A stretch of 64,000 bases of DNA. Origin: Candidatus Omnitrophota bacterium. Its GTDB lineage: Bacteria; Omnitrophota; Gorgyraeia; JABMRN01; RBG-13-46-9. The position numbers and the translations under genes are program-made. Where the stretch lies: assembly GCA_016782445.1 (NCBI GenBank), contig JADHYM010000002.1:583-64582 (forward strand), written 5' to 3'. Numbering within the stretch: the first letter of the stretch is position 1; each line of letters starts with the position of its first letter. The notes under the pieces were generated by a model. That model ran no database searches, was not told the DNA's origin, and worked only from the letters and a program-made list of their open reading frames with translations. This document shows positions 1 to 64,000 of this stretch, piece by piece.

Positions 1-11
1 AAGATTATAAA

Positions 12-764
12 ATGTGGCTCAAAAAAACACGCCATAAGGATAATACAGTTAATAATCATCTAAAGACATTCAAGGCAATGTTTAACGTAGCCATTAAATG
101 GGAATATCTTGATAAGAACCCCATTAAAAGCGTAGAGCTGGTTACGGTTGAAGATGAGAAGCCCATTGTTACTTTAAATACGCCTGAAAAGTTTAGTCTC
201 TTTTTTGAACGGTGCAAGAAAATTAAACCGAAATACTACCCCCACTATTACTGCGCTTCCCTACTTGGCTTACGCTTTGGGGAATTGGTAAGCCTTGAAA
301 GGGATGACGTTGATTTTGTTCATAATGTCGTGCGGATAACACGAAAAGAAAACTTTAGCCCTAAAGGTAGGGGGAAGAAGGATAAGAAGCCAAAGGAACG
401 AGTGATTCCGATGCCTGAAAGCGTTGCCAAAATGCTAAAAGAAGTCCTCTCTAAACACACACATAAAAAGGTATTTCTTAAAAAAGGAAGACCCATAGAC
501 CGCAGGGATAAGAGTTTTAGACGTGGAATAATCAGTATTGTAAGAGGCACAGAATTTGAAGGCATGACAAGGTTCCATGAGCTACGCCACACCACAGGCG
601 ATATATTAGGGCTTTCGCACGATATCTACCACATTAAGAACTTTCTCGGGCATTCAGATATACGTACAACAGAGAGGTATGTGAGGGTTGCTGATGAGAG
701 CAAAAAGAAAATGGCAAATACATTAGAGCATTTTAGAAAGACTACACAATTGACTACACAGTAA
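12..764 (+). CDS. Tyrosine recombinase / phage-type integrase, probably 5'-truncated by the window edge
   Basis: C-terminal catalytic region with HELRHT and LGHSDIRTTERYVRV, matching the tyrosine-recombinase R..HxxR..Y pattern. The frame stays open upstream of the first ATG to base 3, so the true start is probably outside the window. Confidence 0.85.
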   Translation: MWLKKTRHKDNTVNNHLKTFKAMFNVAIKWEYLDKNPIKSVELVTVEDEKPIVTLNTPEKFSLFFERCKKIKPKYYPHYYCASLLGLRFGELVSLERDDVDFVHNVVRITRKENFSPKGRGKKDKKPKERVIPMPESVAKMLKEVLSKHTHKKVFLKKGRPIDRRDKSFRRGIISIVRGTEFEGMTRFHELRHTTGDILGLSHDIYHIKNFLGHSDIRTTERYVRVADESKKKMANTLEHFRKTTQLTTQ

Positions 765-825
765 GGTTTATGGTAAACTATAACCGGTTAAAAAGTAAGA
801 ACTTATGCAATTGGGGATGGAATAT

Positions 826-1226
826 CCCGTCGTCCCCGCCATTCTGCTTCGCCGAAATGCTTGCGCTTTCGGCTTCGCAGGAATTGGCAAGTAAACATGT
901 ATATCGTTTATATTCTTCTGAGTTTAAAAGAGCCCAGCAAATATTACATCGGCGTAACACAAGATTTAGAAAAACGTTTCAAAGAACATAATAATGCCAA
1001 AAGTGGATATGCGAATAGGCACATACCTTGGCAGATAGAAACATTTATTACTTTTAAGAATAAGCAATTAGCGCAAAGATTTGAGAAATATTTAAAACAA
1101 GGATCGGGCAATGCTTTTCTTAAAAAGCGGTTAATTTGATAGTTAGGCGAAGCAGAATGGCGGCTTGTCGGTCCTGCGAAGCTGAACGCGAAAGCATTCA
1201 GCGTAGCAGACCCGTCGTCCCCGCCA
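826..1226 (+). mobile_element. Inverted-repeat element carrying a GIY-YIG gene (element body 842-1210), bounded by identical 16-bp direct repeats
   Basis: Direct repeats cccgtcgtccccgcca lie at 826-841 and 1211-1226. The left arm (842-885) reads ttctgcttcgcc-hairpin-ggcttcgcaggaatt. The right arm (1170-1210) reads ggtcctgcgaagc-hairpin-gcgtagcaga. An exact reverse complement of the left terminus (ggcgaagcagaatgg) sits at 1146-1160. The same arms occur without cargo next to tRNAs at 6789, 7023 and 54875. Confidence 0.7.
897..1139 (+). CDS. Small GIY-YIG (URI) domain nuclease family protein
   Basis: Starts MYIVYILLS..KYYIGVTQDLEKRFKEHN, a GIY-YIG type N-terminal motif (YIVY ... YIG). About 80 aa, typical of stand-alone UPF0213/YhbQ-like proteins. 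I prefer the ATG at 897 to the TTG at 861, which lies inside the repeat arm. Confidence 0.8.
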   Translation: MYIVYILLSLKEPSKYYIGVTQDLEKRFKEHNNAKSGYANRHIPWQIETFITFKNKQLAQRFEKYLKQGSGNAFLKKRLI

Positions 1227-1295
1227 ATTTCAATACAGAGCACTCTTTTTTGAAGTGCCCGGAAGATAATAAAAAACTCTAAGGAGGATTAAGCA

Positions 1296-1682
1296 ATGAG
1301 AAAAGTTACCTCTATTTTGTTAATAACTATATTAGTATTTTCGCTGGCTACCATCTCTTATGCTCGCGGTAAAAGTTCGAGCGATATTTTAAAAGAGGGC
1401 CTTTTAGGAGGCGGCGCAGGCGCGATAGGCGGCCTTGCTTCGGGCGCCAAGGGCGGGAACGTCTGGAAGGGCGCTCTTGCCGGAGCCGGTGTTACAATAG
1501 TCGGAGGCGCGCTTCTTGACTCAATGAGCGGGGAAAAGGTTGACTCGGTGGATCGTGTTGAGCAAATGCCCTCCTCGGACGCCTACGGAGCCGGATATAA
1601 AGAAGGATTCAATAATGGCTATAAGCAGGGCTACACGCAAGGGTATAAAGACAGCATAGCCGAAAGCGCGCGGACACGATAA
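1296..1682 (+). CDS. Secreted glycine-rich protein of unknown function
   Basis: Signal-peptide-like N-terminus MRKVTSILLITILVFSLATISYA, then a Gly/Ala-rich zipper-like stretch (GGGAGAIGGLASGAKGG...GALAGAG). AGGAGG lies upstream of the ATG. Confidence 0.6.
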   Translation: MRKVTSILLITILVFSLATISYARGKSSSDILKEGLLGGGAGAIGGLASGAKGGNVWKGALAGAGVTIVGGALLDSMSGEKVDSVDRVEQMPSSDAYGAGYKEGFNNGYKQGYTQGYKDSIAESARTR

Positions 1683-1707
1683 ATAGTTTACTGGGGGGCA
1701 TGAGCTG

Positions 1708-1736
1708 TGGGCTATGGGCTCAAAACCCATAGCCCA
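1708..1736 (+). terminator. Stem-loop downstream of the glycine-rich protein gene
   Basis: tgggctatggg / cccatagccca is a perfect 11-bp stem with a 7-nt loop, followed by aaatttt, which is only a weak U-tract. Confidence 0.5.
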
Positions 1737-1747
1737 AATTTTCTAAT

Positions 1748-2743
1748 ATGATACTACTTATAATCCTAATAATAATCGTTCTCTTATCGTCGGCCGCCTG
1801 CTCAATGACTGAAGCGGCCGTTCTGAGCATTCCATTTATCAGGGTGAGAATTCTTGCGGAGCAGAAGGCCAAAGGCTCAAGAGATCTTCTTTTTATCAAG
1901 GAAAATATACACAGAGCCGTTGCTACGATAGTTATACTCAATAACACCATCAATATCGTGGGCGCGATTTTCGTGGGGCAGATGGTAGCGAACATTTTCG
2001 GCAACCAGTTCCTGGGAATATTTTCCGCAGTGTTGACCTTTGCTATCATCATCCTATCGGAGGCTATCCCGAAAACAATAGGCGAGCATTACAAGGTCCG
2101 GGTTTCGCTCAGGACCGCAAAAAGCTTGCGTGTAACGATGTGGTTTTTAAATCCGTTTATTGCCGTTCTTTCCCGGCTAATGAGGCCCTTTGCGAAGAAA
2201 GGAGCGCGGCCGTGGGTAACCGAGGAAGAAATAAAAATGCTCCTTCGTCTTGCGAGGGTCGCGGGAACCGTCGAGGTCGACGAGGAGACACTGATAAACA
2301 GGGTGTTCAAGCTGAACGACCTTACGGCGCTCCAAATGATGAAACCGATAAAAGGCGTGTACGCTCTTGACGGAAAGAAAAAGCTTATCGAAGAGAAAGA
2401 AAATATAATACAGTCCCCTTACTCAAGAATCGCAATTTTTGAGAAAGATCCCGCGAATATAATCGGCATTGCGCAACAAAGGATACTCTTGAGGGAAATA
2501 GCCAACGACAACGAAAGCGCGTTTATAAAAGATTTTATATCAACTCCGTTGTTTGTGAATGAAGGCGAAAAAGCAGACTCGCTTCTCGACAAATTCCAAT
2601 CTTATCATCAGCACCTTTTCATAGTCCGGGACGCGAAGGGGAAAAACATAGGAATAATAAGCATGGAAGACGTCCTGGAGGAACTTTTCGGTGAAATATA
2701 TGACGAAAAGGACGCCTCGCGTTTAAAACGGAGTTCCGGGTGA
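1748..2743 (+). CDS. CNNM/DUF21 transmembrane domain plus CBS-pair protein (HlyC/CorC-type transporter family)
   Basis: N-terminal multi-TM region with the SEAIPKTIG motif typical of DUF21. This is followed by a CBS-pair-like region and ends with ISMEDVLEELFGEI. Confidence 0.8.
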   Translation: MILLIILIIIVLLSSAACSMTEAAVLSIPFIRVRILAEQKAKGSRDLLFIKENIHRAVATIVILNNTINIVGAIFVGQMVANIFGNQFLGIFSAVLTFAIIILSEAIPKTIGEHYKVRVSLRTAKSLRVTMWFLNPFIAVLSRLMRPFAKKGARPWVTEEEIKMLLRLARVAGTVEVDEETLINRVFKLNDLTALQMMKPIKGVYALDGKKKLIEEKENIIQSPYSRIAIFEKDPANIIGIAQQRILLREIANDNESAFIKDFISTPLFVNEGEKADSLLDKFQSYHQHLFIVRDAKGKNIGIISMEDVLEELFGEIYDEKDASRLKRSSG

Positions 2744-3630
2744 GCGCCCGGGCATTTTGTCCGCTTTGTTCGTACGGGAAGGCAAAATCCGCATTTCCTT
2801 ACGAAACCATCTGGGCTGAAAAAAAATACGCATACAAAAAATGCTCTTCCTGCGGCACGACGTACATATCCCCCCTTCCTTCAGGTGAGGAGCTTGAGAA
2901 AATTTATTCTTTCGAGTCATACCACAACGTTTTCTATCATGAGCCGGCCGCAGAAAAGTACAAAAAATCCGTAAAAACACTTATGCAATATGCCGGAGAA
3001 AGAAAAACGCTTCTTGACTTTGGTTGCGGGGCCGGCTTTTTTTTAGACGAGGCGCAAAAATCCGGTTTTATCTGTTCGGGCACGGAACTTGATCACGAAA
3101 CCCGGGAAAAAGCGCGCGCACTTTGCAAAGCGGATATTTTTTCTTTTGAAGAAATGCAAGGCACCTCCCGGAAATTTGATATTATTCATATGGGAGACGT
3201 CCTCGAGCATCTCGGGGATCCTCATAAAGCCGTAGAAGGGCTTAAGGCGCTTCTTGAGCCCGGAGGTATCTTCTTCTTTGAGGGGCCCCTTCAAAATAAC
3301 CTTAGCGTTGTGTACTATTTTGCGCTGATTTTAAAAAATGTAAAAAGATTTTTTAAAATTGACAAACCCGCAAAAATTCCGCCTACTCACCTTATCCTGA
3401 CAAACAAAAATGCAATGATTGATTTCTTTTCAAAAAGACTCGGCCTTAAAATGAAGTATTTTCGAATTTACGAGACAGGCTGGCCGTATCTTTCTAAAAA
3501 GCCGGAAAAAGCCACCCCGGAGTGGTATCTTAAGGCGGTTGTGGGGTGGGCAGCCATTTTTTTAAGCCTTCTTGAGCCCGGAAATAATAAGAAACTCGGC
3601 AATCGTTTTATGGCAATATGTGCAGAATAG
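2740..3630 (+). CDS. Class I SAM-dependent methyltransferase with N-terminal Cys4 zinc-ribbon-like motif
   Basis: SAM-binding motif LLDFGCGAGFF. N-terminal CPLC...CSSCG. The GTG start overlaps the upstream stop codon. Confidence 0.75.
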   Translation: MSARAFCPLCSYGKAKSAFPYETIWAEKKYAYKKCSSCGTTYISPLPSGEELEKIYSFESYHNVFYHEPAAEKYKKSVKTLMQYAGERKTLLDFGCGAGFFLDEAQKSGFICSGTELDHETREKARALCKADIFSFEEMQGTSRKFDIIHMGDVLEHLGDPHKAVEGLKALLEPGGIFFFEGPLQNNLSVVYYFALILKNVKRFFKIDKPAKIPPTHLILTNKNAMIDFFSKRLGLKMKYFRIYETGWPYLSKKPEKATPEWYLKAVVGWAAIFLSLLEPGNNKKLGNRFMAICAE

Positions 3631-5483
3631 CCGGATTTATCGATTTTGCCTATAATCACGACTACCCAATGAGCGGAACCATTTCCGCGATGAGGGACGT
3701 TTTTGCCTATGCCGGCCCGGACGATTCAGGTGCCTATATCGACGAGAAAAACGGGCTTGCTTTTGGGCACAGAAGGCTTTCCATCATCGACCTTTCGAAG
3801 CTCGCCCACCAACCGATGTCGACGGACAATGGCAGGTTCTGGATAACCTATAACGGGGAAGTATATAACTTCGCGGAAATCAGACAGGAACTTGAGTCCT
3901 CCGGGTATAAATTTAAGTCGAATTCCGACACGGAAGTGGTCATAAAGGCATTTGACAGATGGGGGCACGATGCCGTGGGCAGGTTCCGCGGCATGTTTGC
4001 TTTCGCTATCTGGGACAGAAACACGGAAAAGCTTATTCTTTACAGGGATAGGGCAGGCGTAAAACCGCTTTACTGGTATTATAAAAACAACCTGTTCATG
4101 TTCGCCTCAGAACTCAAGTCCTTTCACAGGCACCCTAAATTCCGCAAGGAACTCGACACGAAAGGCCTTTCCCTTTACCTTAAGCACGGTTATATAACGG
4201 CCCCTTATACTATTTTTAAAGACACCTATAAATTAGAGCCGGGCTATTACCTCGAGATAGGCAAAAACCGCCGTATAAAAAAATATAGGTACTGGGAACT
4301 AAAAACACACTATACGCAAGGCGCGAAAAATAAAAACAAATGGCTTAAAATACCGGAAGATCGTATCGCGGAAGAGCTCGAAGAAATACTTAGCGATAGT
4401 TTTTCTTTAAGAATGGTTGCTGACGTTCCCGTGGGTATGTTTTTAAGCGGAGGGGTTGACTCATCCCTGGTAACTGCCCTTTTGCAGAAAAAAAGCTCAA
4501 AACCACTTAAGACATTTACCATAGGATTTCACGATGAAAGGTATAACGAAGCCGAGTGGGCGAAAAAAGTGGCGCGCCATATACGCACGGACCACACTGA
4601 GCTTTATTGCACGCCTAAAGAAGCCCTTGACGTTATTCCGAGCCTTCCCGATATGTTTGATGAGCCGTTCGGCGATTCCTCGGCTATACCTACGTATCTC
4701 GTGTCGAAACTCGCCAAACGCGATGTAAAGGTGAGCCTATCGGCTGATGGTGGAGATGAGCTTTTCTCGGGCTACGCGCGGTACAGGCTTTTGCCCGCGG
4801 TGCGCAAAGCTACGAAAAATATGCCTCCTCTTGTGCGAAAATGCTTGAGTTTGGCGCTTTCTGCCGTAAGCCCTTCTGCGGCGCGAGCCATTTATGAAAA
4901 AGCCGTAAGGCATATTCCGAAGGAAAAGCGCCTTGCGAATTTCGAGGAAAAATACACTAAGTTTGTAACGATCCTGAAGTCCGATAGTTTATGGCCTGAA
5001 TACGGATCTTGCGAAGGGCTGGAGGCTTCTGCCGGCATGATGCTGGATGATTTCGAAAATTATTTGCCAGGTGATCTATTGACGAAAGTGGACCGCGCCA
5101 CCATGTCGGTCGCGCTTGAAGGCAGGGATCCGTTTCTCGATCAACGGATTACGGAATACGCAGCCGCTCTTCCGATGGCGCTAAAGTATAAAAACGGACA
5201 AAGTAAATATATCTTGAGAAAAATTCTTTATAAATACGTTCCGCGGGAATTAATAGAACGACCTAAGCAGGGGTTTGCCATACCCGTTCACGACTGGTTT
5301 AAGAAAGAGCTAAAAGACCTTTTTTCATTTTACATGGACAACGAAAAGATAAAAAAAGACGGGATTCTGGACGCCCATTATGTCCAAAAACTTCTCGCGC
5401 TTTTTTTGCGGGACAGGCCCGTGAACCGGAATAAACTGTGGTATATTTTTTTATTTCAGATGTGGAAAGAAAAATGGCTGTAA
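3618..5483 (+). CDS. asnB: Asparagine synthase (glutamine-hydrolysing)
   Basis: N-terminal MC(R)IAGF with the nucleophile Cys2. The SGGVDSS PP-loop is present. The 621-aa length is typical of AsnB. Confidence 0.9.
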   Translation: MCRIAGFIDFAYNHDYPMSGTISAMRDVFAYAGPDDSGAYIDEKNGLAFGHRRLSIIDLSKLAHQPMSTDNGRFWITYNGEVYNFAEIRQELESSGYKFKSNSDTEVVIKAFDRWGHDAVGRFRGMFAFAIWDRNTEKLILYRDRAGVKPLYWYYKNNLFMFASELKSFHRHPKFRKELDTKGLSLYLKHGYITAPYTIFKDTYKLEPGYYLEIGKNRRIKKYRYWELKTHYTQGAKNKNKWLKIPEDRIAEELEEILSDSFSLRMVADVPVGMFLSGGVDSSLVTALLQKKSSKPLKTFTIGFHDERYNEAEWAKKVARHIRTDHTELYCTPKEALDVIPSLPDMFDEPFGDSSAIPTYLVSKLAKRDVKVSLSADGGDELFSGYARYRLLPAVRKATKNMPPLVRKCLSLALSAVSPSAARAIYEKAVRHIPKEKRLANFEEKYTKFVTILKSDSLWPEYGSCEGLEASAGMMLDDFENYLPGDLLTKVDRATMSVALEGRDPFLDQRITEYAAALPMALKYKNGQSKYILRKILYKYVPRELIERPKQGFAIPVHDWFKKELKDLFSFYMDNEKIKKDGILDAHYVQKLLALFLRDRPVNRNKLWYIFLFQMWKEKWL

Positions 5484-6670
5484 GCGTTTTATATATATCC
5501 TATGACGGGATAATGGAGCCGATAGGCGCCTCGCAGGTCTGGCAGTATGTGAAAGGACTTGCCGGAGAATACGCGGTTATTCTCCTTACCTATGAAAAGC
5601 CGGAGGATTTGCAGGATAGAAAGCGTTATTCTGCAATGCGGGATGAAGCGAGGGCGCGGAACGTATTGTGGGTTGCGCTTCTTTATCATAAAACGCCGTC
5701 TCTTTTGGCCACTCTTTGCGATATAACAACGGGGATTTTTGTTTCCTTTTATCTTTGCCTTGCCCGCAGGATACAAATCGTGCACGCCAGAAGCTACATT
5801 GCCTCTTCTGTGGCGCTCTGGCTAAAATTAATTTTACGGAAAAAATTTATTTTCGACATGAGAGGATTCTGGGCGGATGAACGCCTTGAGATAGGGCAAT
5901 TCAATATACGCTCGGCCGTTTATCGCATCTTTAAATGGTTCGAGAAAAGGTTTCTTCTGAATGCTGATTGCATCGTATCGCTTACGCTAAGTGGCGCCAA
6001 AGAGATAAAAAAACTTTCCTTCATGAAGGATCAAAATAAACGCCTCGCTGTCATACCGACATGCGTGGACTTGGATTTATTTAAACCGGATTTTTCCGGA
6101 GGCTCCCGCGATAAAAGCGTTTTCACGGTAGCGATAGTGGGAAACATAAAAGGCCTATATCTTTTCGACGAAATGTTGGATTTTTTCAAAATTCTCACCG
6201 AAAAACTACCCTCGGCAAAACTTCTTTTTCTAAACCGCGGAGAACACGCTTTTATAAGGGAAAAACTAAAAACCCACGATATTCCGCTTCAATCTGCTGC
6301 AATAAAAGAGGTAGAGCATAGCCGGGTAGGTAGAGAAATTGTTCACGCGGATGCGGGATTATTTTTTATAAAACCGACATTTTCTAAAACAGCCTCGATG
6401 CCTACGAAATTAGGCGAATTTTTGGCCTGCGGAATACCCTGCGTCACGAATTATGGCATAGGAGATACCGAAAGCATAATCGAAGGCAGCAGGATAGGCG
6501 TTGTATTGAAAGGTTTTGCGAGGCAACAAAAGGAAAACGCGGCAAGGGAGCTTTTTGCGGTAACAGAAGACAAAGAGCTTAAAAACCGCTGCCGCAAAAA
6601 AGCAGAAGAATATTTTTCTCTTAAAAAAGGCGTTTCATCCTATAAAGATATCTACCGACAATTACTTTGA
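5474..6670 (+). CDS. Glycosyltransferase family 4 (GT-B fold)
   Basis: N-terminus VLYISYDGIMEPIGASQV is typical of GT4 enzymes in polysaccharide loci. The C-terminal half contains PTKLGEFLACGIPCV. I prefer the ATG at 5474 (MAVSVLY) to 5438. Confidence 0.75.
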   Translation: MAVSVLYISYDGIMEPIGASQVWQYVKGLAGEYAVILLTYEKPEDLQDRKRYSAMRDEARARNVLWVALLYHKTPSLLATLCDITTGIFVSFYLCLARRIQIVHARSYIASSVALWLKLILRKKFIFDMRGFWADERLEIGQFNIRSAVYRIFKWFEKRFLLNADCIVSLTLSGAKEIKKLSFMKDQNKRLAVIPTCVDLDLFKPDFSGGSRDKSVFTVAIVGNIKGLYLFDEMLDFFKILTEKLPSAKLLFLNRGEHAFIREKLKTHDIPLQSAAIKEVEHSRVGREIVHADAGLFFIKPTFSKTASMPTKLGEFLACGIPCVTNYGIGDTESIIEGSRIGVVLKGFARQQKENAARELFAVTEDKELKNRCRKKAEEYFSLKKGVSSYKDIYRQLL

Positions 6671-6712
6671 CATTAATGCCTATTTGTGTTATTTTTATTT
6701 TACACAAAATCT

Positions 6713-6788
6713 GCCGAGGTAGCTCAGTTAGTAGAGCGCGGGCCTGAAAAGCCCGGCGTCCCCAGTGCAAGTCTGGGCCTCGGCACCA
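6713..6788 (+). tRNA. tRNA-Phe (anticodon GAA) with encoded CCA and atypical positions 18/55
   Basis: Hand-folded cloverleaf: acceptor gccgagg/cctcggc, anticodon loop ctGAAaa, 76 nt including CCA. The D-loop reads agttAgta (A18) and the T-loop reads tGcaagt (G55), instead of the canonical G18 and U55. Confidence 0.85.
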
Positions 6789-6893
6789 TTCTGCTTCGCC
6801 ATGATGCTTTCGCTCATGGCTTCGCAGGAATTCTCGTCAAACAGGATGTTGTTCCTCCGAAGCCGCACGCGAAAGCAATGCGGCGAAGAAGAA
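6789..6893. repeat. Cargo-less inverted-repeat element joined directly to the CCA of tRNA-Phe
   Basis: The left arm ttctgcttcgccATGAtgctttcgcTCATggcttcgcaggaattc and right arm gttcctccgaagccgcacgcgaaagcaatgcggcgaagaagaa are near reverse complements separated by about 17 bp. cca occurs on both flanks. Confidence 0.8.
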
Positions 6894-6903
6894 CCATTTT
6901 TAA

Positions 6904-6935
6904 TTAGCCGGTTAGCCGGTTTGCCGGTTAACCGG
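6904..6935. repeat. Four tandem copies of an 8-bp unit (ttagccgg, ttagccgg, tttgccgg, ttaaccgg)
   Basis: Read directly between the two tRNA genes. Each unit contains the CCGG palindrome. Confidence 0.8.
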
Positions 6936-6946
6936 TCGCTGTTTAC

Positions 6947-7022
6947 GCTGGCGTAGCTCAGTTGGTAGAGCAGCGGTTTCGTAAACCGCAGGTCACTGGT
7001 TCGAATCCAGTCGCCAGCTCCA
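6947..7022 (+). tRNA. tRNA-Thr (anticodon CGU) with encoded CCA
   Basis: Acceptor gctggcg/cgccagc, canonical D-loop agttggta, anticodon loop ttCGTaa, T-arm actgg-ttcgaat-ccagt. Confidence 0.9.
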
Positions 7023-7067
7023 TTCTGCTTCGCCATGATGCTTTCGCTCATGGCTTCGCAGGAATTC
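7023..7067. repeat. Solo left arm of the tRNA-linked element, joined to the CCA of tRNA-Thr
   Basis: 45 bp identical to 6789-6833 (ttctgcttcgccatgatgctttcgctcatggcttcgcaggaattc). I see no right arm downstream. Confidence 0.85.
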
Positions 7068-7071
7068 ATAA

Positions 7072-7106
7072 TAGCTTCGTAGAAAATTTCAATTCCTACG
7101 GAGCTA
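7072..7106 (+). terminator. Stem-loop after the tRNA pair
   Basis: tagcttcgtag / ctacggagcta forms an 11-bp stem with one G-U position and a 13-nt loop. Confidence 0.4.
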
Positions 7107-7132
7107 AATATGTAAATATTTAGCGTAGTAGA

Positions 7133-8374
7133 ATGAAAGAATATAAGAAACTACTCAAGAACAGGGAGTTTGTTCTTTACTCGATAGGCCAGGCTTTTTC
7201 GCAGTTCGGCGACAGGCTTGTTCAGATCGTTCTTATAGGCTACGTGTATAAACGCTGGCCCGGATCGACCTTCCAACTCGCCAAGCTTTTTTCTATCACA
7301 GTGCTGCCATCGTTTATTTTAAGCCCCATAGCCGGAGTCTTCGTGGACCGCTGGGACAGAAAAAAAGTAATGCTAATAAGCGATGTTCTACGCGCCGTGC
7401 TAGTTCTTCTGGTGCCTATTTTTATTCTGAGCACCGAAAGCATTCTCCCTCTTTACGCAGCGCTTTTTTTGATATTTTCCGCTGCCTGTTTCTTTTTGCC
7501 TGCCAAATTCGCGATCATACCCAGGCTTGTGCCGAAAGAGGATATCCTTGTGGCAAACTCCGCCAGCTCCATTGTATGGGTGATTTCCGGCATTGCGGGT
7601 TTTTCTCTCGGTGGAATTCTCGCGGAATGGGCAGGGCTTAAAAATAGTCTCTACGCGAACGCGGCTGTTTACGGCCTTTCCGCGACAAGCTTTCTCATTC
7701 TTTTTCATGCCTCAAAAACAAAAACCTTCGAACCCGGGCCGGTAAAAAAAGAAACTTTTTTGCGGGATTTATCAATTGGATTAAAAACTCTTATTACGGA
7801 TAGAAACGCCAGGCTCGTCGCCGGGCTTTTTTTTACGCTTGCGTCGCTTATAGGGCTTATTTATGTCGTGGGTGTCGTATTCGTTCAGGAAACGCTTAAA
7901 TCAATGACGAAATACGTAGGGCTTTTCGGTATGTTTCTTTTTATTGGTATCCTGGCGGGATCCTACGGTTACGGAAGAGTCGGCCCCAAACTTTCAAAAA
8001 CAAAAACCGTTTCAACATCACTTATCCTAATGGGCATTTCTATTTTGACTTTCTCGCTCGGCCTTGCGTTTACAGGATCGATCCGGCTTGGCGGCGCAGC
8101 GATGTTTTTTCTGGGACTTTTTATAGCGCCCGTTTATATAACTGCGAATACCGTGATCCACGAATCAATCGAACACAAACTCGGCGGCAGGATTTTCAGC
8201 TCCCTTGGCATAGTTATGAACACGGGATTTCTTATTTTCATGCTGGTTTCCTCGCGCCTTGCGGAAAACATGAACAAAATGACCATGCTTCTTTTCTGTG
8301 GATTCTGTTTTATAATCGTGGGAAGCTTGAGTTTTTTGGCAGGCGGACTGAAAAGGACTATTTCTTCTTCTTAG
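7133..8374 (+). CDS. Major facilitator superfamily transporter
   Basis: 413 aa with about 12 hydrophobic segments. A DRWDRKK motif follows TM2, which is the typical MFS loop motif. Confidence 0.8.
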   Translation: MKEYKKLLKNREFVLYSIGQAFSQFGDRLVQIVLIGYVYKRWPGSTFQLAKLFSITVLPSFILSPIAGVFVDRWDRKKVMLISDVLRAVLVLLVPIFILSTESILPLYAALFLIFSAACFFLPAKFAIIPRLVPKEDILVANSASSIVWVISGIAGFSLGGILAEWAGLKNSLYANAAVYGLSATSFLILFHASKTKTFEPGPVKKETFLRDLSIGLKTLITDRNARLVAGLFFTLASLIGLIYVVGVVFVQETLKSMTKYVGLFGMFLFIGILAGSYGYGRVGPKLSKTKTVSTSLILMGISILTFSLGLAFTGSIRLGGAAMFFLGLFIAPVYITANTVIHESIEHKLGGRIFSSLGIVMNTGFLIFMLVSSRLAENMNKMTMLLFCGFCFIIVGSLSFLAGGLKRTISSS

Positions 8375-8534
8375 ATTTTTTAAAGATAAGTGATCCCGCT
8401 TCGTTTATGCACACCTTGTAAAAATTGCAAAGCGGACAGCAAGTATTCTCTTCCCCGCGTTCACCCCTATACCACTTGGTTTCGCAGGTCCAGTAGATCT
8501 GGCATTTTTCGCAACAGCGCAGCCTTTTTCTCAT
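8358..8534 (-). CDS. 58-aa cysteine-rich small protein with a duplicated CC-x2-C-x5-C motif (below the ORF-track cutoff)
   Basis: My own translation is MRKRLRCCEKCQIYWTCETKWYRGERGEENTCCPLCNFYKVCINEAGSLIFKKSKKKK. AAGGA lies 8 nt upstream of the ATG. A sigma70-like promoter lies further upstream on the same strand. Confidence 0.5.
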   Translation of the reverse strand: MRKRLRCCEKCQIYWTCETKWYRGERGEENTCCPLCNFYKVCINEAGSLIFKKSKKKK

Positions 8535-8563
8535 GAATAATTCCTTTTAATTCGTTCGCATTC

Positions 8564-8591
8564 ATTTTACATCAAATTCTTGCGCTGTCAA
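8564..8591 (-). promoter_or_regulatory. Sigma70-like promoter for the Cys-rich small ORF
   Basis: On the minus strand: TTGACA, 16 nt, TAAAAT, about 30 nt upstream of the ATG. Confidence 0.45.
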
Positions 8592-8660
8592 GTTTATTTC
8601 TGTTTACCAGGCTGCAAGCCTACCTACCGGCAGGCAGGCGGGCGTCCTTCCGGCGTCTTG

Positions 8661-8808
8661 CGCGTAAGCTTCCGAGCCGCGCCTACCTCACTGCTCACCC
8701 CATCTATTGTTATAAAGATATCAAAAGGTCGCTGGCGAGGGTGTAAACACAAGTGTATGGCGCAAAAGTTCGCCGCTCGGCAGGCGCGCCTCGGAAGCTT
8801 TATACGCG
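8661..8808. repeat. GC-rich inverted repeat island upstream of rnfC
   Basis: cgcgtaagcttccgagccgcgcc (8661-8683) is nearly the reverse complement of ggcgcgcctcggaagctttatacgcg (8783-8808). The centre contains ggtgtaaacaca, which resembles the core of the GC-rich repeat family at 38855, 54498 and 58105. Confidence 0.55.
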
Positions 8809-8846
8809 GCCAAGACCGCAGCCGAAAGCAATGCAACCAAAACACT

Positions 8847-8874
8847 TTGACTTTAGCATGTATATATGTATAAT
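8847..8874 (+). promoter_or_regulatory. Sigma70-like promoter immediately upstream of rnfC
   Basis: TTGACT, 16 nt, TATAAT. The -10 box ends 10 nt before the preferred rnfC ATG at 8884, which implies a near-leaderless transcript. Confidence 0.4.
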
Positions 8875-8883
8875 TATACTGCT

Positions 8884-10188
8884 ATGTTATCCAATACGTT
8901 TCGTGGTGGAGTTTGTCTTGCCGAGGAAAAAGAACTTACTGTAGGCAAAAAGACAAAAGAGATCCCGGCACCGAAAGAGCTAATCGTGCCCCTCTGCCAA
9001 CATATCGGTTCGCCGAACGAAAGCATTGTAAAAGAAGGTGATGCGGTAAGGGTAGGCCAGGTTCTTGGCGATGCGAAGGCCTTTGTGTCGGCGCCGGTGC
9101 ACTCACCCATTTCAGGTACGGTCAAGTCCGTGCAGAATTTCTTTCACCCTGTCTTCGGAAAATCGCCCGCAGTTTTAATAGAAAACGACGAAAAGCATGA
9201 GCCTCTATCCACCTCTGTAAAGAACGATCCTGCCCGGCTTTCCAAAGAAGAAATTATAACGATAGTAAGAAATGCCGGCATAGTAGGAATGGGCGGCGCG
9301 GCCTTCCCGACACATGTTAAACTTAAAGTTCCGGAGGGAAAAATCATAGATACATTAATCATAAACGGCGCGGAATGTGAACCCTATCTTACCGGTGACC
9401 ACAGGCTCATGATCGAAAAAACAAAAGAAGTCATAGATGGCGTGAATATTGTTTCGCGCGTACTCGGAGCAAAAAAGGTCATTATTGCCGTAGAGTCAAA
9501 TAAGCTTAGCGCTGTTTTCGCAATGAAAAAAGTTATAAAGCCTCCTTTAAAAATAGAGGTGCTTAAAACAAAATATCCGCAAGGCGGGGAAAAACAACTT
9601 ATAAAGGCCATTCTTAAAAAAGAAGTACCCCCGGGAAAGCTTCCTCTTGACGTCGGCGTTTTAGTGCAGAATGTGGGGACCTGCTTCGCAATACAAAATG
9701 CTGTGTGCGATGGAAAGCCTCTTACGGAAAGATGCGTTACCTTTACGGGAAGCTGCCTTAAAGAGCCCGGCAACTATATCGTGAAAGTAGGAACCCGCTT
9801 GAGAGACGTAATTGATTATTGCGGTGGCTTTCTCACGCCACCCGCCAAAATAATATCCGGCGGCCCGATGATGGGGGTTTCGCAGTACACCCTGGATGTC
9901 CCGGTAGTGAAAGGCACCACAGGCGTGCTTTTTCTTTCCGAAAAAGAAGCCGCCATCTGCGAAGAGATGCCGTGCATAAAATGTGCCAAGTGCGTGGACT
10001 CCTGTCCGCTTCGCCTTCTTCCCACCGATATTATGCGCATGGTCAAATATTCAAAGTGGGAATACCTTAAGGAGCTTCACCCTTCCGATTGCGTCGAGTG
10101 CGGGGCCTGCTCTTATGTCTGCCCGAGCAAAATACCGCTTACGCAGTATATAAAACTCGGAAAAATAAAGGAGTTGAATAAAAGATGA
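8884..10188 (+). CDS. rnfC: Rnf electron-transport complex subunit C
   Basis: N-terminus MLSNTFRGGV resembles the RnfC FKGG start. A GMGGAAFPTH nucleotide/FMN-binding motif is present. Two C-terminal 4Fe-4S motifs are present (CIKCAKCVDSCP and CVECGACSYVCP). Confidence 0.92.
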   Translation: MLSNTFRGGVCLAEEKELTVGKKTKEIPAPKELIVPLCQHIGSPNESIVKEGDAVRVGQVLGDAKAFVSAPVHSPISGTVKSVQNFFHPVFGKSPAVLIENDEKHEPLSTSVKNDPARLSKEEIITIVRNAGIVGMGGAAFPTHVKLKVPEGKIIDTLIINGAECEPYLTGDHRLMIEKTKEVIDGVNIVSRVLGAKKVIIAVESNKLSAVFAMKKVIKPPLKIEVLKTKYPQGGEKQLIKAILKKEVPPGKLPLDVGVLVQNVGTCFAIQNAVCDGKPLTERCVTFTGSCLKEPGNYIVKVGTRLRDVIDYCGGFLTPPAKIISGGPMMGVSQYTLDVPVVKGTTGVLFLSEKEAAICEEMPCIKCAKCVDSCPLRLLPTDIMRMVKYSKWEYLKELHPSDCVECGACSYVCPSKIPLTQYIKLGKIKELNKR

Positions 10189-11126
10189 ACGACCCAAAAC
10201 CCTATCTTTCCCCCGGGCCGCATATTTTCGGAAACCAGGAGACGCCCCGGATGGTGAGGGACGTTATTATAGCGCTTATGCCGGCGGTGGCCGTAAGCAT
10301 TTATTTTTTCAGAATACGCGCGTTTCTTTTGATAGTAATATCCATGGCCGCGTGTGTCGGTGCGGAAGCGGCCATACAATTTCTAATGAAAAGAAAAATT
10401 AGGATAACCGACGGAAGCGCGGTAGTTACCGGAATTCTTTTTGCCATGATTATACCGCCGGCGCTTCCTTTGTGGATGGCCGCCCTCGGTTCTTTTGTCG
10501 CCATAGGCATCGCGAAAGAACTTTTCGGAGGCTTGGGCTCAAACATATTCAATCCGGCGCTTTTGGGAAGAGCCTTCCTCATGGCGGCTTTCCCTACTTT
10601 TATGACGGCGTGGAACGCGCCGATTACACTGGACGCTGTTACCGGCGCTACGCCGCTGGGGCTTGTAAAGTTCAGCCATAATCTCGATATAAGCTACCTT
10701 AATTTATTTCTCGGAAACGTATCGGGTTGCATAGGAGAGACCTCGGCTGCGGCGCTTCTCTTGGGAGCGGGATACCTTTTTTTAAGAAAAACCATCGACT
10801 GGAGGATACCGCTTAGCTATCTCGGAACCGTGGCCATTATAAGTTTCATAACAGAAAAAGCCTCTCCCGGCACGTATGCGGGGCCCGCGTTTCATCTTCT
10901 GGCGGGCGGGGTAATAATAGGCGCCTTTTTCATGGCGACGGATCCCGTAACGAGCCCCGTGACAAAAGCCGGACGCTGGATTTTCGGCATAGGCTGCGGT
11001 TTGATTACCATGGTCATAAGGCTCTGGGGAGGCTTGCCGGAAGGTGTCATGTATTCGATACTGCTCATGAACGGGCTTACGCCGATACTTAACCGGATCA
11101 CAAGGCCTAAGAGATACGGAACATAG
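10185..11126 (+). CDS. rnfD: Rnf complex subunit D
   Basis: Polytopic membrane protein with the FFMATDPVTSP motif (FMN attachment region of RnfD/NqrB). ATGA overlap with the rnfC stop. Confidence 0.92.
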   Translation: MNDPKPYLSPGPHIFGNQETPRMVRDVIIALMPAVAVSIYFFRIRAFLLIVISMAACVGAEAAIQFLMKRKIRITDGSAVVTGILFAMIIPPALPLWMAALGSFVAIGIAKELFGGLGSNIFNPALLGRAFLMAAFPTFMTAWNAPITLDAVTGATPLGLVKFSHNLDISYLNLFLGNVSGCIGETSAAALLLGAGYLFLRKTIDWRIPLSYLGTVAIISFITEKASPGTYAGPAFHLLAGGVIIGAFFMATDPVTSPVTKAGRWIFGIGCGLITMVIRLWGGLPEGVMYSILLMNGLTPILNRITRPKRYGT

Positions 11127-11189
11127 AAGCGCAAAACGAAAAGCGCAAAACGAAAAACCAAAACTCAAAACTTAAAACAAGAAATAAAT

Positions 11190-11744
11190 ATGAAAAATAC
11201 AATTAAAATGATAATAGTGCTTACGGTGCTCGGGCTTCTATCGGGAGCCGCACTCGTTTTTATTTACAGATACGCTTCCCCGCTTATCGCGCAAAATCAA
11301 AAAGACGAGACTGAAAAAGCCATTTATAAAATATTTCCCGAAGGAAAAAATTATGACACGCGGATAATCGGCGAGGACAGCGTTTACAAGGTTAAGGATA
11401 AAAATGGTAAATTACTCGGCTATGCATTTCCGGCCTCCGGAAACGGCTATCAGGGCCAGATAGATATGCTGGTAGGTATCCAGCCGGATCTCGCAACGCT
11501 TGCTGGCATAGAGGTTCTGGATTCCCAGGAAACGCCTGGCCTCGGACAGGAGATAACTACGGAAAAATTTGAAAATCAATTTAAGGGGCTTAAAGTCTCG
11601 CCCTCGATCAGCTACGTGAAAAATCAAAAACCCCAGAACCCGAATGAAATCGAAGCGATAACCGGAGCCACGGTCTCATCAAAGGCGGTTGTCACGATAT
11701 TGAACGAAAGAATAGCGAAAATAAAAAAAGATCTAAACAAATGA
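11190..11744 (+). CDS. rnfG: Rnf complex subunit G
   Basis: Single N-terminal TM segment. FMN-binding domain ending in ITGATVSSKAV. Confidence 0.9.
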   Translation: MKNTIKMIIVLTVLGLLSGAALVFIYRYASPLIAQNQKDETEKAIYKIFPEGKNYDTRIIGEDSVYKVKDKNGKLLGYAFPASGNGYQGQIDMLVGIQPDLATLAGIEVLDSQETPGLGQEITTEKFENQFKGLKVSPSISYVKNQKPQNPNEIEAITGATVSSKAVVTILNERIAKIKKDLNK

Positions 11745-12331
11745 TCAAAGATTTTATAAAAGGGCTGTGGCGCGAGAATCCTATTCTTGTGCAGGTACTC
11801 GGCATGTGTCCGACGCTTGCGGTCTCCACTAAGGCGGTTTTCGGGTTTTCGATGGGGCTTGCAACCACTTTCGTTCTTATTTCCTCAAGTGTTACGGTAG
11901 CGCTCATAAAAAAACTTGTTCCTCATGAGGTAAGAATCGCGACCTTCACAGTGATTATCGCGACTTTCGTGACATGCGCGGATTATTTTCTTAAGGCTAA
12001 TTTTTACTCGATAAGCAAGGCCCTCGGGCCCTACGTGCCGCTTATCGTCGTAAATTGTATTATTCTGGGACGGGCGGAAGTTTTCGCCTCAAAGCAGAAT
12101 GTAGCAAGAAGTTTCCTTGACGCGCTCGGCATGGGGTGCGGCTTTACACTTGTTCTCATTGTTCTTGGCTCGATACGCGAGCTCCTCGGATCCGGCACGA
12201 TTTTTAATTACGCCATATTAGGAAAAGGGTTCGAGCACTGGGTTGTCATGGCGCTTCCGGCAGGGGCCTTTATAACACTCGGATTTTTAGTCGGATTATT
12301 TAACTGGATCAATCAAAAATGGCAACGTTAA
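11741..12331 (+). CDS. rnfE: Rnf complex subunit E
   Basis: NPILVQVLGMCPTLAV and IVVNCIILGRAE motifs typical of RnfE/NqrD. Overlaps the rnfG stop. Confidence 0.9.
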   Translation: MIKDFIKGLWRENPILVQVLGMCPTLAVSTKAVFGFSMGLATTFVLISSSVTVALIKKLVPHEVRIATFTVIIATFVTCADYFLKANFYSISKALGPYVPLIVVNCIILGRAEVFASKQNVARSFLDALGMGCGFTLVLIVLGSIRELLGSGTIFNYAILGKGFEHWVVMALPAGAFITLGFLVGLFNWINQKWQR

Positions 12332-12900
12332 TAATAATATTTATTTCTGCGGCTATTACGCACAACTTCGTCCTGACCTATTTTTTGGGAATATGCCCCT
12401 TTATAGGTGTTTCGAAACGCCTCGAGCAGGCTCTCGGTATGGGCCTGGCTACAACGTTTGTCATGACGCTCGCCGCCTGCACAACGTGGGTCGTCTATCA
12501 TTTCGTGCTGCTTAAATTCGGGCTTCCCTTTCTCCAGTACGTGGCGTTTATTCTTATAATCGCGAGCCTCGTTCAGATCGTGGAGATGTTTATAAGAAAA
12601 ACTTCGCCTGTTTTATACAGGGCGCTTGGAATATACCTTCCGCTCATTACCACTAACTGCGCTATCCTCGGTCTCGCGCTTTTCATGGTTATGAGGGAAT
12701 ATACTTTTTTAGAAGCTTTTATTTTCGGACTCGGGGCCGGATGCGGTTTTACGCTGGCGCTTCTCATAATGGCCGGGATACGGGAACAGCTTGAATACTC
12801 GAATATACCAAAGGCGCTTCAGGGCGCCGGGATGACGCTTATCATTGCCGGACTTCTTGCGCTCGCTTTCATGGGTTTCGGCGGGATAGTCAGTGATTAA
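12319..12900 (+). CDS. rnfA: Rnf complex subunit A
   Basis: NFVLTYFLGICPF and LITTNCAILG motifs typical of RnfA/NqrE. Confidence 0.9.
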   Translation: MATLIIIFISAAITHNFVLTYFLGICPFIGVSKRLEQALGMGLATTFVMTLAACTTWVVYHFVLLKFGLPFLQYVAFILIIASLVQIVEMFIRKTSPVLYRALGIYLPLITTNCAILGLALFMVMREYTFLEAFIFGLGAGCGFTLALLIMAGIREQLEYSNIPKALQGAGMTLIIAGLLALAFMGFGGIVSD

Positions 12901-12901
12901 A

Positions 12902-13705
12902 ATGGACAATACGATAGTTATATCCACATTAAGCATGGCGGGTTTGGGGCTTTTCTTTGCGACTCTCCTTGCTTTTGCAAACCAGAAACTTAAAGTCGAA
13001 GAAGATCCGTTTATAGAAAAAATACTTCATGAGCTGCCAGGAATAAACTGCGGGGCCTGCGGGTTTACGAGCTGCCGGCAGTACGCCGAGGCGCTTGCGA
13101 AAAAAGAGGCAGCATCGGACAAGTGCAAAGCAAGCCAAGAAGAGCAAAGGGCAGATCTTGCCCGGCTTCTCGGCGTGAGTCTGAAAACAAAAGTTAAAGA
13201 AGCGGCAGTGGTGCATTGCGGGGCTGATAATTCAATAAGAAAAACAAAGGCTTTGTATACCGGGGTAGAGACGTGCCTGGCGGCGCATAACACGTTTGGC
13301 GGAGAGCTCTTGTGTGACTACGGGTGTTTGGGGTACGGTGATTGCGTACAAGCGTGTCCGTTCGGCGGGATTACGATTGTTAAGGGCCTGCCAAAAATAG
13401 ACAGGGATAAATGCACTGCCTGTGCGAAATGCGTAGTGGCTTGTCCGCGGAAAATAATTTCTATCATGAAAGTAGAAGACACGCAGGTTCTCTACGTTGC
13501 CTGTAGCTCGCAAGACAAAGGCGCCCTTACGAGAAAAACGTGCTCCGTAGGCTGCATTGCCTGCGGCATATGCGAGAAACTAACAGGCAGCGCTTTTTCC
13601 GTTAAAAACAACCTATCAAGCGTGAACGAGGAAAGAATGAGCGGGATAAAAAACAAAGAAGAAGTGTTGAAAAAGTGTCCGACAAAGTGTATTCTAAAAA
13701 TCTAA
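12902..13705 (+). CDS. rnfB: Rnf complex subunit B (ferredoxin-like)
   Basis: N-terminal TM segment, a 4Fe-4S motif LPGINCGACGFTSC, and several CxxCxxCxxxCP ferredoxin motifs. I prefer the ATG at 12902 to the GTG at 12893. Confidence 0.9.
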   Translation: MDNTIVISTLSMAGLGLFFATLLAFANQKLKVEEDPFIEKILHELPGINCGACGFTSCRQYAEALAKKEAASDKCKASQEEQRADLARLLGVSLKTKVKEAAVVHCGADNSIRKTKALYTGVETCLAAHNTFGGELLCDYGCLGYGDCVQACPFGGITIVKGLPKIDRDKCTACAKCVVACPRKIISIMKVEDTQVLYVACSSQDKGALTRKTCSVGCIACGICEKLTGSAFSVKNNLSSVNEERMSGIKNKEEVLKKCPTKCILKI

Positions 13706-13718
13706 AGGAGGTATTAAA

Positions 13719-14048
13719 GTGACAGGAGCCCTTAAGGAGATTAATTCCGATGTTTTCGAGAAAGAGGTTTTAACCTCGGACGTTCCGGTTGTCGTTGATT
13801 TTTGGGCCGAATGGTGCATGCCGTGCAAACTACTTACGCCCGTAGTTGACGAGCTTGCGAGAGGATACGAAGGAAAAGTGAAATTTGCAAAGGTAAACGT
13901 CGATAACAATACCGAGCTTGCGACAAATCTCCAGATATTGAGCATACCCGTTCTTATAGTATTTAATAAAGGGAAAGAAGTAACGCGAATCACAGGCGTA
14001 AACCCTAAGCAGGAAATAGAAAGAGAAATAAACGAGGCCCTTAAATAG
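13719..14048 (+). CDS. trxA: Thioredoxin with CMPC active-site variant
   Basis: VVVDFWAEWCMPCK ... SIPVLIVF is the thioredoxin fold signature. GTG start with AGGAGG upstream. Confidence 0.88.
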   Translation: MTGALKEINSDVFEKEVLTSDVPVVVDFWAEWCMPCKLLTPVVDELARGYEGKVKFAKVNVDNNTELATNLQILSIPVLIVFNKGKEVTRITGVNPKQEIEREINEALK

Positions 14049-15862
14049 TGTACGTACTCGGCATATCCGCATATTACCATGACTCGGCAGCCGCGCTTAT
14101 AAAAGACGGTGAAATAATCGCGGCTGCGCAGGAAGAGCGTTTTACGAGGAAAAAGCACGATTATCGTTTTCCGAAAAACGCGATAAACTACTGCTTTAAA
14201 GAAGCGGGAATATGCGTTAAGGACCTTGAATACGTAGCGTTTTACGATAAGCCTTTCATAAAATTCGAGCGCATACTCGAGACGTATATGGCTCATGCCC
14301 CTTCCGGTTACAGGTCCTTTATAAAGGCCGTTCCCATGTGGATAAAGAAAAAACTATGGATGAAAGACATTATCCAGAAAGAACTTGGCTTTCACGGGAA
14401 AATGATTTTCCCGGAGCACCACGAGTCGCACGCCGCGAGCGCATTTTTCCCCTCGCCTTACAGCGAAGCCGCGATTATCACGGTTGACGGAGTGGGAGAA
14501 TGGGCCACGTCGAGCTTTGGCGCGGGTAAGGACAACCGAATAAGTCTCAACGCGGAAATACGTTTTCCCCATTCTTTAGGGCTTCTTTATTCGGCGTTTA
14601 CCTATTATACGGGCTTCAGGGTAAATTCGGGCGAGTATAAACTCATGGGCCTGGCGCCTTACGGAAAGCCGATTTACAAGGACCTGATACTGAAAGAGCT
14701 CATCAACCTCAAGGAAGACGGGTCCTTTAAGCTCAACATGAAATATTTCAATTATTGCGCCGGGCTTACCATGACGAACAGACGATTTCACGACCTTTTC
14801 GGAATGCCGCCCAGAAAGCCGGAGACCAAGCTGACCCAGAAGTATATGGATATTGCGCGTTCTATCCAGGCGGTCACTGAGGAGGCCATACTTAAAATGG
14901 CGCGCCATGTATATAAGGTTACCGGCAAAGAAAGCCTTGTCCTGGCCGGGGGTGTCGCGCTGAACTGCGTTGCAAACGGAAGAGTATTAAGGGAAACACC
15001 ATTTAAGAACGTCTGGATACAGCCTGCTGCCGGGGATGCCGGAGGAGCGTTGGGTGCTGCGCTTTTTACGTGGTACCAGTATTTGGGCAAAACGCGCTGC
15101 GTTGACAATGTACGGGACCTGCAAAAGGCCACGTATCTCGGGCCATCTTTTACAAGCGAGGAAATAAAGAAGTTTCTTGATGATAAAAAAGTACTTTACG
15201 AGTTTCTTAAAGACAGAGATATAGCGGAAAGAATCGCGGACCTGATCGCTGCGGAAAAAGTCATAGGATGGTTCCAGGGAAGAATGGAGTTTGGCCCGCG
15301 CGCACTCGGCGCAAGAAGTATAATAGGCGACGCCAGATCTGCGAAGATGCAGGAAGTGATGAACCTTAAAATAAAGTTCCGTGAATCCTTCAGACCGTTC
15401 GCGCCTTCTGTTTTGCGGGAAAAGGTGTTTGATTATTTCGGCATGAAAGAAGAAAGCCCGTACATGCTTTTGGTTGCGCCGGTAAAAAAAGAAAAATGCA
15501 AAAGAGTAGAAAATGAAGAAAATCTTTTTGGCCTCACGAAACTTTCAGCTATCCGCTCCGAAGTGCCTGCCGTAACGCACGTGGATTATTCCGCGAGGGT
15601 CCAGACCGTAAAAAGAGAGGACAATCCTGTATTTTACGATATGATGAAAAAATTCGACGAAAAATACAAATGCCCCGTTATTATAAATACTTCGTTTAAC
15701 GTGCGCGGCGAGCCGATCGTCGCGACGCCGGAACACGCGTATCTCTGTTTCATGCGGACAAACATGGATTATCTTATTATAGGTAATTATTTGCTGGAAA
15801 AATCCTCCCAAAAGCCGCTCGATAAGGATATCGACTGGCTCCGGGAGTATGAACTGGATTAA
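14048..15862 (+). CDS. Carbamoyltransferase (NodU/CmcH family)
   Basis: N-terminus YVLGISAYYHDSAAALIKDGEIIAAAQEERFTRKKHD plus the C-terminal carbamoyltransferase region (NTSFNVRGEPIV). 604 aa. Confidence 0.88.
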   Translation: MYVLGISAYYHDSAAALIKDGEIIAAAQEERFTRKKHDYRFPKNAINYCFKEAGICVKDLEYVAFYDKPFIKFERILETYMAHAPSGYRSFIKAVPMWIKKKLWMKDIIQKELGFHGKMIFPEHHESHAASAFFPSPYSEAAIITVDGVGEWATSSFGAGKDNRISLNAEIRFPHSLGLLYSAFTYYTGFRVNSGEYKLMGLAPYGKPIYKDLILKELINLKEDGSFKLNMKYFNYCAGLTMTNRRFHDLFGMPPRKPETKLTQKYMDIARSIQAVTEEAILKMARHVYKVTGKESLVLAGGVALNCVANGRVLRETPFKNVWIQPAAGDAGGALGAALFTWYQYLGKTRCVDNVRDLQKATYLGPSFTSEEIKKFLDDKKVLYEFLKDRDIAERIADLIAAEKVIGWFQGRMEFGPRALGARSIIGDARSAKMQEVMNLKIKFRESFRPFAPSVLREKVFDYFGMKEESPYMLLVAPVKKEKCKRVENEENLFGLTKLSAIRSEVPAVTHVDYSARVQTVKREDNPVFYDMMKKFDEKYKCPVIINTSFNVRGEPIVATPEHAYLCFMRTNMDYLIIGNYLLEKSSQKPLDKDIDWLREYELD

Positions 15863-15865
15863 ATA

Positions 15866-16279
15866 ATGTTAGACGAAATATTAACGATAAAAAGCGAAAA
15901 AAAACATCTCCGGGAATTCGGATTAACAATAGGAATAATCCTGTGCTTTTTGGGCGGAATCGGATTATGGCGCGGTAAAGAAATATACCCGTATTTTTTT
16001 ACGGTGGGCGGAATATTTATCGTGACCGGAGTCTTTATCCCGTTTATTTTAAAACCGCTTCAGAAGGCATGGATGGGATTTTCAATCATTCTGGGATTTT
16101 TTGTAAGCCGCATCATAATGACGATACTTTTTTATTTTGTTCTTACGCCTATCGGTATTATAATGAGGCTCCTGGGAAAGGATCTTTTGGATCAGAAAAT
16201 AGACAAAAATAAAGTATCTTACTGGCATCAGCGCGATGCTAAACAAAAGGACGCGAAAAGTTACGAAAACCAGTACTAA
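15866..16279 (+). CDS. SxtJ-like small membrane protein
   Basis: 137 aa with three or four hydrophobic segments, directly after the carbamoyltransferase. As far as I recall, this is the usual position of SxtJ-family genes. Confidence 0.55.
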   Translation: MLDEILTIKSEKKHLREFGLTIGIILCFLGGIGLWRGKEIYPYFFTVGGIFIVTGVFIPFILKPLQKAWMGFSIILGFFVSRIIMTILFYFVLTPIGIIMRLLGKDLLDQKIDKNKVSYWHQRDAKQKDAKSYENQY

Positions 16280-16285
16280 TAATAC

Positions 16286-16376
16286 GATTACACAGATTTC
16301 TTGCTTCTAAAAAGACGCAACCGTGATTACATAGATAATATTTAATCTGTGTAATCTTTTCCCAATCTGCGTAATC
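16286..16376. repeat. Nested inverted repeats of a 12-bp word between the SxtJ-like and DUF5989-like genes
   Basis: gattacacagat (16286) and gattacatagat (16325) are followed by their complements atctgtgtaatc (16345) and atctgcgtaatc (16365). Confidence 0.8.
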
Positions 16377-16397
16377 AATTTAAAAGAAGGAGAAAAA

Positions 16398-16556
16398 ATG
16401 CCGGGAATATCAATTTTAAAGGAACTCTGGGGCTTTCTGATGGAGAGAAAGAAATGGTGGCTTTTTCCGATCATCATCATACTGCTACTTCTGGGCCTTT
16501 TAATAATCTTCACTGAGTCTTCGGCCGTCGCTCCTTTTATTTATACGCTATTCTAA
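16398..16556 (+). CDS. DUF5989 (SxtK-like) small membrane protein, 52 aa (below the ORF-track cutoff)
   Basis: My own translation is MPGISILKELWGFLMERKKWWLFPIIIILLLLGLLIIFTESSAVAPFIYTLF. The KKWWL..P...LLLLG..I......APFIYTLF pattern matches my recollection of the family. AAGGAG lies upstream. Confidence 0.65.
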   Translation: MPGISILKELWGFLMERKKWWLFPIIIILLLLGLLIIFTESSAVAPFIYTLF

Positions 16557-16589
16557 TTAGTGAATAGTCGTTAGTGAATAGTATTTAGT

Positions 16590-16946
16590 ATGAAGATACG
16601 AAGTTTTAAAGATCTTAATATCTGGAAAAGAAGTATCGAGTTAGTAGAGAATCTATATAAGGAAACTAAATTTTTTCCAAAAAAAGAAATTTACGGGTTG
16701 ACCAGTCAAATAAGACGTTCATCCGTATCTATACCTTCCAATATAGCGGAAGGTTTTGCAAGATATCACAATAAAGAATATAAGCAATTTTTATACATAG
16801 CGCTTGGAAGCTGCGCTGAACTTACAACACAAATTATCATCGCAGTAAAATTGGACTATTTACATGAAAATAAAGCTGACAATTTATTAAATGAAGTTGA
16901 AGAAATAAGCAAAATGACAATGGGTCTAATTAAAAAACTAAACTAA
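16590..16946 (+). CDS. Four-helix-bundle protein (23S rRNA intervening-sequence protein family)
   Basis: FKDLNIWKRSIELV..IY..T..FPKKE.YGLTSQIRRSSVSIPSNIAEGF.R is the characteristic family signature. Flanked by mutually complementary word repeats (ttagtgaatagtcgttagtgaatagt and actatcgactaatgactagcgactaa). Confidence 0.88.
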   Translation: MKIRSFKDLNIWKRSIELVENLYKETKFFPKKEIYGLTSQIRRSSVSIPSNIAEGFARYHNKEYKQFLYIALGSCAELTTQIIIAVKLDYLHENKADNLLNEVEEISKMTMGLIKKLN

Positions 16947-16976
16947 ATACTATCGACTAATGACTAGCGACTAATT

Positions 16977-17552
16977 ATGAATATCGCGGTATTTGTTTCA
17001 GGAAACGGGACGAACCTTCAGGCCATAATTAACGCAGTAAAAAAAGGCGTTATAAAGGCGAAAATCGCGCTTGTTGTGAGCAACAAAAAAGATGCATATG
17101 CTCTCACGCGCGCGAAAAACGAATGTATAGAAACGTTTGTCCTGGATCATAAAAAATTTTCTTCCCGCGAGAAATACGATAAGGAAATAATAAAGGAGCT
17201 TGAAAAACGCAATATTAATCTGATAACGCTTGCCGGATTCATGAGACTTTTAAGCCCTTATTTTATAAAAAAGTATCAAGGAAAAATTATGAACATACAT
17301 CCCTCGCTTCTCCCTGTCTTTAAAGGCACCCACGGAATAAGGGATGCTTTCGAAGCGGGCGTTAAAAAAACAGGCGTTACAGTGCATTTTGTCGATGAAG
17401 AGCTTGACCACGGGCCTATAATTATGCAGAAAGAAGTAAGCGTAGAAAAAACAGATACCCTGGAAACGCTCGAAGAAAAGATTCATAAAGTAGAACACGA
17501 GTTATATCCTCAAGCAATCAAATCGGTCGTAAACGGGAAAACGAAATTTTAG
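16977..17552 (+). CDS. purN: Phosphoribosylglycinamide formyltransferase
   Basis: NIAVFVSGNGTNLQAII, LAGFMRLLS, NIHPSLLP and TGVTVHFVDEELDHGPII motifs. Confidence 0.93.
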   Translation: MNIAVFVSGNGTNLQAIINAVKKGVIKAKIALVVSNKKDAYALTRAKNECIETFVLDHKKFSSREKYDKEIIKELEKRNINLITLAGFMRLLSPYFIKKYQGKIMNIHPSLLPVFKGTHGIRDAFEAGVKKTGVTVHFVDEELDHGPIIMQKEVSVEKTDTLETLEEKIHKVEHELYPQAIKSVVNGKTKF

Positions 17553-17565
17553 CCACGAGATTTAG

Positions 17566-19158
<1,593 letters not shown>

Positions 19159-19245
19159 GGCAAGATGACTGTAGCGTAGCCTTTCAGACGAATTTTATGG
19201 CTCACGGCAGTTGATGTCGAACAATCTTGAAAGGTTTTTCAGCAA

Positions 19246-19275
19246 AAAGGAATGCTTCATAGATCGCATTCCTTT
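19246..19275. terminator. Bidirectional stem-loop between ftsB (+) and tRNA-Met (-)
   Basis: aaaggaatgc / gcattccttt is a perfect 10-bp stem. T-rich sequence follows it on both strands. Confidence 0.6.
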
Positions 19276-19308
19276 CTTTGCTTCAGAATCAAATTTTCTT
19301 CGAAAATT

Positions 19309-19385
<77 letters not shown>

Positions 19386-19636
19386 ATAATCAAATAGCGT
19401 GATTGGTATTATATCAAACCCACCGGCAATGTCAAATCATTTTTAAATAAACTTACGTTAACCACCCCAGTCCCTGGGACTACGATGGCCGAAACGTTAA
19501 ATATGAAAAAGGCAGATATTTATTACATACCTGTTACACATAATATGGGAAATTATGCTATATTTGTGCCAAGTCCGTTAACCGTATAACAAGCTTACTA
19601 TATGACCCTATTATATTATAAGAATATTGATAAAAT

Positions 19637-22600
19637 ATGAATATGATTACCAGGCAATATAAGTCTTATTTTCCCGCTTGGATGCGTATAATAGCGAGTA
19701 TTCTCGTTATTACATTCTTATGGCAGGATGTAATATGGGCATACCCTGATATAAATAATTCACGCCGCACATCACAAAAAGACACACTTCAAGTAGAAAC
19801 CATTCTGTCTAACCCGAAAAACTTTCATATCGCTACGCCGAGCCTTATTCAACAGGCTATTGAAAATTCTGTAGCTTCTCGAAATGAATTAACGCTAGAT
19901 GACATAAAAGAAACTTTAAAAAACTGCGACAAATGGAAATCCGAACAATTCAGAAATTACGACTGGCAAGTTTATAAAAGCGAACAGAATGCTAATGATA
20001 CAGAAATTATCATTACTTTCAAGGATTACAATAACAATCCCTATAGTTGGCTGAGATATCACCACTGGTCGCCTGATCCAACACAGCAGCAGACTATTGA
20101 AGAACAGCATCTTTCGCAGCCATTATGGAAAGGCGATAACGTAAAAACCGACACAGTAAACCGTTATCTTCGCAGACAGATCAAGGTTTGGGCGCAACAA
20201 AATCCCGATACCGGTCAATCCCAACCGGCCCCACACGGAAACGCCATTGATCCACGCAAGTTAGAACAGGCTTCGATGGTAGGGGCCGGAACTGCGCTAA
20301 TTCTTGCGTTGGCTTCTTTTAGCACCCAAAAAACACTTTTTTCTGTTGGAGTAAGCTTGCTTTTTTTGGCTACGGTGCTCATACTTCCAATGCTGACGTC
20401 GCTTTTTATAAAAAAGGCTCTTTTGTTTAAAGGAAAAAAATATCCTATTATACGCGGCTTGCAAGGCGCCGAAGATATAGCATTTGTAATCCCTCAAGAC
20501 TCAAGCGCGCAAGGTAAGCTCTCTTATTATTCATATGACGTAGAAGAAAAACTCAAAAGTAAAAAAGAAGATATCCCGCAAATAAAGAGCGCATTATTCA
20601 TAGATGAAACTGCCATGAAACATCTGCATCCATTTTTCCAGAGGATTGTATTTATTCACGAGGTACTCATTCATAAGATATTAAGGATTGATTTGGAGCC
20701 CGTAGCAGTGGTGTTTACTTTTTGCCTGCCGGCTCTGGCAGTATTAGATATTCTGCTTTTTGGTTTCGGGTGGTTTCTTACAAGGCCCGATCGTATCTTT
20801 TTAGCGGGATTAATTGTATATAACTTGCTCGTTATTATCCTTTCCTGGGTTGTTGCCATGAGTGTAGGCACAACAAAAACAAAAGCAGGCCATAGGCGTA
20901 TAGATACAGAAAGGCACAGACATCTGAACAATACAGAAGTAGATAGAATTATATCTCATTATGCGCACAAAAAAACACTTACGGAAGAAGAGCGGATGAC
21001 ATATTGGCGCGACTGGCTGGAAGGCGGAGAAGCCCAAGAAAAAATAGAACTTATACCCGTAAAAGACAGGCCAGATGATATTATTGTTGTTAAAGCTTCT
21101 TGCGCGTCAAGCGTTACAGAAGAGGAATTTGTAAGAATATTAGAGAAATCCGAAAAGCGTTCATTTGTGCTTATAATATCCGACAATGGATTAATAGAAG
21201 GTTCCCCGGGCGAACTTAATATTAATAAGCGAAAAAAGAGGATAGATAAAATAGCTAAAACCGCTGAAAACGCTCTTGATGCGATCAATCGAAGCCAGCC
21301 ATTTCTTATTAGCCCCATGCGCAGATTTATAAGAAAGGATATGCGCTCAACAATCTATAATATAGGACGCCTGAGAGACCTTACCAGGCTTTTTAGAAAA
21401 AGGCTCGATGATATTAAAGAAGGAAGCGTTGAACCGGAGGCTGTAGCGTGTGAGGTTCATGGCGAGGTGGAAAAACTGAAAGTGCTTCTCGCATGGCTTA
21501 AGAAAAAGAGATATAGAAAACTCATTTTTATGGGGGATTACATTGGAAAAGAAAAAAATGGCCTTGAGGCAATAGATATTTTAATGGAACACGTAACCCA
21601 AAAAGAAACACCGCATCTTACTCTTCTAATGGGCGCATCTGAGCATCTTTTCCTGCGAGCCATGTTTGGTGACCAGAGCGCGTGCTACGGCGGGCCGTTT
21701 ACAAAAACGTGGTCAATCAAATCTCAGGAAGGCAAGGCCGTGATGGAGTCGCTTAAGGAAGTTGGCAAAAAAGCGATGCTCATGTCGTATACCTCTCCGC
21801 AAATGACAGATCAGATAAGGCGCATAAAGGAATTCGAAGAGGCCCTGTTCCATATAGCAAAACGAGAACGCCGAAACATAGATAGCATAAGGGCGGAATG
21901 GTACAGATTTCATCCCAGACTACTGGACATAGCGCAATTTATGGTAGATAACATGTATTTTGTTTTTCACGAGGACACGCATCACAACATTTATCTTTCA
22001 GGAGGAATACCCGCAGACTTTGAGCAGCGTGGTTTACGGGGCATAGCAGCGCTTATATCCATGGAAGAAGAGTTTAGAGAAAATGCAAAAAAATCAATTC
22101 ATATCTCAAAACTTATGAGTAAAGTATGGAGGGTAACACATGAGAGAGAATCGGCTTATGAAAGAACAAGCCAGGAAAGGGTCGAAGACGTAATAAAGGT
22201 TTTATCAAAACAAAAAGGCCTAAACGCGCTTTTTGACAGAGAATTCATAGATAATAATACGCTTGACCAAATGAGGGCTTCGATAGACGAAAATACATCC
22301 GGTAAAGAGTTGGATGTAATTTTTAGAAATCTTTCCAAGATCCTTACCGAAACGAGAGAATCCATACCCGAAGAATTTAAGGAAATATTTGAAAGCTTTC
22401 TCCGGACAACATATGTCGCCCGGGGACTTAATATCTCTGATGTAGCCAAGCGCCAGAGAAGAGAACTGAACCTGGGCGTGAATACCATATTTAGCCTGTC
22501 AGATTTTACACGGGGCATACAAAAACTTGGGCAGGTCAGGCTGCTTGATAAAAACGGGAATCTTCTTTGCGTATCAGTTGATGCATTGCTGCGCGGAGAG

Positions 22601-23833
22601 TTTGAAGCGGATACAGTATTGACCGGTAAGACAAAAGATGAGATAACGCCCGGGCGTTCGCTGGAAAGTATAACAAAAAGGAAGCTGTGGGGGCTTAGAA
22701 TAGAGAATGTTGAAAGGGTGCCGGGCGTAGAGGAAGTGGTTTCAAAATGCAACTATCTTGCCAGCGGTTTGCGCGATAAATGGAACAAGAGGCTTCTGGC
22801 AAATATCAAGTTTGTGCTTACTATGCCTCTGGTGAGGAGGTCTTTACTGACTGTCATTCTGCTTATTCTTGACGCGTCATGGATTTACTTTAGACTCAAT
22901 TCTCCGGAAGCGTTTGGCATTTCGGATTTATTATACTTAGGAATGCGTGTATCCATGGTAAAAAGTGCTGATGAAAGACGCCCTTTAGATGAAGAAGAAC
23001 AGTTAGGCGCTCTTGTAAGAAGATACCCGGAAGAAGCTATTCATGGCGTTTGCGAACAAGAATACCATGATCCGGCTGCTTCGGCACTGAATGATGGAAA
23101 ATCCGCAAGTTTGACTACTTCAGAAGCGATAAAAGAAAATGCGAAAGAAATTATGCCGCTTTTAGTGCGATACCTTATGAAATGGGCAAAGAACGTTTAT
23201 AAAGAAGAAGGCTCTAAAACCCAAGAAAAAGACAGCGTTGTGATGCTCCTTGATGTGCCGCCTGAATACTTTGTCAGAATAAAACAGTTAATAAAAGAGT
23301 CTGTTATTGATCCGCTAAGAAGGATTAGCGGAAATAACGACGACATAAAACGGATTCTCGTAAATCTGGAATTTGCAGATAGCCAAAAAATCGAAGTTAT
23401 AAAAGAAAGAATCAGAAATAACACTTTAAGGTCACGCAACGTGATTGTTGTAACAAATGAGTTGAATCAAGACAAATTTAAAGAATTTATAAGTTCTTTT
23501 ATAACAGTATTAGACTCCTCAGATCTTGTAAGGATGGATGGGCCTAACCAGGAAACGTATTACCCGTATTTCGAAGCCACATTTTTCGCGCTTGTAAGGG
23601 CCTTAGACGACATCGTGGGCGAAAACATAAAGCATGACACATTAGCATGGTATAAAAAAATACCGAACGCAGAAATTCTTACCGAAGCAGAAATCATGGA
23701 CCGTTGTTTTGAGAAAAATGGTATGGCTAAAAGACAGGTTATTATAAAACTTGTCCCCCAGGCAAAACCGTTTAACCCGGAGGAACTCAGAGAAATTTAC
23801 AGGGCGATTGAGGAATTGATTCGCAAGGCATAG
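19637..23833 (+). CDS. Giant membrane protein 1 (1398 aa), function unknown; paralogous at both termini to the next gene
   Basis: Uninterrupted 4.2-kb ORF. N-terminal anchor with the FLWQDVIWAYP motif. Hydrophobic clusters at roughly aa 214-257, 355-410 and 1057-1085. Degenerate metallophosphatase-like motifs at aa 605-670. The C-terminal ~237 aa align with the C-terminus of ORF 23843-32359. Confidence 0.8.
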   Translation: MNMITRQYKSYFPAWMRIIASILVITFLWQDVIWAYPDINNSRRTSQKDTLQVETILSNPKNFHIATPSLIQQAIENSVASRNELTLDDIKETLKNCDKWKSEQFRNYDWQVYKSEQNANDTEIIITFKDYNNNPYSWLRYHHWSPDPTQQQTIEEQHLSQPLWKGDNVKTDTVNRYLRRQIKVWAQQNPDTGQSQPAPHGNAIDPRKLEQASMVGAGTALILALASFSTQKTLFSVGVSLLFLATVLILPMLTSLFIKKALLFKGKKYPIIRGLQGAEDIAFVIPQDSSAQGKLSYYSYDVEEKLKSKKEDIPQIKSALFIDETAMKHLHPFFQRIVFIHEVLIHKILRIDLEPVAVVFTFCLPALAVLDILLFGFGWFLTRPDRIFLAGLIVYNLLVIILSWVVAMSVGTTKTKAGHRRIDTERHRHLNNTEVDRIISHYAHKKTLTEEERMTYWRDWLEGGEAQEKIELIPVKDRPDDIIVVKASCASSVTEEEFVRILEKSEKRSFVLIISDNGLIEGSPGELNINKRKKRIDKIAKTAENALDAINRSQPFLISPMRRFIRKDMRSTIYNIGRLRDLTRLFRKRLDDIKEGSVEPEAVACEVHGEVEKLKVLLAWLKKKRYRKLIFMGDYIGKEKNGLEAIDILMEHVTQKETPHLTLLMGASEHLFLRAMFGDQSACYGGPFTKTWSIKSQEGKAVMESLKEVGKKAMLMSYTSPQMTDQIRRIKEFEEALFHIAKRERRNIDSIRAEWYRFHPRLLDIAQFMVDNMYFVFHEDTHHNIYLSGGIPADFEQRGLRGIAALISMEEEFRENAKKSIHISKLMSKVWRVTHERESAYERTSQERVEDVIKVLSKQKGLNALFDREFIDNNTLDQMRASIDENTSGKELDVIFRNLSKILTETRESIPEEFKEIFESFLRTTYVARGLNISDVAKRQRRELNLGVNTIFSLSDFTRGIQKLGQVRLLDKNGNLLCVSVDALLRGEFEADTVLTGKTKDEITPGRSLESITKRKLWGLRIENVERVPGVEEVVSKCNYLASGLRDKWNKRLLANIKFVLTMPLVRRSLLTVILLILDASWIYFRLNSPEAFGISDLLYLGMRVSMVKSADERRPLDEEEQLGALVRRYPEEAIHGVCEQEYHDPAASALNDGKSASLTTSEAIKENAKEIMPLLVRYLMKWAKNVYKEEGSKTQEKDSVVMLLDVPPEYFVRIKQLIKESVIDPLRRISGNNDDIKRILVNLEFADSQKIEVIKERIRNNTLRSRNVIVVTNELNQDKFKEFISSFITVLDSSDLVRMDGPNQETYYPYFEATFFALVRALDDIVGENIKHDTLAWYKKIPNAEILTEAEIMDRCFEKNGMAKRQVIIKLVPQAKPFNPEELREIYRAIEELIRKA

Positions 23834-23842
23834 CAGGAATAT

Positions 23843-26800
23843 ATGGATATGAGTAAAGAGATATATAAAAGCAATTTTCGCATGTGGATACGCGTCATAA
23901 GCTGCGTGTTGATCACTGCATTCTTATGGCAGGATGTTCTATGGGCAAATCCCGAAGCGTTCCAGCCTAAAACACACACACTTGCCCAACCAACACTTGC
24001 CACAGATGCGAACAAAGTTGAATCCTTCAAAAGATGGACCGCCTTTACCATGGAAAAAGAGATCCGCAAGACACTTCTGCGAGGACAAAAACCAACCCTT
24101 TCCACGATAGAAGGCCTTTTGCCAAACATAGAAACCGCAGCCAGAAATTTTGGAGTATCTGAACCGACAATCAAGGGCCACCACTTAGACGGCGCTATAA
24201 AGATTGAGTTTGAAGACGGCGATGGGCTTCTTTACTATGATCCGAACATTAGCCCGGGTCATGCAGAAAGCAATGCCTGGGACCATCAGCGCACACCCGG
24301 CAAACGAATAGCCGAAGATAAGCGCGTTATAGATTACGACTCTGAAGACAAGGACTATCTCCGCGCGCAGGTAATAAAAAACACAAACCCCGCCTCACCA
24401 ATCAATATTCTTCTTATTCAGCCTGTAATACCGGGATCTGCCCATAAAGACAATATATTAAGGCAACAACTCGGCCTTCTTTCCATAGCCAGTTTTTTAA
24501 GATCAAAAGGGCACAGTGTTACAATACTTAATCTGGATTTTAAAAATGAAAAAACCCGATATAAAGCGTATCTGGATAAAATAAAGCCGGATCTAGTCGG
24601 GATAACGGCCATAACACGCCTCTATCAAAACGCTTGTGAAATAGCCTCATCTACTAAAGAGCTGATTCCGGAAGCAAAGCTTGTCCTCGGAGGCGTACAC
24701 GCATCGGTTTTTCACGGTGAAATACTTAAAGAGTCAAGCTTTGATGCTGTAATTCCGTACGAAGGGGAAGAAGCATTTTACGATTTAGCAGAAGAAATTT
24801 CCAGAAACCCGCATGACCTATCCTCGGTGCGGGGGATTTACTGGCGAAATGCCAAGGGATTAATAATCGAAAATGCGCCTAGAGAACATTACATAGATCT
24901 TGATGAGCTTCCATTTGCTTCGGACGCCTTGGATCTTGTAACCGGAGCAAATTTTTTAAAAAACAACAATACCTTGCCCATAATGCCTGTCGTGACCGCA
25001 CGAGGATGCCCATATAACTGCGCTTATTGTTCGGGAAGTCAAACCGTTACAAAGATACGGCTGCGCAGCGCAAAAAATGTTGTCGATGAACTGGAAAAAT
25101 TGTACAAAACAAGGAAAACGCGGGCCTTTTTCTTTTGGGACAATACCTTTACGCTGAATCGTAAAAGAGCTATTGAAATAGCCGATCTTATAATTGAAAG
25201 GGGCCTGGGTATAAATTTCTATATACAGACAAGAGCGGACCGCCTGGATGAGGAGCTGGTTAGAAAATTAAAGAAGGCGGGGTTAAGACGAATATCGATA
25301 GGCGTTGAAAGCGCGGATCCGGCTGTTTTACGGGAAATTAACAAGGAACTCGATTTGGAAAAAGTAAAAGAAGCTACCGAAACGGCAAAACGGCACGGCG
25401 TAGCGATAAAACACTTTTACATGGTAGGAGTACCGGGGCAGGATTGGCAAAGCGTGCTTAAAACCGCGCAATTTATCGTAGAGACAAAACCGGATCAGAT
25501 AGAAGTGAGCTTTTTGTTGCCTTTTCCCGGCACGAAATATTTTAATGACCCGCGGATAAAGTTTTCAGGCATAAAAAAACACGACTTTGCTTCATATGTT
25601 GATATTGTGCTCAAGTCCGAATCTGAAATAGAAAATACAAAAGCCGTAATAGATACCGACACAATGACACACGATGAGATAAAAAGGGCGCGAAAACTAA
25701 TTATAGCGGCACACGCCAATTTAAATAATCCTACGGAATTATCGGCAATACTCCGGGAGATAGAAACTGAAGCAGCTTCTAAAACCGATGGCGCAAATAA
25801 GCTACTGTGGGGCGTTCGATGTAATAAATTAAAGGCGAGAATAGTCACGCTTGCCATCGCGTTTTTGGCCGGCAACGCTTTCGCGATAGTAAAGCGCGAA
25901 ATGCTCGAGGACCTCGGAGCGAGCCCGGATTTTATAGAAGCAGCAATGCCTGTCATAGGGGTCATATCCCTGGCGCTTGGCATATCGCTTACGCTCTTTC
26001 TTGTCTGGAGAATAATAATAGGCTTCACAGTTATATTGAAAAAATCCGATATACCCGGGCTTATCCATAAAAATGACAGAAAGCAGGATGCAAAAGAAAG
26101 CCGTTATTCCCTCTACGAGTACATATCGCTTTGCAGGGAAAACAAAGACAATGTTATGTCCATTAAAATGCCGCCGACTTTGCTGAAACAAGTAAAAGAC
26201 TTTCTGCTCGAGGAAGAAGCAGAATACCCAGTTTACCTTCTCTATCACGCCGATGAGAGCGGCAATATTGCCTGCGGAACCGTAACACTGCGCACTGATG
26301 ACGGAATAACGGAAGTGATAGTGGAAAAGGAAAAAGGGACGCGCCTGAGGCAGCTGCCCGAGGAATTTATAACAGACGAAATTCTCACAAGAAGCCCGAA
26401 AAACATAATCTTTCAAAAAAGGCTTGTTAATGCAAAAAGACTGGCGCATCTTCTTCCGGATCACGTGAACGCCCTGCAAACCCCGCGCGGAAAAAGCCTC
26501 ACCGACAAAGTAGCGGCAAGGTTAAAAATCAACCCCGGTATGTTTTACAAAACAAAACCTGATTATATTCATTACGTGGAAAATGAGCTTAAATTTAAAG
26601 AAAGGGAAATGCTTTATTTCAAAGCTCTCCTTTCGGACCGGTTTTTTAGGATAGGCGACATATGCTGGTGGTTCCAGCACTATCTTACGAATTTAATAGC
26701 GGGCCTGGTGTACGCTTCAATATTGACCTATGCAGCCGACCTTAAAGTGCTGAGCACTTTTAATTTTGTAACATATCTCATGACCCTTACCGTTATCCCG

Positions 26801-29800
26801 ATTTTTGTAAGTCCGAAAGCCGCGAAGCTTGTGGCAAAACTTGTACGTTCAAGGCGCGATATAAGAAGCTCGGAAAAAGGGCACATCTGGCACCGAAAAG
26901 TGCAAAACCAGAGGGCGATCGATAAGTTGAGAAAATTTTTCCTGAAGATAGCTTTTGTGCGAATACTATTCAGGAGCTCATTTTTTATTCTTATACCAAA
27001 GACTGTTTTTGGCGGAATGTGCGGCGCGGCGCTTCTTTTTAATTTCACGCCGCTTACCTATCTTTGCCTTATGTTCCTGTGGTGGCTTATAAGCGTCATA
27101 AGTAACCAGTTTGTTATGCGTAACTGGACAGAGGTCGTAAGGGGAGCCATACAGACAAGCCATGAGGCCATAGAGGCGGGCTATTCGCGCCAGTTCGATG
27201 TAATAGTTAATTTTGGGACAGTTTTCGGGCAAATGTTGAACGCCGCCGGCATAATGCTTGGCATAGGTATTTTTACCATGGGCTGGCTGAACCCTATAAT
27301 ACCTATCATAATCGGCGCTTCAATTATTTCTATTACAGCCGGTTTTATTATCCCGGTTTTCGGGAAAAATTTTGATTTATTCTTGGAAATAAATAAATCT
27401 GATTTTATAAAAATGAAAGATGGGAGCTTCAGAATAAGCGATAACATATTGCTCAGGATTGAGCCTCCGGACAATGGCTTTAACAGAAAAGAAAAAAGAG
27501 CGGTAAAGCCCATTAAGCTGCGTCCGGGGAGAACATGGCTGCCATGGCTTGAAAAAATGCAAACAGAGCTTATTTACAGGGTTGAGCCAATGATAGAACA
27601 AAAAACAACCCATATTGTCATTAAAGGCGCGCCTCAAGACCCGGTAATACGCCTGCGAAAGGCGATAGGGCGGAGCAGTACCGCCAGAGATCTGGCTATA
27701 ACACCGCTGGGCGAAGATGGCGAAACTCAAAATTTGTGGTCAATAAAACTAAGTCCGCGAACAGAAACAAGTCGGCCAAAAGGTGCGTATGCCGGCGCGC
27801 TAAAAGGCCGGGTTTTACCGAATCTTAAAAAGTTGGATTTTGAAGAAGTCATAACCCTTCCCTGCGACAAAGTAAAACACCTTTTCTGGCTTTCAGAGGT
27901 TATGAACGAGGTTATACAAAAACAAGGACGCGCTTTGTGGTTCGAAGAAATCAAAAAAGACATACAGTATATTTTTGATAAGCATGAATCAAAGCGCCCG
28001 GAAGATATAAAGCGCTTGAAGGACACGTTTATTTACATGTTCGGGCTAGCTGCCAAAAGTCCACGGTTCCGCGCGCTATTTAAAAAAGCGTTAAGGAGCC
28101 CGCCACTTATAAAAAACAAAAAAGGCGAAGAAAAATCCTCAAACCTCGGCATAGACGGCATTACGTTTGCCGTATCCTCAAAACTTCCCATAAATTCCGC
28201 GCGTTATTTCCACAAAAAAACAAATAAAGCGATAATAGTATTCAACGAACAGTTTTTCGACATAGATAAGCTAATCGGCAACGACCCCATATCTATATAC
28301 ACCGGGCTCGAACGCGCCTCTTTACATGTGCGCGCCGAACGCCTGATGCATGAGTTAAGGCACGACAATATTATAGCCGGCAAGCGTGAGGAGGCTGAAG
28401 AGGAAGCGAGGATTTTAAATGAGCAGGATATTCCTTTTTCGGAAATTACAAAGGATATAGGCATGCAGTCGCAAATAGACAGATTACGCGCCCTGCCGGG
28501 CGTTAAGAAGGCCATGCAGCATTCGGGAGATGTTTTTCGGTCGATGCAGGAATGGCTTGAGTTTGAAGGAAAATCAAGAATTAGCGTTATCAGAAAATGG
28601 ATAAGCGGAAACATGCCGCAGATCCTGAGGGCAAAAGCTTTTCCGAACAACGAAAACGACATAAAGGGCCAAATTAAATTTCCCAGAAGCTATAGGATAA
28701 ATACAAAGATGATTTTTTATTACGCTCTCATATCAGTAGTTATTATACTCTGGGCAGCTATTTTAGTGCCCAATGGTGGAGTGAAATCATGGCATGCAAT
28801 CGGCCCCGCGCTTTATACGGTGTTTTTCGTGGCAATGCGCGCGATTCAGGAAAAGAGAATAAACAAGTACCTTCTGCCTGAAAGTGAAATCAAGGCCGAA
28901 GAAAAAAGCAAAAAAGACGAAAAACAGGAAGCCGACGAATACTTCAACGAAATACTGCGAATGTACGGGATGCAATTTTCCCGCGACCTTATACCAAAAA
29001 GAAAAAAACTAGTCGAACGCATTTTGACAGACATACTTTGGGAAAAGGAAAAAATAGGACAGTCAAGGGTAAGAAGCAATAAGGCAAAATACGTAATGGT
29101 CAATTGTATATTATCAAGCCCTGACCCTACAATTTTCCAGCCTGCTCTTGAAGCGATAATCGAGGTGTATATGCGTTACGGGTGGAGATTTTTCCGTCGG
29201 TTCTATCCGCTTCTGGAGGAATCCAAAAAATTACCTCATTTTGCGGAAGCCCTGACAGATCTTTTGATTAAGTCCGAATACGAAAAAATCGAACTCCTCT
29301 CGGACAGCGCCAGAGGAAAAAGCATACCGAACTTTTTCGACGCGGCATACGAACTTTTGTTTATAGGGGATAGCAGGCAGATAAAAAAATTCATGAAAAC
29401 AAGTTGTCGGAGGCTCGCAGAAATACTTAAAATCATGCGCGGAGCGCCACTGAAAGAAAAGCTGCAGACTATAAAAGATATTTTCAAGAATATATTTGAT
29501 AAACGGCGCATCGTAGACATGGAAAAGCATGAATTTCATCAATCCATAGAAGCCGTAATAAACAGGCTTGTGTCACAAACAAAAGATGATACATTTGGAG
29601 TCAAAATTCTTACGGAAGAATCCGCCGCGCTCAAAAAAGAAATAATAAGATATATCCTGAAAAGGGCGCGCCGACGCAAAGACGTGGCATTTTTAGCGGA
29701 CAGGCTGAGGGATGTCATGGGCTTTCATGTCGTGCCTGAGAACGAATTTGAATTATTCGCCGCGGAAGAAGTCGCGTGCGAAATTATCAGGTTGCAGCAT

Positions 29801-32359
29801 GAAAGGTCGGGCGAGCCCGATAAGAAAAAACAAGCAGTTAATATTGCCTTTACGGCCGGAGGAACAATGACCGGATTTATGAAAAGGCTGGCCGAGATCA
29901 AAGGCATTGACTGGAGCAGGGTTCACATATTTCAACTTGCCGAATACAAAGGCCTTACGCCGCTTGACGAAGATTCAATTACGCGGTTTTTACATGAAAA
30001 TCTCGCTTTGAAAGCACGGATCCCACTTTTAAATCTGCACTACCTAAGCGGCCAAGCGCCTGACCCATGGTACATGCAGGGGCTTATGATGCGGGGCGGG
30101 CCGGATATAACAATTCTGGGCGTAGGCGTTAACGGCCGCATAGGATTGAACGAACCGGGAACAGAAGGCACCCGTACTAGAGGCGGATTGATGGAAGTAA
30201 ACTTTAAGCAGGGCACGTTTTTTGTCCATGACAGGGGCATACACGGCGCATACACTATGAGCCTTAGAGAAATAATGAGGTCAAAGAAAATCTTCTTATT
30301 GGCAAGAGGCAGCCAAAAAGCCAAAGCGATCAAAAGAGCGCTTCTCGGAGAAAAAGACGTAAACAAAATTCCTGCCACCGTACTTCAGGAGCACCCCAAC
30401 TTGACGGTGGTGCTTGACGCAAAGGCCGGGTCCGGTTTCAGTGTCAGGCGCGCCATGCAAATAAAAGCAAAAATATCAGGGAAAAAATACGGAATTTTAC
30501 CACATAGATCCCCTTGCCACATCATAGATTCTTCCGGTAGGATCGTTGGAATCAGCGGGCCCGAGGCGCGCATGTTCGGCTATTCTCCGCGCGAAATGCT
30601 CGGCAGGCATATATGGGATTTTGTACCCGCGCGGGAAAAGACAAGGGTCCGTGAGGCGATCGGCGAAAAATTTAAAGAAAAAACAGAAAACTTACAGGGT
30701 TTTGAAAGAACATATATGACAAAGGAAGGAAGGGAAGTAACCGTTTACATAACAGATGAACAACATATTGACAGGGCGGGAAGGGTGGCCCAGATCTTTT
30801 CAAGGCTTAAAAAAATAAGCGAGGTAAAAATCCTTGAAGGGAAAATAAAAAATCTAACTCCGAGCAGCCCGGAAGCAGTGGAAGAGATAAGAAAATTCCT
30901 GATAGAACGCCGACCGGCAATAAAGGACTCTATCAAGCACTACAAAAGCACGTTTTCTTTAATAGCAGTAAGCGCCGGGGATGCGGAAGATGATGTCTAT
31001 AGCTTGTTGCAGAAAGCCCTTAAGCGTGCGGATGACATTGTCATAAAACTCGGGAACAATCAATTTTTAATCGCACTTCCGAAAATCTCCGCAAGCACGG
31101 TTAAAACCGTGATAGCAAGAAGGCTACTGAAATCCAAGCCGGAATTGCTTCTGGGCATAGCAAATCTTGCTAAAGGAGAAAATTTTTCTTCTTTGATAAA
31201 GAGAGCGCTTGACGATCTTGCTAAAAATAAGGGCCGTTCCGGTTTCTTTTTTGCGGGAGGCGTTATCGAGGTTATGCGCGCGGCGGCAAAAACCATAGTC
31301 AAAACGATAAAAAAAACATCAAAAAACACACAAAAACTTGTTCATGCCTATACGGTAGTATCAATACCCGACGAACTGCACCTTTCTATTACTGCCAATG
31401 ATAAAGGGTGGTTTTTACGCGGAAGCTACGAGTGGAAAAAATTTCTAAAAAGGAATCGACTCAGAAAAAGGCTATCTAATAATGAAGTCTTTGTCAGCGA
31501 AGTCCGCCTGGCAAGAAAAGATACAAGGTTGATCAAGGCCCTAAGGCCCATGCCTCCCAAAGAAGCAAAAAAGGAGCTTGCCAGCGACTATAATGAAGCG
31601 CGCATCAATATCCCTGAAAATGCCTACCCCTTATGGCGCACGGCTGAGGACATAGAAGAAAACGCCGAAGACGTGGTCAATCTTTTTGTGAACGCGCTTA
31701 TAAAGTGGACAAGCGGGAAAAAAGATGAAAAAGAAGAGCTCGCGCTTATACTCGACGCCCCGCCGGCCGAACGCGAAGAGCTCGAAGAGTTCGTGGAGGC
31801 ATTTAAGAATCATATTATAGATCCGCTTACCCGCGTAACAGACAACAATAGGGCAATTCATGCAATTCTTGAGAATCTTTCCATATACGGCATTGATGAT
31901 ACGGATAAGATAAAAGCGCGCATACGAGATGGCAGGCTCAATCCCGAACGCGTCGCTATCGTTACGAGCTTAGATAATCTGGCAAAGGTAAAAAACATAC
32001 CGGAATTCAAGGAATCTTTTATAACAGCGCTTGCGAAAAATAAAAATTTTGACTGGCAAACAAATTATTATCCCTACGTGGAAACGGCTTTTTTCGCCAT
32101 ATTAAGGGCGATATCGGTTCAGTATTCAGGCGATAAAAAAAGCTTTCAGGAATACAAAAAAATTCTCTGGAGGTGGTATAGGCACATACCAAATGTCAAG
32201 GCGCTTACGGAAGAGGAATTTATGCACTACTTTTTTGACAAACACGGTAACGTAAAAAAATCCGTAACCCTAATTATGCTTCCGAAAATGAAACGACTCG
32301 ACCCGGAGCGACTAAAAAAAATATACAAGAGGATAGAGGGTTTCATACGGAGCGCGTAA
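23843..32359 (+). CDS. Giant mosaic membrane protein 2 (2838 aa): B12-binding radical-SAM module, multi-pass TM blocks, NagB-like, PAS and degenerate GGDEF-like modules, and a shared C-terminal domain
   Basis: Uninterrupted 8.5-kb ORF starting 9 nt after the previous stop. B12-binding-like region ILLIQPV...GLLSIASFLRSKGHSVTILNLD...VLGGVHAS. Radical-SAM cluster motif C389-x3-C393-x2-C396 (ARGCPYNCAYCSG). Hydrophobic blocks at roughly aa 664-735, 940-1175 and 1623-1668. The NagB-like, PAS and GGDEF-like stretches are detailed in the findings. Confidence 0.85.
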   Translation: MDMSKEIYKSNFRMWIRVISCVLITAFLWQDVLWANPEAFQPKTHTLAQPTLATDANKVESFKRWTAFTMEKEIRKTLLRGQKPTLSTIEGLLPNIETAARNFGVSEPTIKGHHLDGAIKIEFEDGDGLLYYDPNISPGHAESNAWDHQRTPGKRIAEDKRVIDYDSEDKDYLRAQVIKNTNPASPINILLIQPVIPGSAHKDNILRQQLGLLSIASFLRSKGHSVTILNLDFKNEKTRYKAYLDKIKPDLVGITAITRLYQNACEIASSTKELIPEAKLVLGGVHASVFHGEILKESSFDAVIPYEGEEAFYDLAEEISRNPHDLSSVRGIYWRNAKGLIIENAPREHYIDLDELPFASDALDLVTGANFLKNNNTLPIMPVVTARGCPYNCAYCSGSQTVTKIRLRSAKNVVDELEKLYKTRKTRAFFFWDNTFTLNRKRAIEIADLIIERGLGINFYIQTRADRLDEELVRKLKKAGLRRISIGVESADPAVLREINKELDLEKVKEATETAKRHGVAIKHFYMVGVPGQDWQSVLKTAQFIVETKPDQIEVSFLLPFPGTKYFNDPRIKFSGIKKHDFASYVDIVLKSESEIENTKAVIDTDTMTHDEIKRARKLIIAAHANLNNPTELSAILREIETEAASKTDGANKLLWGVRCNKLKARIVTLAIAFLAGNAFAIVKREMLEDLGASPDFIEAAMPVIGVISLALGISLTLFLVWRIIIGFTVILKKSDIPGLIHKNDRKQDAKESRYSLYEYISLCRENKDNVMSIKMPPTLLKQVKDFLLEEEAEYPVYLLYHADESGNIACGTVTLRTDDGITEVIVEKEKGTRLRQLPEEFITDEILTRSPKNIIFQKRLVNAKRLAHLLPDHVNALQTPRGKSLTDKVAARLKINPGMFYKTKPDYIHYVENELKFKEREMLYFKALLSDRFFRIGDICWWFQHYLTNLIAGLVYASILTYAADLKVLSTFNFVTYLMTLTVIPIFVSPKAAKLVAKLVRSRRDIRSSEKGHIWHRKVQNQRAIDKLRKFFLKIAFVRILFRSSFFILIPKTVFGGMCGAALLFNFTPLTYLCLMFLWWLISVISNQFVMRNWTEVVRGAIQTSHEAIEAGYSRQFDVIVNFGTVFGQMLNAAGIMLGIGIFTMGWLNPIIPIIIGASIISITAGFIIPVFGKNFDLFLEINKSDFIKMKDGSFRISDNILLRIEPPDNGFNRKEKRAVKPIKLRPGRTWLPWLEKMQTELIYRVEPMIEQKTTHIVIKGAPQDPVIRLRKAIGRSSTARDLAITPLGEDGETQNLWSIKLSPRTETSRPKGAYAGALKGRVLPNLKKLDFEEVITLPCDKVKHLFWLSEVMNEVIQKQGRALWFEEIKKDIQYIFDKHESKRPEDIKRLKDTFIYMFGLAAKSPRFRALFKKALRSPPLIKNKKGEEKSSNLGIDGITFAVSSKLPINSARYFHKKTNKAIIVFNEQFFDIDKLIGNDPISIYTGLERASLHVRAERLMHELRHDNIIAGKREEAEEEARILNEQDIPFSEITKDIGMQSQIDRLRALPGVKKAMQHSGDVFRSMQEWLEFEGKSRISVIRKWISGNMPQILRAKAFPNNENDIKGQIKFPRSYRINTKMIFYYALISVVIILWAAILVPNGGVKSWHAIGPALYTVFFVAMRAIQEKRINKYLLPESEIKAEEKSKKDEKQEADEYFNEILRMYGMQFSRDLIPKRKKLVERILTDILWEKEKIGQSRVRSNKAKYVMVNCILSSPDPTIFQPALEAIIEVYMRYGWRFFRRFYPLLEESKKLPHFAEALTDLLIKSEYEKIELLSDSARGKSIPNFFDAAYELLFIGDSRQIKKFMKTSCRRLAEILKIMRGAPLKEKLQTIKDIFKNIFDKRRIVDMEKHEFHQSIEAVINRLVSQTKDDTFGVKILTEESAALKKEIIRYILKRARRRKDVAFLADRLRDVMGFHVVPENEFELFAAEEVACEIIRLQHERSGEPDKKKQAVNIAFTAGGTMTGFMKRLAEIKGIDWSRVHIFQLAEYKGLTPLDEDSITRFLHENLALKARIPLLNLHYLSGQAPDPWYMQGLMMRGGPDITILGVGVNGRIGLNEPGTEGTRTRGGLMEVNFKQGTFFVHDRGIHGAYTMSLREIMRSKKIFLLARGSQKAKAIKRALLGEKDVNKIPATVLQEHPNLTVVLDAKAGSGFSVRRAMQIKAKISGKKYGILPHRSPCHIIDSSGRIVGISGPEARMFGYSPREMLGRHIWDFVPAREKTRVREAIGEKFKEKTENLQGFERTYMTKEGREVTVYITDEQHIDRAGRVAQIFSRLKKISEVKILEGKIKNLTPSSPEAVEEIRKFLIERRPAIKDSIKHYKSTFSLIAVSAGDAEDDVYSLLQKALKRADDIVIKLGNNQFLIALPKISASTVKTVIARRLLKSKPELLLGIANLAKGENFSSLIKRALDDLAKNKGRSGFFFAGGVIEVMRAAAKTIVKTIKKTSKNTQKLVHAYTVVSIPDELHLSITANDKGWFLRGSYEWKKFLKRNRLRKRLSNNEVFVSEVRLARKDTRLIKALRPMPPKEAKKELASDYNEARINIPENAYPLWRTAEDIEENAEDVVNLFVNALIKWTSGKKDEKEELALILDAPPAEREELEEFVEAFKNHIIDPLTRVTDNNRAIHAILENLSIYGIDDTDKIKARIRDGRLNPERVAIVTSLDNLAKVKNIPEFKESFITALAKNKNFDWQTNYYPYVETAFFAILRAISVQYSGDKKSFQEYKKILWRWYRHIPNVKALTEEEFMHYFFDKHGNVKKSVTLIMLPKMKRLDPERLKKIYKRIEGFIRSA

Positions 32360-32370
32360 ATGAGCGCATA

Positions 32371-32400
32371 AGTTATGAAAACCAGATGGTTTTCATAACT
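32371..32400 (+). terminator. Perfect 13-bp stem-loop after the giant gene pair
   Basis: agttatgaaaacc-agat-ggttttcataact starts 12 nt after the stop codon. No U-tract follows. Confidence 0.5.
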
Positions 32401-32429
32401 ACGGACCTCATTGAAAGGAGGTGAAAGTA

Positions 32430-32603
32430 ATGGACAGAATAAGCAAGTTAAAGATGAAAGGCCTGGAGAGCGAGGATATATTCTCTATATACACCGAGTA
32501 TATCCGGCACTCCATAGTGGACGATCTTAAAAAGATCTACGGGGAGGAAACCGAGCTTATGGAAAGCACGGCACCCTGGGTTTACAGAGTCAGGAAGGGT
32601 TGA
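32430..32603 (+). CDS. Small acidic hypothetical protein (57 aa)
   Basis: AAGGAGG lies 8 nt upstream of the ATG at 32430. The product MDRISKLKMKGLESEDIFSIYTEYIRHSIVDDLKKIYGEETEL... has no family that I recognise. Confidence 0.45.
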   Translation: MDRISKLKMKGLESEDIFSIYTEYIRHSIVDDLKKIYGEETELMESTAPWVYRVRKG

Positions 32604-32628
32604 CAATATATACCATATATGGTATAAA
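32600..32628 (+). promoter_or_regulatory. Sigma70-like promoter of purB with an embedded 18-bp perfect palindrome
   Basis: TTGACA, 17 nt, TATAAA. The spacer and -10 region contain tataccatatatggtata (32609-32626), a perfect palindrome. Confidence 0.45.
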
Positions 32629-32656
32629 ATTATCTTCTAAAAGGTAGAAGTAGAAG

Positions 32657-33949
32657 ATGATACAGAGATATACTCTCCCTGAAATAGCCCGCGTGTGGTC
32701 CGAAGAGAATAAATTTGCCAAAATGCTCCGGATCGAGATATTGGCATGCGAGGCTCTCTCCAAGCTGAAAATTGTTCCCAAAGACGCCCTTTTTCAAATC
32801 AAGAAAAAGGCCCGTTTTGACATAGAGCGTATCAAGAAAATCGAGGAAAAGACAAATCACGATCTTATAAGCTTTGTAATGAACGTATCCGAATACGTAG
32901 GCGACGCGGCAAAATACATTCATTTCGGGCTTACATCAAGCGATGTTGTGGATACTGCTTTTTCCTGTCTCATGCAGGAGGCAGGAGGAATCCTCATAAA
33001 AAATGCTGAAAACCTGCTTAAAGCATTCCGTTTAAAAGCCAGAAAATATAAAAATACCATAATGATAGGCCGTTCGCACGGCATCCATGCCGAGCCGATA
33101 ACCTTTGGCCTGAAGATGGCTCTTTTTTATGAAGAAACCAAACGAGCGGTTGAACGCCTTAAAAGGGCGCGCGATGTAATTTCATACGGCAAGATTTCCG
33201 GATCCGTCGGCACCTACGCGAATATTGACCCTTCTGTAGAAGAATATGTTTGCGGAAAACTGGGCCTTAAACCCGCCAGAATATCATCCCAGATCCTGCA
33301 GCGGGACAGGCACGCCGAATTTATGACTCAAGTAGCGCTTGTCGGAACTTCCCTCGAAAAGTTCGCCACTGAATTTCGCGCCCTTCAGAGGACAGAGATA
33401 GGAGAAGCTGAAGAGTACTTTGCCCCTACGCAAAAAGGATCATCCAGCATGCCGCATAAAAAGAATCCGATCATGTTTGAGCGCATATGCGGGCTTACGA
33501 GAATATTGAGGGGAAATGCCGTTTCCGCCATGGAAAACGTGCCTCTTTGGCACGAGCGCGACATATCGCACTCTTCGGTTGAGCGAGTCATAGTGCCGGA
33601 TTCGACTATACTTTTGAATTATATGCTTGTTAAGATGGAGGGGCTTGTTAACAGGCTCGTAGTGAATGAAAAACGGATGAGCGAAAACATAGAAAAAACA
33701 AAAGGAATAGTATTTTCACAACATGTGCTGCTTGAACTTGTAAAAAAAGGACTCACGAGAATAACAGCTTACGATATAGTGCAGGAGGCCTCTTTGAACA
33801 TGCAGAAAGAAGACATACATTTTAAGGACGCCCTTAAGAAAAATAAAAAGATACGTGACGTGATGAATACGCGTGAAATCGAAGAGTGTTTTGATATCGG
33901 CTATCACACGAAGAATACCGACAGAATATTTAAGAAAGTGGGGATCTAA
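32657..33949 (+). CDS. purB: Adenylosuccinate lyase
   Basis: RYTLPEI..VWSEENKF start, GLTSSDVVDTA, and the fumarate-lyase signature GSSSMPHKKNP. Confidence 0.95.
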   Translation: MIQRYTLPEIARVWSEENKFAKMLRIEILACEALSKLKIVPKDALFQIKKKARFDIERIKKIEEKTNHDLISFVMNVSEYVGDAAKYIHFGLTSSDVVDTAFSCLMQEAGGILIKNAENLLKAFRLKARKYKNTIMIGRSHGIHAEPITFGLKMALFYEETKRAVERLKRARDVISYGKISGSVGTYANIDPSVEEYVCGKLGLKPARISSQILQRDRHAEFMTQVALVGTSLEKFATEFRALQRTEIGEAEEYFAPTQKGSSSMPHKKNPIMFERICGLTRILRGNAVSAMENVPLWHERDISHSSVERVIVPDSTILLNYMLVKMEGLVNRLVVNEKRMSENIEKTKGIVFSQHVLLELVKKGLTRITAYDIVQEASLNMQKEDIHFKDALKKNKKIRDVMNTREIEECFDIGYHTKNTDRIFKKVGI

Positions 33950-33995
33950 TAGTCGTTAGTCGATAGACGATAGAAAGGAATAAGGAAAGAAGATT

Positions 33996-34700
33996 ATGGA
34001 AAAAAGAAAACAAATATACGAAGGAAAAGCGAAAAAAGTTTACGAGACCGATGACCCGGATCTTTTTATCCAGGAATTTAAGGACGACGCGACAGCGTTT
34101 GACGCCAAAAAACGCGGCACCATACAGCAAAAAGGCGTCGTGAATAACAAGATATCAAACATACTTTTTAACATGCTCGAGTCAAAAGGTATTAAAACGC
34201 ATTTTGTCAAGCAGCTGGATGAGCGCAACATGCTCATAAAAAAAGTTGAGATTGTCCCGCTAGAAGTGACAATAAGGAATATAGTGGCCGGAGGCATGGC
34301 CAAGCTTCTCGCACTTGAGGAGGGGATAACGCTCGGGGAGCCTGTATTCGAGTATCATTACAAAAAAGATTCGCTCCACGACCCTTTGATTAACGATTAC
34401 CACGCGCGTGCCCTTAAGCTTGCCAACCAGGAAGAGCTTGAATTCATAGAAAAAACCTCTTTCATTATAAACGATCTTCTTAAGAGCTTTTTTGATAAAA
34501 AAGGCCTCATTCTCGTGGATTTTAAACTGGAATTCGGACGATATAAAGGCAAGATCCTTTTAGCGGATGAGATCTCTCCGGATACTTGCAGATTGTGGGA
34601 CAAAGAAACCCGCAAAAAGCTCGACAAGGACCGCTTCAGACGCGATTTGGGCGGCATTGAAGATGCCTACCAGGAAGTGCTACGAAGAGTAACAGGGTAG
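33996..34700 (+). CDS. purC: Phosphoribosylaminoimidazole-succinocarboxamide synthase
   Basis: YEGKAKKVYETDDP..., LEVTIRNIVAGG and LADEISPDTCRLWD motifs. Confidence 0.95.
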   Translation: MEKRKQIYEGKAKKVYETDDPDLFIQEFKDDATAFDAKKRGTIQQKGVVNNKISNILFNMLESKGIKTHFVKQLDERNMLIKKVEIVPLEVTIRNIVAGGMAKLLALEEGITLGEPVFEYHYKKDSLHDPLINDYHARALKLANQEELEFIEKTSFIINDLLKSFFDKKGLILVDFKLEFGRYKGKILLADEISPDTCRLWDKETRKKLDKDRFRRDLGGIEDAYQEVLRRVTG

Positions 34701-34796
34701 AAATTCACAGTTTTCAGTCTTCAGTTATCAGTTTTTAGAGTTTGAGAACTGAACGCCGATAACTGAAAACTGAATACTAATAACTGAAAACTAAAA
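34701..34796. repeat. Word-stutter inverted repeat (cagtt/aactg words) between purC and purM
   Basis: cacagttttcagtcttcagttatcagttttt is followed by gaactgaacgccgataactgaaaactgaatactaataactgaaaac. The same vocabulary recurs at 35799-35866. Confidence 0.75.
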
Positions 34797-35798
34797 ATGA
34801 AGCTCTCCTACAAGAAAGCCGGAGTAGACATAGACAAGGCGAATCTTTTTATCAAGAAGATAAAGCCGCTCATAATGTCCACAAAAAGACCCGGGTGGAT
34901 GAGTAATGTCGGGGCTTTTGCTGGATTTTTCAGGCCCAACCTCTCCGGGTGCAAAGATCCACTCATTGTTTCTTCGACAGATGGCGTCGGAACAAAGCTT
35001 TTAATAGCCAATTGGGCCGGCATACATGATACGGTCGGGGTCGACCTTGTTGCCATGAACGTAAACGATTGCGTGGCATGCGGGGCAGAGCCGCTTTTTT
35101 TTCTGGATTATTTTGCAACCGGCAAAATTTCTCTTAAAACCTCCTATGACGTGCTTAAAGGAGTTGCAACAGGTTGTAGGCGCGCCGGCTGCGCGCTGAT
35201 AGGCGGTGAAACCGCGGAATTACCGGGTATGTACAAACCCGGAGAATATGACCTGGCGGGCTTTTGCGTAGGAATAGTGGACAAAAAAAACGTGATAGAC
35301 GGATCGAAAATAAAAAAAGGCGATTTAATCCTGGGCCTTGCCTCCACCGGAATTCACTCAAACGGATACTCGCTGGTCAGAAAAGTCTTTTCAAAAAGAG
35401 AGCTAAAAACAAAATTAGCGAAAACAATATTAAAGCCGACCGCAATATACGTAAAACCCGCGCTTGATATTATAAAAAGGTTTAAGGTGAGCGGAATAGC
35501 GCATATTACAGGGGGAGGCTTTTACGACAATATAGAACGGCTTCTTCCCAAAGGGGCCAAAGCCGCAATATACAAAGGGACATGGCCTGTCTTGCCGATA
35601 TTTAAACTAATTCAATCCCGCGGCAAAATAGAGAACAGAGAAATGTTCAGGACCTTCAACATGGGTATAGGAATGGCTATTGTAATGCCAAGGAAAGAAA
35701 TTTTCGAAACGCAAAAATATCTCTGTAAAAAGCACAAGCTTAAAAGCTGGGTGATCGGGGAGATCGTTAAAGGAGCGCGCGGGGTGGAGATAATATAA
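34797..35798 (+). CDS. purM: Phosphoribosylformylglycinamidine cyclo-ligase (AIR synthetase)
   Basis: SYKKAGVDIDKAN, STDGVGTKL, DLVAMNVNDC and GGETAELPGMY motifs. Confidence 0.95.
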   Translation: MKLSYKKAGVDIDKANLFIKKIKPLIMSTKRPGWMSNVGAFAGFFRPNLSGCKDPLIVSSTDGVGTKLLIANWAGIHDTVGVDLVAMNVNDCVACGAEPLFFLDYFATGKISLKTSYDVLKGVATGCRRAGCALIGGETAELPGMYKPGEYDLAGFCVGIVDKKNVIDGSKIKKGDLILGLASTGIHSNGYSLVRKVFSKRELKTKLAKTILKPTAIYVKPALDIIKRFKVSGIAHITGGGFYDNIERLLPKGAKAAIYKGTWPVLPIFKLIQSRGKIENREMFRTFNMGIGMAIVMPRKEIFETQKYLCKKHKLKSWVIGEIVKGARGVEII

Positions 35799-35807
35799 CA
35801 GTTTTCA

Positions 35808-35847
35808 GTTGTCAGTATTCAGTTATCAGCGACTGAATGCTGACAAC
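35808..35847. repeat. 15-bp-stem hairpin of cagtt-type words between purM and purD
   Basis: gttgtcagtattcag (35808-35822) pairs with ctgaatgctgacaac (35833-35847), with one wobble position. Confidence 0.75.
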
Positions 35848-35866
35848 CAATAACTGATAACTAAAT

Positions 35867-37219
35867 ATGAAAATACTAGTAATCGGCTCCGGCGGGAGAG
35901 AGCACGCGCTTCTCTGGAAAATAAAGCAGTCAAAAAGGGTAAAAAAACTTTTTGCCGCACCGGGTAACGGCGGAACCGTTGGGATCGCGGAAAATGTTCC
36001 GATAAAAGCGAACGATATAAAAGGCCTGCTCGAGTTTTCTTTAAAGGAAAAAATAGATTTAACTCTGGTAGGGCCGGAAGTGCCTCTTACTATGGGCATT
36101 GTGGATGCTTTTGAAGAGAAGGGGCTGCGGGCTTTTGGGCCTTCAGGAAAAGCTGCCCGGCTTGAGGCAAGCAAAATTTTCACAAAAGAACTTTGCCGGT
36201 CCGAAAACATACCAACAGCTGATTTTAAGATCTTTGACAATGCCGAAAAGGCCAAGGAATATATTGCAAAGAAAGGCGCGCCGCTGGTTATAAAAGCAGA
36301 CGGCCTTGCGGCCGGAAAAGGAGTTATCGTCGCAAAAACTGAAAAAGAAGCAGTTAAAGCGGTAGACTCGATAATGGTCGCGAAGGAATTCGGTTCTTCA
36401 GGCGACAGGATAATCATCGAAGAATGCCTTGAAGGGGAAGAGGCCTCCATCATAGTCGTATCAGACGGAGAAAGTATTGTTTCCCTTGCCTCAAGCCAGG
36501 ACCACAAAAGAATATTTGACAATGATCTGGGGCCGAATACAGGCGGCATGGGCGCTTATTCCCCCGCACCCGTAGTGACGGATGAAATTTTCGATTATAC
36601 CGTATCGAATATGATCAAACCCGCCATAAAAGGGATGAAAAAACAGGGAATTCTTTTTAAAGGCGTTCTTTATGCCGGGATCATGATTACAAAAGAAGGG
36701 CCGAAGCTTCTTGAGTTTAACGCGAGATTCGGGGACCCGGAAACACAGGCTATTCTGCCCAGGCTTTCTTCTGATCTTGTGGGGCTCCTGGAAGGCTCTA
36801 TAGACGGCACGCTTAAAGATTATAGCCTGGATTGGGACGAGAGAAGTTCGGTTTGTGTTGTCGTAACCTCCGGCGGATACCCCGGTAAATACGAAAAAGG
36901 AAAAGAAATACGCGGCATTAATGAGGCTGCTTCGCTTAAAGATACATTTATATTTCATGCAGGAACCCATACGAGCGGGGACAGGTCTCATCCAGACACT
37001 ATACCTGATAATAGAGACCTGTCCCCGTCTAAAGTTTTTACAAATGGCGGACGCGTTTTAAACGTTGTCGCGTTGGGCGATAACATAAAAGAAGCGATCG
37101 AGAAAGCATACACCGCTTGCGAGCGCATAAAGTTCGACCGGATGCATTATCGGAGGGATATAGGGCACAGAGCGTTAAAAGGGTCACAGGCCGCAGGCCG
37201 CAGGCCGCAGGCTTCTTAA
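35867..37219 (+). CDS. purD: Phosphoribosylamine-glycine ligase, with an in-frame palindromic insertion and a repeat-derived C-terminal tail
   Basis: MKILVIGSGGREHAL start, ATP-grasp core, and FHAGT...TNGGRVLNV near the C-terminus. About 15 extra residues lie between FHAGT and TNGGRVL compared with what I recall for E. coli PurD. Confidence 0.93.
   Translation: MKILVIGSGGREHALLWKIKQSKRVKKLFAAPGNGGTVGIAENVPIKANDIKGLLEFSLKEKIDLTLVGPEVPLTMGIVDAFEEKGLRAFGPSGKAARLEASKIFTKELCRSENIPTADFKIFDNAEKAKEYIAKKGAPLVIKADGLAAGKGVIVAKTEKEAVKAVDSIMVAKEFGSSGDRIIIEECLEGEEASIIVVSDGESIVSLASSQDHKRIFDNDLGPNTGGMGAYSPAPVVTDEIFDYTVSNMIKPAIKGMKKQGILFKGVLYAGIMITKEGPKLLEFNARFGDPETQAILPRLSSDLVGLLEGSIDGTLKDYSLDWDERSSVCVVVTSGGYPGKYEKGKEIRGINEAASLKDTFIFHAGTHTSGDRSHPDTIPDNRDLSPSKVFTNGGRVLNVVALGDNIKEAIEKAYTACERIKFDRMHYRRDIGHRALKGSQAAGRRPQAS
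36977..37026. repeat. 50-bp palindromic element inside the purD coding sequence
   Basis: ggggacaggtctc (36977-36989) and gagacctgtcccc (37014-37026) are perfect 13-bp inverted repeats around a 24-nt centre. The element is read in frame, with the insertion as a whole reading HTSGDRSHPDTIPDNRDLSPSK. A related copy lies at 46055-46105. Confidence 0.8.
37187..37212. repeat. Tandem heptamer caggccg (about 3.7 copies) forming the last codons of purD
   Basis: caggccg caggccg caggccg caggc, read directly. It is followed by aacctgtaac words that complement the vocabulary at 41183-41258. Confidence 0.85.
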
Positions 37220-37258
37220 ACCTGTAACTTGAAACCTGTAACTAATTGAGGTGTAAGA

Positions 37259-37774
37259 ATGCGCAAGAAACCAATAGTATCAATAATAATGGGAAGCGAT
37301 TCGGATCTGGAAGTAATGAAGGAATCGAGCTTGGTTCTGGAAGGATTCGGCATAGCGCATGAGGTGAAGATACTCTCTGCGCACCGCTCGCCTAAACTCA
37401 CCAGCGCCTTTGCTGAAAAAGCCGCGGGAAAAGGCATAAAAGTAATTATAGCCGGTGCCGGTGGGGCAGCCCATCTTGCCGGTGTGGTGGCGAGCCACAC
37501 AACTATTCCCGTCATAGGCGTTCCCATGGATACGAAGGCGCTGAAGGGGATTGATTCGCTTCTTTCCACCGTGCAGATGCCGAGCGGCATACCGGTTGCT
37601 ACCGTGGCCATCGGGAAAACCGGCGCGAAAAACGCCGCGATCCTTGCTGCGGAAATCCTGTCTCTTGGGGACCAGGCACTAAAGAAAAAGCTTATCGCTC
37701 ACAAAAAAAGTCTTGTAAAAATCGTAAAGGAAAAAAATAAATTACTATGCCAAAAGCCAAGGTGCTTAAAGTAG
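37259..37774 (+). CDS. purE: N5-carboxyaminoimidazole ribonucleotide mutase
   Basis: VSIIMGSDSDLEVM..., SAHRSP and AGGAAHLAGVVASHTTIPVIGVP motifs. Confidence 0.94.
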   Translation: MRKKPIVSIIMGSDSDLEVMKESSLVLEGFGIAHEVKILSAHRSPKLTSAFAEKAAGKGIKVIIAGAGGAAHLAGVVASHTTIPVIGVPMDTKALKGIDSLLSTVQMPSGIPVATVAIGKTGAKNAAILAAEILSLGDQALKKKLIAHKKSLVKIVKEKNKLLCQKPRCLK

Positions 37775-38364
37775 ACCCGGGCGCGCCGGATAAAAACGCG
37801 GTACTTTTTGCCGCAGAGCTCCTGAAAAATGGGGGCCTTGTGGCGTTCCCGACCGAGACCGTGTACGGGATAGGCGCGAATCTCTCAAATAAAAAGTCCA
37901 TAGAGCGGCTTTACAGGATAAAAAAAAGGCCGAAAAGTAAGCCCTTTACTATTCATATAGCAAGCACCCGAACCATAAAAAAAACAGGTGCGCGCCTATC
38001 GCCTTTCGCGAAAGCGCTTATAAAAAAATTCTGGCCCGGGCCGCTAACCATAATCCTTCCCGCTAAAAAAGGAAAACTCGCGTTCAGGATGCCGAGAAAC
38101 GAAGTGGCGAAAATGCTTATAGCCCAAAGCCGCGTACCGGTCGCAGCGCCGAGCGCCAATATTTCCGGGAAATCCCCGGCCAGGACCGCCGGGGAGATTT
38201 TAAAAAGCCTTGGCAATCACGTAGACCTTATTATTGACGGCGGAAGGGCCGAGATCGGGGAAGAGTCCACAATCGTTGACACTACGGGTTCTTCCTATAA
38301 AATAGTAAGAAAAGGCGCTATCCCCGCTGAAGAGATAGAAAGAATCTGGGAGGAAGCGATCTGA
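37747..38364 (+). CDS. tsaC: L-threonylcarbamoyladenylate synthase (Sua5/YrdC/YwlC family, single domain)
   Basis: GGLVAFPTETVYGIGAN, KKRP..KPF, WPGPLT and APSAN.SG motifs. Confidence 0.9.
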   Translation: MPKAKVLKVDPGAPDKNAVLFAAELLKNGGLVAFPTETVYGIGANLSNKKSIERLYRIKKRPKSKPFTIHIASTRTIKKTGARLSPFAKALIKKFWPGPLTIILPAKKGKLAFRMPRNEVAKMLIAQSRVPVAAPSANISGKSPARTAGEILKSLGNHVDLIIDGGRAEIGEESTIVDTTGSSYKIVRKGAIPAEEIERIWEEAI

Positions 38365-38369
38365 AGCCC

Positions 38370-38837
38370 ATAAAAAAGATCCTGATAGTTTGCACCGGAA
38401 ACAGCTGCCGAAGCGTAATGGCCGAGGGTTATCTCGTCCGGAGACTTAAAGAGGCAGGAATAAAGGATGTGATCGTAGCCTCAGAGGGCACAAGCGCCAC
38501 GGAAGGTTTTCATCCGACACAAGAAACCGTCGATGTCATGAAAGAAGAGGCAATCGACGTCTCGGGATACGTTTCGTCATGCCTGGACCGGGGCCGGATC
38601 GATAACGCCGACATCATTCTCGTAATGGAACCTTATCATAAGGAAAAAATAGAGAGCTTCTCGCCCGGGTCCGGGAAAAAAGTGTTTTTCCTGCGGGAAT
38701 TTTCTTCGGAAAAAAAGAAGGAAAATATTTTCATAGAAGATCCGATAGGGAAAAGCGTTGATTTTTACAGGAAGGTCTTTGCTTTAATAAAAGATTCAAT
38801 AGAGGGATTTTTGATTTGGTTAAGGGAGAAGAAATAA
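38370..38837 (+). CDS. Low-molecular-weight protein tyrosine/arginine phosphatase (YwlE-like); start codon uncertain
   Basis: The catalytic P-loop KILIVCTGNSCRS (C-x5-R-S) is encoded at 38376-38414, upstream of the first ATG (38418). No ATG, GTG or TTG exists in frame between the upstream stop (38328) and the P-loop. Candidate starts are ATA 38370, CTG 38361 and CTG 38346. Confidence 0.75.
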   Translation: MKKILIVCTGNSCRSVMAEGYLVRRLKEAGIKDVIVASEGTSATEGFHPTQETVDVMKEEAIDVSGYVSSCLDRGRIDNADIILVMEPYHKEKIESFSPGSGKKVFFLREFSSEKKKENIFIEDPIGKSVDFYRKVFALIKDSIEGFLIWLREKK

Positions 38838-38854
38838 GATGTTAACCCGGTTTT

Positions 38855-38975
38855 CGTCGTTCGGTCGCGGTGGCGTCGCGGGAATCGGTTGCGTTAATCG
38901 GCTGCGTACGATATTCACGCAACCGTCCAACGACCAACGTTTCGCGCGACACAACCGACCGACGCAACCGCAGCC
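38855..38975 (+). repeat. GC-rich palindromic intergenic element, copy A
   Basis: gtcgcgggaatcggttgcgttaatcggctgcgt...acgcaaccgtccaacgaccaacgtttcgcgcgac...caaccgaccgacgcaaccgcagcc. It aligns with copies at 54498-54610 (same orientation) and 58105-58230 (inverted). Confidence 0.85.
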
Positions 38976-39014
38976 AGGTTTAAAATGTAGCGTTGTCAAT
39001 AGAGGTATATATTC

Positions 39015-39458
39015 ATGAATAAAATAGCTATAGGTTGTGATCACGGAGGATTCGGTCTAAAGGAATTTCTTAAAAATTATCTGACGGAAAAAGGGTATAA
39101 AGTAGAGGATTTTGGCACGTATTCGGCAGTGTCCTGCGATTATCCTTTAATAGGGCATTCACTTGCCAGGGCGGTTTCCCGGGGCAAATTCAGAAAAGGC
39201 ATACTTATATGCAAAACCGGTATTGGCATGGCTATTATCGCCAATAAACTTAAAGGCGTGCGGTCAGGGGTTTGCAACAATCTGAAACAGGCAAGCTCGT
39301 CAAGGCTGCATAACGATACGAATGTATTGAGCCTGGCGGCAAAATACGTGACACAAAATAACGCGAAAAAAATAGTCAGCGTCTGGCTTAAAACCAGGGC
39401 CTTAAAGGGGCGTCACGGAAAGCGCGTGGGGCAGATAAAAAAATTGGAGCTAAGGTAA
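39015..39458 (+). CDS. rpiB: Ribose-5-phosphate isomerase B
   Basis: MNKIAIGCDHGGFGLKEFLKNYL start and GILICKTGIGMAIIANK motif. Confidence 0.92.
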   Translation: MNKIAIGCDHGGFGLKEFLKNYLTEKGYKVEDFGTYSAVSCDYPLIGHSLARAVSRGKFRKGILICKTGIGMAIIANKLKGVRSGVCNNLKQASSSRLHNDTNVLSLAAKYVTQNNAKKIVSVWLKTRALKGRHGKRVGQIKKLELR

Positions 39459-39461
39459 AAA

Positions 39462-40724
39462 ATGAAGTACCTAAAAAAAACCGACCCTCAAATTTATAAA
39501 GCTATCCTGAACGAAACCAAGCGCCAGAACGATAAGCTCGAGCTTATAGCTAGCGAGAACTTCACTAGCCGTGAAATACTCGAGGCCATATCAAGCGTCA
39601 TGACCAATAAATACGCCGAAGGATATCCCGGCAAACGCTGGTACGGTGGCTGTGAATTCGTAGATGAGGCGGAGCGCTTATGTATTGAACGCGCCAAAAA
39701 ACTTTTCAGGGCCGAACACGCTAATGTCCAGCCCCACTCCGGCTCGCAGGCCAACATGGCCGTATTTTTTGCTGCGCTGAATATCGGGGATACGGTTCTG
39801 GCGATGGACCTGCGCTCGGGAGGGCACCTTAGCCATGGATACAGGTTGAATTTCTCGGGAAAATATTTTCACGTGGTCCCATACGGACTTTCAAGAAAAA
39901 CAGAAATGTTGGATTACGACGAAATACTTGCCCTGGCAAAAGAATACAAGCCGAAAATGATCCTTGCCGGCGGGAGCGCTTACCCAAGGACGATCGATTT
40001 TAAAAAGTTCAGGAGAATATGTGACGAGGTAGGCGCGTATCTTCTGGTCGACATGGCTCACATAGCCGGGCTTGTCGCAACGGGCCTTCATCCAAGCCCG
40101 GTGCCACTGGCGGAATTTGTAACTACCACCACTCATAAAACGCTCCGGGGGCCACGTTCGGGCGTAATTTTATGCAAGCGGAAATTCGCGAAACGAATTG
40201 ATACGGCGGTTTTTCCCGGGATACAGGGCGGCCCATTTATGCACACGATAGCGGCAAAAGCAGTATGTTTTAAAATGGCGCTTGAGGCTTCTTTTAAGAG
40301 ATACCAGAAGCAGGTTCTCGTAAATGCAAAAGAGCTCGCAATCGCGCTCTCGGAAAAAGGTTACCGGATAGTTTCGCAGGGCACGGACACACATCTTTTA
40401 CTGGTGGACCTTACCGGAAAAAATCTTACGGGAAAAGACGCGGCCTCTGTCCTGGACAGGGCCAACATAACGGTAAATAAAAATCTTATCCCGTTCGACA
40501 AAAAAAGCGCTTTTCTTACAAGCGGGTTAAGGCTCGGAACCCCTGCCCTTACAACGCGTGGCATGAAAGAAACCGAGATGCGGAAAATAGCCACCCTGAT
40601 AGACGATATACTAAAAAAACCGAGGGACCAAAAAACGCTGGCGTCGGTCAAGGAATCGGTAAAGCGCCTTGCGGGTAAATTTCCATTATACAAAGACATA
40701 TTAAAGGAACTAAAACGCGTATGA
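39462..40724 (+). CDS. glyA: Serine hydroxymethyltransferase
   Basis: [26 protein letters not shown] and [14 protein letters not shown] (PLP lysine region) motifs. Confidence 0.96.
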
Positions 40725-41182
40725 AGAAAAGAAAAATAAAACGCCCGGACTGGGATGAGTATTTTTTGTCTATAGCGCACCTTGTAAGCAAGCGCTCGAC
40801 GTGCCTGAGAAGGCGCGTAGGCGCGCTTTTTGTAAAGGACAAGCGTATTCTTTTCACGGGCTATAACGGAGCCCCAACAAATATCGAACACTGCGAAAAA
40901 ACAGGATGTCTAAGGGATAAGTTAAGGATCCCGTCCGGGGAGCGGCACGAATTATGCCGCGGCTTACACGCCGAACAAAACGCCATTCTCCAGGCCGCAC
41001 TTCACGGCGTGAGTGTCCGGGGCGCGAAAATGTACGCTACGACCCAGCCGTGCATAATCTGCGCGAAAATGCTTATAAACGCCGGAATTAGAGAGATTGT
41101 TATTGAAGGCCGCTATCCGGATAAGCTCGCCAGGGACTTTTTTAAGAAAGCAGGCGTAAAAGTTAGAATATTTCGTAAGTAA
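40721..41182 (+). CDS. Deoxycytidylate (dCMP) deaminase / ComEB family
   Basis: [18 protein letters not shown], zinc ligands HAEQNAI and [14 protein letters not shown]. Confidence 0.88.
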
Positions 41183-41234
41183 TTGTTTCAGGTTGTAGGT
41201 CACAGGTTACAGGCTTTAAGTTACAGGTTCTAGC

Positions 41235-41264
41235 TTGCAACCTGCAGCCTGCAGCCTGTATAAT
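41235..41264 (+). promoter_or_regulatory. Sigma70-like promoter of nrdR, partly built from word repeats
   Basis: TTGCAA, 18 nt, TATAAT. The -10 box ends 11 nt before the nrdR ATG. Confidence 0.35.
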
Positions 41265-41274
41265 AAACTAAACC

Positions 41275-41724
41275 ATGAAATGCCCCTACTGCAATTCGAA
41301 ACGCGACAGAGTAATCGATTCTCGCTCCATAAGAAGCGCCCAGGCCGTGAGGCGCCGCCGTGAATGCTTAAGGTGCCACAAGCGCTATACGACCTACGAA
41401 TACGTAGAGGAAATTCCTCTTATGGTCATAAAATCAGACGGCCGGAGGGAGCCGTTTGACAGGCAGAAGATATTGAACGGCCTTATCAAGGCGTGCGAGA
41501 AGCGCCCTATAAGCCTTGACAAGCTCGAGGGCATTGTTTCCAAGATCGAATCGCAGCTTCAGAATAAATTCGTAAAGGAAGTAAACTCAAAAATAGTGGG
41601 CGAGATTGTAATGAAATCTCTTCATTCACTGGACGAGGTTGCTTACGTGAGATTTGCTTCTGTCTACCGCCAATTCCGCGACGTTTCGCAGTTCACCAAG
41701 GAACTGAAAAAGTTTCTAAAGTAA
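41275..41724 (+). CDS. nrdR: Transcriptional repressor NrdR
   Basis: MKCPYCNSKRDRVIDSR zinc ribbon followed by an ATP-cone domain. Confidence 0.94.
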   Translation: MKCPYCNSKRDRVIDSRSIRSAQAVRRRRECLRCHKRYTTYEYVEEIPLMVIKSDGRREPFDRQKILNGLIKACEKRPISLDKLEGIVSKIESQLQNKFVKEVNSKIVGEIVMKSLHSLDEVAYVRFASVYRQFRDVSQFTKELKKFLK

Positions 41725-41770
41725 ACATACCTCAACGAGTAATTTGTAATCATCGCAATTTCACGGATAA

Positions 41771-41802
41771 TTTGTAATTTGTGAAATCTTACAAATTACA
41801 AA
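41771..41802. terminator. Bidirectional hairpin of taatttgtaa words between convergent nrdR and the PpiD-like gene
   Basis: tttgtaatttgt-gaaatctt-acaaattacaaa is a perfect 12-bp AT-rich stem, embedded in a larger word array (41735-41830). Confidence 0.55.
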
Positions 41803-41835
41803 CAACAAATTACCAATTACCCGTTATTTTTGCGG

Positions 41836-43308
41836 TTAAAGCTGATCCAGGTTTACTTCTAGAGAAGTATCCTGCTGAGCGTTTTTAGTCCACTCCTCGA
41901 CGGCTTTCACCTGTTTTATGGTAAGAATCTTTTTTCGGTAAGCTTCCTTTTCCGATTCAAATTTCTCTTTTTCTATAAATATTAACTCAACAGGCTGCAC
42001 AAAAGCATAGCCCTTACGCACCTTGATCGGCCCGGAAATTTCCCCGACCCGAAGCTTGAAGGCCGCTTCCACCGCAACATAAGACTCTCCGACGCCTGTT
42101 ATATAATCAAAGCGTCCTACGGGGTCAGTTTCCCCGAGAGGGAGATTGTATTTTTCAGCAATGGTTTTTAAAGAAAGACGCTTTGTTTTTATGGCATCGT
42201 CGTAAATTTTTTGGGCTTCCTGATAAGCCAGGACATACATTTCGTATTCCTTTATCGCATTTACTATATAATCCTTTGCCTCTTCTTTTCTCTGTATACG
42301 GGAGGGGATCCTTTCTTTTACCCTTACGATGTAGGACATTCCGGATTCATCCTCATCTACTATGGGGACTATGTCTATTCCAGGCCTCAGGGTAAAAGCA
42401 GTTATTCCGATTTCGCTTATATTGCCTATTCCGGGCACAAGCTCATTCCTCGCAAAAGGCGGGGTTTCATTTACCTTGAGATTTAACTGCTCCGATATGG
42501 GCCCCATTTTGCGGGGGTTGCTTTTTAAAAGCTCATAGGCTCTTCTTATGGAACTAAGCGCTTCTTTTTTTTCTTCGTCGTTAGAATGGGGAAATTTTAT
42601 ATATTCGAGGACTATTCTTTCGGGCGCCCTTAAATTATTTTTTTGCTTTTGGTAATATTCCTCTATTTGTCCGGGAGAAACCGATACGTCATCGTAAAAA
42701 ATATCTTTATCAAGAACCGCATAATTCATGCTTGCCTTTTCAAAGTCAGCTTTATAAAAATCCATAAGCTCTTTATCGGTTACAGTTATGTCTTTTACAA
42801 TGTTCTGCTTATACTGTGATATTATGAGGCAGCTCCTTACGTACTCTTCGAATGTTCGCGGGGTCATATCCATGCCGAAGGCGTTGCGCAGAAAATACTC
42901 GTAAACCCTTTTATCGAACTTTCCCCCGCGTGTAAAAAGCGGAAAATTAGTTATATAATTTATTAATTCCTCGTTGGATACGCTGAAACCGTCATTTTTC
43001 GCCTTGTATTTTATTATAAGGTTGTTCCAGGCGAGCCGGTTTAAAAGGGGACGATTTTTCTGTAATTCTTTAAGCGTTTCCGGCCGGTTGAAGTAGCTTA
43101 AAAAAAGCTCAACCCTGGCCTCTGTAAATGACCGCGTGAATTCCTTAAAAGGTATCTTTTTTTCGCCTATCGTACCTATATATTTAGGGGAAGAATTGCC
43201 TTCCCTCAGGCTGCCGGCTCCCCACAGGACGAAAGCCGGAATTATGATAATCGCCAACCCCCACAGGATTAGCTTCATTGTCTTTTTCTTGCGCAGTATG
43301 CTTAGCAT
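41836..43308 (-). CDS. PpiD/SurA-like periplasmic chaperone (peptidyl-prolyl isomerase family)
   Basis: N-terminal membrane anchor KLILWGLAIIIIPAFVLWG, a SurA-N-like helical region, and a parvulin-like segment. 490 aa. Confidence 0.7.
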   Translation of the reverse strand: MLSILRKKKTMKLILWGLAIIIIPAFVLWGAGSLREGNSSPKYIGTIGEKKIPFKEFTRSFTEARVELFLSYFNRPETLKELQKNRPLLNRLAWNNLIIKYKAKNDGFSVSNEELINYITNFPLFTRGGKFDKRVYEYFLRNAFGMDMTPRTFEEYVRSCLIISQYKQNIVKDITVTDKELMDFYKADFEKASMNYAVLDKDIFYDDVSVSPGQIEEYYQKQKNNLRAPERIVLEYIKFPHSNDEEKKEALSSIRRAYELLKSNPRKMGPISEQLNLKVNETPPFARNELVPGIGNISEIGITAFTLRPGIDIVPIVDEDESGMSYIVRVKERIPSRIQRKEEAKDYIVNAIKEYEMYVLAYQEAQKIYDDAIKTKRLSLKTIAEKYNLPLGETDPVGRFDYITGVGESYVAVEAAFKLRVGEISGPIKVRKGYAFVQPVELIFIEKEKFESEKEAYRKKILTIKQVKAVEEWTKNAQQDTSLEVNLDQL

Positions 43309-43380
43309 TTTGTGCTCCTTATAGGTTAGCTATTATAGTTATTCTGGCGGCATAAGGCAAGTATTTTAAGAGCGTTATAT

Positions 43381-43476
43381 GGTGAACGGTGTCGTAGCTC
43401 GAAACGTCATACATTGTACGTCGAACGTTCGTTGAACGGTAACCGTTCAACGATTCGAGTTACGATACCGGTCACC
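43381..43476. repeat. Nested palindromic element in the divergent intergenic region
   Basis: The outer arms ggtgaacggtgtcgtagctcgaa (43381-43403) and ttcgagttacgataccggtcacc (43454-43476) are near-complementary. The inner palindrome is gttgaacggt-a-accgttcaac (43431-43451). Confidence 0.8.
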
Positions 43477-43522
43477 GTATGACGATAAACGGGTTAATTA
43501 GAGTATTAACAAAACAAACAAG

Positions 43523-43552
43523 TTGAACCAAAGGCGCTAAGTGGTATATAAT
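43523..43552 (+). promoter_or_regulatory. Sigma70-like promoter of the CYTH gene
   Basis: TTGAAC, 18 nt, TATAAT. The -10 box ends 13 nt before the ATG. Confidence 0.35.
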
Positions 43553-43564
43553 TAAAGAGTTATT

Positions 43565-44128
43565 ATGTTGGAGATAGAAGCAAAATTCAAGATTACTGAC
43601 GAAAAGGCGATCCTTCGCGCGCTAAAGCGAATCGGTGCGCGGTTTAAGGGTAGAGTCGAAGAGAAAGATATCTATTACAAGGCTCCTACCTGCTGTAAAA
43701 AAGCGAGCGCTGTGAGGCTTCGCTCTGCGGGCAAAAGAAACATCTTTACGGTAAAAAGAATTCCGAAAAAAACCTTCTCGCGAAATTTCAAAATAAGAGA
43801 CGAGTTTGAAACCGATATAGAAAACAAAAAAGCATTTCAGGAGATTCTGAAAATACTCAAATTTAACCCGGCGTTCCGCAAGGAGAAACGCAGGCTTCTT
43901 TACGAATGGAGGAGGCTTAAGATTTCCGTCGACAAACTGCCGTTTATAGGGGTTTATCTCGAGATAGAAGGGGACAGAAAGCGCATCAGAAAAGCCGCGA
44001 AAGCGCTGGGCCTAGACAAAAAGAACGCGATTACCTCTACTTATATGGAACTTTTTGACAGGTATAAAAAACTTAATAAAAAACCCGGCCTGGAACTTGT
44101 ATTCAGACGGAAGAAATCAAGGGGATAA
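43565..44128 (+). CDS. CYTH domain protein (class IV adenylate cyclase / triphosphatase family)
   Basis: N-terminal MLEIEAKFKI (ExExK signature). Later strands with alternating charged residues (VRLRS, FTVK) and LEIEGD near the C-terminus. Confidence 0.75.
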   Translation: MLEIEAKFKITDEKAILRALKRIGARFKGRVEEKDIYYKAPTCCKKASAVRLRSAGKRNIFTVKRIPKKTFSRNFKIRDEFETDIENKKAFQEILKILKFNPAFRKEKRRLLYEWRRLKISVDKLPFIGVYLEIEGDRKRIRKAAKALGLDKKNAITSTYMELFDRYKKLNKKPGLELVFRRKKSRG

Positions 44129-44131
44129 GCC

Positions 44132-45157
44132 ATGCGTGTCGCGATGTACTATAGCAATAAAAAAGTGCGTACCGAAAAGATGCCCGTCCCGAAGATAAAA
44201 CGAGGCGAGATCCTCATGGAGGTAAAAGCAAGCGGTATCTGCGGTTCGGACGTCATGGAGTGGTACAGGGCCCACAAGGTTCCCCTTGTGCTCGGACATG
44301 AAGTCGCGGGACGAATAGCTAGCGTGGCAAAAGGCGTAAGAAAATACAAAGTAGGAGAAAGAATTATTGCGGCCCACCACGTCCCGTGCATGAGGTGCCA
44401 TTATTGCAGGGCGGGACACCATACCGTATGTGATACATTAAGGAGCACTAATTTTTATCCCGGAGGTTTTTCTGAATTTATACGCCTACCGGCCATAAAC
44501 GTTAAATACGGGGTTTTTCGAATACCGAAAAATGTTTCTTATGAAGAAGCGACGTTCGCGGAGCCGGCAGGGTGCGTTCTCAGGGGCCAGCGCCTGGCGG
44601 GAACACAAAAGGGAATAGTTTTTATCGTCGGAGCCGGCGTCTCCGGGATGCTGCATCTTGAGGTTGCGCGGCTCCACAAAGCAAAATGTATCGTGGTAGC
44701 TGATGTCGTGGAGAAAAAACTGAAAATGGCAAAACGCTTTGGCGCAGATGGCGTAATAAATGCGGCAAAAACGAAAAATATACCCGAACGGCTGAAAAAA
44801 ATAACGGGCGGGCGCCTGGCAAACGTGGTTATACTTTGCGCGAGCGCAAAACCTGCACTTCGGGCCGCCTTAGGTTCGGTTGATCGCGGGGGCACAGTGC
44901 TTATTTTTTCAGCGGCAGAAAAAAATGCCGCTATGCCGCTTTCCGTGAATGATATTTTTTGGCGCACCGAGGTAAAGATATTATCTTCGTACGCTGCCGG
45001 ACCTCGCGAACACATCCAGGCTCTCCGCCTCTTAAGCGAGAAAAAAATAAACGTTTCCGGAATGATAACGCATAGATTGCCCTTGACGGAAGCCGAAAAG
45101 GGATTTAAACTTGTTGCCGATGGGCGAAATTCGCTAAAAGTAATTATCGAACCATAA
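44132..45157 (+). CDS. Zinc-dependent medium-chain alcohol/polyol dehydrogenase
   Basis: GICGSDVMEW...PLVLGHEVAG catalytic zinc motif. CMRCHYCRAGHHTVC structural zinc loop. GAGVSG Rossmann motif. Confidence 0.85.
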   Translation: MRVAMYYSNKKVRTEKMPVPKIKRGEILMEVKASGICGSDVMEWYRAHKVPLVLGHEVAGRIASVAKGVRKYKVGERIIAAHHVPCMRCHYCRAGHHTVCDTLRSTNFYPGGFSEFIRLPAINVKYGVFRIPKNVSYEEATFAEPAGCVLRGQRLAGTQKGIVFIVGAGVSGMLHLEVARLHKAKCIVVADVVEKKLKMAKRFGADGVINAAKTKNIPERLKKITGGRLANVVILCASAKPALRAALGSVDRGGTVLIFSAAEKNAAMPLSVNDIFWRTEVKILSSYAAGPREHIQALRLLSEKKINVSGMITHRLPLTEAEKGFKLVADGRNSLKVIIEP

Positions 45158-45209
45158 GTTAAATTCGAAATCCAAAGCACGATATTCGAATTTGATAAAG
45201 GAGGACAAA

Positions 45210-45998
45210 ATGGATTGGGGATTAAAAAACCGCTTGTCAAAGATCATTCAACCAAAGACCGGAAAAACCGTGATGCTCGCGGTGGACCACGGTTATTTTT
45301 TAGGGCCGACCAAGGGCCTAGAAGACGCGCAAAAAACCATAAAACCGCTTTTACCGTACGCGGATTCTCTTATGCTTACGCGCGGGATCTTGCGAAATTG
45401 CGTTGATGCCGCATCGCGCGTGCCGGTTGTTTTGCGGGTATCGGGCGGCAACAGTGTTCTTGACGAGGATCTTTCAAACGAAGCCCTGACAGTATCTATC
45501 GAGGACGCAATGCGCCTCAACGCAGCTGCGGTTACCATGTCGATTTATGTAGGATCCCCTCACGAGCACCAGACGCTTGCCAACCTTGGTCGCCTTGTGG
45601 ACGAGGCCCAGCGTTATGGGATGCCTGTATTAGCAGTTACAGCCGTAGGTAAAAATATGGCCCGCGATTCAAGATACCTGAGTTTGTGCTGCCGCATAGC
45701 CGCGGAACTCGGGGCGCATTTCGTAAAGACGTACTTTTGCGAAAATTTCAGGGCCCTGGTCAAAAGCACACCCATACCTGTTGTTGTGGCGGGCGGTAAG
45801 AAAACCTCTGAAAAAGAAGCTCTTACACTTGCCTATAATTCAATAAAAGAAGGCGCCGTAGGGGTGGATATGGGCAGGAACATATTTCAGTCGGATTCGC
45901 CCGTAGGCATGATAAAGGCAGTGAGGGCAATCGTGCATGATGGCACGCAGCTCGAGAAAGCGTTTTCGATATACGAGAAGGAGAAGAAGGCGAGATAA
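45210..45998 (+). CDS. Class I aldolase of the DhnA/FbaB/LsrF/AroA' family
   Basis: GKTVMLAVDHGYFLGP, the Schiff-base lysine region AHFVKTYF, and VVVAGG. I chose the ATG at 45210, which has AAGGAGG upstream. Confidence 0.75.
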   Translation: MDWGLKNRLSKIIQPKTGKTVMLAVDHGYFLGPTKGLEDAQKTIKPLLPYADSLMLTRGILRNCVDAASRVPVVLRVSGGNSVLDEDLSNEALTVSIEDAMRLNAAAVTMSIYVGSPHEHQTLANLGRLVDEAQRYGMPVLAVTAVGKNMARDSRYLSLCCRIAAELGAHFVKTYFCENFRALVKSTPIPVVVAGGKKTSEKEALTLAYNSIKEGAVGVDMGRNIFQSDSPVGMIKAVRAIVHDGTQLEKAFSIYEKEKKAR

Positions 45999-46002
45999 AA
46001 TC

Positions 46003-46031
46003 TTGACACTAGCTTTTAATAACAATATAAT
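46003..46031 (+). promoter_or_regulatory. Sigma70-like promoter upstream of hisG with a roughly 85-nt leader
   Basis: TTGACA, 17 nt, TATAAT, a consensus-quality promoter. Confidence 0.5.
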
Positions 46032-46054
46032 AGCATTAATAAGTAACCACGCGC

Positions 46055-46105
46055 AGGGACAGGTCTTTAAATATGTCGCATAGTGTCAGGAAGAGGCCCA
46101 TCCCC
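46055..46105. repeat. Second copy of the purD-type palindromic element, in the hisG leader
   Basis: agggacaggtct...catagtgtc...gaggcccatcccc compares with ggggacaggtctc...gacactata...gagacctgtcccc at 36977-37026. The termini are shared. The central part appears inverted. Confidence 0.55.
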
Positions 46106-46120
46106 GCCTAGGAGTTTAAA

Positions 46121-46990
46121 ATGAAATTAAAACTCGGAATACCCAAAGGAAGCTTGCAAGATATAACGGTAAAGCTTTTCAAAAAGGCCGGATTTAACAT
46201 AACCATTCCGTCGCGCAGCTATTTTCCGTCCATAGATGATGATGAAATAGAGGCCATTCTTTTCAGGGCCCAGGAGATGTCGCGCTATGTAGAAAACGGA
46301 ACTATCGACTGCGGGATAACCGGATACGATTGGATCCTTGAAAACAACTCGAAGGTCGTAAGGGTATCAGAATTGATATATGCCAAACAAAGCATGAAGC
46401 CCGTGAGATGGGTACTGGCCGTGCCGGAGGGGTCTTCAGTGAGGAAGGTATCTTGCCTTAAAGGAAAAAAAATAGCGACAGAACTGGTAGGCGTTACCAA
46501 GGCCTACCTTAAAAAGAAAAAAGTTAAGGCGGAAGTAGAATTCAGCTGGGGCGCCACGGAGATAAAAACCAAAATGGGTGCCGATGCGATAGTAGAAGTT
46601 ACTGAAACAGGCGCATCTTTGAGGGCGAACGGTTTAAAGATTATCGATACAGTTTGTGAATCTACTACCAGGGTTATTGCGAACAGAAGCGCCTGGCAAA
46701 ATAGCTGGAAGAGAAAGAAAATCGAAAAAATCGTGCTTCTTTTAAAAGGCGCAATACTCGCCGAACAAAAAGTAGGTCTCAAGATGAACATACAAAAGAA
46801 GAATCTGGAAAAGGTAATCAGCATACTTCCCGCTATGAAAAGGCCCACAATTTCCATGCTTTCGGAAAAAGGCTGGTTTGATGTCGACACGATCATAGAC
46901 GAGGAGGTCGTTAAGGAAATCATCCCGCGCCTTAAAAAAGCCGGCGCAAGCGGAATTATCGAATACCCGCTAAACAAAGTGATATACTGA
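46121..46990 (+). CDS. hisG: ATP phosphoribosyltransferase (long form)
   Basis: [14 protein letters not shown] start and [12 protein letters not shown] motif. The 289-aa length includes the C-terminal regulatory domain. Confidence 0.9.
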
Positions 46991-47105
46991 GGGCGAAAAA
47001 CTTAAAGCGAAAAGTGTAAAGCTAAGGCGTCCTTCGGACCTTGAATGAAAGTTTTTAGCTTTAAGTTTTAGTTTTGCGCTTTGCGCTTTGAATTTTTAGT
47101 TAACG
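46991..47105. repeat. Word-stutter hairpin (aaagcg/cgcttt words) after hisG
   Basis: cgaaaaacttaaagcgaaaagtgtaaagctaagg, then cgtccttcggacc, then ...agctttaagttttagttttgcgctttgcgctttg. A one-armed relative lies at 11127-11189. Confidence 0.7.
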
Positions 47106-47125
47106 TTTAAGAAGGAGGTACCCCG

Positions 47126-47221
47126 ATGCCTTGCGGAAGAAAAAGAAAAAGACACAAGATCAAGACGCATAAAAGAAAAAAAAGACTTAGAAAAAATAGG
47201 CACAAGAAGAGACAGCGATAA
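47126..47221 (+). CDS. 31-aa extremely basic peptide, possibly a bS22/AURKAIP1-like small ribosomal protein (below the ORF-track cutoff)
   Basis: My own translation is MPCGRKRKRHKIKTHKRKKRLRKNRHKKRQR. GAAGGAGG lies 6 nt upstream. The composition and length resemble the tiny basic ribosome-associated proteins I recall from other phyla. Confidence 0.45.
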   Translation: MPCGRKRKRHKIKTHKRKKRLRKNRHKKRQR

Positions 47222-47239
47222 GGGAAAAGAGCAGTTTAC

Positions 47240-48529
47240 GTGTTTTTCCGGCGCTTGTGCTTACTACTTGTCGTAACGTATCTCGGTTTCAATGCCTTTG
47301 GCTTAAGGGCGGCAGAAGCTTCGCCGCCCGAAACCAAGGCGCTTGCCCATTACACAATGGGCATTATTTATGATTATAAAGGCCGTAACGACCTTGCTTT
47401 GAGAGAATACAGGGAGAGCCTTAAATATAATCCGCGCGGGACGCTCGCCCGCGTCAGGCTGGGAATAGATTACCTTATTTTAGGAAAAGAGAAAAAGGCC
47501 TTGCAGGAACTCGAGAAGGCCAAAAAGCTCGATCCCGGGAACGTCGAGGCGCGGTTTTTGCTGGGAATCGTGTATACTTCGAAAAAGGATTTTGTGCGCG
47601 CGCAGGAAGAATACGAATCTGTTATCGAGCATGATCCGGAAAACCTGAAGGCCCTCTCACTTTTGGCCGACATATTTGTCATACAGGAAAAAACAAAAGA
47701 AGCCACTCGTATCTACGAAAGGCTGACAGAGAAGAAGGACAAAAATCCTGTTCTTCATTTCAACCTGGGTGTTTTATATTCTAAGCTTGGAAAAAACAAA
47801 GAAGCCGCCGACCAGTTCCGGAAAGCGATAGAGATAGAGCCCGAATATTTCGAAGCCTATCTCGGGCTCGGTTATATATGCGAAGCGGAAGGAGCGCTCA
47901 CCGCCGCGATAGAAAGCTATAGAAAAGCGCTCAAGGTGGATCCTTTAAGCGCCGGTGTCTATCTTCACCTGGCGGACATTTACTCGAAAGAAGGCGACGA
48001 AGAAGAGGCAATAAAGAATTATAGGATCGCTCTCAGTCTCAACCCGAACGAAGTCGAATCTTATTGCGCCTTAAGCTACCTTTATATTAAGAACGAGCGT
48101 TTCAAAGAGGCTTCGAAGGTGCTCGAAGCGGCACTCGCGAAAGACCTTAAGGACGGGCGTATTTTTTTCTGTCTCGGAGCGCTCTACGAGCATAAAAACG
48201 AAAAAAAGAAAGCGGCCGAGAATTTCCGTACGGCGATTAGATTGGATCCAAAGCTTTCTTCCGCGTACAATTATCTCGGATACATGTACGTCGAGGAAGG
48301 CATAAAGCTTGACGAAGCGATTTTTCTTATAAAAAAGGCCGTAGAGCTTGATCCGCAAAACGGGGCGTATTTAGATTCGCTCGGATGGGCGTATTACAAA
48401 AAAGAAATGTACGAAGAAGCCTTGAGAGAGCTTGAAAAGGCAGCCTCTCTTATGCGGGACGACCCGGAAATAGAAAGACATCTTGAGAAAGTACGCGAAA
48501 AGATTAAAAATACAGAAGGAGAAAGATGA
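47240..48529 (+). CDS. Secreted tetratricopeptide-repeat protein
   Basis: Signal-like N-terminus followed by about ten TPR units (repeated A..Y..AL..DP.. pattern). GTG start. The stop overlaps the next gene (ATGA). Confidence 0.8.
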   Translation: MFFRRLCLLLVVTYLGFNAFGLRAAEASPPETKALAHYTMGIIYDYKGRNDLALREYRESLKYNPRGTLARVRLGIDYLILGKEKKALQELEKAKKLDPGNVEARFLLGIVYTSKKDFVRAQEEYESVIEHDPENLKALSLLADIFVIQEKTKEATRIYERLTEKKDKNPVLHFNLGVLYSKLGKNKEAADQFRKAIEIEPEYFEAYLGLGYICEAEGALTAAIESYRKALKVDPLSAGVYLHLADIYSKEGDEEEAIKNYRIALSLNPNEVESYCALSYLYIKNERFKEASKVLEAALAKDLKDGRIFFCLGALYEHKNEKKKAAENFRTAIRLDPKLSSAYNYLGYMYVEEGIKLDEAIFLIKKAVELDPQNGAYLDSLGWAYYKKEMYEEALRELEKAASLMRDDPEIERHLEKVREKIKNTEGER

Positions 48530-49359
48530 AGCAACCCGATATAAAGGCGCTTAAGAAAAAAGCCGTGCAGCTTAGAAAAGATATTCTCACGATGCTCGAA
48601 AACGCCGGCTCTGGCCATACCGGCGGGAGCCTGTCGCTCGTTGAAATTCTTACGGCATTATATTATTACAAAGTGAAACACAATCCGCGCGACCCGGAAT
48701 GGAAAGAGCGTGACAAGGTTATTCTGTCAAAGGGGCACGGTTGCCCGGCCCTTTACGCTGTTTTGGCGGATTCGGGGTATTTCCCTCATGAAGAGCTCGC
48801 GAGCCTGCGAAAACTGGGTTCGAGGCTGCAGGGACATCCACAGCGGGGCCTTCCGGGCGTAGAGGTATCAAGCGGTTCGCTGGGCCAGGGGCTTTCGATC
48901 GCGAATGGCATCGCGTTTGCGAACAGAATGGATAAGATAAAATCAAAGATCTATTGCATTCTCGGAGACGGGGAAACAAACGAGGGTCAGGTCTGGGAAG
49001 CCGCCATGACAGCGGCGCATTATAAGCTTAATGCGGTTTGCGCGATAGTTGACTATAATAAAATGCAGATAGACGGTTTTTGCTGTGATGTTAAAAACAT
49101 GGAACCGTTTTCCGAGAAGTGGCGCTCTTTCGGATGGCACACAAAAGAAGTAGACGGCCACGATATAAAGGCCCTTATAGAGGCGCTGGATGAAGCCGAG
49201 AAAGTAAAAGGCAAACCGCAGGCTATAGTGGCTCATACGGTAAAGGGGAAAGGAATTTCTTTTATAGAAAACCAGGTTAAATGGCACGGCATTGCTCCGA
49301 AAAAAGAGGAACTTGAAAAAGCGCTTTTGGAACTTGACGAAACGCTAAAAAAAATCTAA
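48526..49359 (+). CDS. Transketolase, N-terminal (TPP-binding) subunit
   Basis: SGHTGGSLS, LSKGHGCPALYA and GDGETNEGQVWEA motifs. The 277-aa length is typical of split transketolases. Confidence 0.92.
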   Translation: MKQPDIKALKKKAVQLRKDILTMLENAGSGHTGGSLSLVEILTALYYYKVKHNPRDPEWKERDKVILSKGHGCPALYAVLADSGYFPHEELASLRKLGSRLQGHPQRGLPGVEVSSGSLGQGLSIANGIAFANRMDKIKSKIYCILGDGETNEGQVWEAAMTAAHYKLNAVCAIVDYNKMQIDGFCCDVKNMEPFSEKWRSFGWHTKEVDGHDIKALIEALDEAEKVKGKPQAIVAHTVKGKGISFIENQVKWHGIAPKKEELEKALLELDETLKKI

Positions 49360-49372
49360 AGGGGTGGCATAA

Positions 49373-50995
49373 ATGTTTAATAAACGTCTCATAATGCATT
49401 TTCGCACGTACAAAATGTATATTGTAATCGGTGGCATCATACTTCTTCTTCTAGTTCTCTCCGTCATAGGCTTGCGGAGCCTGGAGTCTTTTTACAGGAA
49501 GATGACGCTTGCCACTATGCCGGTCCAGTTTTTAATGGCCGGCATACATGCGGCGATATTTGTATTCATGTATCTCGTGTTTTTAAGAGGCGGTTTTGCA
49601 AAGCTTGATAAAGCGCCCATAAAAGGAAAAGACGTTGACGTAAGATGGAAAGACGTAATAGGCATGGAAGCCGCAAAGCAGGAAGCATGGGAGGTCGTCC
49701 AACTTATACGGGATCGCGCGAAACTCCAAAAAATAGGCGGCAAGGTCATAAAAGGGCTTCTCATGATAGGCCCTCCGGGCTGCGGGAAAACATACCTGGC
49801 AAAGGCAATAGCTACGGAAGCGAGGCTTCCCTTTATTTCAATGTCAGGTAGCGAATTTGTGGAAATATTTGTAGGAGTAGGCGCATCGAGGGTGCGCAAG
49901 CTTTTCAGTAAAGCGCGGAACCTGGCTTTTGGTTATGGAGGGTGCATACTATTCCTCGATGAAATAGACGCGATAGGCCGTTCCAGGAGTTTCAGCCATC
50001 TTGGAGGCCAGGAAACCAATACTACGCAGAACCAGCTTCTTGCTGAACTCGACGGGCTTAAAGGCAAAGAAGAGAATGTGATCGTAATTGCGGCAACAAA
50101 TGCCCCGGAAGAATCTATTGACCCGGCATTAAAGCGTCCTGGCAGGTTTGACAGGATGATTTATATTACGCGGCCCAATCTCGAGGACAGAGAGAAGATA
50201 TTTGAGTATTACCTGTCAAAAATAAAAGTGAAAAAAAATATTGATATAGGGCGTTTAGCAAGAAGAGCTGTTTACAAAACGCCGGCTGACATCGCGAACC
50301 TTGTAAAAGAATCCGCTCTTATTGCTACAAGAAGAAAAAAAGATGAAATTGACTGGGATTCCATAAGCGAGGCTTTTGAGCGGGTTGAGCTTGGCATCAA
50401 ACACCCGCTTACCATGACCTCGGGCGAAAAAGAAATGACAGCTTACCACGAATCAGGGCACCTTATGGTCACGTATCTTTTGCATCCCACTGACGACGTC
50501 TTTAAGGCCTCGATTATACCGCGCAAAGGGACATTAGGCGCGGTTTACCATTCTCCCACTGAGGAGCTTCATACAAAATCAAAAGACAGCATGATGGCCG
50601 ATATTAAAACAAGCCTGGGAGGGTACGTTGCCGAGAAGATAAAGATAGGCGTAACCTCGAGCGGCGTGGCCGGCGATTTCAGGCAAGCCATGAGGACTGC
50701 CCATGGCATGGTATGGATGCTGGGGATGGGTGATTCGGGCCTTATAGGCGATTTTACCGCTGTGCCTAACGATCAATTATCAGATGAAATAAAAAAACAG
50801 CTCAACGACGATACCAACAAGATATTCGCGAAGTGCGTTAAAGAAGTGGATGAGCTCTTAGCTAAGGAACGGACAATACTCGACAGGTTTGCCAAAGAGC
50901 TCCTTGAAAAGGAAGAGCTCGAATACGACGAAATAGAAGCCATATTTAAGGAGTATGGGAAGAAGCCCGTAAAAAAAGAGTGGACAGCGAAGTAA
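49373..50995 (+). CDS. FtsH-family AAA+ zinc metalloprotease with a minimal extracytoplasmic loop
   Basis: Walker A GPPGCGKT, Walker [10 protein letters not shown], second region of homology [21 protein letters not shown], and zinc motif HESGH. The two N-terminal TM segments are separated by only about 20 residues. Confidence 0.85.
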
Positions 50996-51981
50996 AAAGG
51001 AACATCACTATAATTTTAAGCGCGGCGCTTGTAATTATTACCGCGGCGTGCGGCAATATAACGTATCCTAAAGAGAAGCTGAACGAAAGCATTAAAAGCC
51101 TGTGCAAAGACGAATACAACATCAATGTAGAGGTAAGCTCTATCGGGAAAACCATCGGCATTTATCTTCCGATACCCGTCCTTTTCGACGCCACGCTCAA
51201 CATGACCGAGGAGGCCCAGGAAAAGATACAGAACGTTCTTTTTAGTTGCCGGCGCGTGGCTTTATCGACGGATGCCGACCATGAATTTTATTGTATCATA
51301 GCCCAGGACGTGCGTTTTCCCGAGGTTCAGCTTATCATAATTAAGTACTTAGACGACGTTAAACGGGCGTCCCTCGGTGATATCTCTCGGGGGGAATATT
51401 TCAAACGTACGATAATAGACATGAACACCAACCCGCAGGCCCAAAAAGAACAGGCCATAAAAGATGTGTTTAAAAAAATAGAAGTAGAAGACGGATGGCA
51501 GGAAAAGGTGCTCGATGATTTTTTCCGCAGCCCCCCGGCTACGCTGGAAGACATAGGTTACTGGCAGGGTAAATTCTATCTTAAGGACATAACCCTCGAA
51601 GAGTTCATGGCCCAGCAGATGGCCCGGCGCATAAAGCTAAGGTTTCGTGAAGAAGAGAGCTTAAGAAAGTACGTTATAAAAAGCATGAAGGCCGGATTTG
51701 AAAGGCAGGAAGAACTTATCTTTTTCAACATAGGAATGAAGATCGAAAACTTTCTTTTTACTCTCGATACGCTTGAAAGAAAGTCCATGGAACAAGAAAT
51801 TTTCAAAACTACCTTTGAAGAAATAGCGAATACGGTTTACGCCTATAAATACGAGGATTTTGATTTTGCGAGAATTGCAGAGGAAAATTTTAAGACCGAA
51901 CTTATTGTCTCGAAAGAGGACATATACCTTTTTAAAAGAAAAAAACTGGCTATCGGCGGTGTTTTAGGGGCGATAAACTGA
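50980..51981 (+). CDS. Hypothetical lipoprotein
   Basis: N-terminus ...IILSAALVIITAACGN has a lipobox-like TAAC. The rest has no recognisable family. The GTG start overlaps the ftsH-like gene end. Confidence 0.5.
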   Translation: MDSEVKRNITIILSAALVIITAACGNITYPKEKLNESIKSLCKDEYNINVEVSSIGKTIGIYLPIPVLFDATLNMTEEAQEKIQNVLFSCRRVALSTDADHEFYCIIAQDVRFPEVQLIIIKYLDDVKRASLGDISRGEYFKRTIIDMNTNPQAQKEQAIKDVFKKIEVEDGWQEKVLDDFFRSPPATLEDIGYWQGKFYLKDITLEEFMAQQMARRIKLRFREEESLRKYVIKSMKAGFERQEELIFFNIGMKIENFLFTLDTLERKSMEQEIFKTTFEEIANTVYAYKYEDFDFARIAEENFKTELIVSKEDIYLFKRKKLAIGGVLGAIN

Positions 51982-52023
51982 GCTGTAAGCTTTAAGCTAT
52001 AAGCTGTAAGACAGAAGGGAAAT

Positions 52024-52974
52024 ATGGAAGAATTAAAACATAAACCGACCCGCGACGGAGCGGGTGAGGCAATGCTTGAACTGGGAAAAAGAAATAAAAA
52101 CGTGGTTGTCTTGTCCGCGGACCTTACGGATTCCACGAGGGCGGGCTGGTTTAAAAAAGAATTTCCGGATCGCTTTATAGGTTTTGGCGTTGCCGAGCAA
52201 GATATGCTTGGAGCCGCGGCAGGGCTTGCGCTTTGCGGTAAGATTCCTTTTGCCTGCACGTTCGGCGTGTTCGCCTCGGGCCGTGCGTGGGACCAGGTAA
52301 GGGTTTCAGTTGCTTACATGAACCTTAACGTGAAGATCATAGGCACGCATGGCGGAATCACAGTGGGGGAAGACGGGGCAACGCACCAGGCGCTCGATGA
52401 GATCGCGCTTATGAGAATATTGCCCAACATGACGGTAATAGTTCCGTCAGACGCCAACGAGGCCTATAAAGCAACGATGCAATCCGCAGATATAGACGGG
52501 CCCGTATATATAAGGCTGGGAAGGAACCCTGCCCCGATACTTACGAAAAAAGAAGAACCTTTTAAAATAGGAAAAGGCGTTCTCTATTCCGAAGGCAGCG
52601 ATATATCGATAATAACGTGCGGGCACTCACTCTATGAGGCCAAAAAAGCCCGGGAAGAGCTTTTAAAAGAAGGCATAAAAGCAAGGATCATAAATTTACA
52701 TACTCCGAAACCCCTCGATAAAGAAATAATACTTAAGGCTGCTCAGGAAACAGGGGCCTTTGTTACCGTCGAAGAACACACCGTTCATGGCGGCATGGGC
52801 TCAGCTATCGCCGAACTTACGACAGGCGAATGTCCCGTTCCCATTAAGATGGTGGGAATACGCGATACGTTCGGGGAGAGCGGGGAACCTCTCGAGCTTC
52901 TCAAGTATTTTAACCTGGCGACGGAAGACGTCGTTAAGGCAGCGCACGAGGCCCTACAACTAAAGAAGAAATAG
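52024..52974 (+). CDS. Transketolase, C-terminal (pyrimidine-binding) subunit
   Basis: TRDGAGEAMLELG, FIGFGVAEQDMLG and THGGITVGEDGATHQALDEIALMR motifs. Confidence 0.92.
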   Translation: MEELKHKPTRDGAGEAMLELGKRNKNVVVLSADLTDSTRAGWFKKEFPDRFIGFGVAEQDMLGAAAGLALCGKIPFACTFGVFASGRAWDQVRVSVAYMNLNVKIIGTHGGITVGEDGATHQALDEIALMRILPNMTVIVPSDANEAYKATMQSADIDGPVYIRLGRNPAPILTKKEEPFKIGKGVLYSEGSDISIITCGHSLYEAKKAREELLKEGIKARIINLHTPKPLDKEIILKAAQETGAFVTVEEHTVHGGMGSAIAELTTGECPVPIKMVGIRDTFGESGEPLELLKYFNLATEDVVKAAHEALQLKKK

Positions 52975-52985
52975 CCGATATCACG

Positions 52986-53040
52986 CGTAATTTGTAATTT
53001 GTTGTTTGTAATTTGTATATTTTTACAAATTACCAATTAT
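52986..53040. repeat. Second locus of the taatttgtaa/ttacaaatta word hairpin
   Basis: cgcgtaatttgtaatttgttgtttgtaatttgtatatttttacaaattaccaattat shares both end words (cg.gtaatttgtaat and caaattaccaatta) with 41735-41830. Confidence 0.75.
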
Positions 53041-53054
53041 AAATTACTCGAGCA

Positions 53055-53969
53055 ATGCATGATTTAACTATGATATTACTGGCTCCCGCAAAGGTAAATT
53101 TGCACCTTAGAGTTATCAAGAGAAGGCCTGATGGCTACCACGACATCGAGACGCTGTTTGAAAAAATAGCGCTTTTCGACAAAATAACCCTCCGGCCCTC
53201 AAAAAAAATAAAAATACGTTCTAAAAACCACAATATCCCTACCGGCAAAAACAGTCTTCTTTACAGGGCAGCCGTTGCTTTTAAGGAGAGATTCAATGTC
53301 TCAAAAGGCGTGGAAGTACGCCTCGAAAAACGCATTCCCGTAGCCGCAGGTTTCGGCGGCGGCTCTTCCGACGCGGCCAGCCTTTTAAAAGGCTTAGCAA
53401 TGATGTGGCTTGGAAAGTTCAATATGGAAGATCTTATGAAAATTGCCGGGAAACTCGGAGCTGACATACCGTTTTTCTTAAGCGACTCTTCTTTTGCCTA
53501 CGCCCGCGGCATAGGCGATAAAATTAAGCCGCTTTCTTTACGGAATAAATTCTGGCACCTTATAGTTTGTCCGCCAAAAAAGCTTCTATCCGGCGACGTC
53601 TATTCAAGCTACGACCGAAAGCGTTCTTACTTGACAAAGCGGCCGCGTCTTATTAGAATACTATCCCCCGCCCCTGACGGGTCGGGCAGGCCCGCTGCCA
53701 AAAGGGCGCTCGGATATGATATTATGGAAAGTCTTCTTTTTAATGATCTTGAACGGGCAGTTATCAAAATATCTCCTCTCGTAGGAAAGCTTAAAGAATT
53801 TATCAAGGGCTTGAACCTGCCGCATACGCTGGTTTCGGGAAGCGGCCCTGGTATTTTTAGTTTGTTCAAGGAAAGGAAGGAGGCTCTGATTGCGAGAGAT
53901 GCGCTGGTCAAAGGGCTCCCTTTTGTGAGAAAAAAGGGCTGGCAGATCTTTGTTGTATCGACTGTATGA
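53055..53969 (+). CDS. ispE: 4-diphosphocytidyl-2-C-methyl-D-erythritol kinase
   Basis: APAKVNLHLRVIKRRPDGYHDIETLF, the GHMP motif IPVAAGFGGGSSDAAS, and SGSGPGIFSLF. Confidence 0.9.
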   Translation: MHDLTMILLAPAKVNLHLRVIKRRPDGYHDIETLFEKIALFDKITLRPSKKIKIRSKNHNIPTGKNSLLYRAAVAFKERFNVSKGVEVRLEKRIPVAAGFGGGSSDAASLLKGLAMMWLGKFNMEDLMKIAGKLGADIPFFLSDSSFAYARGIGDKIKPLSLRNKFWHLIVCPPKKLLSGDVYSSYDRKRSYLTKRPRLIRILSPAPDGSGRPAAKRALGYDIMESLLFNDLERAVIKISPLVGKLKEFIKGLNLPHTLVSGSGPGIFSLFKERKEALIARDALVKGLPFVRKKGWQIFVVSTV

Positions 53970-53982
53970 AGGAGGAAGCAAG

Positions 53983-54489
53983 ATGGAAATCACTGATGTA
54001 AAGGTTGTGCTGAAGGAAGGTGTTGATAAAAAACTTAAGGCTTACGCTACGATCACACTCGACAACTGTTTTGTCGTGAGAAACGTAAAGATCATACAGG
54101 GCACAAAAGGCCTTTTTGTAGCCATGCCTTCCAGGAAATTGAGAGAAGCATGCCCTAAATGTAATCACAAAAATCCCATGCGAAGCAGGCACTGCAATCA
54201 GTGCGGATCGGCCATGCCGCCTCCGAGACAGGAGCCGCAGGTCCAGGACAAGGTGCGGCAGTCGGAACACAGGGATATCGCCCATCCCATAACCCTGGAA
54301 TGCAGAACGTATATCCAGAAAAAGGTTTTGGAAGCCTATGAAAAAGAAGAAAAATCAGGCCCTCGGCCCCTGGCAAAACAGGATGTTCCGGCCGAGAAAA
54401 AGCCTTTGTCTCCAGCACCTCCTGTGTCCCCTACGCCTCCCGTTGACAAAGCAAGGAAGATCGAGGAAGAGGGGGATATACGGCTGTAA
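53983..54489 (+). CDS. spoVG: SpoVG-family protein with an inserted zinc ribbon and a Pro-rich C-terminal extension
   Basis: MEITDVKVVL...KAYATITLDNCFVVRNVKIIQGTKGLFVAMPSRK ... RDIAHPIT matches SpoVG. CPKC-x11-CNQC is inserted where SpoVG normally has a short loop. The ATG at 53983 has GAAGGAGG upstream. Confidence 0.85.
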   Translation: MEITDVKVVLKEGVDKKLKAYATITLDNCFVVRNVKIIQGTKGLFVAMPSRKLREACPKCNHKNPMRSRHCNQCGSAMPPPRQEPQVQDKVRQSEHRDIAHPITLECRTYIQKKVLEAYEKEEKSGPRPLAKQDVPAEKKPLSPAPPVSPTPPVDKARKIEEEGDIRL

Positions 54490-54497
54490 AATAATTA

Positions 54498-54610
54498 CGT
54501 CGGCCGGGCGCGTCGCGGGAATCGGTTGCGCCGATGGGTTGCGTGGTGTAAATACACGCAATCGAACGACGACTGACGTTTCGCGCGACGCAACCGCAAC
54601 CGACAGACGA
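54498..54610 (+). repeat. GC-rich palindromic intergenic element, copy B, ending 5 nt before tRNA-Gln
   Basis: gcgtcgcgggaatcggttgcgccgatgggttgcgtggtgtaaatacacgcaatcgaacgacgactgacgtttcgcgcgacgcaaccgcaaccgac aligns with copies A and C. Confidence 0.85.
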
Positions 54611-54615
54611 TTCGG

Positions 54616-54689
54616 TGCCCGGTAGTGTAACGGTAGCACACGAGCTTTTGGAGCTCGGCGTCTAGGTTCGAATCCTAGCTGGGCAACCA
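54616..54689 (+). tRNA. tRNA-Gln (anticodon UUG) with encoded CCA
   Basis: Acceptor tgcccgg/ctgggca (U1:A72, as in E. coli tRNA-Gln), anticodon loop ttTTGga, T-arm ctagg-ttcgaat-cctag. Confidence 0.88.
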
Positions 54690-54855
54690 AATAATGAAGC
54701 ATTTCCAAAAGAAATGATTCATTATTTGCTACAGGCTTGTGATTCGAAGCGAGCGAGCGCCGACCCATAGGGAGGAAGAGGCCGTAAGTCCGAAAGGACC
54801 GGCCGACAGCGAGTGAGGGGAGCCTACGCAGGCGAGCTCTGCGAGCCGTAGTAGG

Positions 54856-54874
54856 CGAATCCTAGCTGGGCAAC
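54856..54874 (+). repeat. Duplicated 3' end of tRNA-Gln (19 bp identical to 54669-54687)
   Basis: cgaatcctagctgggcaac occurs twice, separated by 168 bp of GC-rich, hairpin-rich sequence. Confidence 0.85.
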
Positions 54875-54989
54875 TTCTGCTTCGCCATGATGCTTTCGCT
54901 CATGGCTTCGCAGGAATTCTCATTTTAGTTACATGAAGCAGAAGTTGTTCCTTCGAAGCCAAAGGCGAAAGTACTTTGGCGAAGAAGAA
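54875..54989. repeat. Cargo-less tRNA-linked inverted-repeat element joined to the duplicated tRNA-Gln 3' end
   Basis: The left arm is identical to 6789-6833. The right arm is gttccttcgaagccAAAGgcgaaagtaCTTTggcgaagaagaa. It is flanked by caac on both sides, and cca follows the right-hand copy. Confidence 0.8.
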
Positions 54990-55012
54990 CAACCATAGAG
55001 GTTTAGGAAATT

Positions 55013-56260
55013 ATGAAAAACGTAGCAGCAATAATACTGGCAGCCGGACTTGGGACAAGAATGAAGTCCTCTATCCCGAAGGTCCTGCACAAGGTTCACT
55101 CAAGGCCGATGCTTGAGCTGGTTCTAAATGCGCTTCGGAAAGCCGGAATAAAGAATAAGCTTCTTGTAATAAGCCCGGAAACACGGTCCGTGAAAAAGGC
55201 ATTCCCGTATTTAAAAGTCGCCTTACAGCCAAGGCCGCTTGGAAGCGGAGATGCCTTGCGGCATACAAAGAAATATTTTTCCCGGTTTAAAGGGGATATT
55301 ATAGTTATATGCGGCGATACGCCTCTTATAAACGCGGAGCGAATAAAATCCCTTCTGGCTAAACACAGAAAATCGCGTTCCTCTTGTACGATTTTAACCG
55401 TGGACACGGATGATCCATCCGGGTACGGGAGAATAATCAAGGATGATTCCGGAGAGGTTTTAAAAATCGTTGAAGAAAAAGATTTGCCGGATTATGAAAG
55501 AAATATAAAAGAAATTAACGTAGGGCTCTATTGCTTTAACAAAAAAGACCTGTTCGAACATCTTAAGAAAATAAAAATAAATCCAAAAAAGAAAGAATAC
55601 TACCTGACGGACATAGTAGAGCTTTTAAAAGCTTCAAAGAAAAAGGTTTCTTCGGTTTTAAGCGATAACTCAGACGAAGCCCTGGGGATAAATTCTAAAA
55701 ACGATCTTGCAAAAGCCAATGATATTATGCGAAAAAAAACAATCTCGAAATTCATGGAGCAGGGCGTTATTGTAACCGACCCGGATTCAACCTTTATAGA
55801 TACCTCGGCTAAAATAGGAAAAGATACGGTTATTCACCGGAATACCATTATTGAAAGCGGAGTTTCTATAGGCTCTTTTTGCGAAATAGGCCCGTTTGCC
55901 AGGATAAGGCCCGGAACCAGGATAGACGATAACGCCGAAATAGGTAATTTTGTAGAACTCGTAAGAACAAAAATTGGGCGCGGGACCAAGGCAAAACACA
56001 TGTCTTATCTCGGAGATGCACATATAGGTAAAGGCGTAAACGTAGGCGCCGGAACAATAACGGCAAATTTTGACGGAAAAAATAAAAATAAAACAGTTAT
56101 AGGCGATAGGGCCTTTATAGGCGTCGGGGCTATTCTCATAGCGCCTGTTAGAATAGGCAAGGGCGCAACAGTCGGAGCCGGAAGCGTGGTGACCAGAAAT
56201 AAACATGTGCCTGCCGGCAAAACCGTGGTAGGGGTACCGGCTCGGTTACTAAAAAAATGA
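55013..56260 (+). CDS. glmU: Bifunctional UDP-N-acetylglucosamine pyrophosphorylase / glucosamine-1-phosphate acetyltransferase
   Basis: AAIILAAGLGTRMKSSIPKVLHKV N-terminal motif and C-terminal left-handed beta-helix hexapeptide repeats. Confidence 0.9.
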   Translation: MKNVAAIILAAGLGTRMKSSIPKVLHKVHSRPMLELVLNALRKAGIKNKLLVISPETRSVKKAFPYLKVALQPRPLGSGDALRHTKKYFSRFKGDIIVICGDTPLINAERIKSLLAKHRKSRSSCTILTVDTDDPSGYGRIIKDDSGEVLKIVEEKDLPDYERNIKEINVGLYCFNKKDLFEHLKKIKINPKKKEYYLTDIVELLKASKKKVSSVLSDNSDEALGINSKNDLAKANDIMRKKTISKFMEQGVIVTDPDSTFIDTSAKIGKDTVIHRNTIIESGVSIGSFCEIGPFARIRPGTRIDDNAEIGNFVELVRTKIGRGTKAKHMSYLGDAHIGKGVNVGAGTITANFDGKNKNKTVIGDRAFIGVGAILIAPVRIGKGATVGAGSVVTRNKHVPAGKTVVGVPARLLKK

Positions 56261-56261
56261 G

Positions 56262-56365
56262 TAATAACGATACGAAGGACGAAAGGACGAAAGGACGATT
56301 GGAAACGAATCGTCTATCGTCCCAGTGAGCGAAGCGAACGGTCGTTCGTTCGTCCATCGGAACTA
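56262..56365. repeat. Word-stutter element (ggacgaaa tandem units plus complementary cgttcgtcc words) between glmU and prs
   Basis: acgaaggacgaaaggacgaaaggacgattggaaacgaatcgtc...gcgaacggtcgttcgttcgtcc, including the hairpin gacgatt-ggaaacg-aatcgtc. Confidence 0.7.
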
Positions 56366-56379
56366 AGGAGGAGTTAATC

Positions 56380-57321
56380 ATGCGGGACAAACTAGCGGTA
56401 TTCGGTGGAAATGCAAATACAGAACTTCTTGGCGAGATATGCAAGCTCTTGAGGCTTAAAAAAGGCGATGCCGACATAATGCGTTTTACCGACGGAGAAG
56501 TGCAGCTAAAGATAAACGAAAATGTCCGCGGCCACGACGTCTTCGTAGTGCAGTCGACATGCTTTCCCGCGAACGATAATTTAATGGAGCTTTTAATACT
56601 TATAGATGCTTTAAAAAGGGCTTCCGCCGACAGGATAACGGCGGTGCTGCCGTATTTCGGTTATGCCAGGCAGGACCGCAAGGATCAGCCCAGGGTTCCC
56701 ATAACGGCCAAGCTAATAGCGAACCTTATAGCCCGCGCCGGGGCCAACAGGGTCCTTACGGTAGATCTTCACGCCGGGCAGATACAGGGATTTTTCGACA
56801 TACCCCTGGATCATTTGTTCGCGGTCAATATCTTCGTGGATTATTTCATCGCGAAGAAAATGGAAGATCTTGTCATTGTTTCTCCGGACGTGGGTGGAAT
56901 AAAAATGGCGAGGGCTTACGCGAAACGCTTTAAGGCGGGCCTCGCGATTGTAGACAAAAGAAGAATAAACGATAAAAAAGCAGAAGTAATGAACATCCTG
57001 GGCGAAGTAGAAGGAAAGAACGTAGTTCTCGTGGATGACATTGCGGCAACGGCCGGGAGCCTGGTAGAGGCGGCCCAGGCGCTTAAGAATAACGGCGCGC
57101 GCGACATATACGCATGCGTTACGCACCCGGTTCTTTGCGGGCCGGCAATAGAGAGGATAGAGAAGTCCGTCATAAAAGAGATGGTAGTGTCAAATACGAT
57201 TCCCGTTGAGGGGCATAAAAAAATAGACAAAATAAAAATTTTAAGCATTGCCCCTCTTCTGGCAAACGCGATAAAGCGGATCAACGGCGAAGAATCCATA
57301 AGTATTCTTTTTGACGAGTAG
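56380..57321 (+). CDS. prs: Ribose-phosphate pyrophosphokinase
   Basis: FTDGEVQLKINENVRGHDVFVVQS, YFGYARQDRK and VLVDDIAATAGS motifs. Confidence 0.95.
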   Translation: MRDKLAVFGGNANTELLGEICKLLRLKKGDADIMRFTDGEVQLKINENVRGHDVFVVQSTCFPANDNLMELLILIDALKRASADRITAVLPYFGYARQDRKDQPRVPITAKLIANLIARAGANRVLTVDLHAGQIQGFFDIPLDHLFAVNIFVDYFIAKKMEDLVIVSPDVGGIKMARAYAKRFKAGLAIVDKRRINDKKAEVMNILGEVEGKNVVLVDDIAATAGSLVEAAQALKNNGARDIYACVTHPVLCGPAIERIEKSVIKEMVVSNTIPVEGHKKIDKIKILSIAPLLANAIKRINGEESISILFDE

Positions 57322-57357
57322 AGAGAGAAAAGAAAAGATAGAAGGAAAGGTAGAATA

Positions 57358-58104
57358 ATGGAGAAAATGAAGTTAGGCGCCGAGCTGCGCGAGGAAAAAG
57401 GCAAATCGAAAGTAAAACATTTAAGAAAAACGGAACTTATTCCCGGCGTCCTTTATAAGGGCGGCAAGGAAGCGGTGAGTATAAAAATGAAAAAGAGGGG
57501 CCTCTACGATGCGCTGCATACCGCGGCCGGCGAAAACGTGCTCATATCCCTTATGATAGAGGGGAAGGGGGACAAGAAAGGCAAGAGGGACCACACCTGC
57601 ATAATAAAGGAGATCCAGCGTGATCCCTTGAAGGATGACATAATCCACGTAGATCTCAACGAGATTTCCCTGACCGATAAGCTTAAGGTCAAGGTTCCCG
57701 TGGTGTCGCACGGAGAGGCTGAGGGCACAGTAAAAGAGGGAGGCGTGCTGGATCACGTTATGTGGGAGGTTGAGGTCGAGTGTTTGCCGGCGGATATTCC
57801 GGAAAAAATCGAAGTAGAAGTTAGCCCCATGAAAATAGGCGACACTGTATATGTAAAGGACCTGCAGGTTCCACCGGCTGTAAAAATATTGAATGACCCG
57901 GAACTTACGGTGTTCAGCGTCACGCCGCCGGCAAAAGACGAAGAGCCCGCAGCTGAAGAGCTTCCCGAAGGTGCCGAGGAACCAGAGCTCATAGAAAAGG
58001 GCAAGAAGGAAGAAGAGGCGGTTGAAGGAGAGGGAAAAGAGGCGAAACCGAAGGCTAAAGAAGAGAAACCGAAGGAAGAGAAGAAAAAGGAAGAGAAGAA
58101 GTGA
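57358..58104 (+). CDS. rplY: Ribosomal protein bL25 (Ctc form) with a long Lys/Glu-rich tail
   Basis: LRKTELIPGVLYKGG, DPLKDDIIHVDL and both beta-barrel domains. The last ~60 residues are low-complexity E/K/P. Confidence 0.88.
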   Translation: MEKMKLGAELREEKGKSKVKHLRKTELIPGVLYKGGKEAVSIKMKKRGLYDALHTAAGENVLISLMIEGKGDKKGKRDHTCIIKEIQRDPLKDDIIHVDLNEISLTDKLKVKVPVVSHGEAEGTVKEGGVLDHVMWEVEVECLPADIPEKIEVEVSPMKIGDTVYVKDLQVPPAVKILNDPELTVFSVTPPAKDEEPAAEELPEGAEEPELIEKGKKEEEAVEGEGKEAKPKAKEEKPKEEKKKEEKK

Positions 58105-58230
58105 TTGCGGTTGCGTGGATCGGTCGAGGTTGCGTCTGGCGAAACGTCGGTCGTTGGACGGTTGGGGGTTTACACACGCAACCGATATACGCAGCCGATT
58201 CTCGCGACACAACCGCAGCCAACCGACGCA
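58105..58230 (-). repeat. GC-rich palindromic intergenic element, copy C (inverted orientation)
   Basis: The reverse complement reads gtcgcgagaatcggctgcgtatatcggttgcgtgtgtaaacccccaaccgtccaacgaccgacgtttcgccagacgcaac. This aligns with copies A and B. Confidence 0.85.
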
Positions 58231-58240
58231 AACGGATTAT

Positions 58241-58807
58241 ATGAAAATATTAGTCGGCCTTGGTAATCCCGGCCTTCGCTATAAAAACACGCGCCACAAC
58301 GCAGGCTTTATCGTATTAAGCGAAATAGCAAAAGAATACAGGGTAAGAATCGCGAAAAAATCGTATAAAGGCAAACTAGGCGTTGGGAACGCAGGCTCCG
58401 AGAAAACGATTTTTTTCATGCCTTATATATTTATGAACCGCTCCGGAGAGGCTGTGCTGGAGCTTTTAAAGGCGGAACGCGCGTCTCTAAAAGATCTTTT
58501 GGTAATATATGATGACATCGACCTTGACCTGGGCCTCATACGCCTCCGGGAAAAAGGCTCATCTGCGGGCCACAAGGGCCTTCAGTCAATAATCGAAGCC
58601 TTAGGGACAAGTGATTTTCCGCGGCTTCGGGTCGGAATATGTAGCGGAAAGAAGCCGTACGACGTAATTGATTTTGTCTTGAAACCCTTCAACGCGAAAG
58701 AAAAAAAGAGCTTGAAACGGGTGATAGAGGAGGCGAAAGAATGCGTGGCCGTATACCTAAAAGAAGGCGCGCTGAAGGCCATGAGCGCATTTAATAAGAG
58801 AACTTGA
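58241..58807 (+). CDS. pth: Peptidyl-tRNA hydrolase
   Basis: MKILVGLGNPGLRYKNTRHNAGF start. The longer track ORF (from 58022) runs through the rplY tail and the GC-rich repeat, and I rejected it. Confidence 0.93.
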   Translation: MKILVGLGNPGLRYKNTRHNAGFIVLSEIAKEYRVRIAKKSYKGKLGVGNAGSEKTIFFMPYIFMNRSGEAVLELLKAERASLKDLLVIYDDIDLDLGLIRLREKGSSAGHKGLQSIIEALGTSDFPRLRVGICSGKKPYDVIDFVLKPFNAKEKKSLKRVIEEAKECVAVYLKEGALKAMSAFNKRT

Positions 58808-58856
58808 TTTTACGATATTATTATGATATTATGCTAAAAATTAATGGGAGAAAGGC

Positions 58857-59141
58857 ATGAACATGAAAGAATATGAAGTCCTCTTTATCGTGGATTCCGA
58901 CAAAGAGGAACAGGAAAAGAATGCCATAAGCGCCATACATGCAATGATCGAGAAAGAAAATGGCCGCGTTATAAAAGAGGAAAGCTGGGGAAAAAAAACT
59001 CTCGTCTATCCTATTAGAAAAAGAAAAGATGGCGCTTACTATAAAATAAACTTTTCACTGGATCCCGCGAAACTGGACACCTTAAATAAATCCTACAAGC
59101 TGAACCAGGATATATTGAGAGTGATGATCGTTAAGAAATGA
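58857..59141 (+). CDS. rpsF: Ribosomal protein bS6
   Basis: YEVLFIV...WGKKTLVYPIRKRKDGAYY pattern. Lies in the conserved rpsF-ssb-rpsR-rplI order. Confidence 0.92.
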   Translation: MNMKEYEVLFIVDSDKEEQEKNAISAIHAMIEKENGRVIKEESWGKKTLVYPIRKRKDGAYYKINFSLDPAKLDTLNKSYKLNQDILRVMIVKK

Positions 59142-59150
59142 GGTGCGCGT

Positions 59151-59609
59151 ATGGCCGCTAGTTTAAACAAAGTGCTACTCATGGGAAACCTGACGAGGGA
59201 CCCGGAGCTGAGGTATATCCCGAGCGGAACGGCCGTGGCAAGTTTTGATCTGGCTGTAAATAGGGTTTACTCGAGCCAGTCGGGGGAGAAAAAGAAAGAA
59301 GTTTCCTACATACGCATAGTGACATGGGGCCGGCGCGCCGAGGTATGCGGTGAATACCTGGCAAAAGGAAGCCCGGTATTTGTTGAAGGCAGGCTTCGCT
59401 CGCGGTCATGGGAAGCCCAGGACGGCCAGAAGCGAAGCACTATAGAGGTTATAGCTAATAACGTTCAGTTCCTGCGTTCCAGTACTCAGGCTAAAAAGAC
59501 AGAAGTCCCGGCTTCTGCTAAAGAGGTGCCCGCGGAAGAAATGGAATCAATTGACTTAAACAGCCAGGCGAAGCCTGGTAGAGAGTCGGAAGGAGAAATT
59601 CCTTTTTAG
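59151..59609 (+). CDS. ssb: Single-stranded DNA-binding protein
   Basis: LNKVLLMGNLTRDPELRYIPSGTAVASFDLAVNR is the start of the OB fold. Acidic C-terminal tip ending in IPF. Confidence 0.93.
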   Translation: MAASLNKVLLMGNLTRDPELRYIPSGTAVASFDLAVNRVYSSQSGEKKKEVSYIRIVTWGRRAEVCGEYLAKGSPVFVEGRLRSRSWEAQDGQKRSTIEVIANNVQFLRSSTQAKKTEVPASAKEVPAEEMESIDLNSQAKPGRESEGEIPF

Positions 59610-59621
59610 AAAGGTTGACTT

Positions 59622-59900
59622 ATGAGAATTATGAAGAGAGGTAAAGACGCTAAAAAAAAGTTCAAGAAAAAAACCCCGAGATTTCTTTTTAAAAAGAAGA
59701 AATGCAGATTTTGCGGCGACAAGGCCCTCGAGATAAGCTATCTCAATCATTTGTTTCTACGGAAATTTACCACCGAGCGCGGAAAGATAGTGCCGTCAAG
59801 GGTTTCCGGAAACTGCGCGAAGCACCAGCGAAGGATGGCAAAAGAAATAAAAAGGGCCCGTCAGATGGCGCTCATACCCTACGTGTACGTGGGGACATAA
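59622..59900 (+). CDS. rpsR: Ribosomal protein bS18
   Basis: CRFCGD...I.Y.N...LRKF.TERGKI.P.R.SG.CAKHQR motif. Confidence 0.93.
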   Translation: MRIMKRGKDAKKKFKKKTPRFLFKKKKCRFCGDKALEISYLNHLFLRKFTTERGKIVPSRVSGNCAKHQRRMAKEIKRARQMALIPYVYVGT

Positions 59901-59901
59901 T

Positions 59902-60345
59902 ATGGAAGTCATACTTTTAACGGATCACGCCTCTTTGGGGAAATCCGGGGATACTGTACGGGTTAAAGACGGCTATGCGCACAATTTTCTTATACCGCGA
60001 AGGCTAGCTATTCCGGTTACCGAAGGCGCGCAAAAAACCGTAGAAGCCAGGAAACGCAAAGAAATCAAAAAACGCCAGAATGAAAAAAAAGCCTTCGAAG
60101 ATACTGCCGCGAAGATAAAAGGCCTCTCGCTCACACTTCCGGTGGAATCAGGTGTTGAGGACATCCTTTTTGGCTCAGTGACGAGCGAGATGGTGGCGAA
60201 TGCTTTAAGGCAGGAAAAAATTACCGTGGATAAAAGGACGATCGAGATAGAGGAGCCGATAAAAAAACTGGGAATATATAATATAGATATCAAGCTCCAT
60301 CCGGAAGTAAAAGTGAAGTTGAAAGTCTGGGTTGTTAAGAAGTAA
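59902..60345 (+). CDS. rplI: Ribosomal protein bL9
   Basis: MEVILLTDHASLGKSGDTVRVKDGYAHNFLIPRRLA start. Confidence 0.93.
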   Translation: MEVILLTDHASLGKSGDTVRVKDGYAHNFLIPRRLAIPVTEGAQKTVEARKRKEIKKRQNEKKAFEDTAAKIKGLSLTLPVESGVEDILFGSVTSEMVANALRQEKITVDKRTIEIEEPIKKLGIYNIDIKLHPEVKVKLKVWVVKK

Positions 60346-60348
60346 ATA

Positions 60349-61698
60349 ATGCCATCAACAAACCAGCTCGTAGAAAAAGTCCCTCCGCAAAATAACGAAG
60401 CTGAGGTAGCGGTCCTTGGCTCCATGCTTCTTGAACGGGACGCCATCGCCAAGGCCATAGAGCTTGTCGAAGGGCAGGCCTTTTACAAGGATGCCCACAG
60501 GAAAATATTTCTTACCGTAATAAACCTCTACGACAAAAATAAAGCTGTAGACATAGTAACCCTTACCGAAGAGCTTAAGAAAGAAGGAATTCTCGAAGAT
60601 GTGGGCGGTTCTTCCTACATAACCTCTCTTGCCTCTAGCCTCCCAACCTCGGCCAATATTGAGCACTACGCGAAGATCGTACGCGAGAAATTTATTCTCA
60701 GGAAACTGATACAGACTGCCACGAAGATCGTGACGGACAGCTTTGAATCCACCCAGGGTGTTGACATGCTTCTCGACAAAGCAGAGAGGATGATTTTCGA
60801 CATAACGGCACACAAGGTCGAGTCCAGGTTTTTCAGCATAAAGGACGTCATAAAGTCAAGCATAGAGACGATCGACAACCTGTATCAGCGGAAAGAGAAT
60901 ATAACGGGCGTCGCGACCGGCTTCCACGATTTTGATGTGCTGACGGCAGGGCTGCAGAAATCCGATTTTATTATAATGGCGGGCCGGCCGTCAATGGGAA
61001 AAAGCGCTCTTGTAAGCTGCATAACCGAGCACGTCGGCATTATAGAGAAAACGCCGCTCGCGTTTTTCAGTCTTGAAATGTCGAAGGAGCAGCTTGTCCA
61101 GAGGATGCTCTGCTCGCACGCGCGGGTTGATTCGCACAAGGTGCGTACGGGCTTTTTATCGCAGTCCGACTGGCCGAGGCTCGTCAATGCCGCCGGAAAG
61201 CTTTCAGATTCTCCTATATACATCGACGACACCCCATCAATTTCCGTACTTGAATTAAGAGCTAAGGCCCGGCGGTTAAAATCGCAATTCGACATAGGCC
61301 TTATCGTGCTCGACTACCTTCAGCTCATGCAGGGGCCGTCGGGCGTAGAAAACAGGCAGCAGGAAATATCAGAGATTTCGCGCGCGCTTAAGGCGCTCGC
61401 CAGAGAGCTTAGCGTTCCTATAATAGCGGTGAGCCAGCTTTCCCGCGCGGTGGAGCAAAGGGCGGATCACAGGCCCCTTCTTTCGGACTTGAGGGAATCC
61501 GGCGCCATAGAACAGGACGCGGACCTCGTCGTGTTACTCTTGAGAGAGGAATACTATAACCCTACCGAGGAGAACAAAGGTATAACAGATGTCATAATAG
61601 CTAAACAGCGTAACGGCCCGGTAGGGACCTTGAAGCTTGCGTTCCTCAACGAATACACGCGCTTTGAAAATCTGGCGAAAACAGAAGAGGAATTTTAA
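60349..61698 (+). CDS. dnaB: Replicative DNA helicase
   Basis: PPQNNEAEVAVLGSML start, Walker A GRPSMGKSAL, and SQLSRAVEQR and IIAKQRNGPVG motifs. Confidence 0.95.
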   Translation: MPSTNQLVEKVPPQNNEAEVAVLGSMLLERDAIAKAIELVEGQAFYKDAHRKIFLTVINLYDKNKAVDIVTLTEELKKEGILEDVGGSSYITSLASSLPTSANIEHYAKIVREKFILRKLIQTATKIVTDSFESTQGVDMLLDKAERMIFDITAHKVESRFFSIKDVIKSSIETIDNLYQRKENITGVATGFHDFDVLTAGLQKSDFIIMAGRPSMGKSALVSCITEHVGIIEKTPLAFFSLEMSKEQLVQRMLCSHARVDSHKVRTGFLSQSDWPRLVNAAGKLSDSPIYIDDTPSISVLELRAKARRLKSQFDIGLIVLDYLQLMQGPSGVENRQQEISEISRALKALARELSVPIIAVSQLSRAVEQRADHRPLLSDLRESGAIEQDADLVVLLLREEYYNPTEENKGITDVIIAKQRNGPVGTLKLAFLNEYTRFENLAKTEEEF

Positions 61699-61699
61699 G

Positions 61700-64000
61700 A
61701 TGCCGGAATTAAAAAAGAAAGCAATTTTTGTTTTTTGCTTTTTTTTTGTAACGATTCTTCTTGCCTGCCTTCCGGAAGCTCATAGCCAGGCAGAGAAAAC
61801 GGGGAAAGTCTCTGATGTACGCGTGAGGGGCAATAGCTCGATAAGCTCATCAACCATACTCTCCAAGATCAGAACCCAGCCAGGTGAAGTATATTCCCAG
61901 GAAGTCGCCAACGACGATATTAAGCGTCTCTATGCGCTCGGCTATTTTACCGACGTCGTAATCGACATACAAGATTCTCCTGAAGGCGTTATTGTTACCA
62001 TAATTGTGGAGGAAAAACCGCTTGTCACGAGCATCGTTTTTGAAGGCAACAGGGAGCTTAAAGAGAACCGCCTTAAAAAGACGATGCAGACAAAAGTTGG
62101 CGACATGCTTAATTACTCGACGCTTGCCGAAGACGTAGCGAGCCTCAAGTCGCTTTACGAAAAAAACGGTTTCACAGATACCGCCATAACGTATACCATC
62201 GAGAAGGAGCCCGAGCATAACCAGGCTGTTGTGCACATAAAGGTCAAGGAATCCCAGCGTATGAGAATAAAGAAGGTGATTATAGAGGGCAACAAGTCCG
62301 TCAAGCAAAAGGAAATACGCGACGTCATGAAGACCCGGACCGCATGGTTTTTCAACAGGGGATATTTCGACGAGCTTATGTTCCAGGACGACCTCGCCAG
62401 GATCAAGGCGATTTATCAAGACAAGGGCTTTCTAGACGTCAAGATCGAGCCCGGCTTCGAGCACGACGAGACGCAGAGCTTTATTTTTATAACGCTCAAA
62501 ATAAACGAGGGCAGGCAGTACCACATAGAAAATATAAAATTCGATGGAAACCTTATTTTTCCCGAAGAAGACATACGTAAAAAGCTTACGATAAAAACGG
62601 GCGAGCCGTTCAGCTTTACACAACTAAGGGAGTCCATGGAGAGCATACGAAGCCTTTATTACCAGTCGGGGTACATGAATGCCGACGTTATAGTTGACAG
62701 AATGATTGACCCCCAGACGAGCAACCTCAATATACTTTTTACCATAAACGCCAAAAACATCGTAACTATAGGCAAAATAGACATCAAAGGCAATACGAAG
62801 ACAAAGGATATCATAATACGCCGGGAATTGAGAGCCTTTCCTGGCGAGCCGTTTGACGGCGAGAGCTTAAGACGCAGTAAGGAGCGTCTTTATAATCTGG
62901 GATTTTTTGAGGATATCTATTTTGAAACAAAACCCACCGCAGACCCCAACATTGACGACCTAGAGATAATCGTTAAAGAAACAAAGACAGGCGAGTTCTC
63001 CTTCGGCGGTGGCTATAGCTCAATTGACCAGTTTATAGGATTTTGCCAGGTCACACAGAAAAATTTTGACCTCTTGAATTTTCCCTACTTCACCGGGGAT
63101 GGGCAGCATCTGGCTTTGAGAGCCGAGCTTGGCATGACAAAGAACAATTTTGATATTAGCTGGACAGAGCCCTGGATACTGGATTATCCGCTTTCTTTTG
63201 GATTCGACGGCTACTATAAGACACAGTACAGAGAAACACATGTGGGCTTTGGCTATGAAGAACAGCGCCTGGGCGGAGATGTGCGTTTCGGCAAGGAATT
63301 TCTGGAATACGCCCAGGCGAACCTCATGTACCGCGCGGAAAGGATAAAAATAAGCGACGTTCCCGAAGAGGCCTCGCAGGATTTCAAAGATGAGGAGGGT
63401 ACGAACTGGATAAGCAGCCTTATTTTGGGGCTCCGGTATGACAGGAGAGACAATATTTACAGCCCGACAAAAGGGTTTATCGTGGGAACGTCCATTGAGA
63501 ACACGGGCGGTTTTCTCTTTGGAGACAAGAACTTTTATAAAGGATACTTCTACGCGAACTGGTATTTTAGCATAATCAAGAAGGTCGTTCTCGAAGTGAA
63601 AGGAAACGCAGGCCTAGCTAATGCTTACGGGAAAACGAAAAAAGTTCCGATATACGAACGTTTTTACGCTGGCGGCGCGAACACGATACGCGGCTATCGC
63701 GAAAGAAAAGTGGGCCCGAGGGATCCCCTCTCAAACGACCCGATAGGCGGCGAATCGATGATGCTCGGCACTGCCGAGGTCACGTTCCCTGTGTATGAAA
63801 AGCTTATAAAAGGAGCTATCTTTTTTGATACGGGTAACGTCTGGGAAGAGTTCGGGCAGTTCTTCAAAGGAGGGTTTAAATCCGGCGCGGGGCTGGGTGT
63901 CAGGGTAAAAACGCCCATAGGCCCTTTAAAGCTTGACTGGGGTTATCCTCTCGCAGACAATCAAGACGATAAAAAGGAAGGACAGTTTTATTTTTCAGTT
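61700..64000 (+). CDS. bamA: Outer-membrane protein assembly factor BamA, 3'-truncated by the window edge
   Basis: Not in the ORF track because no stop is reached. My translation from the ATG at 61700 gives a signal peptide and repeated POTRA units (V..V.V.GN..I....I......G..Y). The beta-barrel region contains ERFYAGGANTIRGY and GAGLGVRVKTPIGPLKLDWGYPL. The frame is open for 767 codons to base 64000. Confidence 0.9.
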   Translation, partial: MPELKKKAIFVFCFFFVTILLACLPEAHSQAEKTGKVSDVRVRGNSSISSSTILSKIRTQPGEVYSQEVANDDIKRLYALGYFTDVVIDIQDSPEGVIVTIIVEEKPLVTSIVFEGNRELKENRLKKTMQTKVGDMLNYSTLAEDVASLKSLYEKNGFTDTAITYTIEKEPEHNQAVVHIKVKESQRMRIKKVIIEGNKSVKQKEIRDVMKTRTAWFFNRGYFDELMFQDDLARIKAIYQDKGFLDVKIEPGFEHDETQSFIFITLKINEGRQYHIENIKFDGNLIFPEEDIRKKLTIKTGEPFSFTQLRESMESIRSLYYQSGYMNADVIVDRMIDPQTSNLNILFTINAKNIVTIGKIDIKGNTKTKDIIIRRELRAFPGEPFDGESLRRSKERLYNLGFFEDIYFETKPTADPNIDDLEIIVKETKTGEFSFGGGYSSIDQFIGFCQVTQKNFDLLNFPYFTGDGQHLALRAELGMTKNNFDISWTEPWILDYPLSFGFDGYYKTQYRETHVGFGYEEQRLGGDVRFGKEFLEYAQANLMYRAERIKISDVPEEASQDFKDEEGTNWISSLILGLRYDRRDNIYSPTKGFIVGTSIENTGGFLFGDKNFYKGYFYANWYFSIIKKVVLEVKGNAGLANAYGKTKKVPIYERFYAGGANTIRGYRERKVGPRDPLSNDPIGGESMMLGTAEVTFPVYEKLIKGAIFFDTGNVWEEFGQFFKGGFKSGAGLGVRVKTPIGPLKLDWGYPLADNQDDKKEGQFYFSV

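Follow-up and report, generated by a model that had tools for sequence, protein, structure and literature searches.

Near the left end of the window (the whole 64,000-nucleotide stretch of Candidatus Omnitrophota DNA analysed here) a tyrosine integrase gene is followed, 61-62 nt beyond its end, by two copies of a tRNA 3' end that enclose a pair of hairpins and a gene for a small GIY-YIG protein. The approximately 400 bases concerned are a real, self-contained cassette, and the features of this region are as follows.

12-764, + strand: tyrosine integrase, C-terminal 250 amino acids of 371 (Pfam Phage_integrase, 1.3e-22; full protein P0288)
826-841, + strand: left 16-nt repeat, the last 16 nt of tRNA-Asp(GTC); left cassette boundary and apparent attR core of the integrase island
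842-886, + strand: L hairpin, TTCTGC-TTC-GCC(stem-loop)GGC-TTC-GCAGGAA; computed fold -19.5 kcal/mol
897-1139 including the stop codon, + strand: GIY-YIG open reading frame of 80 amino acids (Pfam PF01541)
1146-1163, + strand: rcJ, the reverse complement of the junction between the tRNA end and L, GGCGAAGCAGAA + TGGCGG
1172-1210, + strand: R hairpin, a diverged copy of L in inverted orientation, having a GAA/GAA internal loop and a GCGAAAGC loop
1211-1226, + strand: right 16-nt repeat, an exact repeat of the tRNA-Asp 3' end

A preliminary description of this DNA had proposed that left arm, GIY-YIG gene and right arm form one discrete unit at 842-1210, bracketed by perfect 16-bp direct repeats that resemble the T-arm and acceptor end of a tRNA, and lying some 62 bp downstream of the integrase gene. 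All of this is borne out. The repeat, CCCGTCGTCCCCGCCA, is present at 826-841 and 1211-1226 with 100% identity and a spacing of 385 nt, and is made up of the T-stem 3' strand, the acceptor 3' strand, G and CCA of tRNA-Asp(GTC); the left block is identical to the 3' end of the intact tRNA-Asp in the related locus L129 (16/16) and differs at one position from that in L007 (15/16). The right copy probably represents the tRNA 3' end that was there originally, still followed by its native flank. A native-looking terminator hairpin follows the right repeat in L129 and in a further locus, L132, neither of which has an integrase gene within several kb, and the sequences downstream of the repeat are unrelated among the window, L007 and L129. 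Each 'arm' is a hairpin of about 42 nt in its own right with a 3x3 internal loop, and the two are related by an inverted repeat of 27 nt (856-882 / 1172-1198, 89%). A second inverted repeat (836-856 / 1143-1163, 21 nt, 95%) extends 6 nt into the direct repeat and contains the additional sequence complementary to the left terminus that had been reported near 1146. The 3' strand of L contains AGGA, 14 nt ahead of the ATG of the GIY-YIG gene, and R adjoins the right direct repeat, as it also does in L007, L046, L129 and L132. All sequences compared here are metagenome assemblies.

The 80-amino-acid product scores 51.9 bits against the Pfam GIY-YIG model PF01541 (E 9.5e-14; curated cut-off 22.6) and retains the catalytic Tyr, Tyr, Arg, His and Glu that mark the superfamily; Y5, Y17, G19, R27, H31, N32 and E63 are invariant among 20 relatives. 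The best sequence and fold matches are to SLX1/UPF0213 (COG2827, YhbQ-like) proteins. A profile search of the PDB returned SLX1 (2.2e-5) and BH0048 (1.4e-4), the nearest solved structures being SLX1, HIGLE and UPF0213, and Foldseek with an AF2 model (pLDDT 89.7) placed Slx1 first (3e-4, TM 0.75; UvrC 0.2; I-TevI 0.39). In both the Pfam alignment and the AF2 model the catalytic domain spans all 80 residues and no DNA-binding domain is present. These matches point to an intact, predicted structure-specific GIY-YIG domain of SLX1/UPF0213 type and not of I-TevI type. The preliminary description noted that GIY-YIG enzymes are known as homing and mobility nucleases, but a protein that is SLX1/UPF0213-like and without a DNA-binding domain is not a typical homing endonuclease. 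The family to which it belongs comprises 1418 clusters (50% identity) at E<=1e-10, with thousands of variants in soil Xanthobacteraceae, and no specific NCBIfam name was found for it. Among 2.9 million viral contigs only 2 relatives were recovered, so that the family is almost absent there and a phage origin was rejected. Bacterial genomes commonly contain small single-domain GIY-YIG genes (COG2827/UPF0213), which carry generic annotation and for which we know of no role. Small multi-copy bacterial GIY-YIG genes without a known role, for example in Caulobacter, have been noted before (PMC1839093). No report linking the SLX1/UPF0213 clade to tRNA or tmRNA 3' ends, palindromic leaders or target duplications was found in the literature.

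Arms of the same family without any gene between them had been described at 6789 and 54875, and both copies are confirmed, with gaps of about 18 nt (6789-6833 / 6852-6893) and 28 nt (54875-54919 / 54948-54989) respectively. A third copy lies behind a further tRNA gene.

6713-6788, + strand: tRNA-Phe(GAA) (ARAGORN, Rfam), with a cargo-less module directly 3'
6789-6893, + strand: cargo-less module; L2 6789-6833, degenerate junction complement, R2 6852-6893, then CCA 6894-6896
6947-7022, + strand: tRNA-Thr(CGT) (ARAGORN, Rfam), with a cargo-less module directly 3'
7023-7133, + strand: cargo-less module, third copy; L3 7023-7067, R3 7093-7133
54616-54689, + strand: tRNA-Gln(TTG) (ARAGORN, Rfam)
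54690-54855, + strand: GC-rich insert without an open reading frame, between tRNA-Gln and the displaced tRNA-Gln 3' end
54856-54874, + strand: displaced tRNA-Gln 3' end, a copy of 19 nt that begins at the T-loop and stops after the first C of CCA
54875-54995, + strand: cargo-less module; L4 54875-54919, rcJ4 (GAAGCAGAA + GTTG) 54935-54947, R4 54948-54989, then CAACCA 54990-54995

The module at 6789-6893 folds into a single long hairpin (-54.2 kcal/mol, z -6.6) and is flanked by an ACCA repeat; the spacer between L3 and R3 contains the 3' half of an older L (gcttcgtagaa), and the CAACCA at the end of the fourth module is the last 6 nt of tRNA-Gln. L2, L3 and L4 are identical over 45 nt while R2, R3, R4 and the spacers all differ, and because only the left hairpin is common to them the three short copies are not recent copies of a whole element. 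The GC-rich insert at 54690-54855 is a separate element type, without a match in Rfam, whose family also occurs at other tRNAs in L037, L049, L064, L072 and L084. A loose arm pattern has 6 occurrences in the window where chance would give 0.04, and the tRNA-Met of the window has a plain terminator in place of a module. Rfam 15 at the gathering threshold detected only tRNAs in the whole window, as did E-value searches of 780-1300, 54560-55020 and 12 related loci.

The arm motif was found in 117 or more stretches of genomic DNA, almost all of them from Omnitrophota. Its units begin TTCT, and 49 of 185 start 0-3 nt past a tRNA 3' end, always on the strand of the tRNA and at tRNAs with 28 different anticodons. 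The free stem positions are paired in 95% of cases by all four Watson-Crick types, compared with 51% in shuffled sequences, which indicates covariation. Where arms are found in convergent pairs the gap between them is bimodal (2-46 nt in 36 pairs, 274-292 nt in 4); all 4 long-gap pairs contain a GIY-YIG gene, this being the sole cargo found between arms, and cargo-less pairs therefore outnumber gene-bearing ones by about 9 to 1. Several pairs are flanked by short repeats (ACCA, GCCA, CAAC), and near-identical units occupy several sites inside single genomes. Clustering of 1096 open reading frames near the units revealed no hidden transposase or RAYT partner, the GIY-YIG gene being the only recurrent one, and no recurrent transposase or integrase was found near them. 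Loci picked by the arm motif include GIY-YIG genes beside units at tRNA-Tyr, tRNA-Gln (twice) and tRNA-Ala.

A complementary survey started from the protein, with 80 loci selected by GIY-YIG similarity of which 72 could be evaluated. In at least 50 of these 72 the gene lies just downstream of a tRNA (39), a tmRNA (8) or an uncalled tRNA-like end (3), and in all 47 called cases gene and RNA are co-oriented, with no instance of the opposite orientation. The relatives include members of the Xanthobacteraceae, and the 45-300 nt between tRNA or tmRNA and gene hold an L/rcJ/R module, which takes a GC-rich form in that family. The commonest layout is tRNA-L-rcJ-R-GIY, with the gene outside the arms, and the arrangement of gene and arms does not follow the protein phylogeny. 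In the relatives a ribosome-binding site sits in the 3' strand of R, 5-12 nt ahead of the start codon, and the tRNA-derived portion of rcJ matches each local tRNA. An alifold consensus of 12 relatives pairs rcJ with the junction in a helix whose first position is the A of CCA and in which compensatory changes occur. A T-box-like pairing of rcJ with NCCA was rejected, as in most relatives the match to CCA is limited to its CA.

At tRNA-Asp (16 nt; window, L007 and L129), tRNA-Tyr (13 nt; L046) and tRNA-Ser (14 nt; L132) R is adjoined by a direct repeat of the tRNA 3' end, which begins in each case at the T-stem 3' strand, and a 20-nt repeat lies 3' of the gene at the tRNA-Leu locus L135; in most family members no direct repeat was detected. 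Across the family the flanking repeats measure 0, 2-6, 13, 14, 16 or 20 nt, and with repeats varying from 3 to 20 nt no single staggered-cut model fits. The orthologous tRNA-Gln/glmU locus exists in three states, with a GIY-YIG gene in L097 and L104 and cargo-less in the window, and this alternation of gene-bearing and cargo-less states suggests that the open reading frame has been gained or lost in place. Together the two surveys indicate that cassettes placed directly behind the CCA ends of tRNA and tmRNA genes form a large family across many bacteria, of which no earlier description was found in the literature. GIY-YIG genes in relatives thus carry the arms, at tRNA CCA ends, the arms hold no unrelated cargo and the 16-bp repeat has its tRNA counterpart, the reverse in each case of what the preliminary description had named as telling against it. 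Its proposal of an autonomous element with miniature derivatives stands in part. Long and short copies do have an arm family in common and the GIY-YIG gene is its only cargo, but the arms are unlike the terminal inverted repeats of classical cut-and-paste transposons because the duplications are variable, the gene lies mostly outside the arms and the short copies share the left hairpin only.

The reading that we favour, to which we would give about an even chance, is that 842-1210 is a member of this widespread family and that the family consists of selfish, homing-endonuclease-like cassettes specialised for tRNA-like 3' ends. The mechanism is inferred from the anatomy and distribution of the cassettes. 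Read-through from the tRNA promoter would express the nuclease gene, and the L and R hairpins would throttle its translation because the ribosome-binding site sits in their 3' strands. The nuclease would cut structured or TpsiC-proximal DNA in tRNA-like genes and repair would then copy the cassette in, such that the upstream member of the direct repeat would be a copy brought in by the element and the downstream member the original tRNA 3' end. Loss of the open reading frame would leave cargo-less L-rcJ-R modules that could persist or spread. At the present locus a tyrosine-integrase island would later have entered the same tRNA-Asp, pushing the tRNA past the edge of the window and leaving its 16-nt core at 826-841. 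The cassettes share with free-standing HEGs an intergenic position beside a conserved target gene and variation in the presence or absence of the open reading frame. Against a homing-like reading stand the lack of a DNA-binding domain in the protein, the many family members in which no direct repeat was detected and the variable length of the repeats. The homing model also does not account for how an intact, occupied tRNA escapes re-cutting, and standard homing has no place for rcJ or for homogenisation of the left hairpin alone. Fold-back priming and cruciform-resolution schemes for the origin of rcJ were considered and rejected, as each predicts a sequence or an order unlike that observed.

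SegB of phage T4 is more than twice as long as the 80 residues of the cassette protein and possesses a DNA-binding region. It is nonetheless the nearest precedent for the proposed behaviour, being a GIY-YIG homing endonuclease encoded in a tRNA cluster whose 27-bp site includes the TpsiC stem-loop motif conserved among tRNA genes (PMC2330249). Both have a GIY-YIG catalytic domain encoded among tRNA genes, recognition of a TpsiC stem-loop would fit cassette repeats that start at the T-stem 3' strand, and both would be inherited selfishly together with their flanks. SegB is however a phage protein, whereas the cassette protein is a catalytic domain only, of SLX1/UPF0213 type, from a chromosomal family nearly missing from viral contigs, and the L/rcJ/R module, the duplicated tRNA 3' end and the remnants without an open reading frame belong to the cassettes and are not described for Seg genes. 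It is possible, and we put it forward tentatively, that the cassettes represent a new class of bacterial mobile element in which a minimal, structure-specific SLX1-type GIY-YIG protein, and not a transposase or an integrase, drives insertion of palindromic hairpin modules exactly at tRNA and tmRNA CCA ends, duplicating the 3' strand of the acceptor and T-arm minihelix and leaving rcJ as a templated inverted copy of the target end, with the cargo-less pairs as REPIN-like non-autonomous derivatives.

Mobilisation of the window copy by the neighbouring integrase is a serious rival, because the 16-nt repeat equals an att core and a 385-bp tandem exists in sister assemblies, though on balance we consider it rather unlikely. 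The copy would then be a CIME-like mini-island, a 369-bp passenger between att cores with an attP formed by the R-core-L junction, and the GIY-YIG protein would have no part in moving it. An integrated island with a xis-int module ends on its right with this integrase gene, and an HTH_17 excisionase-like gene lies upstream of it (L209). In L212, L217 and L218 a block of 14-17 nt of tRNA-Asp, whose start is at the same T-stem position, stands directly 3' of a related integrase gene, so that the 16-nt repeat coincides with the att core of this integrase family. This coincidence was not considered in the preliminary description. In two sister assemblies the R1-core-L1 junction is present along with perfect tandem copies of the 385-bp unit, the outcome that circle formation and re-integration would give; these are observations on assembled sequence, and the junction could be an integrase product or an effect of assembly. 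The island is also polymorphic, with an island-free allele in L222 and coverage of 2.45x against 16.8x within one sample, and the population holds single-copy, tandem and island-free alleles. An empty tRNA-Asp allele was not found in the same population, where look-ups of the downstream protein gave occupied alleles only. The integrase itself scores better on Xer/phage-type than on integron models, all far under the curated cut-offs, and an integron cassette with attC was rejected on this basis and on the lack of R-box motifs.

What weighs against the integrase is the rest of the family. The layout tRNA-L-GIY-R-repeat exists in L129 and L007 without an integrase (about 2.5 kb on each side in L129; about 6 kb downstream in L007) and at tRNA-Tyr and tRNA-Ser, which would need other integrases, and other cassette loci have no integrase homologue nearby save for one distant match (26% identity) in L118. 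The island's own right end carries no R-like arm, and no single integrase accounts for L abutting CCA at 28 anticodons and at tmRNA. Like tRNA-targeting islands and CIMEs, the window cassette has direct repeats equal to a tRNA 3' end, stands in tandem with an integrase island and has, in sister assemblies, what may be a tandem or circular junction; it differs in being just 369 bp long without a recombinase, and in belonging to a family that occupies dozens of tRNA species where no integrase is present.

A true DNA transposon with miniatures, in which the GIY-YIG protein would act as a transposase on L and R as terminal inverted repeats and move the cargo-less pairs in trans, seems to us distinctly improbable. 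The arms are inverted, conserved, structured and common to long and short copies, and the exclusive cargo, the 36 cargo-less against 4 gene-bearing pairs, the short flanking repeats and the near-identical units within single genomes are all as such an element would have them. REP/REPIN-RAYT systems likewise consist of numerous extragenic, imperfect palindromes of about 40 nt, arranged in inverted pairs, one of which flanks the associated gene. The cassette protein is however a GIY-YIG protein and not an HUH Y1 transposase, and cassette units lack the GTAG head and are anchored to tRNA CCA ends. A transposon would further be expected to make target-site duplications of fixed length, but the flanking repeats are variable in length or missing, the gene is outside the arms in most of the family, the three short copies in the window have L in common and not R or the spacer, and the arrangement is independent of the protein phylogeny. 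To our knowledge no GIY-YIG enzyme performs strand transfer.

A domesticated host function is less probable still. The hairpins would be RNA signals for tRNA 3'-end processing, termination or translational control, in keeping with the strict co-orientation with tRNA, the ribosome-binding site within R and the compensated junction:rcJ helix, and the nuclease a repair factor for heavily transcribed tRNA genes, acting for example on R-loops or branched DNA; SLX1-type enzymes process branched DNA (PDB entries), and near absence from viral contigs would also fit. RNAs that process adjacent tRNAs are known, such as the theta (HDV-like) ribozymes, structured sequences that, like the cassette module, start exactly at the tRNA 3' end (PMC10879173), but the module consists of two simple hairpins associated with a nuclease gene and matches no Rfam ribozyme. 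The L module was also considered as an HDV-like or theta ribozyme, a reading that was dropped as the helix order is wrong and no model matches. A host function is very unlikely given that the cassettes are patchy behind at least 28 tRNA species and tmRNA, that orthologous loci differ in state, that target duplications, tandem duplications and many remnants without an open reading frame occur, that the tRNA-Met of the window makes do with a plain terminator, and that no known ribozyme or RNA family is matched.

A large single-domain GIY-YIG subfamily follows a strict genomic rule, lying directly 3' of tRNA or tmRNA genes, co-oriented with them and behind a conserved set of hairpins, which makes its function directly testable. 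At tRNA loci the cassette repeats interrupt metagenome assemblies, and they could be used as markers of turnover at these loci. The tRNA-specific inverted copy of the target end, rcJ, points to an unusual step of repair or synthesis. tRNA-like 3' ends have so far been known mainly as targets of integrases. If the cassettes are mobile, as the favoured homing-like reading holds, they would add a nuclease-driven route by which such ends are colonised, and they would explain the origin of the whole palindromic repeat family of the Omnitrophota.

The preliminary description of this locus, an ORF of about 80 aa for a GIY-YIG nuclease set between two hairpin arms and bracketed by perfect 16-bp repeats, was borne out in full. 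Its extra complement of the left terminus proved to be a 21-nt stretch, most of it (1146-1163) here called rcJ, in which the final 6 nt of the repeat and the first bases of the left arm recur as their reverse complement. The integrase gene just upstream was also confirmed, and to the two cargo-less copies of the arms (arms without the ORF) that had been described another was added, behind tRNA-Thr.

Features in the window
826-841 and 1211-1226: 16-nt direct repeat CCCGTCGTCCCCGCCA, exact match
842-886: left arm (L)
897-1139: 80-aa GIY-YIG ORF (Pfam GIY-YIG, E 9.5e-14)
1143-1163: stretch with rcJ (1146-1163), 95% complementary to 836-856
1172-1210: right arm (R)
up to 764: tyrosine integrase ORF (end)
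6789-6893: cargo-less arms after tRNA-Phe
7023-7133: cargo-less arms after tRNA-Thr
54875-54989: cargo-less arms after a displaced tRNA-Gln 3' fragment

All data are from metagenome assemblies; the window belongs to a Candidatus Omnitrophica metagenome-assembled genome, and its GIY-YIG protein is 100% identical to an NCBI entry for Candidatus Omnitrophica. The arm pattern occurs six times in the window, where chance would give 0.04. A short run of near-repeats (6903-6937; ttagccgg ttagccgg tttgccgg ttaaccgg) separates the tRNA-Phe module from tRNA-Thr.

Each arm is a hairpin, TTCTNC-TTC-GCC and GGC-TTC-GN'AGGAA enclosing a variable stem-loop, with a 3x3 internal loop that has TTC/TTC on one strand and GAA/GAA on the other. 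Covariation was examined in 171 distinct units from other genomes, at positions left free by the search pattern. N and N' were paired in 95% of units, as compared with 51% in shuffles, by Watson-Crick pairs of all four types; for the first pair of the inner stem the figure was 97% (five pair types) and for an unconstrained flanking pair 99%. Selection thus maintains the arm hairpin, as DNA or RNA. A single long hairpin of L with its partner R can form as well (-54 kcal/mol, z about -6.6 to -8.8). Searched with a degenerate arm pattern, the GTDB genome collection gave at least 117 matching stretches, nearly all from Omnitrophota. Among the matches listed, 49 of 185 arm units start 0-3 nt beyond the end of a same-strand tRNA gene (28 anticodons) and CCA precedes 68 of the 185, with tRNA 3' fragments preceding many others. 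Convergent pairs of arms comprise a short class (n=36, gap 2-46 nt), a long class (n=4, gap 274-292 nt) with a GIY-YIG gene inside every member, and one pair with a 382-nt gap that holds a tRNA. The link between nuclease and arms is exclusive: clustering of 1096 ORFs near the units gave no recurrent transposase or integrase, and GIY-YIG was the sole recurrent gene of mobile type.

Residues Y5, Y17, G19, R27, H31, N32 and E63 of the protein are invariant in twenty relatives. A profile search of PDB sequences found SLX1 (2e-5) and the UPF0213 protein BH0048, and the AlphaFold model (pLDDT 89.7) best matched Slx1, HIGLE and UPF0213, with far weaker matches to the catalytic domains of UvrC and I-TevI. 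By sequence profile and predicted structure the protein thus belongs to the structure-specific clade and consists of the catalytic domain alone, without a DNA-binding extension. The family numbers 1418 clusters at 50% identity (E<=1e-10) and includes a Xanthobacteraceae member surrounded by 3094 clusters at 90% identity; viral contigs are nearly devoid of it (2 matches).

The position of the gene follows a rule. A metagenome scan by protein alignment gave 557 relatives, of which the best 80 were retrieved and 72 had enough upstream sequence. Among these 72, a tRNA stands 45-450 nt upstream of 39, a tmRNA upstream of 8 and an uncalled tRNA-like end upstream of 3, further such ends being visible by eye; none of the 72 is in the opposite orientation to the tRNA or tmRNA. 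A tmRNA (ssrA) was seen upstream of relatives at L134, L148, L154, L157, L164, L167, L177, L183, L187, L189 and L199 (three-digit numbers denote related loci in other genomes or assemblies), and the relative at L146 has tRNA-Ile on one side and tRNA-Ala on the other, which presumably places it in the spacer of a ribosomal RNA operon. Common to all targets is the acceptor/T-arm 'top half' with CCA. The sequence between tRNA and gene contains the same L/rcJ/R module in GC-rich form. It starts at the CCA with L (TCCTGC-TTC-GCGC..GCGC-TTC-GCAGGA) and a spacer; rcJ is GCGAAGCAGGA plus TG, the complement of CA and the 5' half of L; and R (CCCTCC-GAA-GCC..GGC-GAA-GGAGGG) has the Shine-Dalgarno sequence within its 3' strand and the start codon 5-12 nt beyond. 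RNAalifold on 12 leaders gave the R hairpin and a 13-bp helix of junction and rcJ from the A of CCA, in which compensatory changes occur (A:U to G:C in L156; G:C to C:G in L135 and L151). The commonest arrangement is tRNA-L-rcJ-R-GIY; the other, tRNA-L-GIY-rcJ-R, is that of the window, L007, L046, L097, L129, L131 and L132, and the two do not follow the protein phylogeny. At L129 (2741-2765) and L132 (2742-2756) the GIY-YIG frame enters an rcJ-like GGCGAAGTAG and ends at a TAG inside it, so that in some cassettes the gene end and the inverted junction copy are physically coupled; in L129 rcJ proper, with a TGGC extension, lies further downstream.

The target end is duplicated. In the second arrangement R runs directly into a repeat of the local tRNA's 3' end: 16 nt for tRNA-Asp (window, L007, L129), 13 nt for tRNA-Tyr (L046, whose Tyr gene lacks CCA) and 14 nt for tRNA-Ser (L132), each beginning at or within 2 nt of the point where the T-stem 3' strand starts. 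L135, of the first arrangement, has a 20-nt repeat 3' of the gene, and in cargo-less pairs the repeats are short or absent (ACCA, GCCA, CAAC(CA), CGCTC(CA)). A terminator-like hairpin follows the repeat in L129, L132 and L007, and sequence further downstream is unrelated between loci. It therefore seems that the original tRNA end is the downstream copy; the working tRNA is completed by the upstream one, which would have come with the element.

Two other kinds of tRNA duplication were seen. A GC-rich insert of about 166 nt without an ORF (54690-54855) separates the intact tRNA-Gln from its displaced 3' copy (54856-54874, 19 nt, beginning in the T-loop). This tiny, conserved element resembles an integrase att site in geometry and had no match in an Rfam search; inserts of its sequence family (..TTCGAAGCGAGCGAGCGCCGA.. 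to ..GCCGWAGTAGGC) occur likewise at tRNA-Arg, Gly, Met and Leu (L084, L072, L049, L064, L037). Upstream of tRNA-Thr(TGT) in L003 (5210-5640), halves of tRNA-Thr (5' half three times, 3' half twice) are interleaved with GC-rich hairpins, as if the anticodon-loop region had been repeatedly entered and left.

Alleles differ in their modules. The orthologous tRNA-Gln/glmU locus exists in three states: cargo-less (window), L-GIY-rcJ-R (L097) and L-rcJ-R..GIY-L (L104). The left arms of the three cargo-less window copies are identical over 45 nt and their partner R arms differ; in the tRNA-Thr spacer an older L survives as its 3' half, which matches the R of that copy. Overwriting affects the tRNA-proximal hairpin only. 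Modules are stacked in L007, where a pair is followed by GCCA and the GIY element; in L011, L133, L160 and L189 they are tandemly duplicated. L104 carries one 46-nt L hairpin twice, after tRNA-Gln (3619-3664) and after the GIY-YIG stop codon (4119-4164), making a 500-nt direct repeat unit, L-rcJ-R-GIY-L, that recalls these tandem modules and the tandem 385-bp units of L002.

It is a real possibility that the neighbouring integrase (P0288, 371 aa, within a xis-int module) mobilised the window copy. Related integrases (L212, L217, L218) have the same 14-17-nt tRNA-Asp block behind them, without arms or GIY-YIG, so this family targets tRNA-Asp with that core. From this we infer that the copy at 826-841 is the attR core of an island integrated upstream of an existing tRNA-Asp-L-GIY-R-repeat locus; L129, L007 and L222, an island-free allele, are in that earlier state. 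In the same population L220 is arranged as in the window, L002 is a perfect tandem of two 385-bp units (385/385 identity) and the L001 assembly starts with the right arm, core and left arm of the window cassette, a junction, seen at assembly level, that a circle or integrase re-integration would give. The island is polymorphic in the population: in sample ERZ24794679 the integrase contig (L210) has 2.45x coverage and the adjacent GIY-YIG contig (L002) 16.8x, and L222 reads AAT rather than TAT before the 16-mer, as expected of an island-free tRNA-Asp allele. As a general cause, however, the integrase is disfavoured by the same layout at tRNA-Tyr and tRNA-Ser, by L abutting CCA at dozens of tRNA species and tmRNA, and by the lack of a homologue near the other loci examined, save one distant match (L118).

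For the family as a whole a homing-like process, nuclease attack on tRNA-like genes followed by installation of the cassette through repair, is the likeliest reading, at about even odds in our judgement. Read-through from the promoter of the tRNA or tmRNA would transcribe the cassette, and hairpins holding the ribosome-binding site would limit translation. The nuclease may then attack structured or TpsiC-proximal DNA of tRNA-like genes; that a GIY-YIG enzyme can recognise the TpsiC motif of such genes as its site is shown by SegB of T4 (PMC2330249). An occupied copy would serve as the repair template that installs the cassette, with the tRNA 3' end that it carries and the 13-20-nt repeat downstream as possible homology or annealing arms; this would account for conservation of the repeat in spite of differing flanks. 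The scheme does not explain site recognition by a domain of 80 aa, the sparing of occupied tRNAs from further cutting, or rcJ. The tRNA-derived part of rcJ matches whichever tRNA is local, being TGGCGG for Asp, CTGCCC and GTTG for Gln, GTG where genes end in CAC and G..C where the site is not a tRNA, which argues for templated copying over point mutation.

Full-text literature searches turned up no account of GIY-YIG cassettes that trail tRNA or tmRNA genes, nor of the hairpin module, for which Rfam has no family. Free-standing homing endonuclease genes are closest in working, although the cassette lacks their DNA-binding domain and adds features undescribed for that class. REPIN/RAYT systems are alike in form but have a different enzyme. 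The window copy may share up to two of three features of a CIME, a cis-mobilisable derivative of an integrative island: the flanking att cores and, as seen at assembly level, a tandem or circle junction. That the cassettes form a genuinely new class of nuclease-driven element is a tentative proposal, and we lean against it. A 327-aa LAGLIDADG homing-endonuclease-like ORF lies between tRNA-Val and the cassette-bearing tRNA-Asp in L008 (378-1361), and several kinds of nuclease genes seem to have collected in the tRNA arrays of these bacteria.

Follow-up and report, generated by a model that had tools for sequence, protein, structure and literature searches.

What is the hairpin-containing DNA that repeats directly behind tRNA genes in this Omnitrophota genome, and what put it there? 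The window, that is, the whole stretch of 64,000 nucleotides (64 kb) analysed here, contains eight hairpin arms that make up four inverted doublets. Each doublet begins precisely where a tRNA (Phe, Thr) or a fragment of a tRNA 3′ end (Asp-like, Gln) stops. The initial annotation had left two options, a MITE-like family aimed at tRNA 3′ ends and a conserved tRNA 3′-trailer module for processing or termination. Our analysis points to a family of mobile DNA that probably targets the 3′ edge of tRNA and tmRNA genes for insertion and comprises both nuclease-carrying and MITE-like copies.

Three of the doublets lack an open reading frame (6789-6893, 7023-7133 and 54875-54989). Their features are listed below, with arm scores from the covariance model R1.

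6713-6788, + strand: tRNA-Phe(GAA), target of doublet 2, with encoded CCA (ARAGORN and Rfam)
6789-6833, + strand: left arm of doublet 2, without ORF, exact 45-mer, 67.3 bits
6851-6893, - strand: right arm of doublet 2, 62.1 bits, followed by cca at 6894-6896
6947-7022, + strand: tRNA-Thr(CGT), target of doublet 3, with encoded CCA (ARAGORN and Rfam)
7023-7067, + strand: left arm of doublet 3 (recently inserted), exact 45-mer
7093-7133, - strand: right arm of doublet 3, degenerate, 23.7 bits, E = 2e-4
54616-54689, + strand: tRNA-Gln(TTG) (ARAGORN and Rfam)
54856-54874, + strand: second copy (19 nt) of the tRNA-Gln 3′ end, reaching C74 (BLAST self-match to 54669-54687)
54875-54919, + strand: left arm of doublet 4, exact 45-mer, 64.7 bits
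54935-54944, + strand: half-arm remnant (gaagcagaag) in doublet 4; compare the intact GCGAAGCAAAATG in locus L156
54948-54989, - strand: right arm of doublet 4, 62.6 bits, followed by caacca at 54990-54995

The 45-nt left-arm string occurs three times, at 6789, 7023 and 54875, with 0 mismatches, where shuffled sequence is expected to give 0 copies. As first described, the arms at 6789 and 7023 begin at the base following the encoded CCA of tRNA-Phe and tRNA-Thr, for which ARAGORN and Rfam place the boundaries at 6788 and 7022, and the arm at 54875 directly follows the duplicated tRNA-Gln 3′ end. The reported flanking repeats of tRNA-end strings are both present: the cca behind doublet 2 duplicates the tRNA-Phe CCA (6786-6788), and caac stands on either side of doublet 4 (54871-54874 and 54990-54993), the caacca behind it being a 4-nt target duplication plus the displaced CCA end. 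Reverse-complement right arms had been recognised at three loci, which we recover at 1170-1211, 6851-6893 and 54948-54989; a fourth, at 7093-7133, had been overlooked, and with it all four loci are inverted doublets. The final base of this fourth arm is the A of the ATG of an MFS gene. Within the window, the ORF-less doublets share no sequence except the left arm. The arms also generate spurious ORFs, for example at 6728-7069 on the minus strand.

Each arm is an imperfect hairpin of ~45 nt with two covarying stems and a conserved TTC/TTC internal loop, which reads CTTCG on each strand; Omnitrophota arms additionally conserve a T-GC-TTNC-GC tip. The compensatory stem changes proposed from the window alone extend far beyond it, to a set of 72 distinct arms in related genomes. 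In this set 91.6% of the pairing cells are paired, compared with 76.2% in shuffles and 34-53% when partners are slid, 10 of 16 pairs show double changes, and the four bases of the inner stem occur in 28 different combinations. Such strong covariation in both stems supports the suggested selection on a folded single strand. The alphaproteobacterial pattern matches L002, L037, L034 and L048, whose stems are not complementary, were left out.

Arm pairs are mostly convergent (39, against 5 divergent and 9 tandem). Gaps within doublets range from -7 to 80 nt, all but one being at most 51 nt, and reach 266-305 nt when an ORF lies inside; the ORF-less doublets measure 95-150 bp, with the arms as inverted repeats. 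Stem sequences differ from arm to arm while every arm remains complementary within itself, and it is therefore the single-arm hairpins that are the conserved units. A single long left-right hairpin was rejected as the selected structure, even though a whole doublet folds at -54 kcal/mol. A GNRA-type tip on the complementary strand (GCGAAAGC, GCGTAAGC or GCGCAAGC) is an attractive candidate for the functional fold; against it, wobble pairs are biased towards the TTCGCC strand, and the tip is free to vary among alphaproteobacterial copies.

Are these hairpins bound to tRNA genes beyond the window? The search of related genomes confirmed the adjacency: among the 67 tRNAs of arm-bearing loci, 24, belonging to 11 isoacceptor families, have a same-strand arm at the 3′ end, with 0.12 expected by chance, and in these 24 the arm offset from the tRNA 3′ end stays within 4 nt. 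Arms at exact tRNA 3′ ends are thus found at ~200 times the chance level. They abut position 73, 74 or 76 of many different tRNAs, and the base after the discriminator or the CCA is targeted in at least 15 tRNA types and in tmRNA. Counted against our preferred explanation, about half of the exact-pattern matches have no upstream tRNA within the locus stretch (at most 8 kb). Some arms also lie inside ORFs, where they read ..EAK(R/G)ES.LAK.. in long ORFs, in frame within large genes.

Empty sites document the insertions themselves. Comparing loci through homologues of the MFS gene, we found that the tRNA-Thr doublet (7023-7132) is missing at the same site in L156 and L157, in which the neighbouring MFS protein is 94% and 86% identical, and that the tRNA-Phe doublet is present in both of these loci and missing in L158 (MFS protein 79% identical). 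L049 was dropped from this comparison, the locus not being syntenic. Target duplications of 2-5 nt, with the CCA moved rightward, are seen in L026, L020, L016 and the Gln copy of the window. The recent tRNA-Thr insertion has no target duplication, and 4-5 nt were replaced. Overall, duplications are heterogeneous (0-5 nt in doublets, 13-20 nt in nuclease-carrying copies), which does not fit one simple staggered cut and counts against our preferred explanation. Exact duplicates of 8 nt or more are confined to copies with the nuclease inside and to L087, and a long tRNA-end duplication is accordingly no general trait of the family.

The tRNA-abutting repeats are therefore recently inserted copies of mobile DNA. 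Like MITEs, the doublets are short (<~300 bp), lack an ORF and end in terminal inverted repeats, and they have empty sites (L156, L157, L158), with duplications that vary and are absent at the tRNA-Thr copy. The first of the two options in the initial annotation, a MITE-like family directed to tRNA 3′ ends, is borne out by the ~200-fold enrichment, the empty sites, the short duplications, the displaced CCA and the covariation.

Taken more broadly, the second option would make the arms chiefly an RNA-level module, a structured tRNA 3′ trailer involved in processing, protection, insulation, termination or translation control of the nuclease, possibly with a self-cleaving fold, whose spread is secondary. 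The doublets do lie within the tRNA precursor, with a promoter-like site upstream of tRNA-Phe only; the tRNA-proximal arm outscores the distal arm in 16 of 19 doublets and is identical at 45/45 positions in relatives with a changed spacer. The stem often takes in the final nucleotides of the tRNA, the bases of the loop are conserved, and the 3′ strand of the alphaproteobacterial arm, GAAGGAGGG, is a ribosome-binding site 6-10 nt before the ATG. However, recent insertions are missing in close relatives, 43 of the 67 tRNAs in arm-bearing loci have no arm, there is no T run behind the left arm, and arms inside ORFs or away from tRNAs cannot serve tRNA processing.

Wobble pairs also speak against this option: G.T exceeds A.C in each arm's own orientation (proximal 12:5, distal 12:3), so that distal arms keep their G.T wobbles on the strand opposite the tRNA transcript. 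This fits DNA ends that fold on opposite strands rather than one transcript, although, at 67 versus 41 cells in all, the strand bias is weak evidence. Nor does the RNA-level reading find a counterpart in Rfam, ribozymes included, even at E = 10: at gathering score the window and 15 related loci gave tRNAs only and no ribozyme, and at E <= 10 the region 6780-6900 gave only sub-threshold miRNA-hairpin matches. An intrinsic terminator was likewise considered and rejected, there being no terminator-like site at the arms in 6600-7200, where spacer and right arm come next after the left arm. As the primary explanation, a processing or termination module is not supported, given the recent insertions, the armless tRNAs and the missing T run, and we regard a chiefly RNA-level module as quite unlikely. 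A secondary RNA-level role may exist, on the basis of the better-conserved tRNA-proximal arm and of the doublets' position inside the tRNA precursor transcript.

If the repeats are mobile DNA, what moves them? The remaining doublet of the window, the first along the sequence, encloses an ORF that the initial annotation had overlooked.

826-841, + strand: tRNA-Asp-like 3′-end fragment, left copy of a 16-nt direct repeat
842-885, + strand: left arm of the nuclease-carrying copy, 64.6 bits (R1)
897-1139, + strand: GIY-YIG nuclease ORF, 80 aa, single domain, SLX1/UPF0213-like (Pfam PF01541)
1146-1163, + strand: half-arm, the left junction copied in inverse orientation, 18 nt without a mismatch
1170-1211, - strand: right arm of the nuclease-carrying copy, 37.7 bits (R1)
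1211-1226, + strand: right copy of the 16-nt tRNA-Asp 3′-end direct repeat

The tRNA-like end noted before the arm at 842 is Asp-like: it comprises the 3′ strands of the T-stem and acceptor stem, the discriminator and the CCA, and matches, without a difference, the 3′ terminus of an intact tRNA-Asp(GTC) in the related locus L078 (cccgtcgtccccgcca), while ARAGORN detected no full tRNA at 826-841. The reverse complement of the half-arm equals 836-853, that is, 6 nt of tRNA end plus 12 nt of left arm. The direct-repeat layout of this copy recurs in L078, L009 and L082, and the half-arm also recurs in related loci. Its left arm differs from the 45-mer at 8 of 45 positions, six of which are three compensatory inner-stem pairs (ATGA/TCAT replaced by GAAA/TTTC). 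A tyrosine integrase ORF (12-764) lies just upstream of the tRNA fragment and belongs to a separate island.

The ORF matches the Pfam GIY-YIG family (PF01541) at E = 9.5e-14, and profile comparison against PDB gave 1zg2 (1.4e-6) and SLX1 (9.5e-6). For its AlphaFold2 model (pLDDT 86.7), the best Foldseek matches were SLX1, UPF0213 (BH0048) and HIGLE, with TM scores of 0.69-0.73 to SLX1 and only 0.46 to the UvrC N-terminal domain. Y5, Y17, R27, H31 and E63 are invariant among relatives and occupy the expected GIY-YIG motif positions. Judged by sequence and predicted fold, the product is closest to SLX1/UPF0213, not to UvrC or homing enzymes. SLX1 and UPF0213 are nucleases that cut branched DNA; SLX1 has a C-terminal zinc-finger domain and requires SLX4. 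In the present protein one domain spans all 80 aa, with no separate DNA-binding domain. The family forms 1,415 clusters at 50% identity (E <= 1e-10), with at least 562 relatives in metagenome contigs; the 150 best-scoring representatives are mostly ~80-130 aa long, the longest having 186 aa.

Is the nuclease part of the element or a passenger? In the search that began from the arms, GIY-YIG homologues adjoin arms in L009, L038, L039, L040, L052 and L055, and ORF-carrying copies with the same arms are found at 842-1211 of the window and in L009, L040 and L052. The nuclease ORF lies between the arms or just downstream of them, always on the strand of the tRNA. When the search was made by protein alone, 80 nuclease loci were kept, 66 of them with at least 400 nt of upstream sequence, and 38 of these 66 have a same-strand tRNA within 400 nt upstream of the nuclease; a tmRNA stands upstream in 10/80 loci. 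The arm model detects +/- hairpin pairs between tRNA and nuclease ORF, and a strict arm-like motif lies near the nuclease ORF in 46 of the 80 loci (background, 13 matches in 208 kb). Hosts of the relatives include Xanthobacteraceae and Asticcacaulis (Alphaproteobacteria), and the family thus spans at least two bacterial phyla. In 35 of 52 loci, 2 nt or more of the tRNA end are included in the complementarity of the junction copy, compared with ~6% expected; the copy also matches ends other than CCA (CGA, CTA, CGT, CAC).

These observations bear on the possibility that the arms are a REP/REPIN-like repeat moved by another enzyme encoded elsewhere (a recombinase, or a transposase of the Y1 or IS kind), with the GIY-YIG protein as a passenger or selfish homing gene. 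The doublet architecture is that of REPINs, a nuclease was seen in only 8 of 71 arm-ascertained loci (stretches of at most 8 kb), and many arms lie far from any nuclease gene or inside ORFs. The sole nuclease copy of the window, moreover, has a left arm unlike the three identical ORF-less left arms, which also counts against our preferred explanation. The ORF-less doublets share only the left arm, and the left arms may therefore have undergone gene conversion. On the other side, the protein-only search finds arms and a tRNA or tmRNA end beside the gene at the majority of loci, in two phyla, and the CTTCG loop motif accompanies the protein from Omnitrophota to Alphaproteobacteria. No transposase bracketed by arms occurs in any locus examined, the only other recombinase being the integrase at 12-764, which is tied to its separate island. 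We therefore judge mobilisation by another enzyme unlikely, although a transposase may be encoded in the genome beyond these 64 kb.

A further alternative retains the nuclease and changes its role: a classical free-standing homing endonuclease would cut empty tRNA-gene alleles and be copied by recombinational repair, the ORF-less doublets being decayed remnants. Transfer RNA genes are conserved targets, the nuclease-carrying copies have 13-20-nt tRNA 3′-end duplicates, and there is a precedent in phage T4 SegB, a GIY-YIG homing enzyme within a tRNA gene cluster. Free-standing GIY-YIG homing endonucleases have ~200-250 aa and a separate DNA-binding domain, whereas the protein described here is an 80-aa catalytic core in which that domain is absent. 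The tRNA-Thr insertion is an ORF-less unit of 110 nt with a left arm identical to two copies in the same genome and a downstream flank that is non-homologous to theirs, which resembles transposition and not allelic homing. In addition, 34 of 39 doublets have gaps between -7 and 51 nt, a uniformity that independent ORF deletions would not produce. Homing of this kind is very unlikely. T4 SegB is mentioned in a retrieved paper (PMC13096335), and none of the papers retrieved links SLX1, UPF0213 or HIGLE nucleases to repeats or tRNA genes.

By analogy, the family is best read as a tRNA-end-targeting mobile element with MITE-like derivatives, akin to REPIN/RAYT but with a different enzyme. In both systems, short palindromic hairpins come in inverted doublets, number in the tens, are under selection for folding as a single strand, and also flank a small gene for a single-domain nuclease. 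They differ in the enzyme, here GIY-YIG (PF01541) and not a Y1 HUH transposase; in the arms, which have the CTTCG internal loop and whose consensus (ATCCTnCTTCGCC...GGCTTCGnAGGA) is without a GTAG or CGTC tetranucleotide at the hairpin foot; and in the target, an exact tRNA/tmRNA 3′ boundary as opposed to generic intergenic sites. IS200/IS605 elements such as IS608 share subterminal hairpins, insertion directly 3′ of a short target without fixed duplication and possibly, as is suggested here, an element-internal guide-like sequence complementary to the flanking target. In contrast to them, Y1 transposase and TnpB are absent and the only inner ORF is GIY-YIG, the ends are inverted copies of one hairpin (those of IS200/IS605 are not inverted repeats), and the target is a tRNA end instead of a tetra- or pentanucleotide.

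Other systems share single traits. SLX1, UPF0213 (YhbQ, BH0048) and HIGLE are the best sequence and fold matches and are likewise minimal GIY-YIG cores, with branched DNA as their substrate. Homing endonucleases (T4 Seg, I-TevI-like) share the catalytic domain and a selfish context, but they home allelically, possess a DNA-binding domain, and have neither hairpin ends nor ORF-less derivatives. Tyrosine-integrase islands and type V-K CRISPR-associated transposons also use the tRNA/tmRNA 3′ region as a safe, conserved landing site, and, in common with the nuclease-carrying copies, integrative elements of this kind leave a duplicated tRNA 3′ end; they measure many kb against 0.1-0.4 kb here, where the ends are hairpin doublets with no integrase and no Tn7 machinery. 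Rickettsia palindromic elements also occur in frame within protein-coding genes, but are unrelated in sequence and host and are not known to target tRNA ends or to be linked to a nuclease gene.

How could so small an element move? In the mechanism we propose, autonomous copies would carry the 80-aa GIY-YIG nuclease, and the ORF-less doublets would be their MITE-like derivatives. The nuclease, which would drive mobility, may recognise the arms as extruded hairpins or cruciforms, together with the stem-loop DNA of the tRNA gene, and its cuts would mobilise both kinds of copy. The internal inverted copy of the left junction, extending 2-6 nt into the tRNA end, could pair with the junction and so position the cut or select the target. 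Expression of the element would ride on tRNA transcription, with the ORF-adjacent arm sequestering the ribosome-binding site. Two further points count against this explanation: target choice would fall to an 80-aa catalytic domain with no obvious DNA-binding module, and no relatives turned up on plasmids when PLSDB was searched by tblastn with an alphaproteobacterial member of the family. We put forward only tentatively, as a possibility somewhat more doubtful than the existence of the mobile family itself, that this is a new class of prokaryotic transposable element whose sole protein, an 80-aa SLX1/UPF0213-type nuclease, reads DNA shape and not sequence, cuts its own hairpin or cruciform feet and tRNA/tmRNA stem-loop DNA, and is helped by a tRNA-end-pairing segment in picking the insertion point.

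The family is apparently undescribed. We know of no insertion-sequence family with a GIY-YIG nuclease as its mobilising enzyme, and of no role assigned to bacterial UPF0213 proteins. Searches of Rfam, of the full-text literature (which most subscription journals lie outside) and of a large prokaryotic MITE survey returned no prior description and no matching Rfam family, in agreement with the initial annotation. A Caulobacter genome paper lists three UPF0213 genes as possible repair enzymes (PMC1839093).

The linked nuclease gene would turn what was an orphan repeat into a pair of autonomous and non-autonomous elements. For annotation, the consequences include spurious ORFs, displacement of the encoded CCA and arms inside polycistronic tRNA precursors. 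The targeting would be a compact case of safe-harbour insertion guided by structure or pairing, and a possible small targeting module, and the model is directly testable in cultured Alphaproteobacteria (Asticcacaulis), which hold relatives. If it is true, a minimal SLX1-like nuclease driving a hairpin-ended element would add to the known chemistries of transposition. It would also account for the large family of small "GIY-YIG nuclease family proteins" and provide the first biological role for the widespread bacterial UPF0213/COG2827 "orphan" nucleases.

The repeat at the tRNA ends of the window is real and statistically overwhelming. The 45-mer reported in the initial annotation occurs in three mismatch-free copies, starting at 6789, 7023 and 54875, with a variant at 842-885. 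A covariance model of the arms, imperfect hairpins of about 45 nt, was built from 72 related arms (R1) and run over the whole window with filters off. It identified eight arms, four on each strand, and all four loci are therefore inverted doublets of a left, tRNA-proximal arm and a right, distal one. Three of the right arms had been recognized before, and a degenerate fourth, at the tRNA-Thr copy, had been missed. Doublet 1 carries a nuclease gene; doublets 2, 3 and 4, at tRNA-Phe, tRNA-Thr and a duplicate of the tRNA-Gln 3′ end, are ORF-less. ARAGORN and Rfam place four tRNAs in the window, and at tRNA-Met an ordinary hairpin is found and the arm is absent.

tRNAs (ARAGORN and Rfam) and arms (R1) of the window
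839-886, plus strand, left arm of doublet 1
1168-1214, minus strand, right arm of doublet 1
6713-6788, plus strand, tRNA-Phe
6786-6833, plus strand, left arm of doublet 2
6849-6896, minus strand, right arm of doublet 2
6947-7022, plus strand, tRNA-Thr
7020-7067, plus strand, left arm of doublet 3
7090-7136, minus strand, right arm of doublet 3, degenerate
19309-19385, minus strand, tRNA-Met
54616-54689, plus strand, tRNA-Gln
54872-54919, plus strand, left arm of doublet 4
54945-54992, minus strand, right arm of doublet 4

Open in several frames, the arms give rise to spurious ORFs of 73-113 aa over the tRNA-Phe and tRNA-Thr genes (6728-7069, minus; 6686-6907, plus), which are likely to cause false gene calls. 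Elsewhere in the window, two very large neighbouring plus-strand ORFs of 1,398 and 2,838 aa occupy 19637-32359.

A pattern with fixed loops and free stems was run against 185,579 species genomes. This yielded 75 loci, nearly all from Candidatus Omnitrophota MAGs (a few carry the depositor label Planctomycetia), and a gap-free alignment of 72 distinct arms. The proposed fold comprises a 7-bp outer stem, a TTC/TTC internal loop, a 7-bp inner stem and the tip T-GC-TTNC-GC. Across the 72 arms, standard pairs fill 91.6% of cells; column shuffles give 76.2% and slid partners 34-53%. Double changes affect 10 of 16 pairs (192 cells), and 28 combinations of the four inner-stem bases occur, the majority perfectly complementary. 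Since the pattern set no complementarity requirement, the covariation is not built in. The compensatory changes proposed at the outset are borne out, and extend to the outer stem.

Across 71 loci and the window, R1 found 134 arms. Adjacent pairs are convergent (plus then minus) in 39 cases, against 5 divergent and 9 tandem; convergent gaps range from -7 to 80 nt, with a single one above 51 nt, or span 266-305 nt in the four pairs that enclose a GIY-YIG ORF. A same-strand arm begins within 4 nt of the last base in 24 of 67 tRNAs (0.12 expected by chance), spanning 11 isoacceptor families. It starts after the discriminator where CCA is unencoded, and otherwise after C74 or A76. Several doublets without a called tRNA adjoin tRNA 3′ fragments or contig-truncated tRNAs. 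The conserved arm motif CTTCG/CGAAG is also similar to TTCGA, the core of the T loop in the targeted tRNA and tmRNA genes.

High-scoring arms were also observed within long ORFs of up to 2,557 codons (L008, L021, L023, L029 with four copies, L057, L058:2985-3032, L061, L015:351-398, L004, L044 and L075), always in the same antisense frame, ..EAK(R/G)ES(I/T/N)LAK.., which is similar to palindromic insertions in frame, for example the Rickettsia RPEs. A second, different tRNA-downstream repeat family occupies 54690-54855 of the window, especially 54741-54831, where a terminator-like hairpin and a G+C-rich segment of about 90 nt separate tRNA-Gln from its duplicated 3′ end. This segment is 85% identical to L042:3165-3256, there also behind a tRNA (Val), and weaker copies lie near tRNAs in L013, L007 and L080.

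Insertion was examined at empty sites, using homologues of the MFS gene behind the tRNA-Thr copy. Three syntenic contigs were recovered, L156, L157 and L158, whose MFS proteins are 94%, 86% and 79% identical to that of the window. In L156 and L157, CGAT or CTAGT directly follows tRNA-Thr, then ATG, and the 110-nt doublet is absent. L158 lacks the tRNA-Phe doublet as well, with 11 nt between the two tRNAs; with this contig as outgroup, the lineage of the window gained the tRNA-Thr copy. Between the tRNA-Phe doublet and tRNA-Thr (6905-6940), four consecutive gccggtt-like units (agccggttagccggtttgccggttaaccggt) are present in L156 and L157 and missing from L158.

Several other copies show a short target duplication, with the encoded CCA displaced to the far side of the element (EL).

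Short target duplications
L026: ctccg-EL-cgcca
L020: cccga-EL-cca
L016: cgctc-EL-cgctcca
Window, tRNA-Gln copy: caac-EL-caacca
Window, tRNA-Phe: cca-EL-cca

Nuclease-carrying copies are instead followed by a duplicate of 13-20 nt. In the window (16 nt), L078 (16 nt) and L009 (13 nt) it covers precisely the T-stem 3′ strand and everything up to the tRNA end, and in L082 (14-15 nt) and L087 (at least 20 nt) it starts 1-2 nt later or within the T loop. Together with the likeness of CTTCG to the T loop, the start at the T-loop/T-stem boundary in the window, L078 and L009 is a possible clue to target recognition.

The ORF inside doublet 1 (897-1139, 80 aa) is a GIY-YIG catalytic domain (PF01541, E = 9.5e-14). 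A 16-nt direct repeat, cccgtcgtccccgcca, borders the doublet on both sides (826-841 and 1211-1226); an intact tRNA-Asp of L078 ends in this string. Upstream, ORF 12-764 encodes a tyrosine integrase (PF00589) and stops 60 nt 5′ of the tRNA-Asp 3′ fragment at 826-841. This arrangement resembles the border of an integrated island that came between tRNA-Asp and the nuclease-carrying element, in which case the island body and the intact tRNA-Asp would lie beyond the window start.

The nuclease family comprises 1,415 clusters (50% identity, E <= 1e-10), and most of its 150 best-scoring representatives are about 80-130 aa long. Among solved structures, the family profile matched UPF0213 BH0048 (1zg2, E = 1.4e-6) and SLX1 (E = 1e-5). 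The AlphaFold2 model (pLDDT 86.7) matched SLX1, UPF0213 and the plant resolvase HIGLE at TM 0.69-0.73, and the UvrC N-terminal domain far more weakly. The tyrosines, arginine, histidine and glutamate are invariant at the expected GIY-YIG motif positions. SLX1-type enzymes act on flaps and four-way junctions, not on specific sequences. Three small COG2827 genes without an assigned role are listed in a Caulobacter paper (PMC1839093).

Homologues lie beside arms in six loci found through the arms (L009, L038, L039, L040, L052 and L055), between the arms or just 3′ of the doublet; gene and tRNA invariably share a strand. In a second ascertainment, metagenome contigs were scanned with the protein alone; at least 562 relatives were recovered, and 80 of them retained. 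A same-strand tRNA lies within 400 nt upstream in 38 of the 66 loci having at least 400 nt upstream (15 isoacceptor families), a same-strand tmRNA gene lies upstream in 10 of the 80, and about six have a tmRNA- or tRNA-like 3′ fragment. In most such loci, the arm model finds a plus and then a minus hairpin between tRNA and ORF; 46 of the 80 loci have a strict arm-like motif in the -300/+200 nt around the ORF, compared with 13 background matches in 208 kb. In the tmRNA-linked copies (L101, L107, L110, L117, L130, L140, L152, L086, L088 and L112), nuclease and arms are 90-570 nt downstream of ssrA on the same strand. One nuclease copy (L099:2296-3081) sits between tRNA-Ile and tRNA-Ala, an arrangement typical of ribosomal RNA operon spacers.

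Exact look-ups assigned some of these proteins to Xanthobacteraceae, Asticcacaulis taihuensis (WP_090644176.1) and other Alphaproteobacteria. The typical layout there is tRNA-CCA, TCCTGCTTCGCGC-loop-GCGCTTCGCAGGA, spacer, GCGAAGCAGGATG, CCCTCCGAAGCCTTGGCGAAGGAGGG and ATG; the CTTCG loop motif therefore accompanies the protein from one phylum to another.

A perfect complement of the left arm's 5′ strand immediately precedes the right arm; in compact copies, the 3′ strand of the left arm itself is this complement. The complementarity extends beyond the arm into the end of the tRNA, by 2 nt or more in 35 of 52 loci (about 6% expected), and fits non-CCA ends too (TCG/CGA, TAG/CTA, ACG/CGT, GTG/CAC). 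In doublet 1 it reaches 6 nt into the tRNA end, as an inverted 18-nt exact copy of the left junction, ccgcca followed by ttctgcttcgcc, at 1146-1163; in the window, the young left arms of the three ORF-less doublets lack such complementarity. In L156 one such segment is intact (GCGAAGCAAAATG), and its window counterpart has decayed. Our reading is that the segment is a cis-acting mobility element, which could form part of a long stem based at the tRNA/element junction or, by analogy with IS608, pair with the target in a guide-like manner. It may also be an RNA helix or a hairpin intermediate's by-product.

In the arm's own orientation, G·T wobbles exceed A·C mismatches 12:5 in tRNA-proximal and 12:3 in distal arms (67:41 overall). 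Folding of the distal arm therefore seems to take place on the opposite strand from the tRNA transcript, which fits inverted DNA ends better than a single RNA; the counts are small. Effects at the RNA level are still likely: the doublets are embedded in a tRNA precursor, and in 16 doublets out of 19 conservation is stronger in the proximal arm. The nuclease gene of alphaproteobacterial copies has the 3′ strand of the arm as its ribosome-binding site. The right arm's outer stem in L105, L134, L123, L148 and L135 is CCCTCC/GGAGGG (about 30 nt before position 2501), and its 3′ strand is the Shine-Dalgarno sequence, 6-10 nt ahead of the start codon of the nuclease gene; the hairpin would thus mask the ribosome-binding site.

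The architecture, hairpin doublets and a flanked single-domain nuclease gene, resembles that of REPIN/RAYT, and insertion 3′ of the target is shared with IS200/IS605, as possibly is guide pairing. The element belongs to neither because its enzyme is GIY-YIG and not the Y1 transposase. A classical homing endonuclease is improbable, given the absent DNA-binding domain and the ORF-less derivatives at non-homologous sites. No Rfam family matches the arms, and no description was found in the full-text literature searched or in one MITE survey; this coverage is incomplete, and an earlier description is possible.

Exact abutment on tRNA ends, empty sites and target duplications support the original MITE-like, tRNA-3′-end-targeting interpretation, which the linked SLX1-like GIY-YIG gene turns into a system of autonomous and non-autonomous elements. 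We infer that the nuclease itself drives mobility. The complete model, in which a tRNA-end-targeting element is mobilised by its linked nuclease and gives rise to ORF-less derivatives, appears moderately probable. The element system is present in at least Omnitrophota and Alphaproteobacteria.

Follow-up and report, generated by a model that had tools for sequence, protein, structure and literature searches.

An in-frame palindromic repeat in the purD gene of an Omnitrophota bacterium is probably a REPIN-like mobile element

The purD gene of a Candidatus Omnitrophota bacterium contains an in-frame palindrome, which is probably a non-autonomous mobile repeat of the REPIN-like or "TIR-doublet" type, moved by a Y1 transposase in the style of IS200/IS605. 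In the element, the core GGGGACAGGTCT occurs twice, in inverted orientation, on either side of a family-specific loop. The element would be mobilized in trans by a HUH tyrosine (Y1) transposase of the RAYT/TIRYT type. Such an enzyme would act on single-stranded hairpin DNA in the "peel and paste" manner. Insertion would take place immediately 3' of GGGGACAG(G) without a target duplication, and this sequence would remain after excision; once the element is inserted, GGGGACAG(G) would pair with the CTGTCCCC of the element to form the hairpin. To our knowledge, the transposition of REPs by RAYT in vivo is not firmly established. The window mentioned below is the whole stretch of DNA analyzed (64,000 nucleotides), and all positions refer to it.

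The purD element and its second copy in the window

35867..37219, + strand: purD (phosphoribosylamine-glycine ligase), intact, 450 amino acids; open reading frame, Pfam GARS_C
36976..37027, − strand: palindromic repeat element of the window-type family, in frame in purD; 52 bp, oriented opposite to the family consensus and the hisG copy
36976..36989, + strand: left arm CGGGGACAGGTCTC with the conserved core GGGGACAGGTCT
36990..37013, + strand: loop of 24 nt with the family-specific GACACTAT (other strand ATAGTGTC)
37014..37027, + strand: right arm GAGACCTGTCCCCG
43970..43977, + strand: solo core GGGGACAG with no element attached; candidate unoccupied target or footprint
46003..46031, + strand: match to a sigma-70-type promoter, TTGACA-17-TATAAT, 12/12; consensus match only
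46053..46105, + strand: second copy, decayed, in the hisG 5' UTR; left core AGGGACAGGTCT, right arm with three mismatches
46121..46990, + strand: hisG (HisG and HisG_C domains), Pfam-verified; its RBS, AGGAG, follows the element closely on the 3' side

The preliminary description of this DNA had reported perfect 13-bp inverted repeats around 24 nt within the purD open reading frame. The repeats are real, and the actual arm measures 14 bp: the two arms are 100% complementary, are separated by 24 nt, and both contain the core GGGGACAG. For the RNA fold of the hairpin, −31.9 kcal/mol was obtained (z = −6.0 versus shuffles). Other perfect hairpins of 13–14 bp are present in the 64 kb, and the purD hairpin is not unique by itself. 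The identity between the purD copy and the hisG copy, together with the many copies found elsewhere, is far beyond chance.

The spacing between the FHAGT and TNGGRVL motifs is 24 residues in the PurD of the window; among 120 Omnitrophota PurD homologs, this loop shows modes at 8 and 14 residues and ranges from 5 to 33. The palindrome had been proposed to account for the extra residues. This was borne out by the comparison with orthologs, by the HMMER alignment with PDB 3mjf, which has a 15-residue gap at the insertion position, and by the Pfam domain GARS_C, which extends over 108 residues for 92 profile positions. The element encodes residues 372–387 approximately, with 16 extra residues (GDRSHPDTIPDNRDLSPSK region). 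In the alignment of PurD orthologs, the closest one (P0001, 85% identity) lacks both the extra residues and the palindrome. The AF2 model of the protein has a pLDDT of 85.6 overall, while residues 375–386, located between the strands 367–369 and 390–393, stay below 50. According to the model, the extra residues are predicted to bulge out, in disordered form, from the tip of a β-hairpin in the C-domain, in keeping with the earlier proposal that the insertion is tolerated in a surface loop.

The variable length of the PurD loop across Omnitrophota would fit an ordinary lineage-specific loop which is palindromic by chance; this reading, or that of an assembly artifact, is next to impossible. The same 52 bp turn up in other genes and genomes that are unrelated, with nhmmer E-values of 1e-10 to 1e-18, the identical purD element is found in an independent assembly from a different sample (L137), and the closest ortholog is devoid of it. 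The purD of L137 appears as a K143* variant, which may or may not be genuine.

A related copy of about 50 bp in the hisG leader, noticed before, also turned out to be genuine. The purD copy has to be reverse-complemented for the two to align, and what had been described as an inverted center is the reverse orientation of the whole copy. Both copies were detected with an nhmmer profile (E about 1e-15 each), which found no copies in the window beyond these two. The hisG-leader copy folds weakly (z = −1.3), and its right arm is decayed. It is placed between the sigma-70 match and the RBS and start codon (ATG) of hisG; the predicted promoter would put it in the transcribed leader. It is probably an older, decaying insertion of opposite orientation in a transcribed 5' UTR.

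The window-type repeat family

Genome scans and profile searches yielded 11 independent Omnitrophota sites of the window-type family, which share the conserved loop ...ATAGTGTC.... Besides the source genome of the window, GCA_049642705.1 (JBARPB01), JABMQJ01, and JAUWBJ01 are among the Omnitrophota that bear elements. Eight of these sites are located in frame within Pfam-verified genes, with domains flanking or spanning the site (purD twice, priA, ileS, coaX, rmlD, and genes for an ABC ATPase and a binding protein). Two of the other three overlap gene ends and one lies in a 5' UTR. Many further copies were revealed, mostly in frame in conserved genes, and neither observation named in the preliminary description as contrary evidence was made: a close relative lacks the residues, and further copies exist. 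The sites constitute a multi-copy Omnitrophota family with presence/absence variation among orthologs.

With respect to transcription, the copies are found in either orientation; the genes that harbor them are unrelated, and the reading frame differs between them. The loop sequence is conserved even between genomes whose host genes share only 67% identity. No stop codon occurs in the arms in any of their six frames; the whole consensus is open in four of six. Because the arms are free of stop codons and most frames of the consensus are open, copies in loops or linkers survive if their length is divisible by three. Compensatory changes on both sides were found at three arm pairs (CG:7/UA:5, UA:6/CG:5, and AU:5/GC:4). 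In total, 16 compensated cells were counted versus 7.9 ± 2.6 in shuffled data, and none of 500 shuffles reached this value. The complementarity of the hairpin is maintained, and the arms co-vary between copies.

The strong conservation of the core and the maintained complementarity could also reflect a selected host function, for instance as an mRNA stabilizer, a regulatory hairpin, or a recognition sequence of the protein or DNA-uptake type. Several elements occupy a 5' UTR or the very end of a gene (hisG in the window, L011, and L117), members of a high-GC family are found upstream of genes, and the host genes include several for DNA maintenance (priA, addB, a DEAD/MrfA helicase, and tatD), which echoes the bias reported for REPs (PMC3733652). 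A host function is nevertheless improbable given the use of both orientations, unrelated genes, and different frames, the close orthologs without an element, the decay of the hisG copy, and the absence of Rfam matches. Rfam searches of the whole window at gathering thresholds, of both copies at E ≤ 10, and of 19 related loci returned only tRNAs, RNase P, and chance miRNA matches; the element is therefore not a described RNA family. The arm pattern had zero matches in viral contigs, so no phage vector is indicated, and a literature search for the core sequence matched only unrelated primers.

Filled and empty insertion sites

Orthologous sites with and without the element were available for two genes. 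In purD, the element is present in the window and, at the same codon, in P0012; the site is empty in L002 (84% nucleotide identity to the window) and in L136, a relative of P0012 with 80% identity. In ileS, it is filled in L010 and L145 and empty in L143 and L144. The empty purD site of L136 reads TAC GGG GAC AGG/ATT, in which 10 nt of the core are left where the left arm begins in the filled allele. Likewise, the empty ileS site of L143 (GTG GGG ACA G/TA) has 8 nt of the core at this place. The sequence kept in both genes is GGGGACAG(G), corresponding to the first 8–10 nt of the left arm of the purD element. Per site, the chance of finding the core at the exact position is about 1e-5. Two of the four empty alleles, both from a single MAG (JBARPB01), have kept the core; the other two, L002 and L144, have no core, and the loop is diverged there. 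A 3-nt microhomology (AGG) was found at the purD junction. These data are compatible with the core being the target as well as with it being an excision footprint or with homology-assisted template switching.

The window purD and L001 have the right junction CCCCG-TCW in common, which could also point to one ancient insertion followed by several precise losses rather than to two targeted insertions. A single ancient orthologous insertion was judged less parsimonious, since canonical loops of eight residues are present in at least five lineages that are no more distant from the window than P0012 is.

In 108 elements, flanking direct repeats were not in excess at any boundary offset, and no target-site duplication was detected. 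The flanks of L015 and L016 hinted at a "TA" duplication as in IS630-like elements, which did not prove to be general. The lack of duplications bears on the possibility of a classical MITE, that is, a deletion derivative of an insertion sequence with a DDE transposase, whose 14-bp TIRs would be bound as double-stranded DNA and mobilized by cut-and-paste with target-site duplication. Such an origin would be in line with the perfect, TIR-like arms, with the small size and multiple copies of the element, and with the many copies at contig ends, as expected of repeats that break assemblies. It is improbable, however, since besides the missing duplications, many families extend the palindrome past the core with variable sequence, so that the conserved part is not terminal, 8–10 nt of the supposed TIR are kept at empty sites, and Y1/HUH enzymes are the only transposases found beside the repeats.

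Shared core, Y1 transposases, and related repeat systems

More than 120 metagenome stretches, on contigs of 25–72% GC, contain the 12-nt core GGGGACAGGTCT. As this cross-phylum set was retrieved with a pattern requiring both arms, only the unsearched 12th base gives independent support for common descent; it was G in 59 of 77 families and C in 60 of 77. The bias at this base led us to reject chance natural hairpins as an explanation for most of the matches, although a few singletons may be due to chance.

A connection to transposases was found using a HUH...Y regular expression combined with HMM searches. Cores of the GGG(G)ACAGG type are situated beside Y1 (RAYT/TIRYT) genes on four independent contigs. 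In L102, L138, and L140, the Y1_Tnp genes are bracketed by inverted units of this type. The fourth, L062, has a gene with Y1_Tnp (3.6e-11) and Bac_DnaA_C (3e-8) domains; its left flank AAAGGGGGCAGGTCTCAACATTT matches an arm of a GGGGACAGGTCT palindrome located 4 kb away on the same contig, and its right flank is degenerate. In L131, a RAYT fragment adjoins an element. The same search detected no Y1 transposase gene either in the window or among the Omnitrophota loci examined, and we infer the cognate enzyme of the window-type family from the other families with the same core. All-versus-all BLAST of the open reading frames at the loci, conducted for a recurrent protein beside the elements, yielded only syntenic duplicates, ABC ATPases, histidine kinases, and the translated element itself. 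In the high-GC family, a DnaA-box-like 9-mer is found at an invariant spacing from the core. The TTTTCCACA motif is a candidate ligand of the Bac_DnaA_C domain.

A spread without any enzyme, in which template switching (quasi-palindrome correction or microhomology-mediated copying) takes place between loci with arm-like sequence, would account for the arm-like sequence in the empty sites, the microhomology at the purD junction, arms that are perfectly complementary even where copies differ, and the half copy fused to a full copy in L001. It would leave unexplained why the same core persists in families from organisms of such different GC content and why it lies beside Y1 transposase genes in four independent contexts. 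The loops conserved between genomes with divergent host genes also speak against template switching, which we consider unlikely.

Among the known systems, the closest kinship appears to be to the REP/REPIN-like "TIR" repeats which accompany RAYT/TIRYT Y1 transposases. The repeats flanking TIRYT genes share the motif GGGG[AT][CG]A[CG], and REPs occur within genes, notably replication and repair genes (PMC3733652; PMC6006769). GGGGACAG fits this TIRYT motif exactly. The TIRs of TIRYT, or TnpA_Y1 subclass 2.1 "TIRtrons" (Di Nocera 2013; Quentin 2018), are also similar in occurring as singles, dimers, and clusters, and the L062 gene with its left flank may be a further parallel. In contrast, published accounts report these flanking TIRs, in moderate abundance, from Acidobacteria, Proteobacteria, and Planctomycetes; an Omnitrophota family that is mainly intragenic and in frame appears not to have been described, nor does the retention of the core at empty sites, and no DnaA box such as the one in the high-GC family was seen in the TIRs in the published work.

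Like REPs and REPINs (RAYT, TnpA_REP), the window-type elements have two inverted units that form a hairpin, keep their complementarity by compensatory changes, and produce no target duplication; in L102, L138, and L140, the sister families also show the arrangement of repeats on both sides of one Y1 HUH transposase gene. Intragenic copies of REPs are documented (PMC3733652). Unlike in REPs, the conserved tag is GGGGACAG instead of GTAG, the units pair with each other, whereas each REP unit is a small hairpin, and most sites are intragenic, whereas REPs are mainly extragenic. A GTAG or CGTC end tag is not conserved in the flanks of 12 family copies, of which only the two purD copies and L133 have CGTC. 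With IS200/IS605 and their non-autonomous PATE derivatives, the elements share the lack of target duplication, and they may also share the insertion 3' of a specific short sequence that stays after excision and the recognition of hairpin ends as single-stranded DNA by a Y1 HUH enzyme. The targets of these elements comprise 4–5 nt compared with 8–10 nt here, and their ends are two different imperfect hairpins in place of one perfect palindrome.

The resemblance to Rickettsia palindromic elements (RPEs) suggested in the preliminary description holds as an analogy, but not as membership. RPE-1 and its relatives are also short palindromic repeats in frame in conserved genes, where they add surface peptides and leave the protein intact; their intragenic fraction is high, and no transposase is encoded within them. 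They are, however, about 100–150 bp long and confined to Rickettsiales, compared with about 52 bp in Omnitrophota, and, on the basis of descriptions, the window core GGGGACAGGTCT sets the family apart. The tetranucleotide end tag reported for RPEs (PMC3733652) is not conserved in the window-type family. Bacterial MITEs that enter open reading frames (Correia/NEMIS, Nezha, and Coxiella MITEs) are likewise small, non-autonomous inverted-repeat elements, sometimes translated in host proteins, but have DDE-type TIRs and target duplications, none of which were found here.

A bolder reading is possible, which we put forward tentatively. The mobile unit might be half of the palindrome, inserting 3' of a genomic GGGGACAG(G) by pairing with its own CTGTCCCC, so that one half of the hairpin would be derived from the host. 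At least two TnpA_Y1 subclasses might recognize the same core of 8–12 nt in genomes of Omnitrophota, Bacteroidota, Clostridia, and the Acidobacteriota-like group, and the DnaA-box-like 9-mer of the high-GC family might be the ligand of the DnaA-like C-terminal domain. A half-palindrome unit would explain the perfect arms that co-vary even at the outermost variable positions, the core remaining at empty sites, and the repeated insertion at the same codon of purD genes that are only 67% identical.

The phenomenon as such is known from Rickettsia and from REP elements, whereas the window-type family and its insertion-site behavior appear to be undescribed. In practice, the elements break assemblies, split gene calls, and make loops look more variable than they are when proteins of uncultured phyla are aligned. 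The pairs of filled and empty orthologs are a rare natural readout of how RAYT/TIRYT-type repeats pick and leave their sites, and the core shared across phyla, together with the fixed DnaA-box-like motif, offers concrete oligonucleotide substrates for the TnpA_Y1 subclasses 2.1 and 2.6. The family extends the range of palindromic repeats translated inside essential proteins to Omnitrophota, where this is the dominant fate of the copies, and such elements continually supply small, gene-dense genomes with new peptides in loops and linkers.

The palindrome in purD and its copy in the hisG leader

The purD gene of the window harbors a palindromic element whose arms, CGGGGACAGGTCTC and GAGACCTGTCCCCG, are perfectly complementary and enclose a spacer of 24 nt, which confirms the inverted repeats noted in the preliminary description. 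As RNA, the hairpin has a folding energy of −31.9 kcal/mol (z = −6.0). A second copy in the hisG 5' UTR, previously described as related with an apparently inverted centre, was recovered with an nhmmer profile (E ~1e-15 for each of the two copies) and aligns to the purD copy in the opposite orientation; no further copy was detected in the window with this profile. The hisG copy is located between a sigma-70-type promoter match and the RBS and ATG of the verified hisG, has a decayed right arm and folds no better than shuffled sequences (z = −1.3).

Features of the element and its surroundings
35867..37219, + strand: purD ORF, 450 amino acids, GARS_N, GARS_A and GARS_C domains, contains the element
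36976-36989: left arm CGGGGACAGGTCTC, complementary to the right arm
37014-37027: right arm GAGACCTGTCCCCG, complementary to the left arm
46003-46031: sigma-70-type promoter match TTGACA-17-TATAAT, 12/12 (consensus match only)
46053-46105: second copy, hisG 5' UTR

The window contains three occurrences of GGGGACAG (0.8 expected), one of them solo, without an adjoining element (43970-43977). In the pur cluster, AT-rich heptad palindromes, (CAGTTNT)n followed by (ANAACTG)n, are present at 34709-34797 and 35799-35866 and end exactly at the purM and purD start codons; these belong to a hairpin family of their own or serve as an operator. Another heptad palindrome, (TAATTTG)n...(CAAATTA)n, has two copies (41763-41824 and 52988-53047).

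The suggestion that the palindrome is the source of extra PurD residues held. The loop between the FHAGT and TNGGRVL motifs comprises 24 residues, and the HMMER alignment with the solved Yersinia PurD (3mjf) shows a 15-residue gap at exactly this position. In 120 PurD homologs from Omnitrophota, the distribution of loop lengths peaks at 8 residues (43 proteins) and again at 14 (33 proteins). The best homologs of the window PurD belong to Omnitrophota throughout; in the closest one, P0001 (85% amino acid and 84% nucleotide identity), the loop has 10 residues and lacks a palindrome of this type, which speaks against an ordinary loop. In an AlphaFold2 model (mean pLDDT 85.6), residues 370-389 are coil, flanked by the strands 367-369 and 390-393; the pLDDT of residues 375-386 is below 50. 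The insertion is therefore modeled as a disordered segment protruding from the tip of the C-domain hairpin, in line with the proposed tolerance of the element in a PurD loop.

L137, an assembly of the same strain obtained from a different sample, is 99.89% identical over 17.6 kb. At window position 36293 (L137 position 9920), an A to T exchange introduces K143* into purD, which is called as two ORFs there. Either low coverage produced an error here or the population includes a purD pseudogene variant; the latter, if true, would weaken the view of PurD as an essential enzyme.

Copies of the element family and their sites

A search of one genome per species with the left arm plus loop as query yielded five true copies, four in MAGs labeled Omnitrophota and one in a 'Planctomycetia' MAG. 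Including metagenome matches, the window-type family occupies 11 independent sites (the purD genes of the window and of the homolog P0012 counted separately), eight of which are gene-internal and in frame.

Sites of the window-type family
In frame, gene-internal: purD of the window
In frame, gene-internal: purD of P0012, same codon as in the window, half copy plus full copy
In frame, gene-internal: priA
In frame, gene-internal: ileS (two orthologs)
In frame, gene-internal: ABC ATPase gene
In frame, gene-internal: solute-binding protein linker
In frame, gene-internal: coaX
In frame, gene-internal: rmlD
Overlapping a gene end: TPR gene, 3' end and stop codon
Overlapping a gene end: cobO, 5' end
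Intergenic: hisG 5' UTR

Each gene-internal site is flanked or spanned by Pfam domains. Both orientations and several reading frames are used (peptides GDRS...DLSP, GTGL...RPVP and GDRS...RPVP), and the arms are free of stop codons in every frame. The arms covary across copies (pairs CG:7/UA:5, UA:6/CG:5 and AU:5/GC:4), with 16 double-sided cells compared to 7.9 ± 2.6 after shuffling (0/500 shuffles as high).

The P0012 copy (L001 1219-1302) is a composite of a 29-nt half copy fused to an oppositely oriented full copy, corresponding to a 26-residue insertion and a fold of −48 kcal/mol. The ABC ATPase ORF stops at the contig edge in ...MGTGLFG (L015 6860-6873). With these residues another copy begins within this gene, and the assembly apparently broke at that point. 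The label or binning of the 'uncultured Planctomycetia' MAG (L010, CAZYPU010000003.1) looks doubtful, because the best IleRS matches that carry a name are all Omnitrophota proteins (top matches 79-83% identical).

Insertion junctions and the shared core

In two empty alleles, 8-10 nt of the core are still present precisely at the insertion position, with a chance of ~1e-5 per site. The empty purD (L136), 80% identical in nucleotides to the filled P0012 gene, reads ACG TAC GGG GAC AGG ATT CTT, compared to ACG TAC GGG GAC AGG TCT C...CCC CGT CAA GGG TTC TT in the latter. The empty ileS (L143) reads CGT GTG GGG ACA GTA AGT where the left arm of the filled orthologs (L010/L145) begins. The empty-allele loop has the canonical length. 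In two other empty alleles (L002, L144), the core is missing, but the whole loop is divergent. The inserted lengths of 48, 78 and 45 nt are multiples of three, and no flanking direct repeats were found in 108 elements.

Where orthologs are devoid of the GGGGACAGGTCT element, different small palindromes occupy the corresponding loop positions, and the same protein loops may be used by several hairpin families.

Other palindromes at these positions
L002 1710-1732: CATTCCGAACCAGGGTCGGAATG, P0001 purD loop
L015 about 2520-2570: ATTCCGTTCCCGGAACGGAA...TTCCGTTCCGGGAACGGAAT, binding-protein linker
L018, within 10528-11403, minus strand: imperfect dyad, coaX

The metagenome pattern GGGACAGGTCT-N15-45-AGACCTGTCCC, requiring both arms, matched >120 stretches; the matches listed fall into ~77 crude families with very diverse loops and flanks on contigs of 25-72% GC. 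As natural hairpins inflate chance expectations, a base outside the pattern was taken as an independent test: among the matches listed, G precedes the core in 59/77 families and C follows it in 60/77. Other core-bearing families are in frame in genes for FMN reductase, TatD, a DEAD/MrfA-type helicase, AddB, SecD and shikimate dehydrogenase. No copy was found in viral contigs.

Example loci, placed by exact protein look-up
L018: 42% GC, Omnitrophica
L046: 26% GC, Clostridium sp. CAG:343 / Clostridia
L085: 70% GC, 90%-identity protein cluster also with Vicinamibacterales and Acidimicrobiia MAG proteins
L138: 48% GC, Prevotella (from transposase context, not the pattern scan; core of GGG(G)ACAGG type)

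Y1 transposases and the proposed mode of movement

RAYT-like 'TIRYT' genes are flanked by TIRs with a common GGGGWSAS, and REPs also occur inside genes, often those of replication and repair (Di Nocera et al., 2013, PMC3733652). The element's GGGGACAG fits this TIR motif exactly. TIRYTs constitute TnpA_Y1 subclass 2.1, with DnaA-like or HTH tails, and subclass 2.6 (YIH[QN]NP, Bacteroidetes) has atypical flanking structures (Quentin et al., 2018, PMC6006769).

Y1_Tnp genes were detected in the loci with an HUH...Y regular expression and then with an HMM built from homologs. A RAYT-like gene in L102 (PF01797 1.4e-12; NF047646 65 bits, below the cutoff of 80; motifs NHVH and YIHQNP) is bounded by inverted GATCAAGGGGACAGGTC units; two homologs (62% and 53% identity) are bounded by ATCAAAGGGACAGGT.../...ACCTGTCCCCATGAT and by GGGTCAYGGGGACAGG... 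hairpin doublets, respectively. The L062 protein combines Y1_Tnp with Bac_DnaA_C (Y motif YIHLNP). The left flank of its gene, AAAGGGGGCAGGTCTCAACATTT, matches the arm of a GGGGACAGGTCT palindrome that the contig carries at a distance of 4 kb, and the right flank is a degenerate copy. In L131, a RAYT fragment adjoins an element. A GGGGACAGG hairpin doublet lies in the 5' part of a called RAYT ORF (L140 3150-3215) and in both flanks, resembling the REP insertions in tnpA_REP genes reported for subclass 2.4.

In 18/41 distinct high-GC elements, the DnaA-box consensus TT[AT]TNCACA (background 2.2% per 120 nt) is found on the 5' side of the inner GGGACAGGTCT hairpin at a distance of 24 nt, on its 3' side in mirrored form at 15 nt, or, in 14 elements, on both sides (L027 4694-4811, L093 922-1033, L122 2624-2741, L132 1165-1277, L106, L047, L051 and others). 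The motif is mostly TTTTCCACA, and TTATCCACA in L122. No DnaA box was found in the TIRs of subclass 2.1 (Quentin et al., 2018, PMC6006769). The motif may be a ligand of the DnaA-like C-terminal domain of that subclass.

The purD palindrome is best read as a non-autonomous REPIN/TIR-doublet element. It would be moved by a single-strand, IS200/IS605-like mechanism, and we infer the cognate Y1 transposase from the core-sharing families. Under such a mechanism, target duplications would be absent, empty sites would keep a specific sequence and the hairpin would be recognized, and the element agrees with these expectations; the retained core is a candidate target or footprint. A DDE-type MITE, which predicts neither the absent target duplication nor the retained sequence nor hairpin recognition, seems very improbable. 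Template switching without a dedicated enzyme is a live rival to the REPIN/TIR-doublet reading.

Both the phenomenon and this class of repeat are already known. The Omnitrophota family, its in-frame habit (8/11) and the core-retaining empty sites appear to be undescribed in the literature searched, and the finding offers mechanistic leads.
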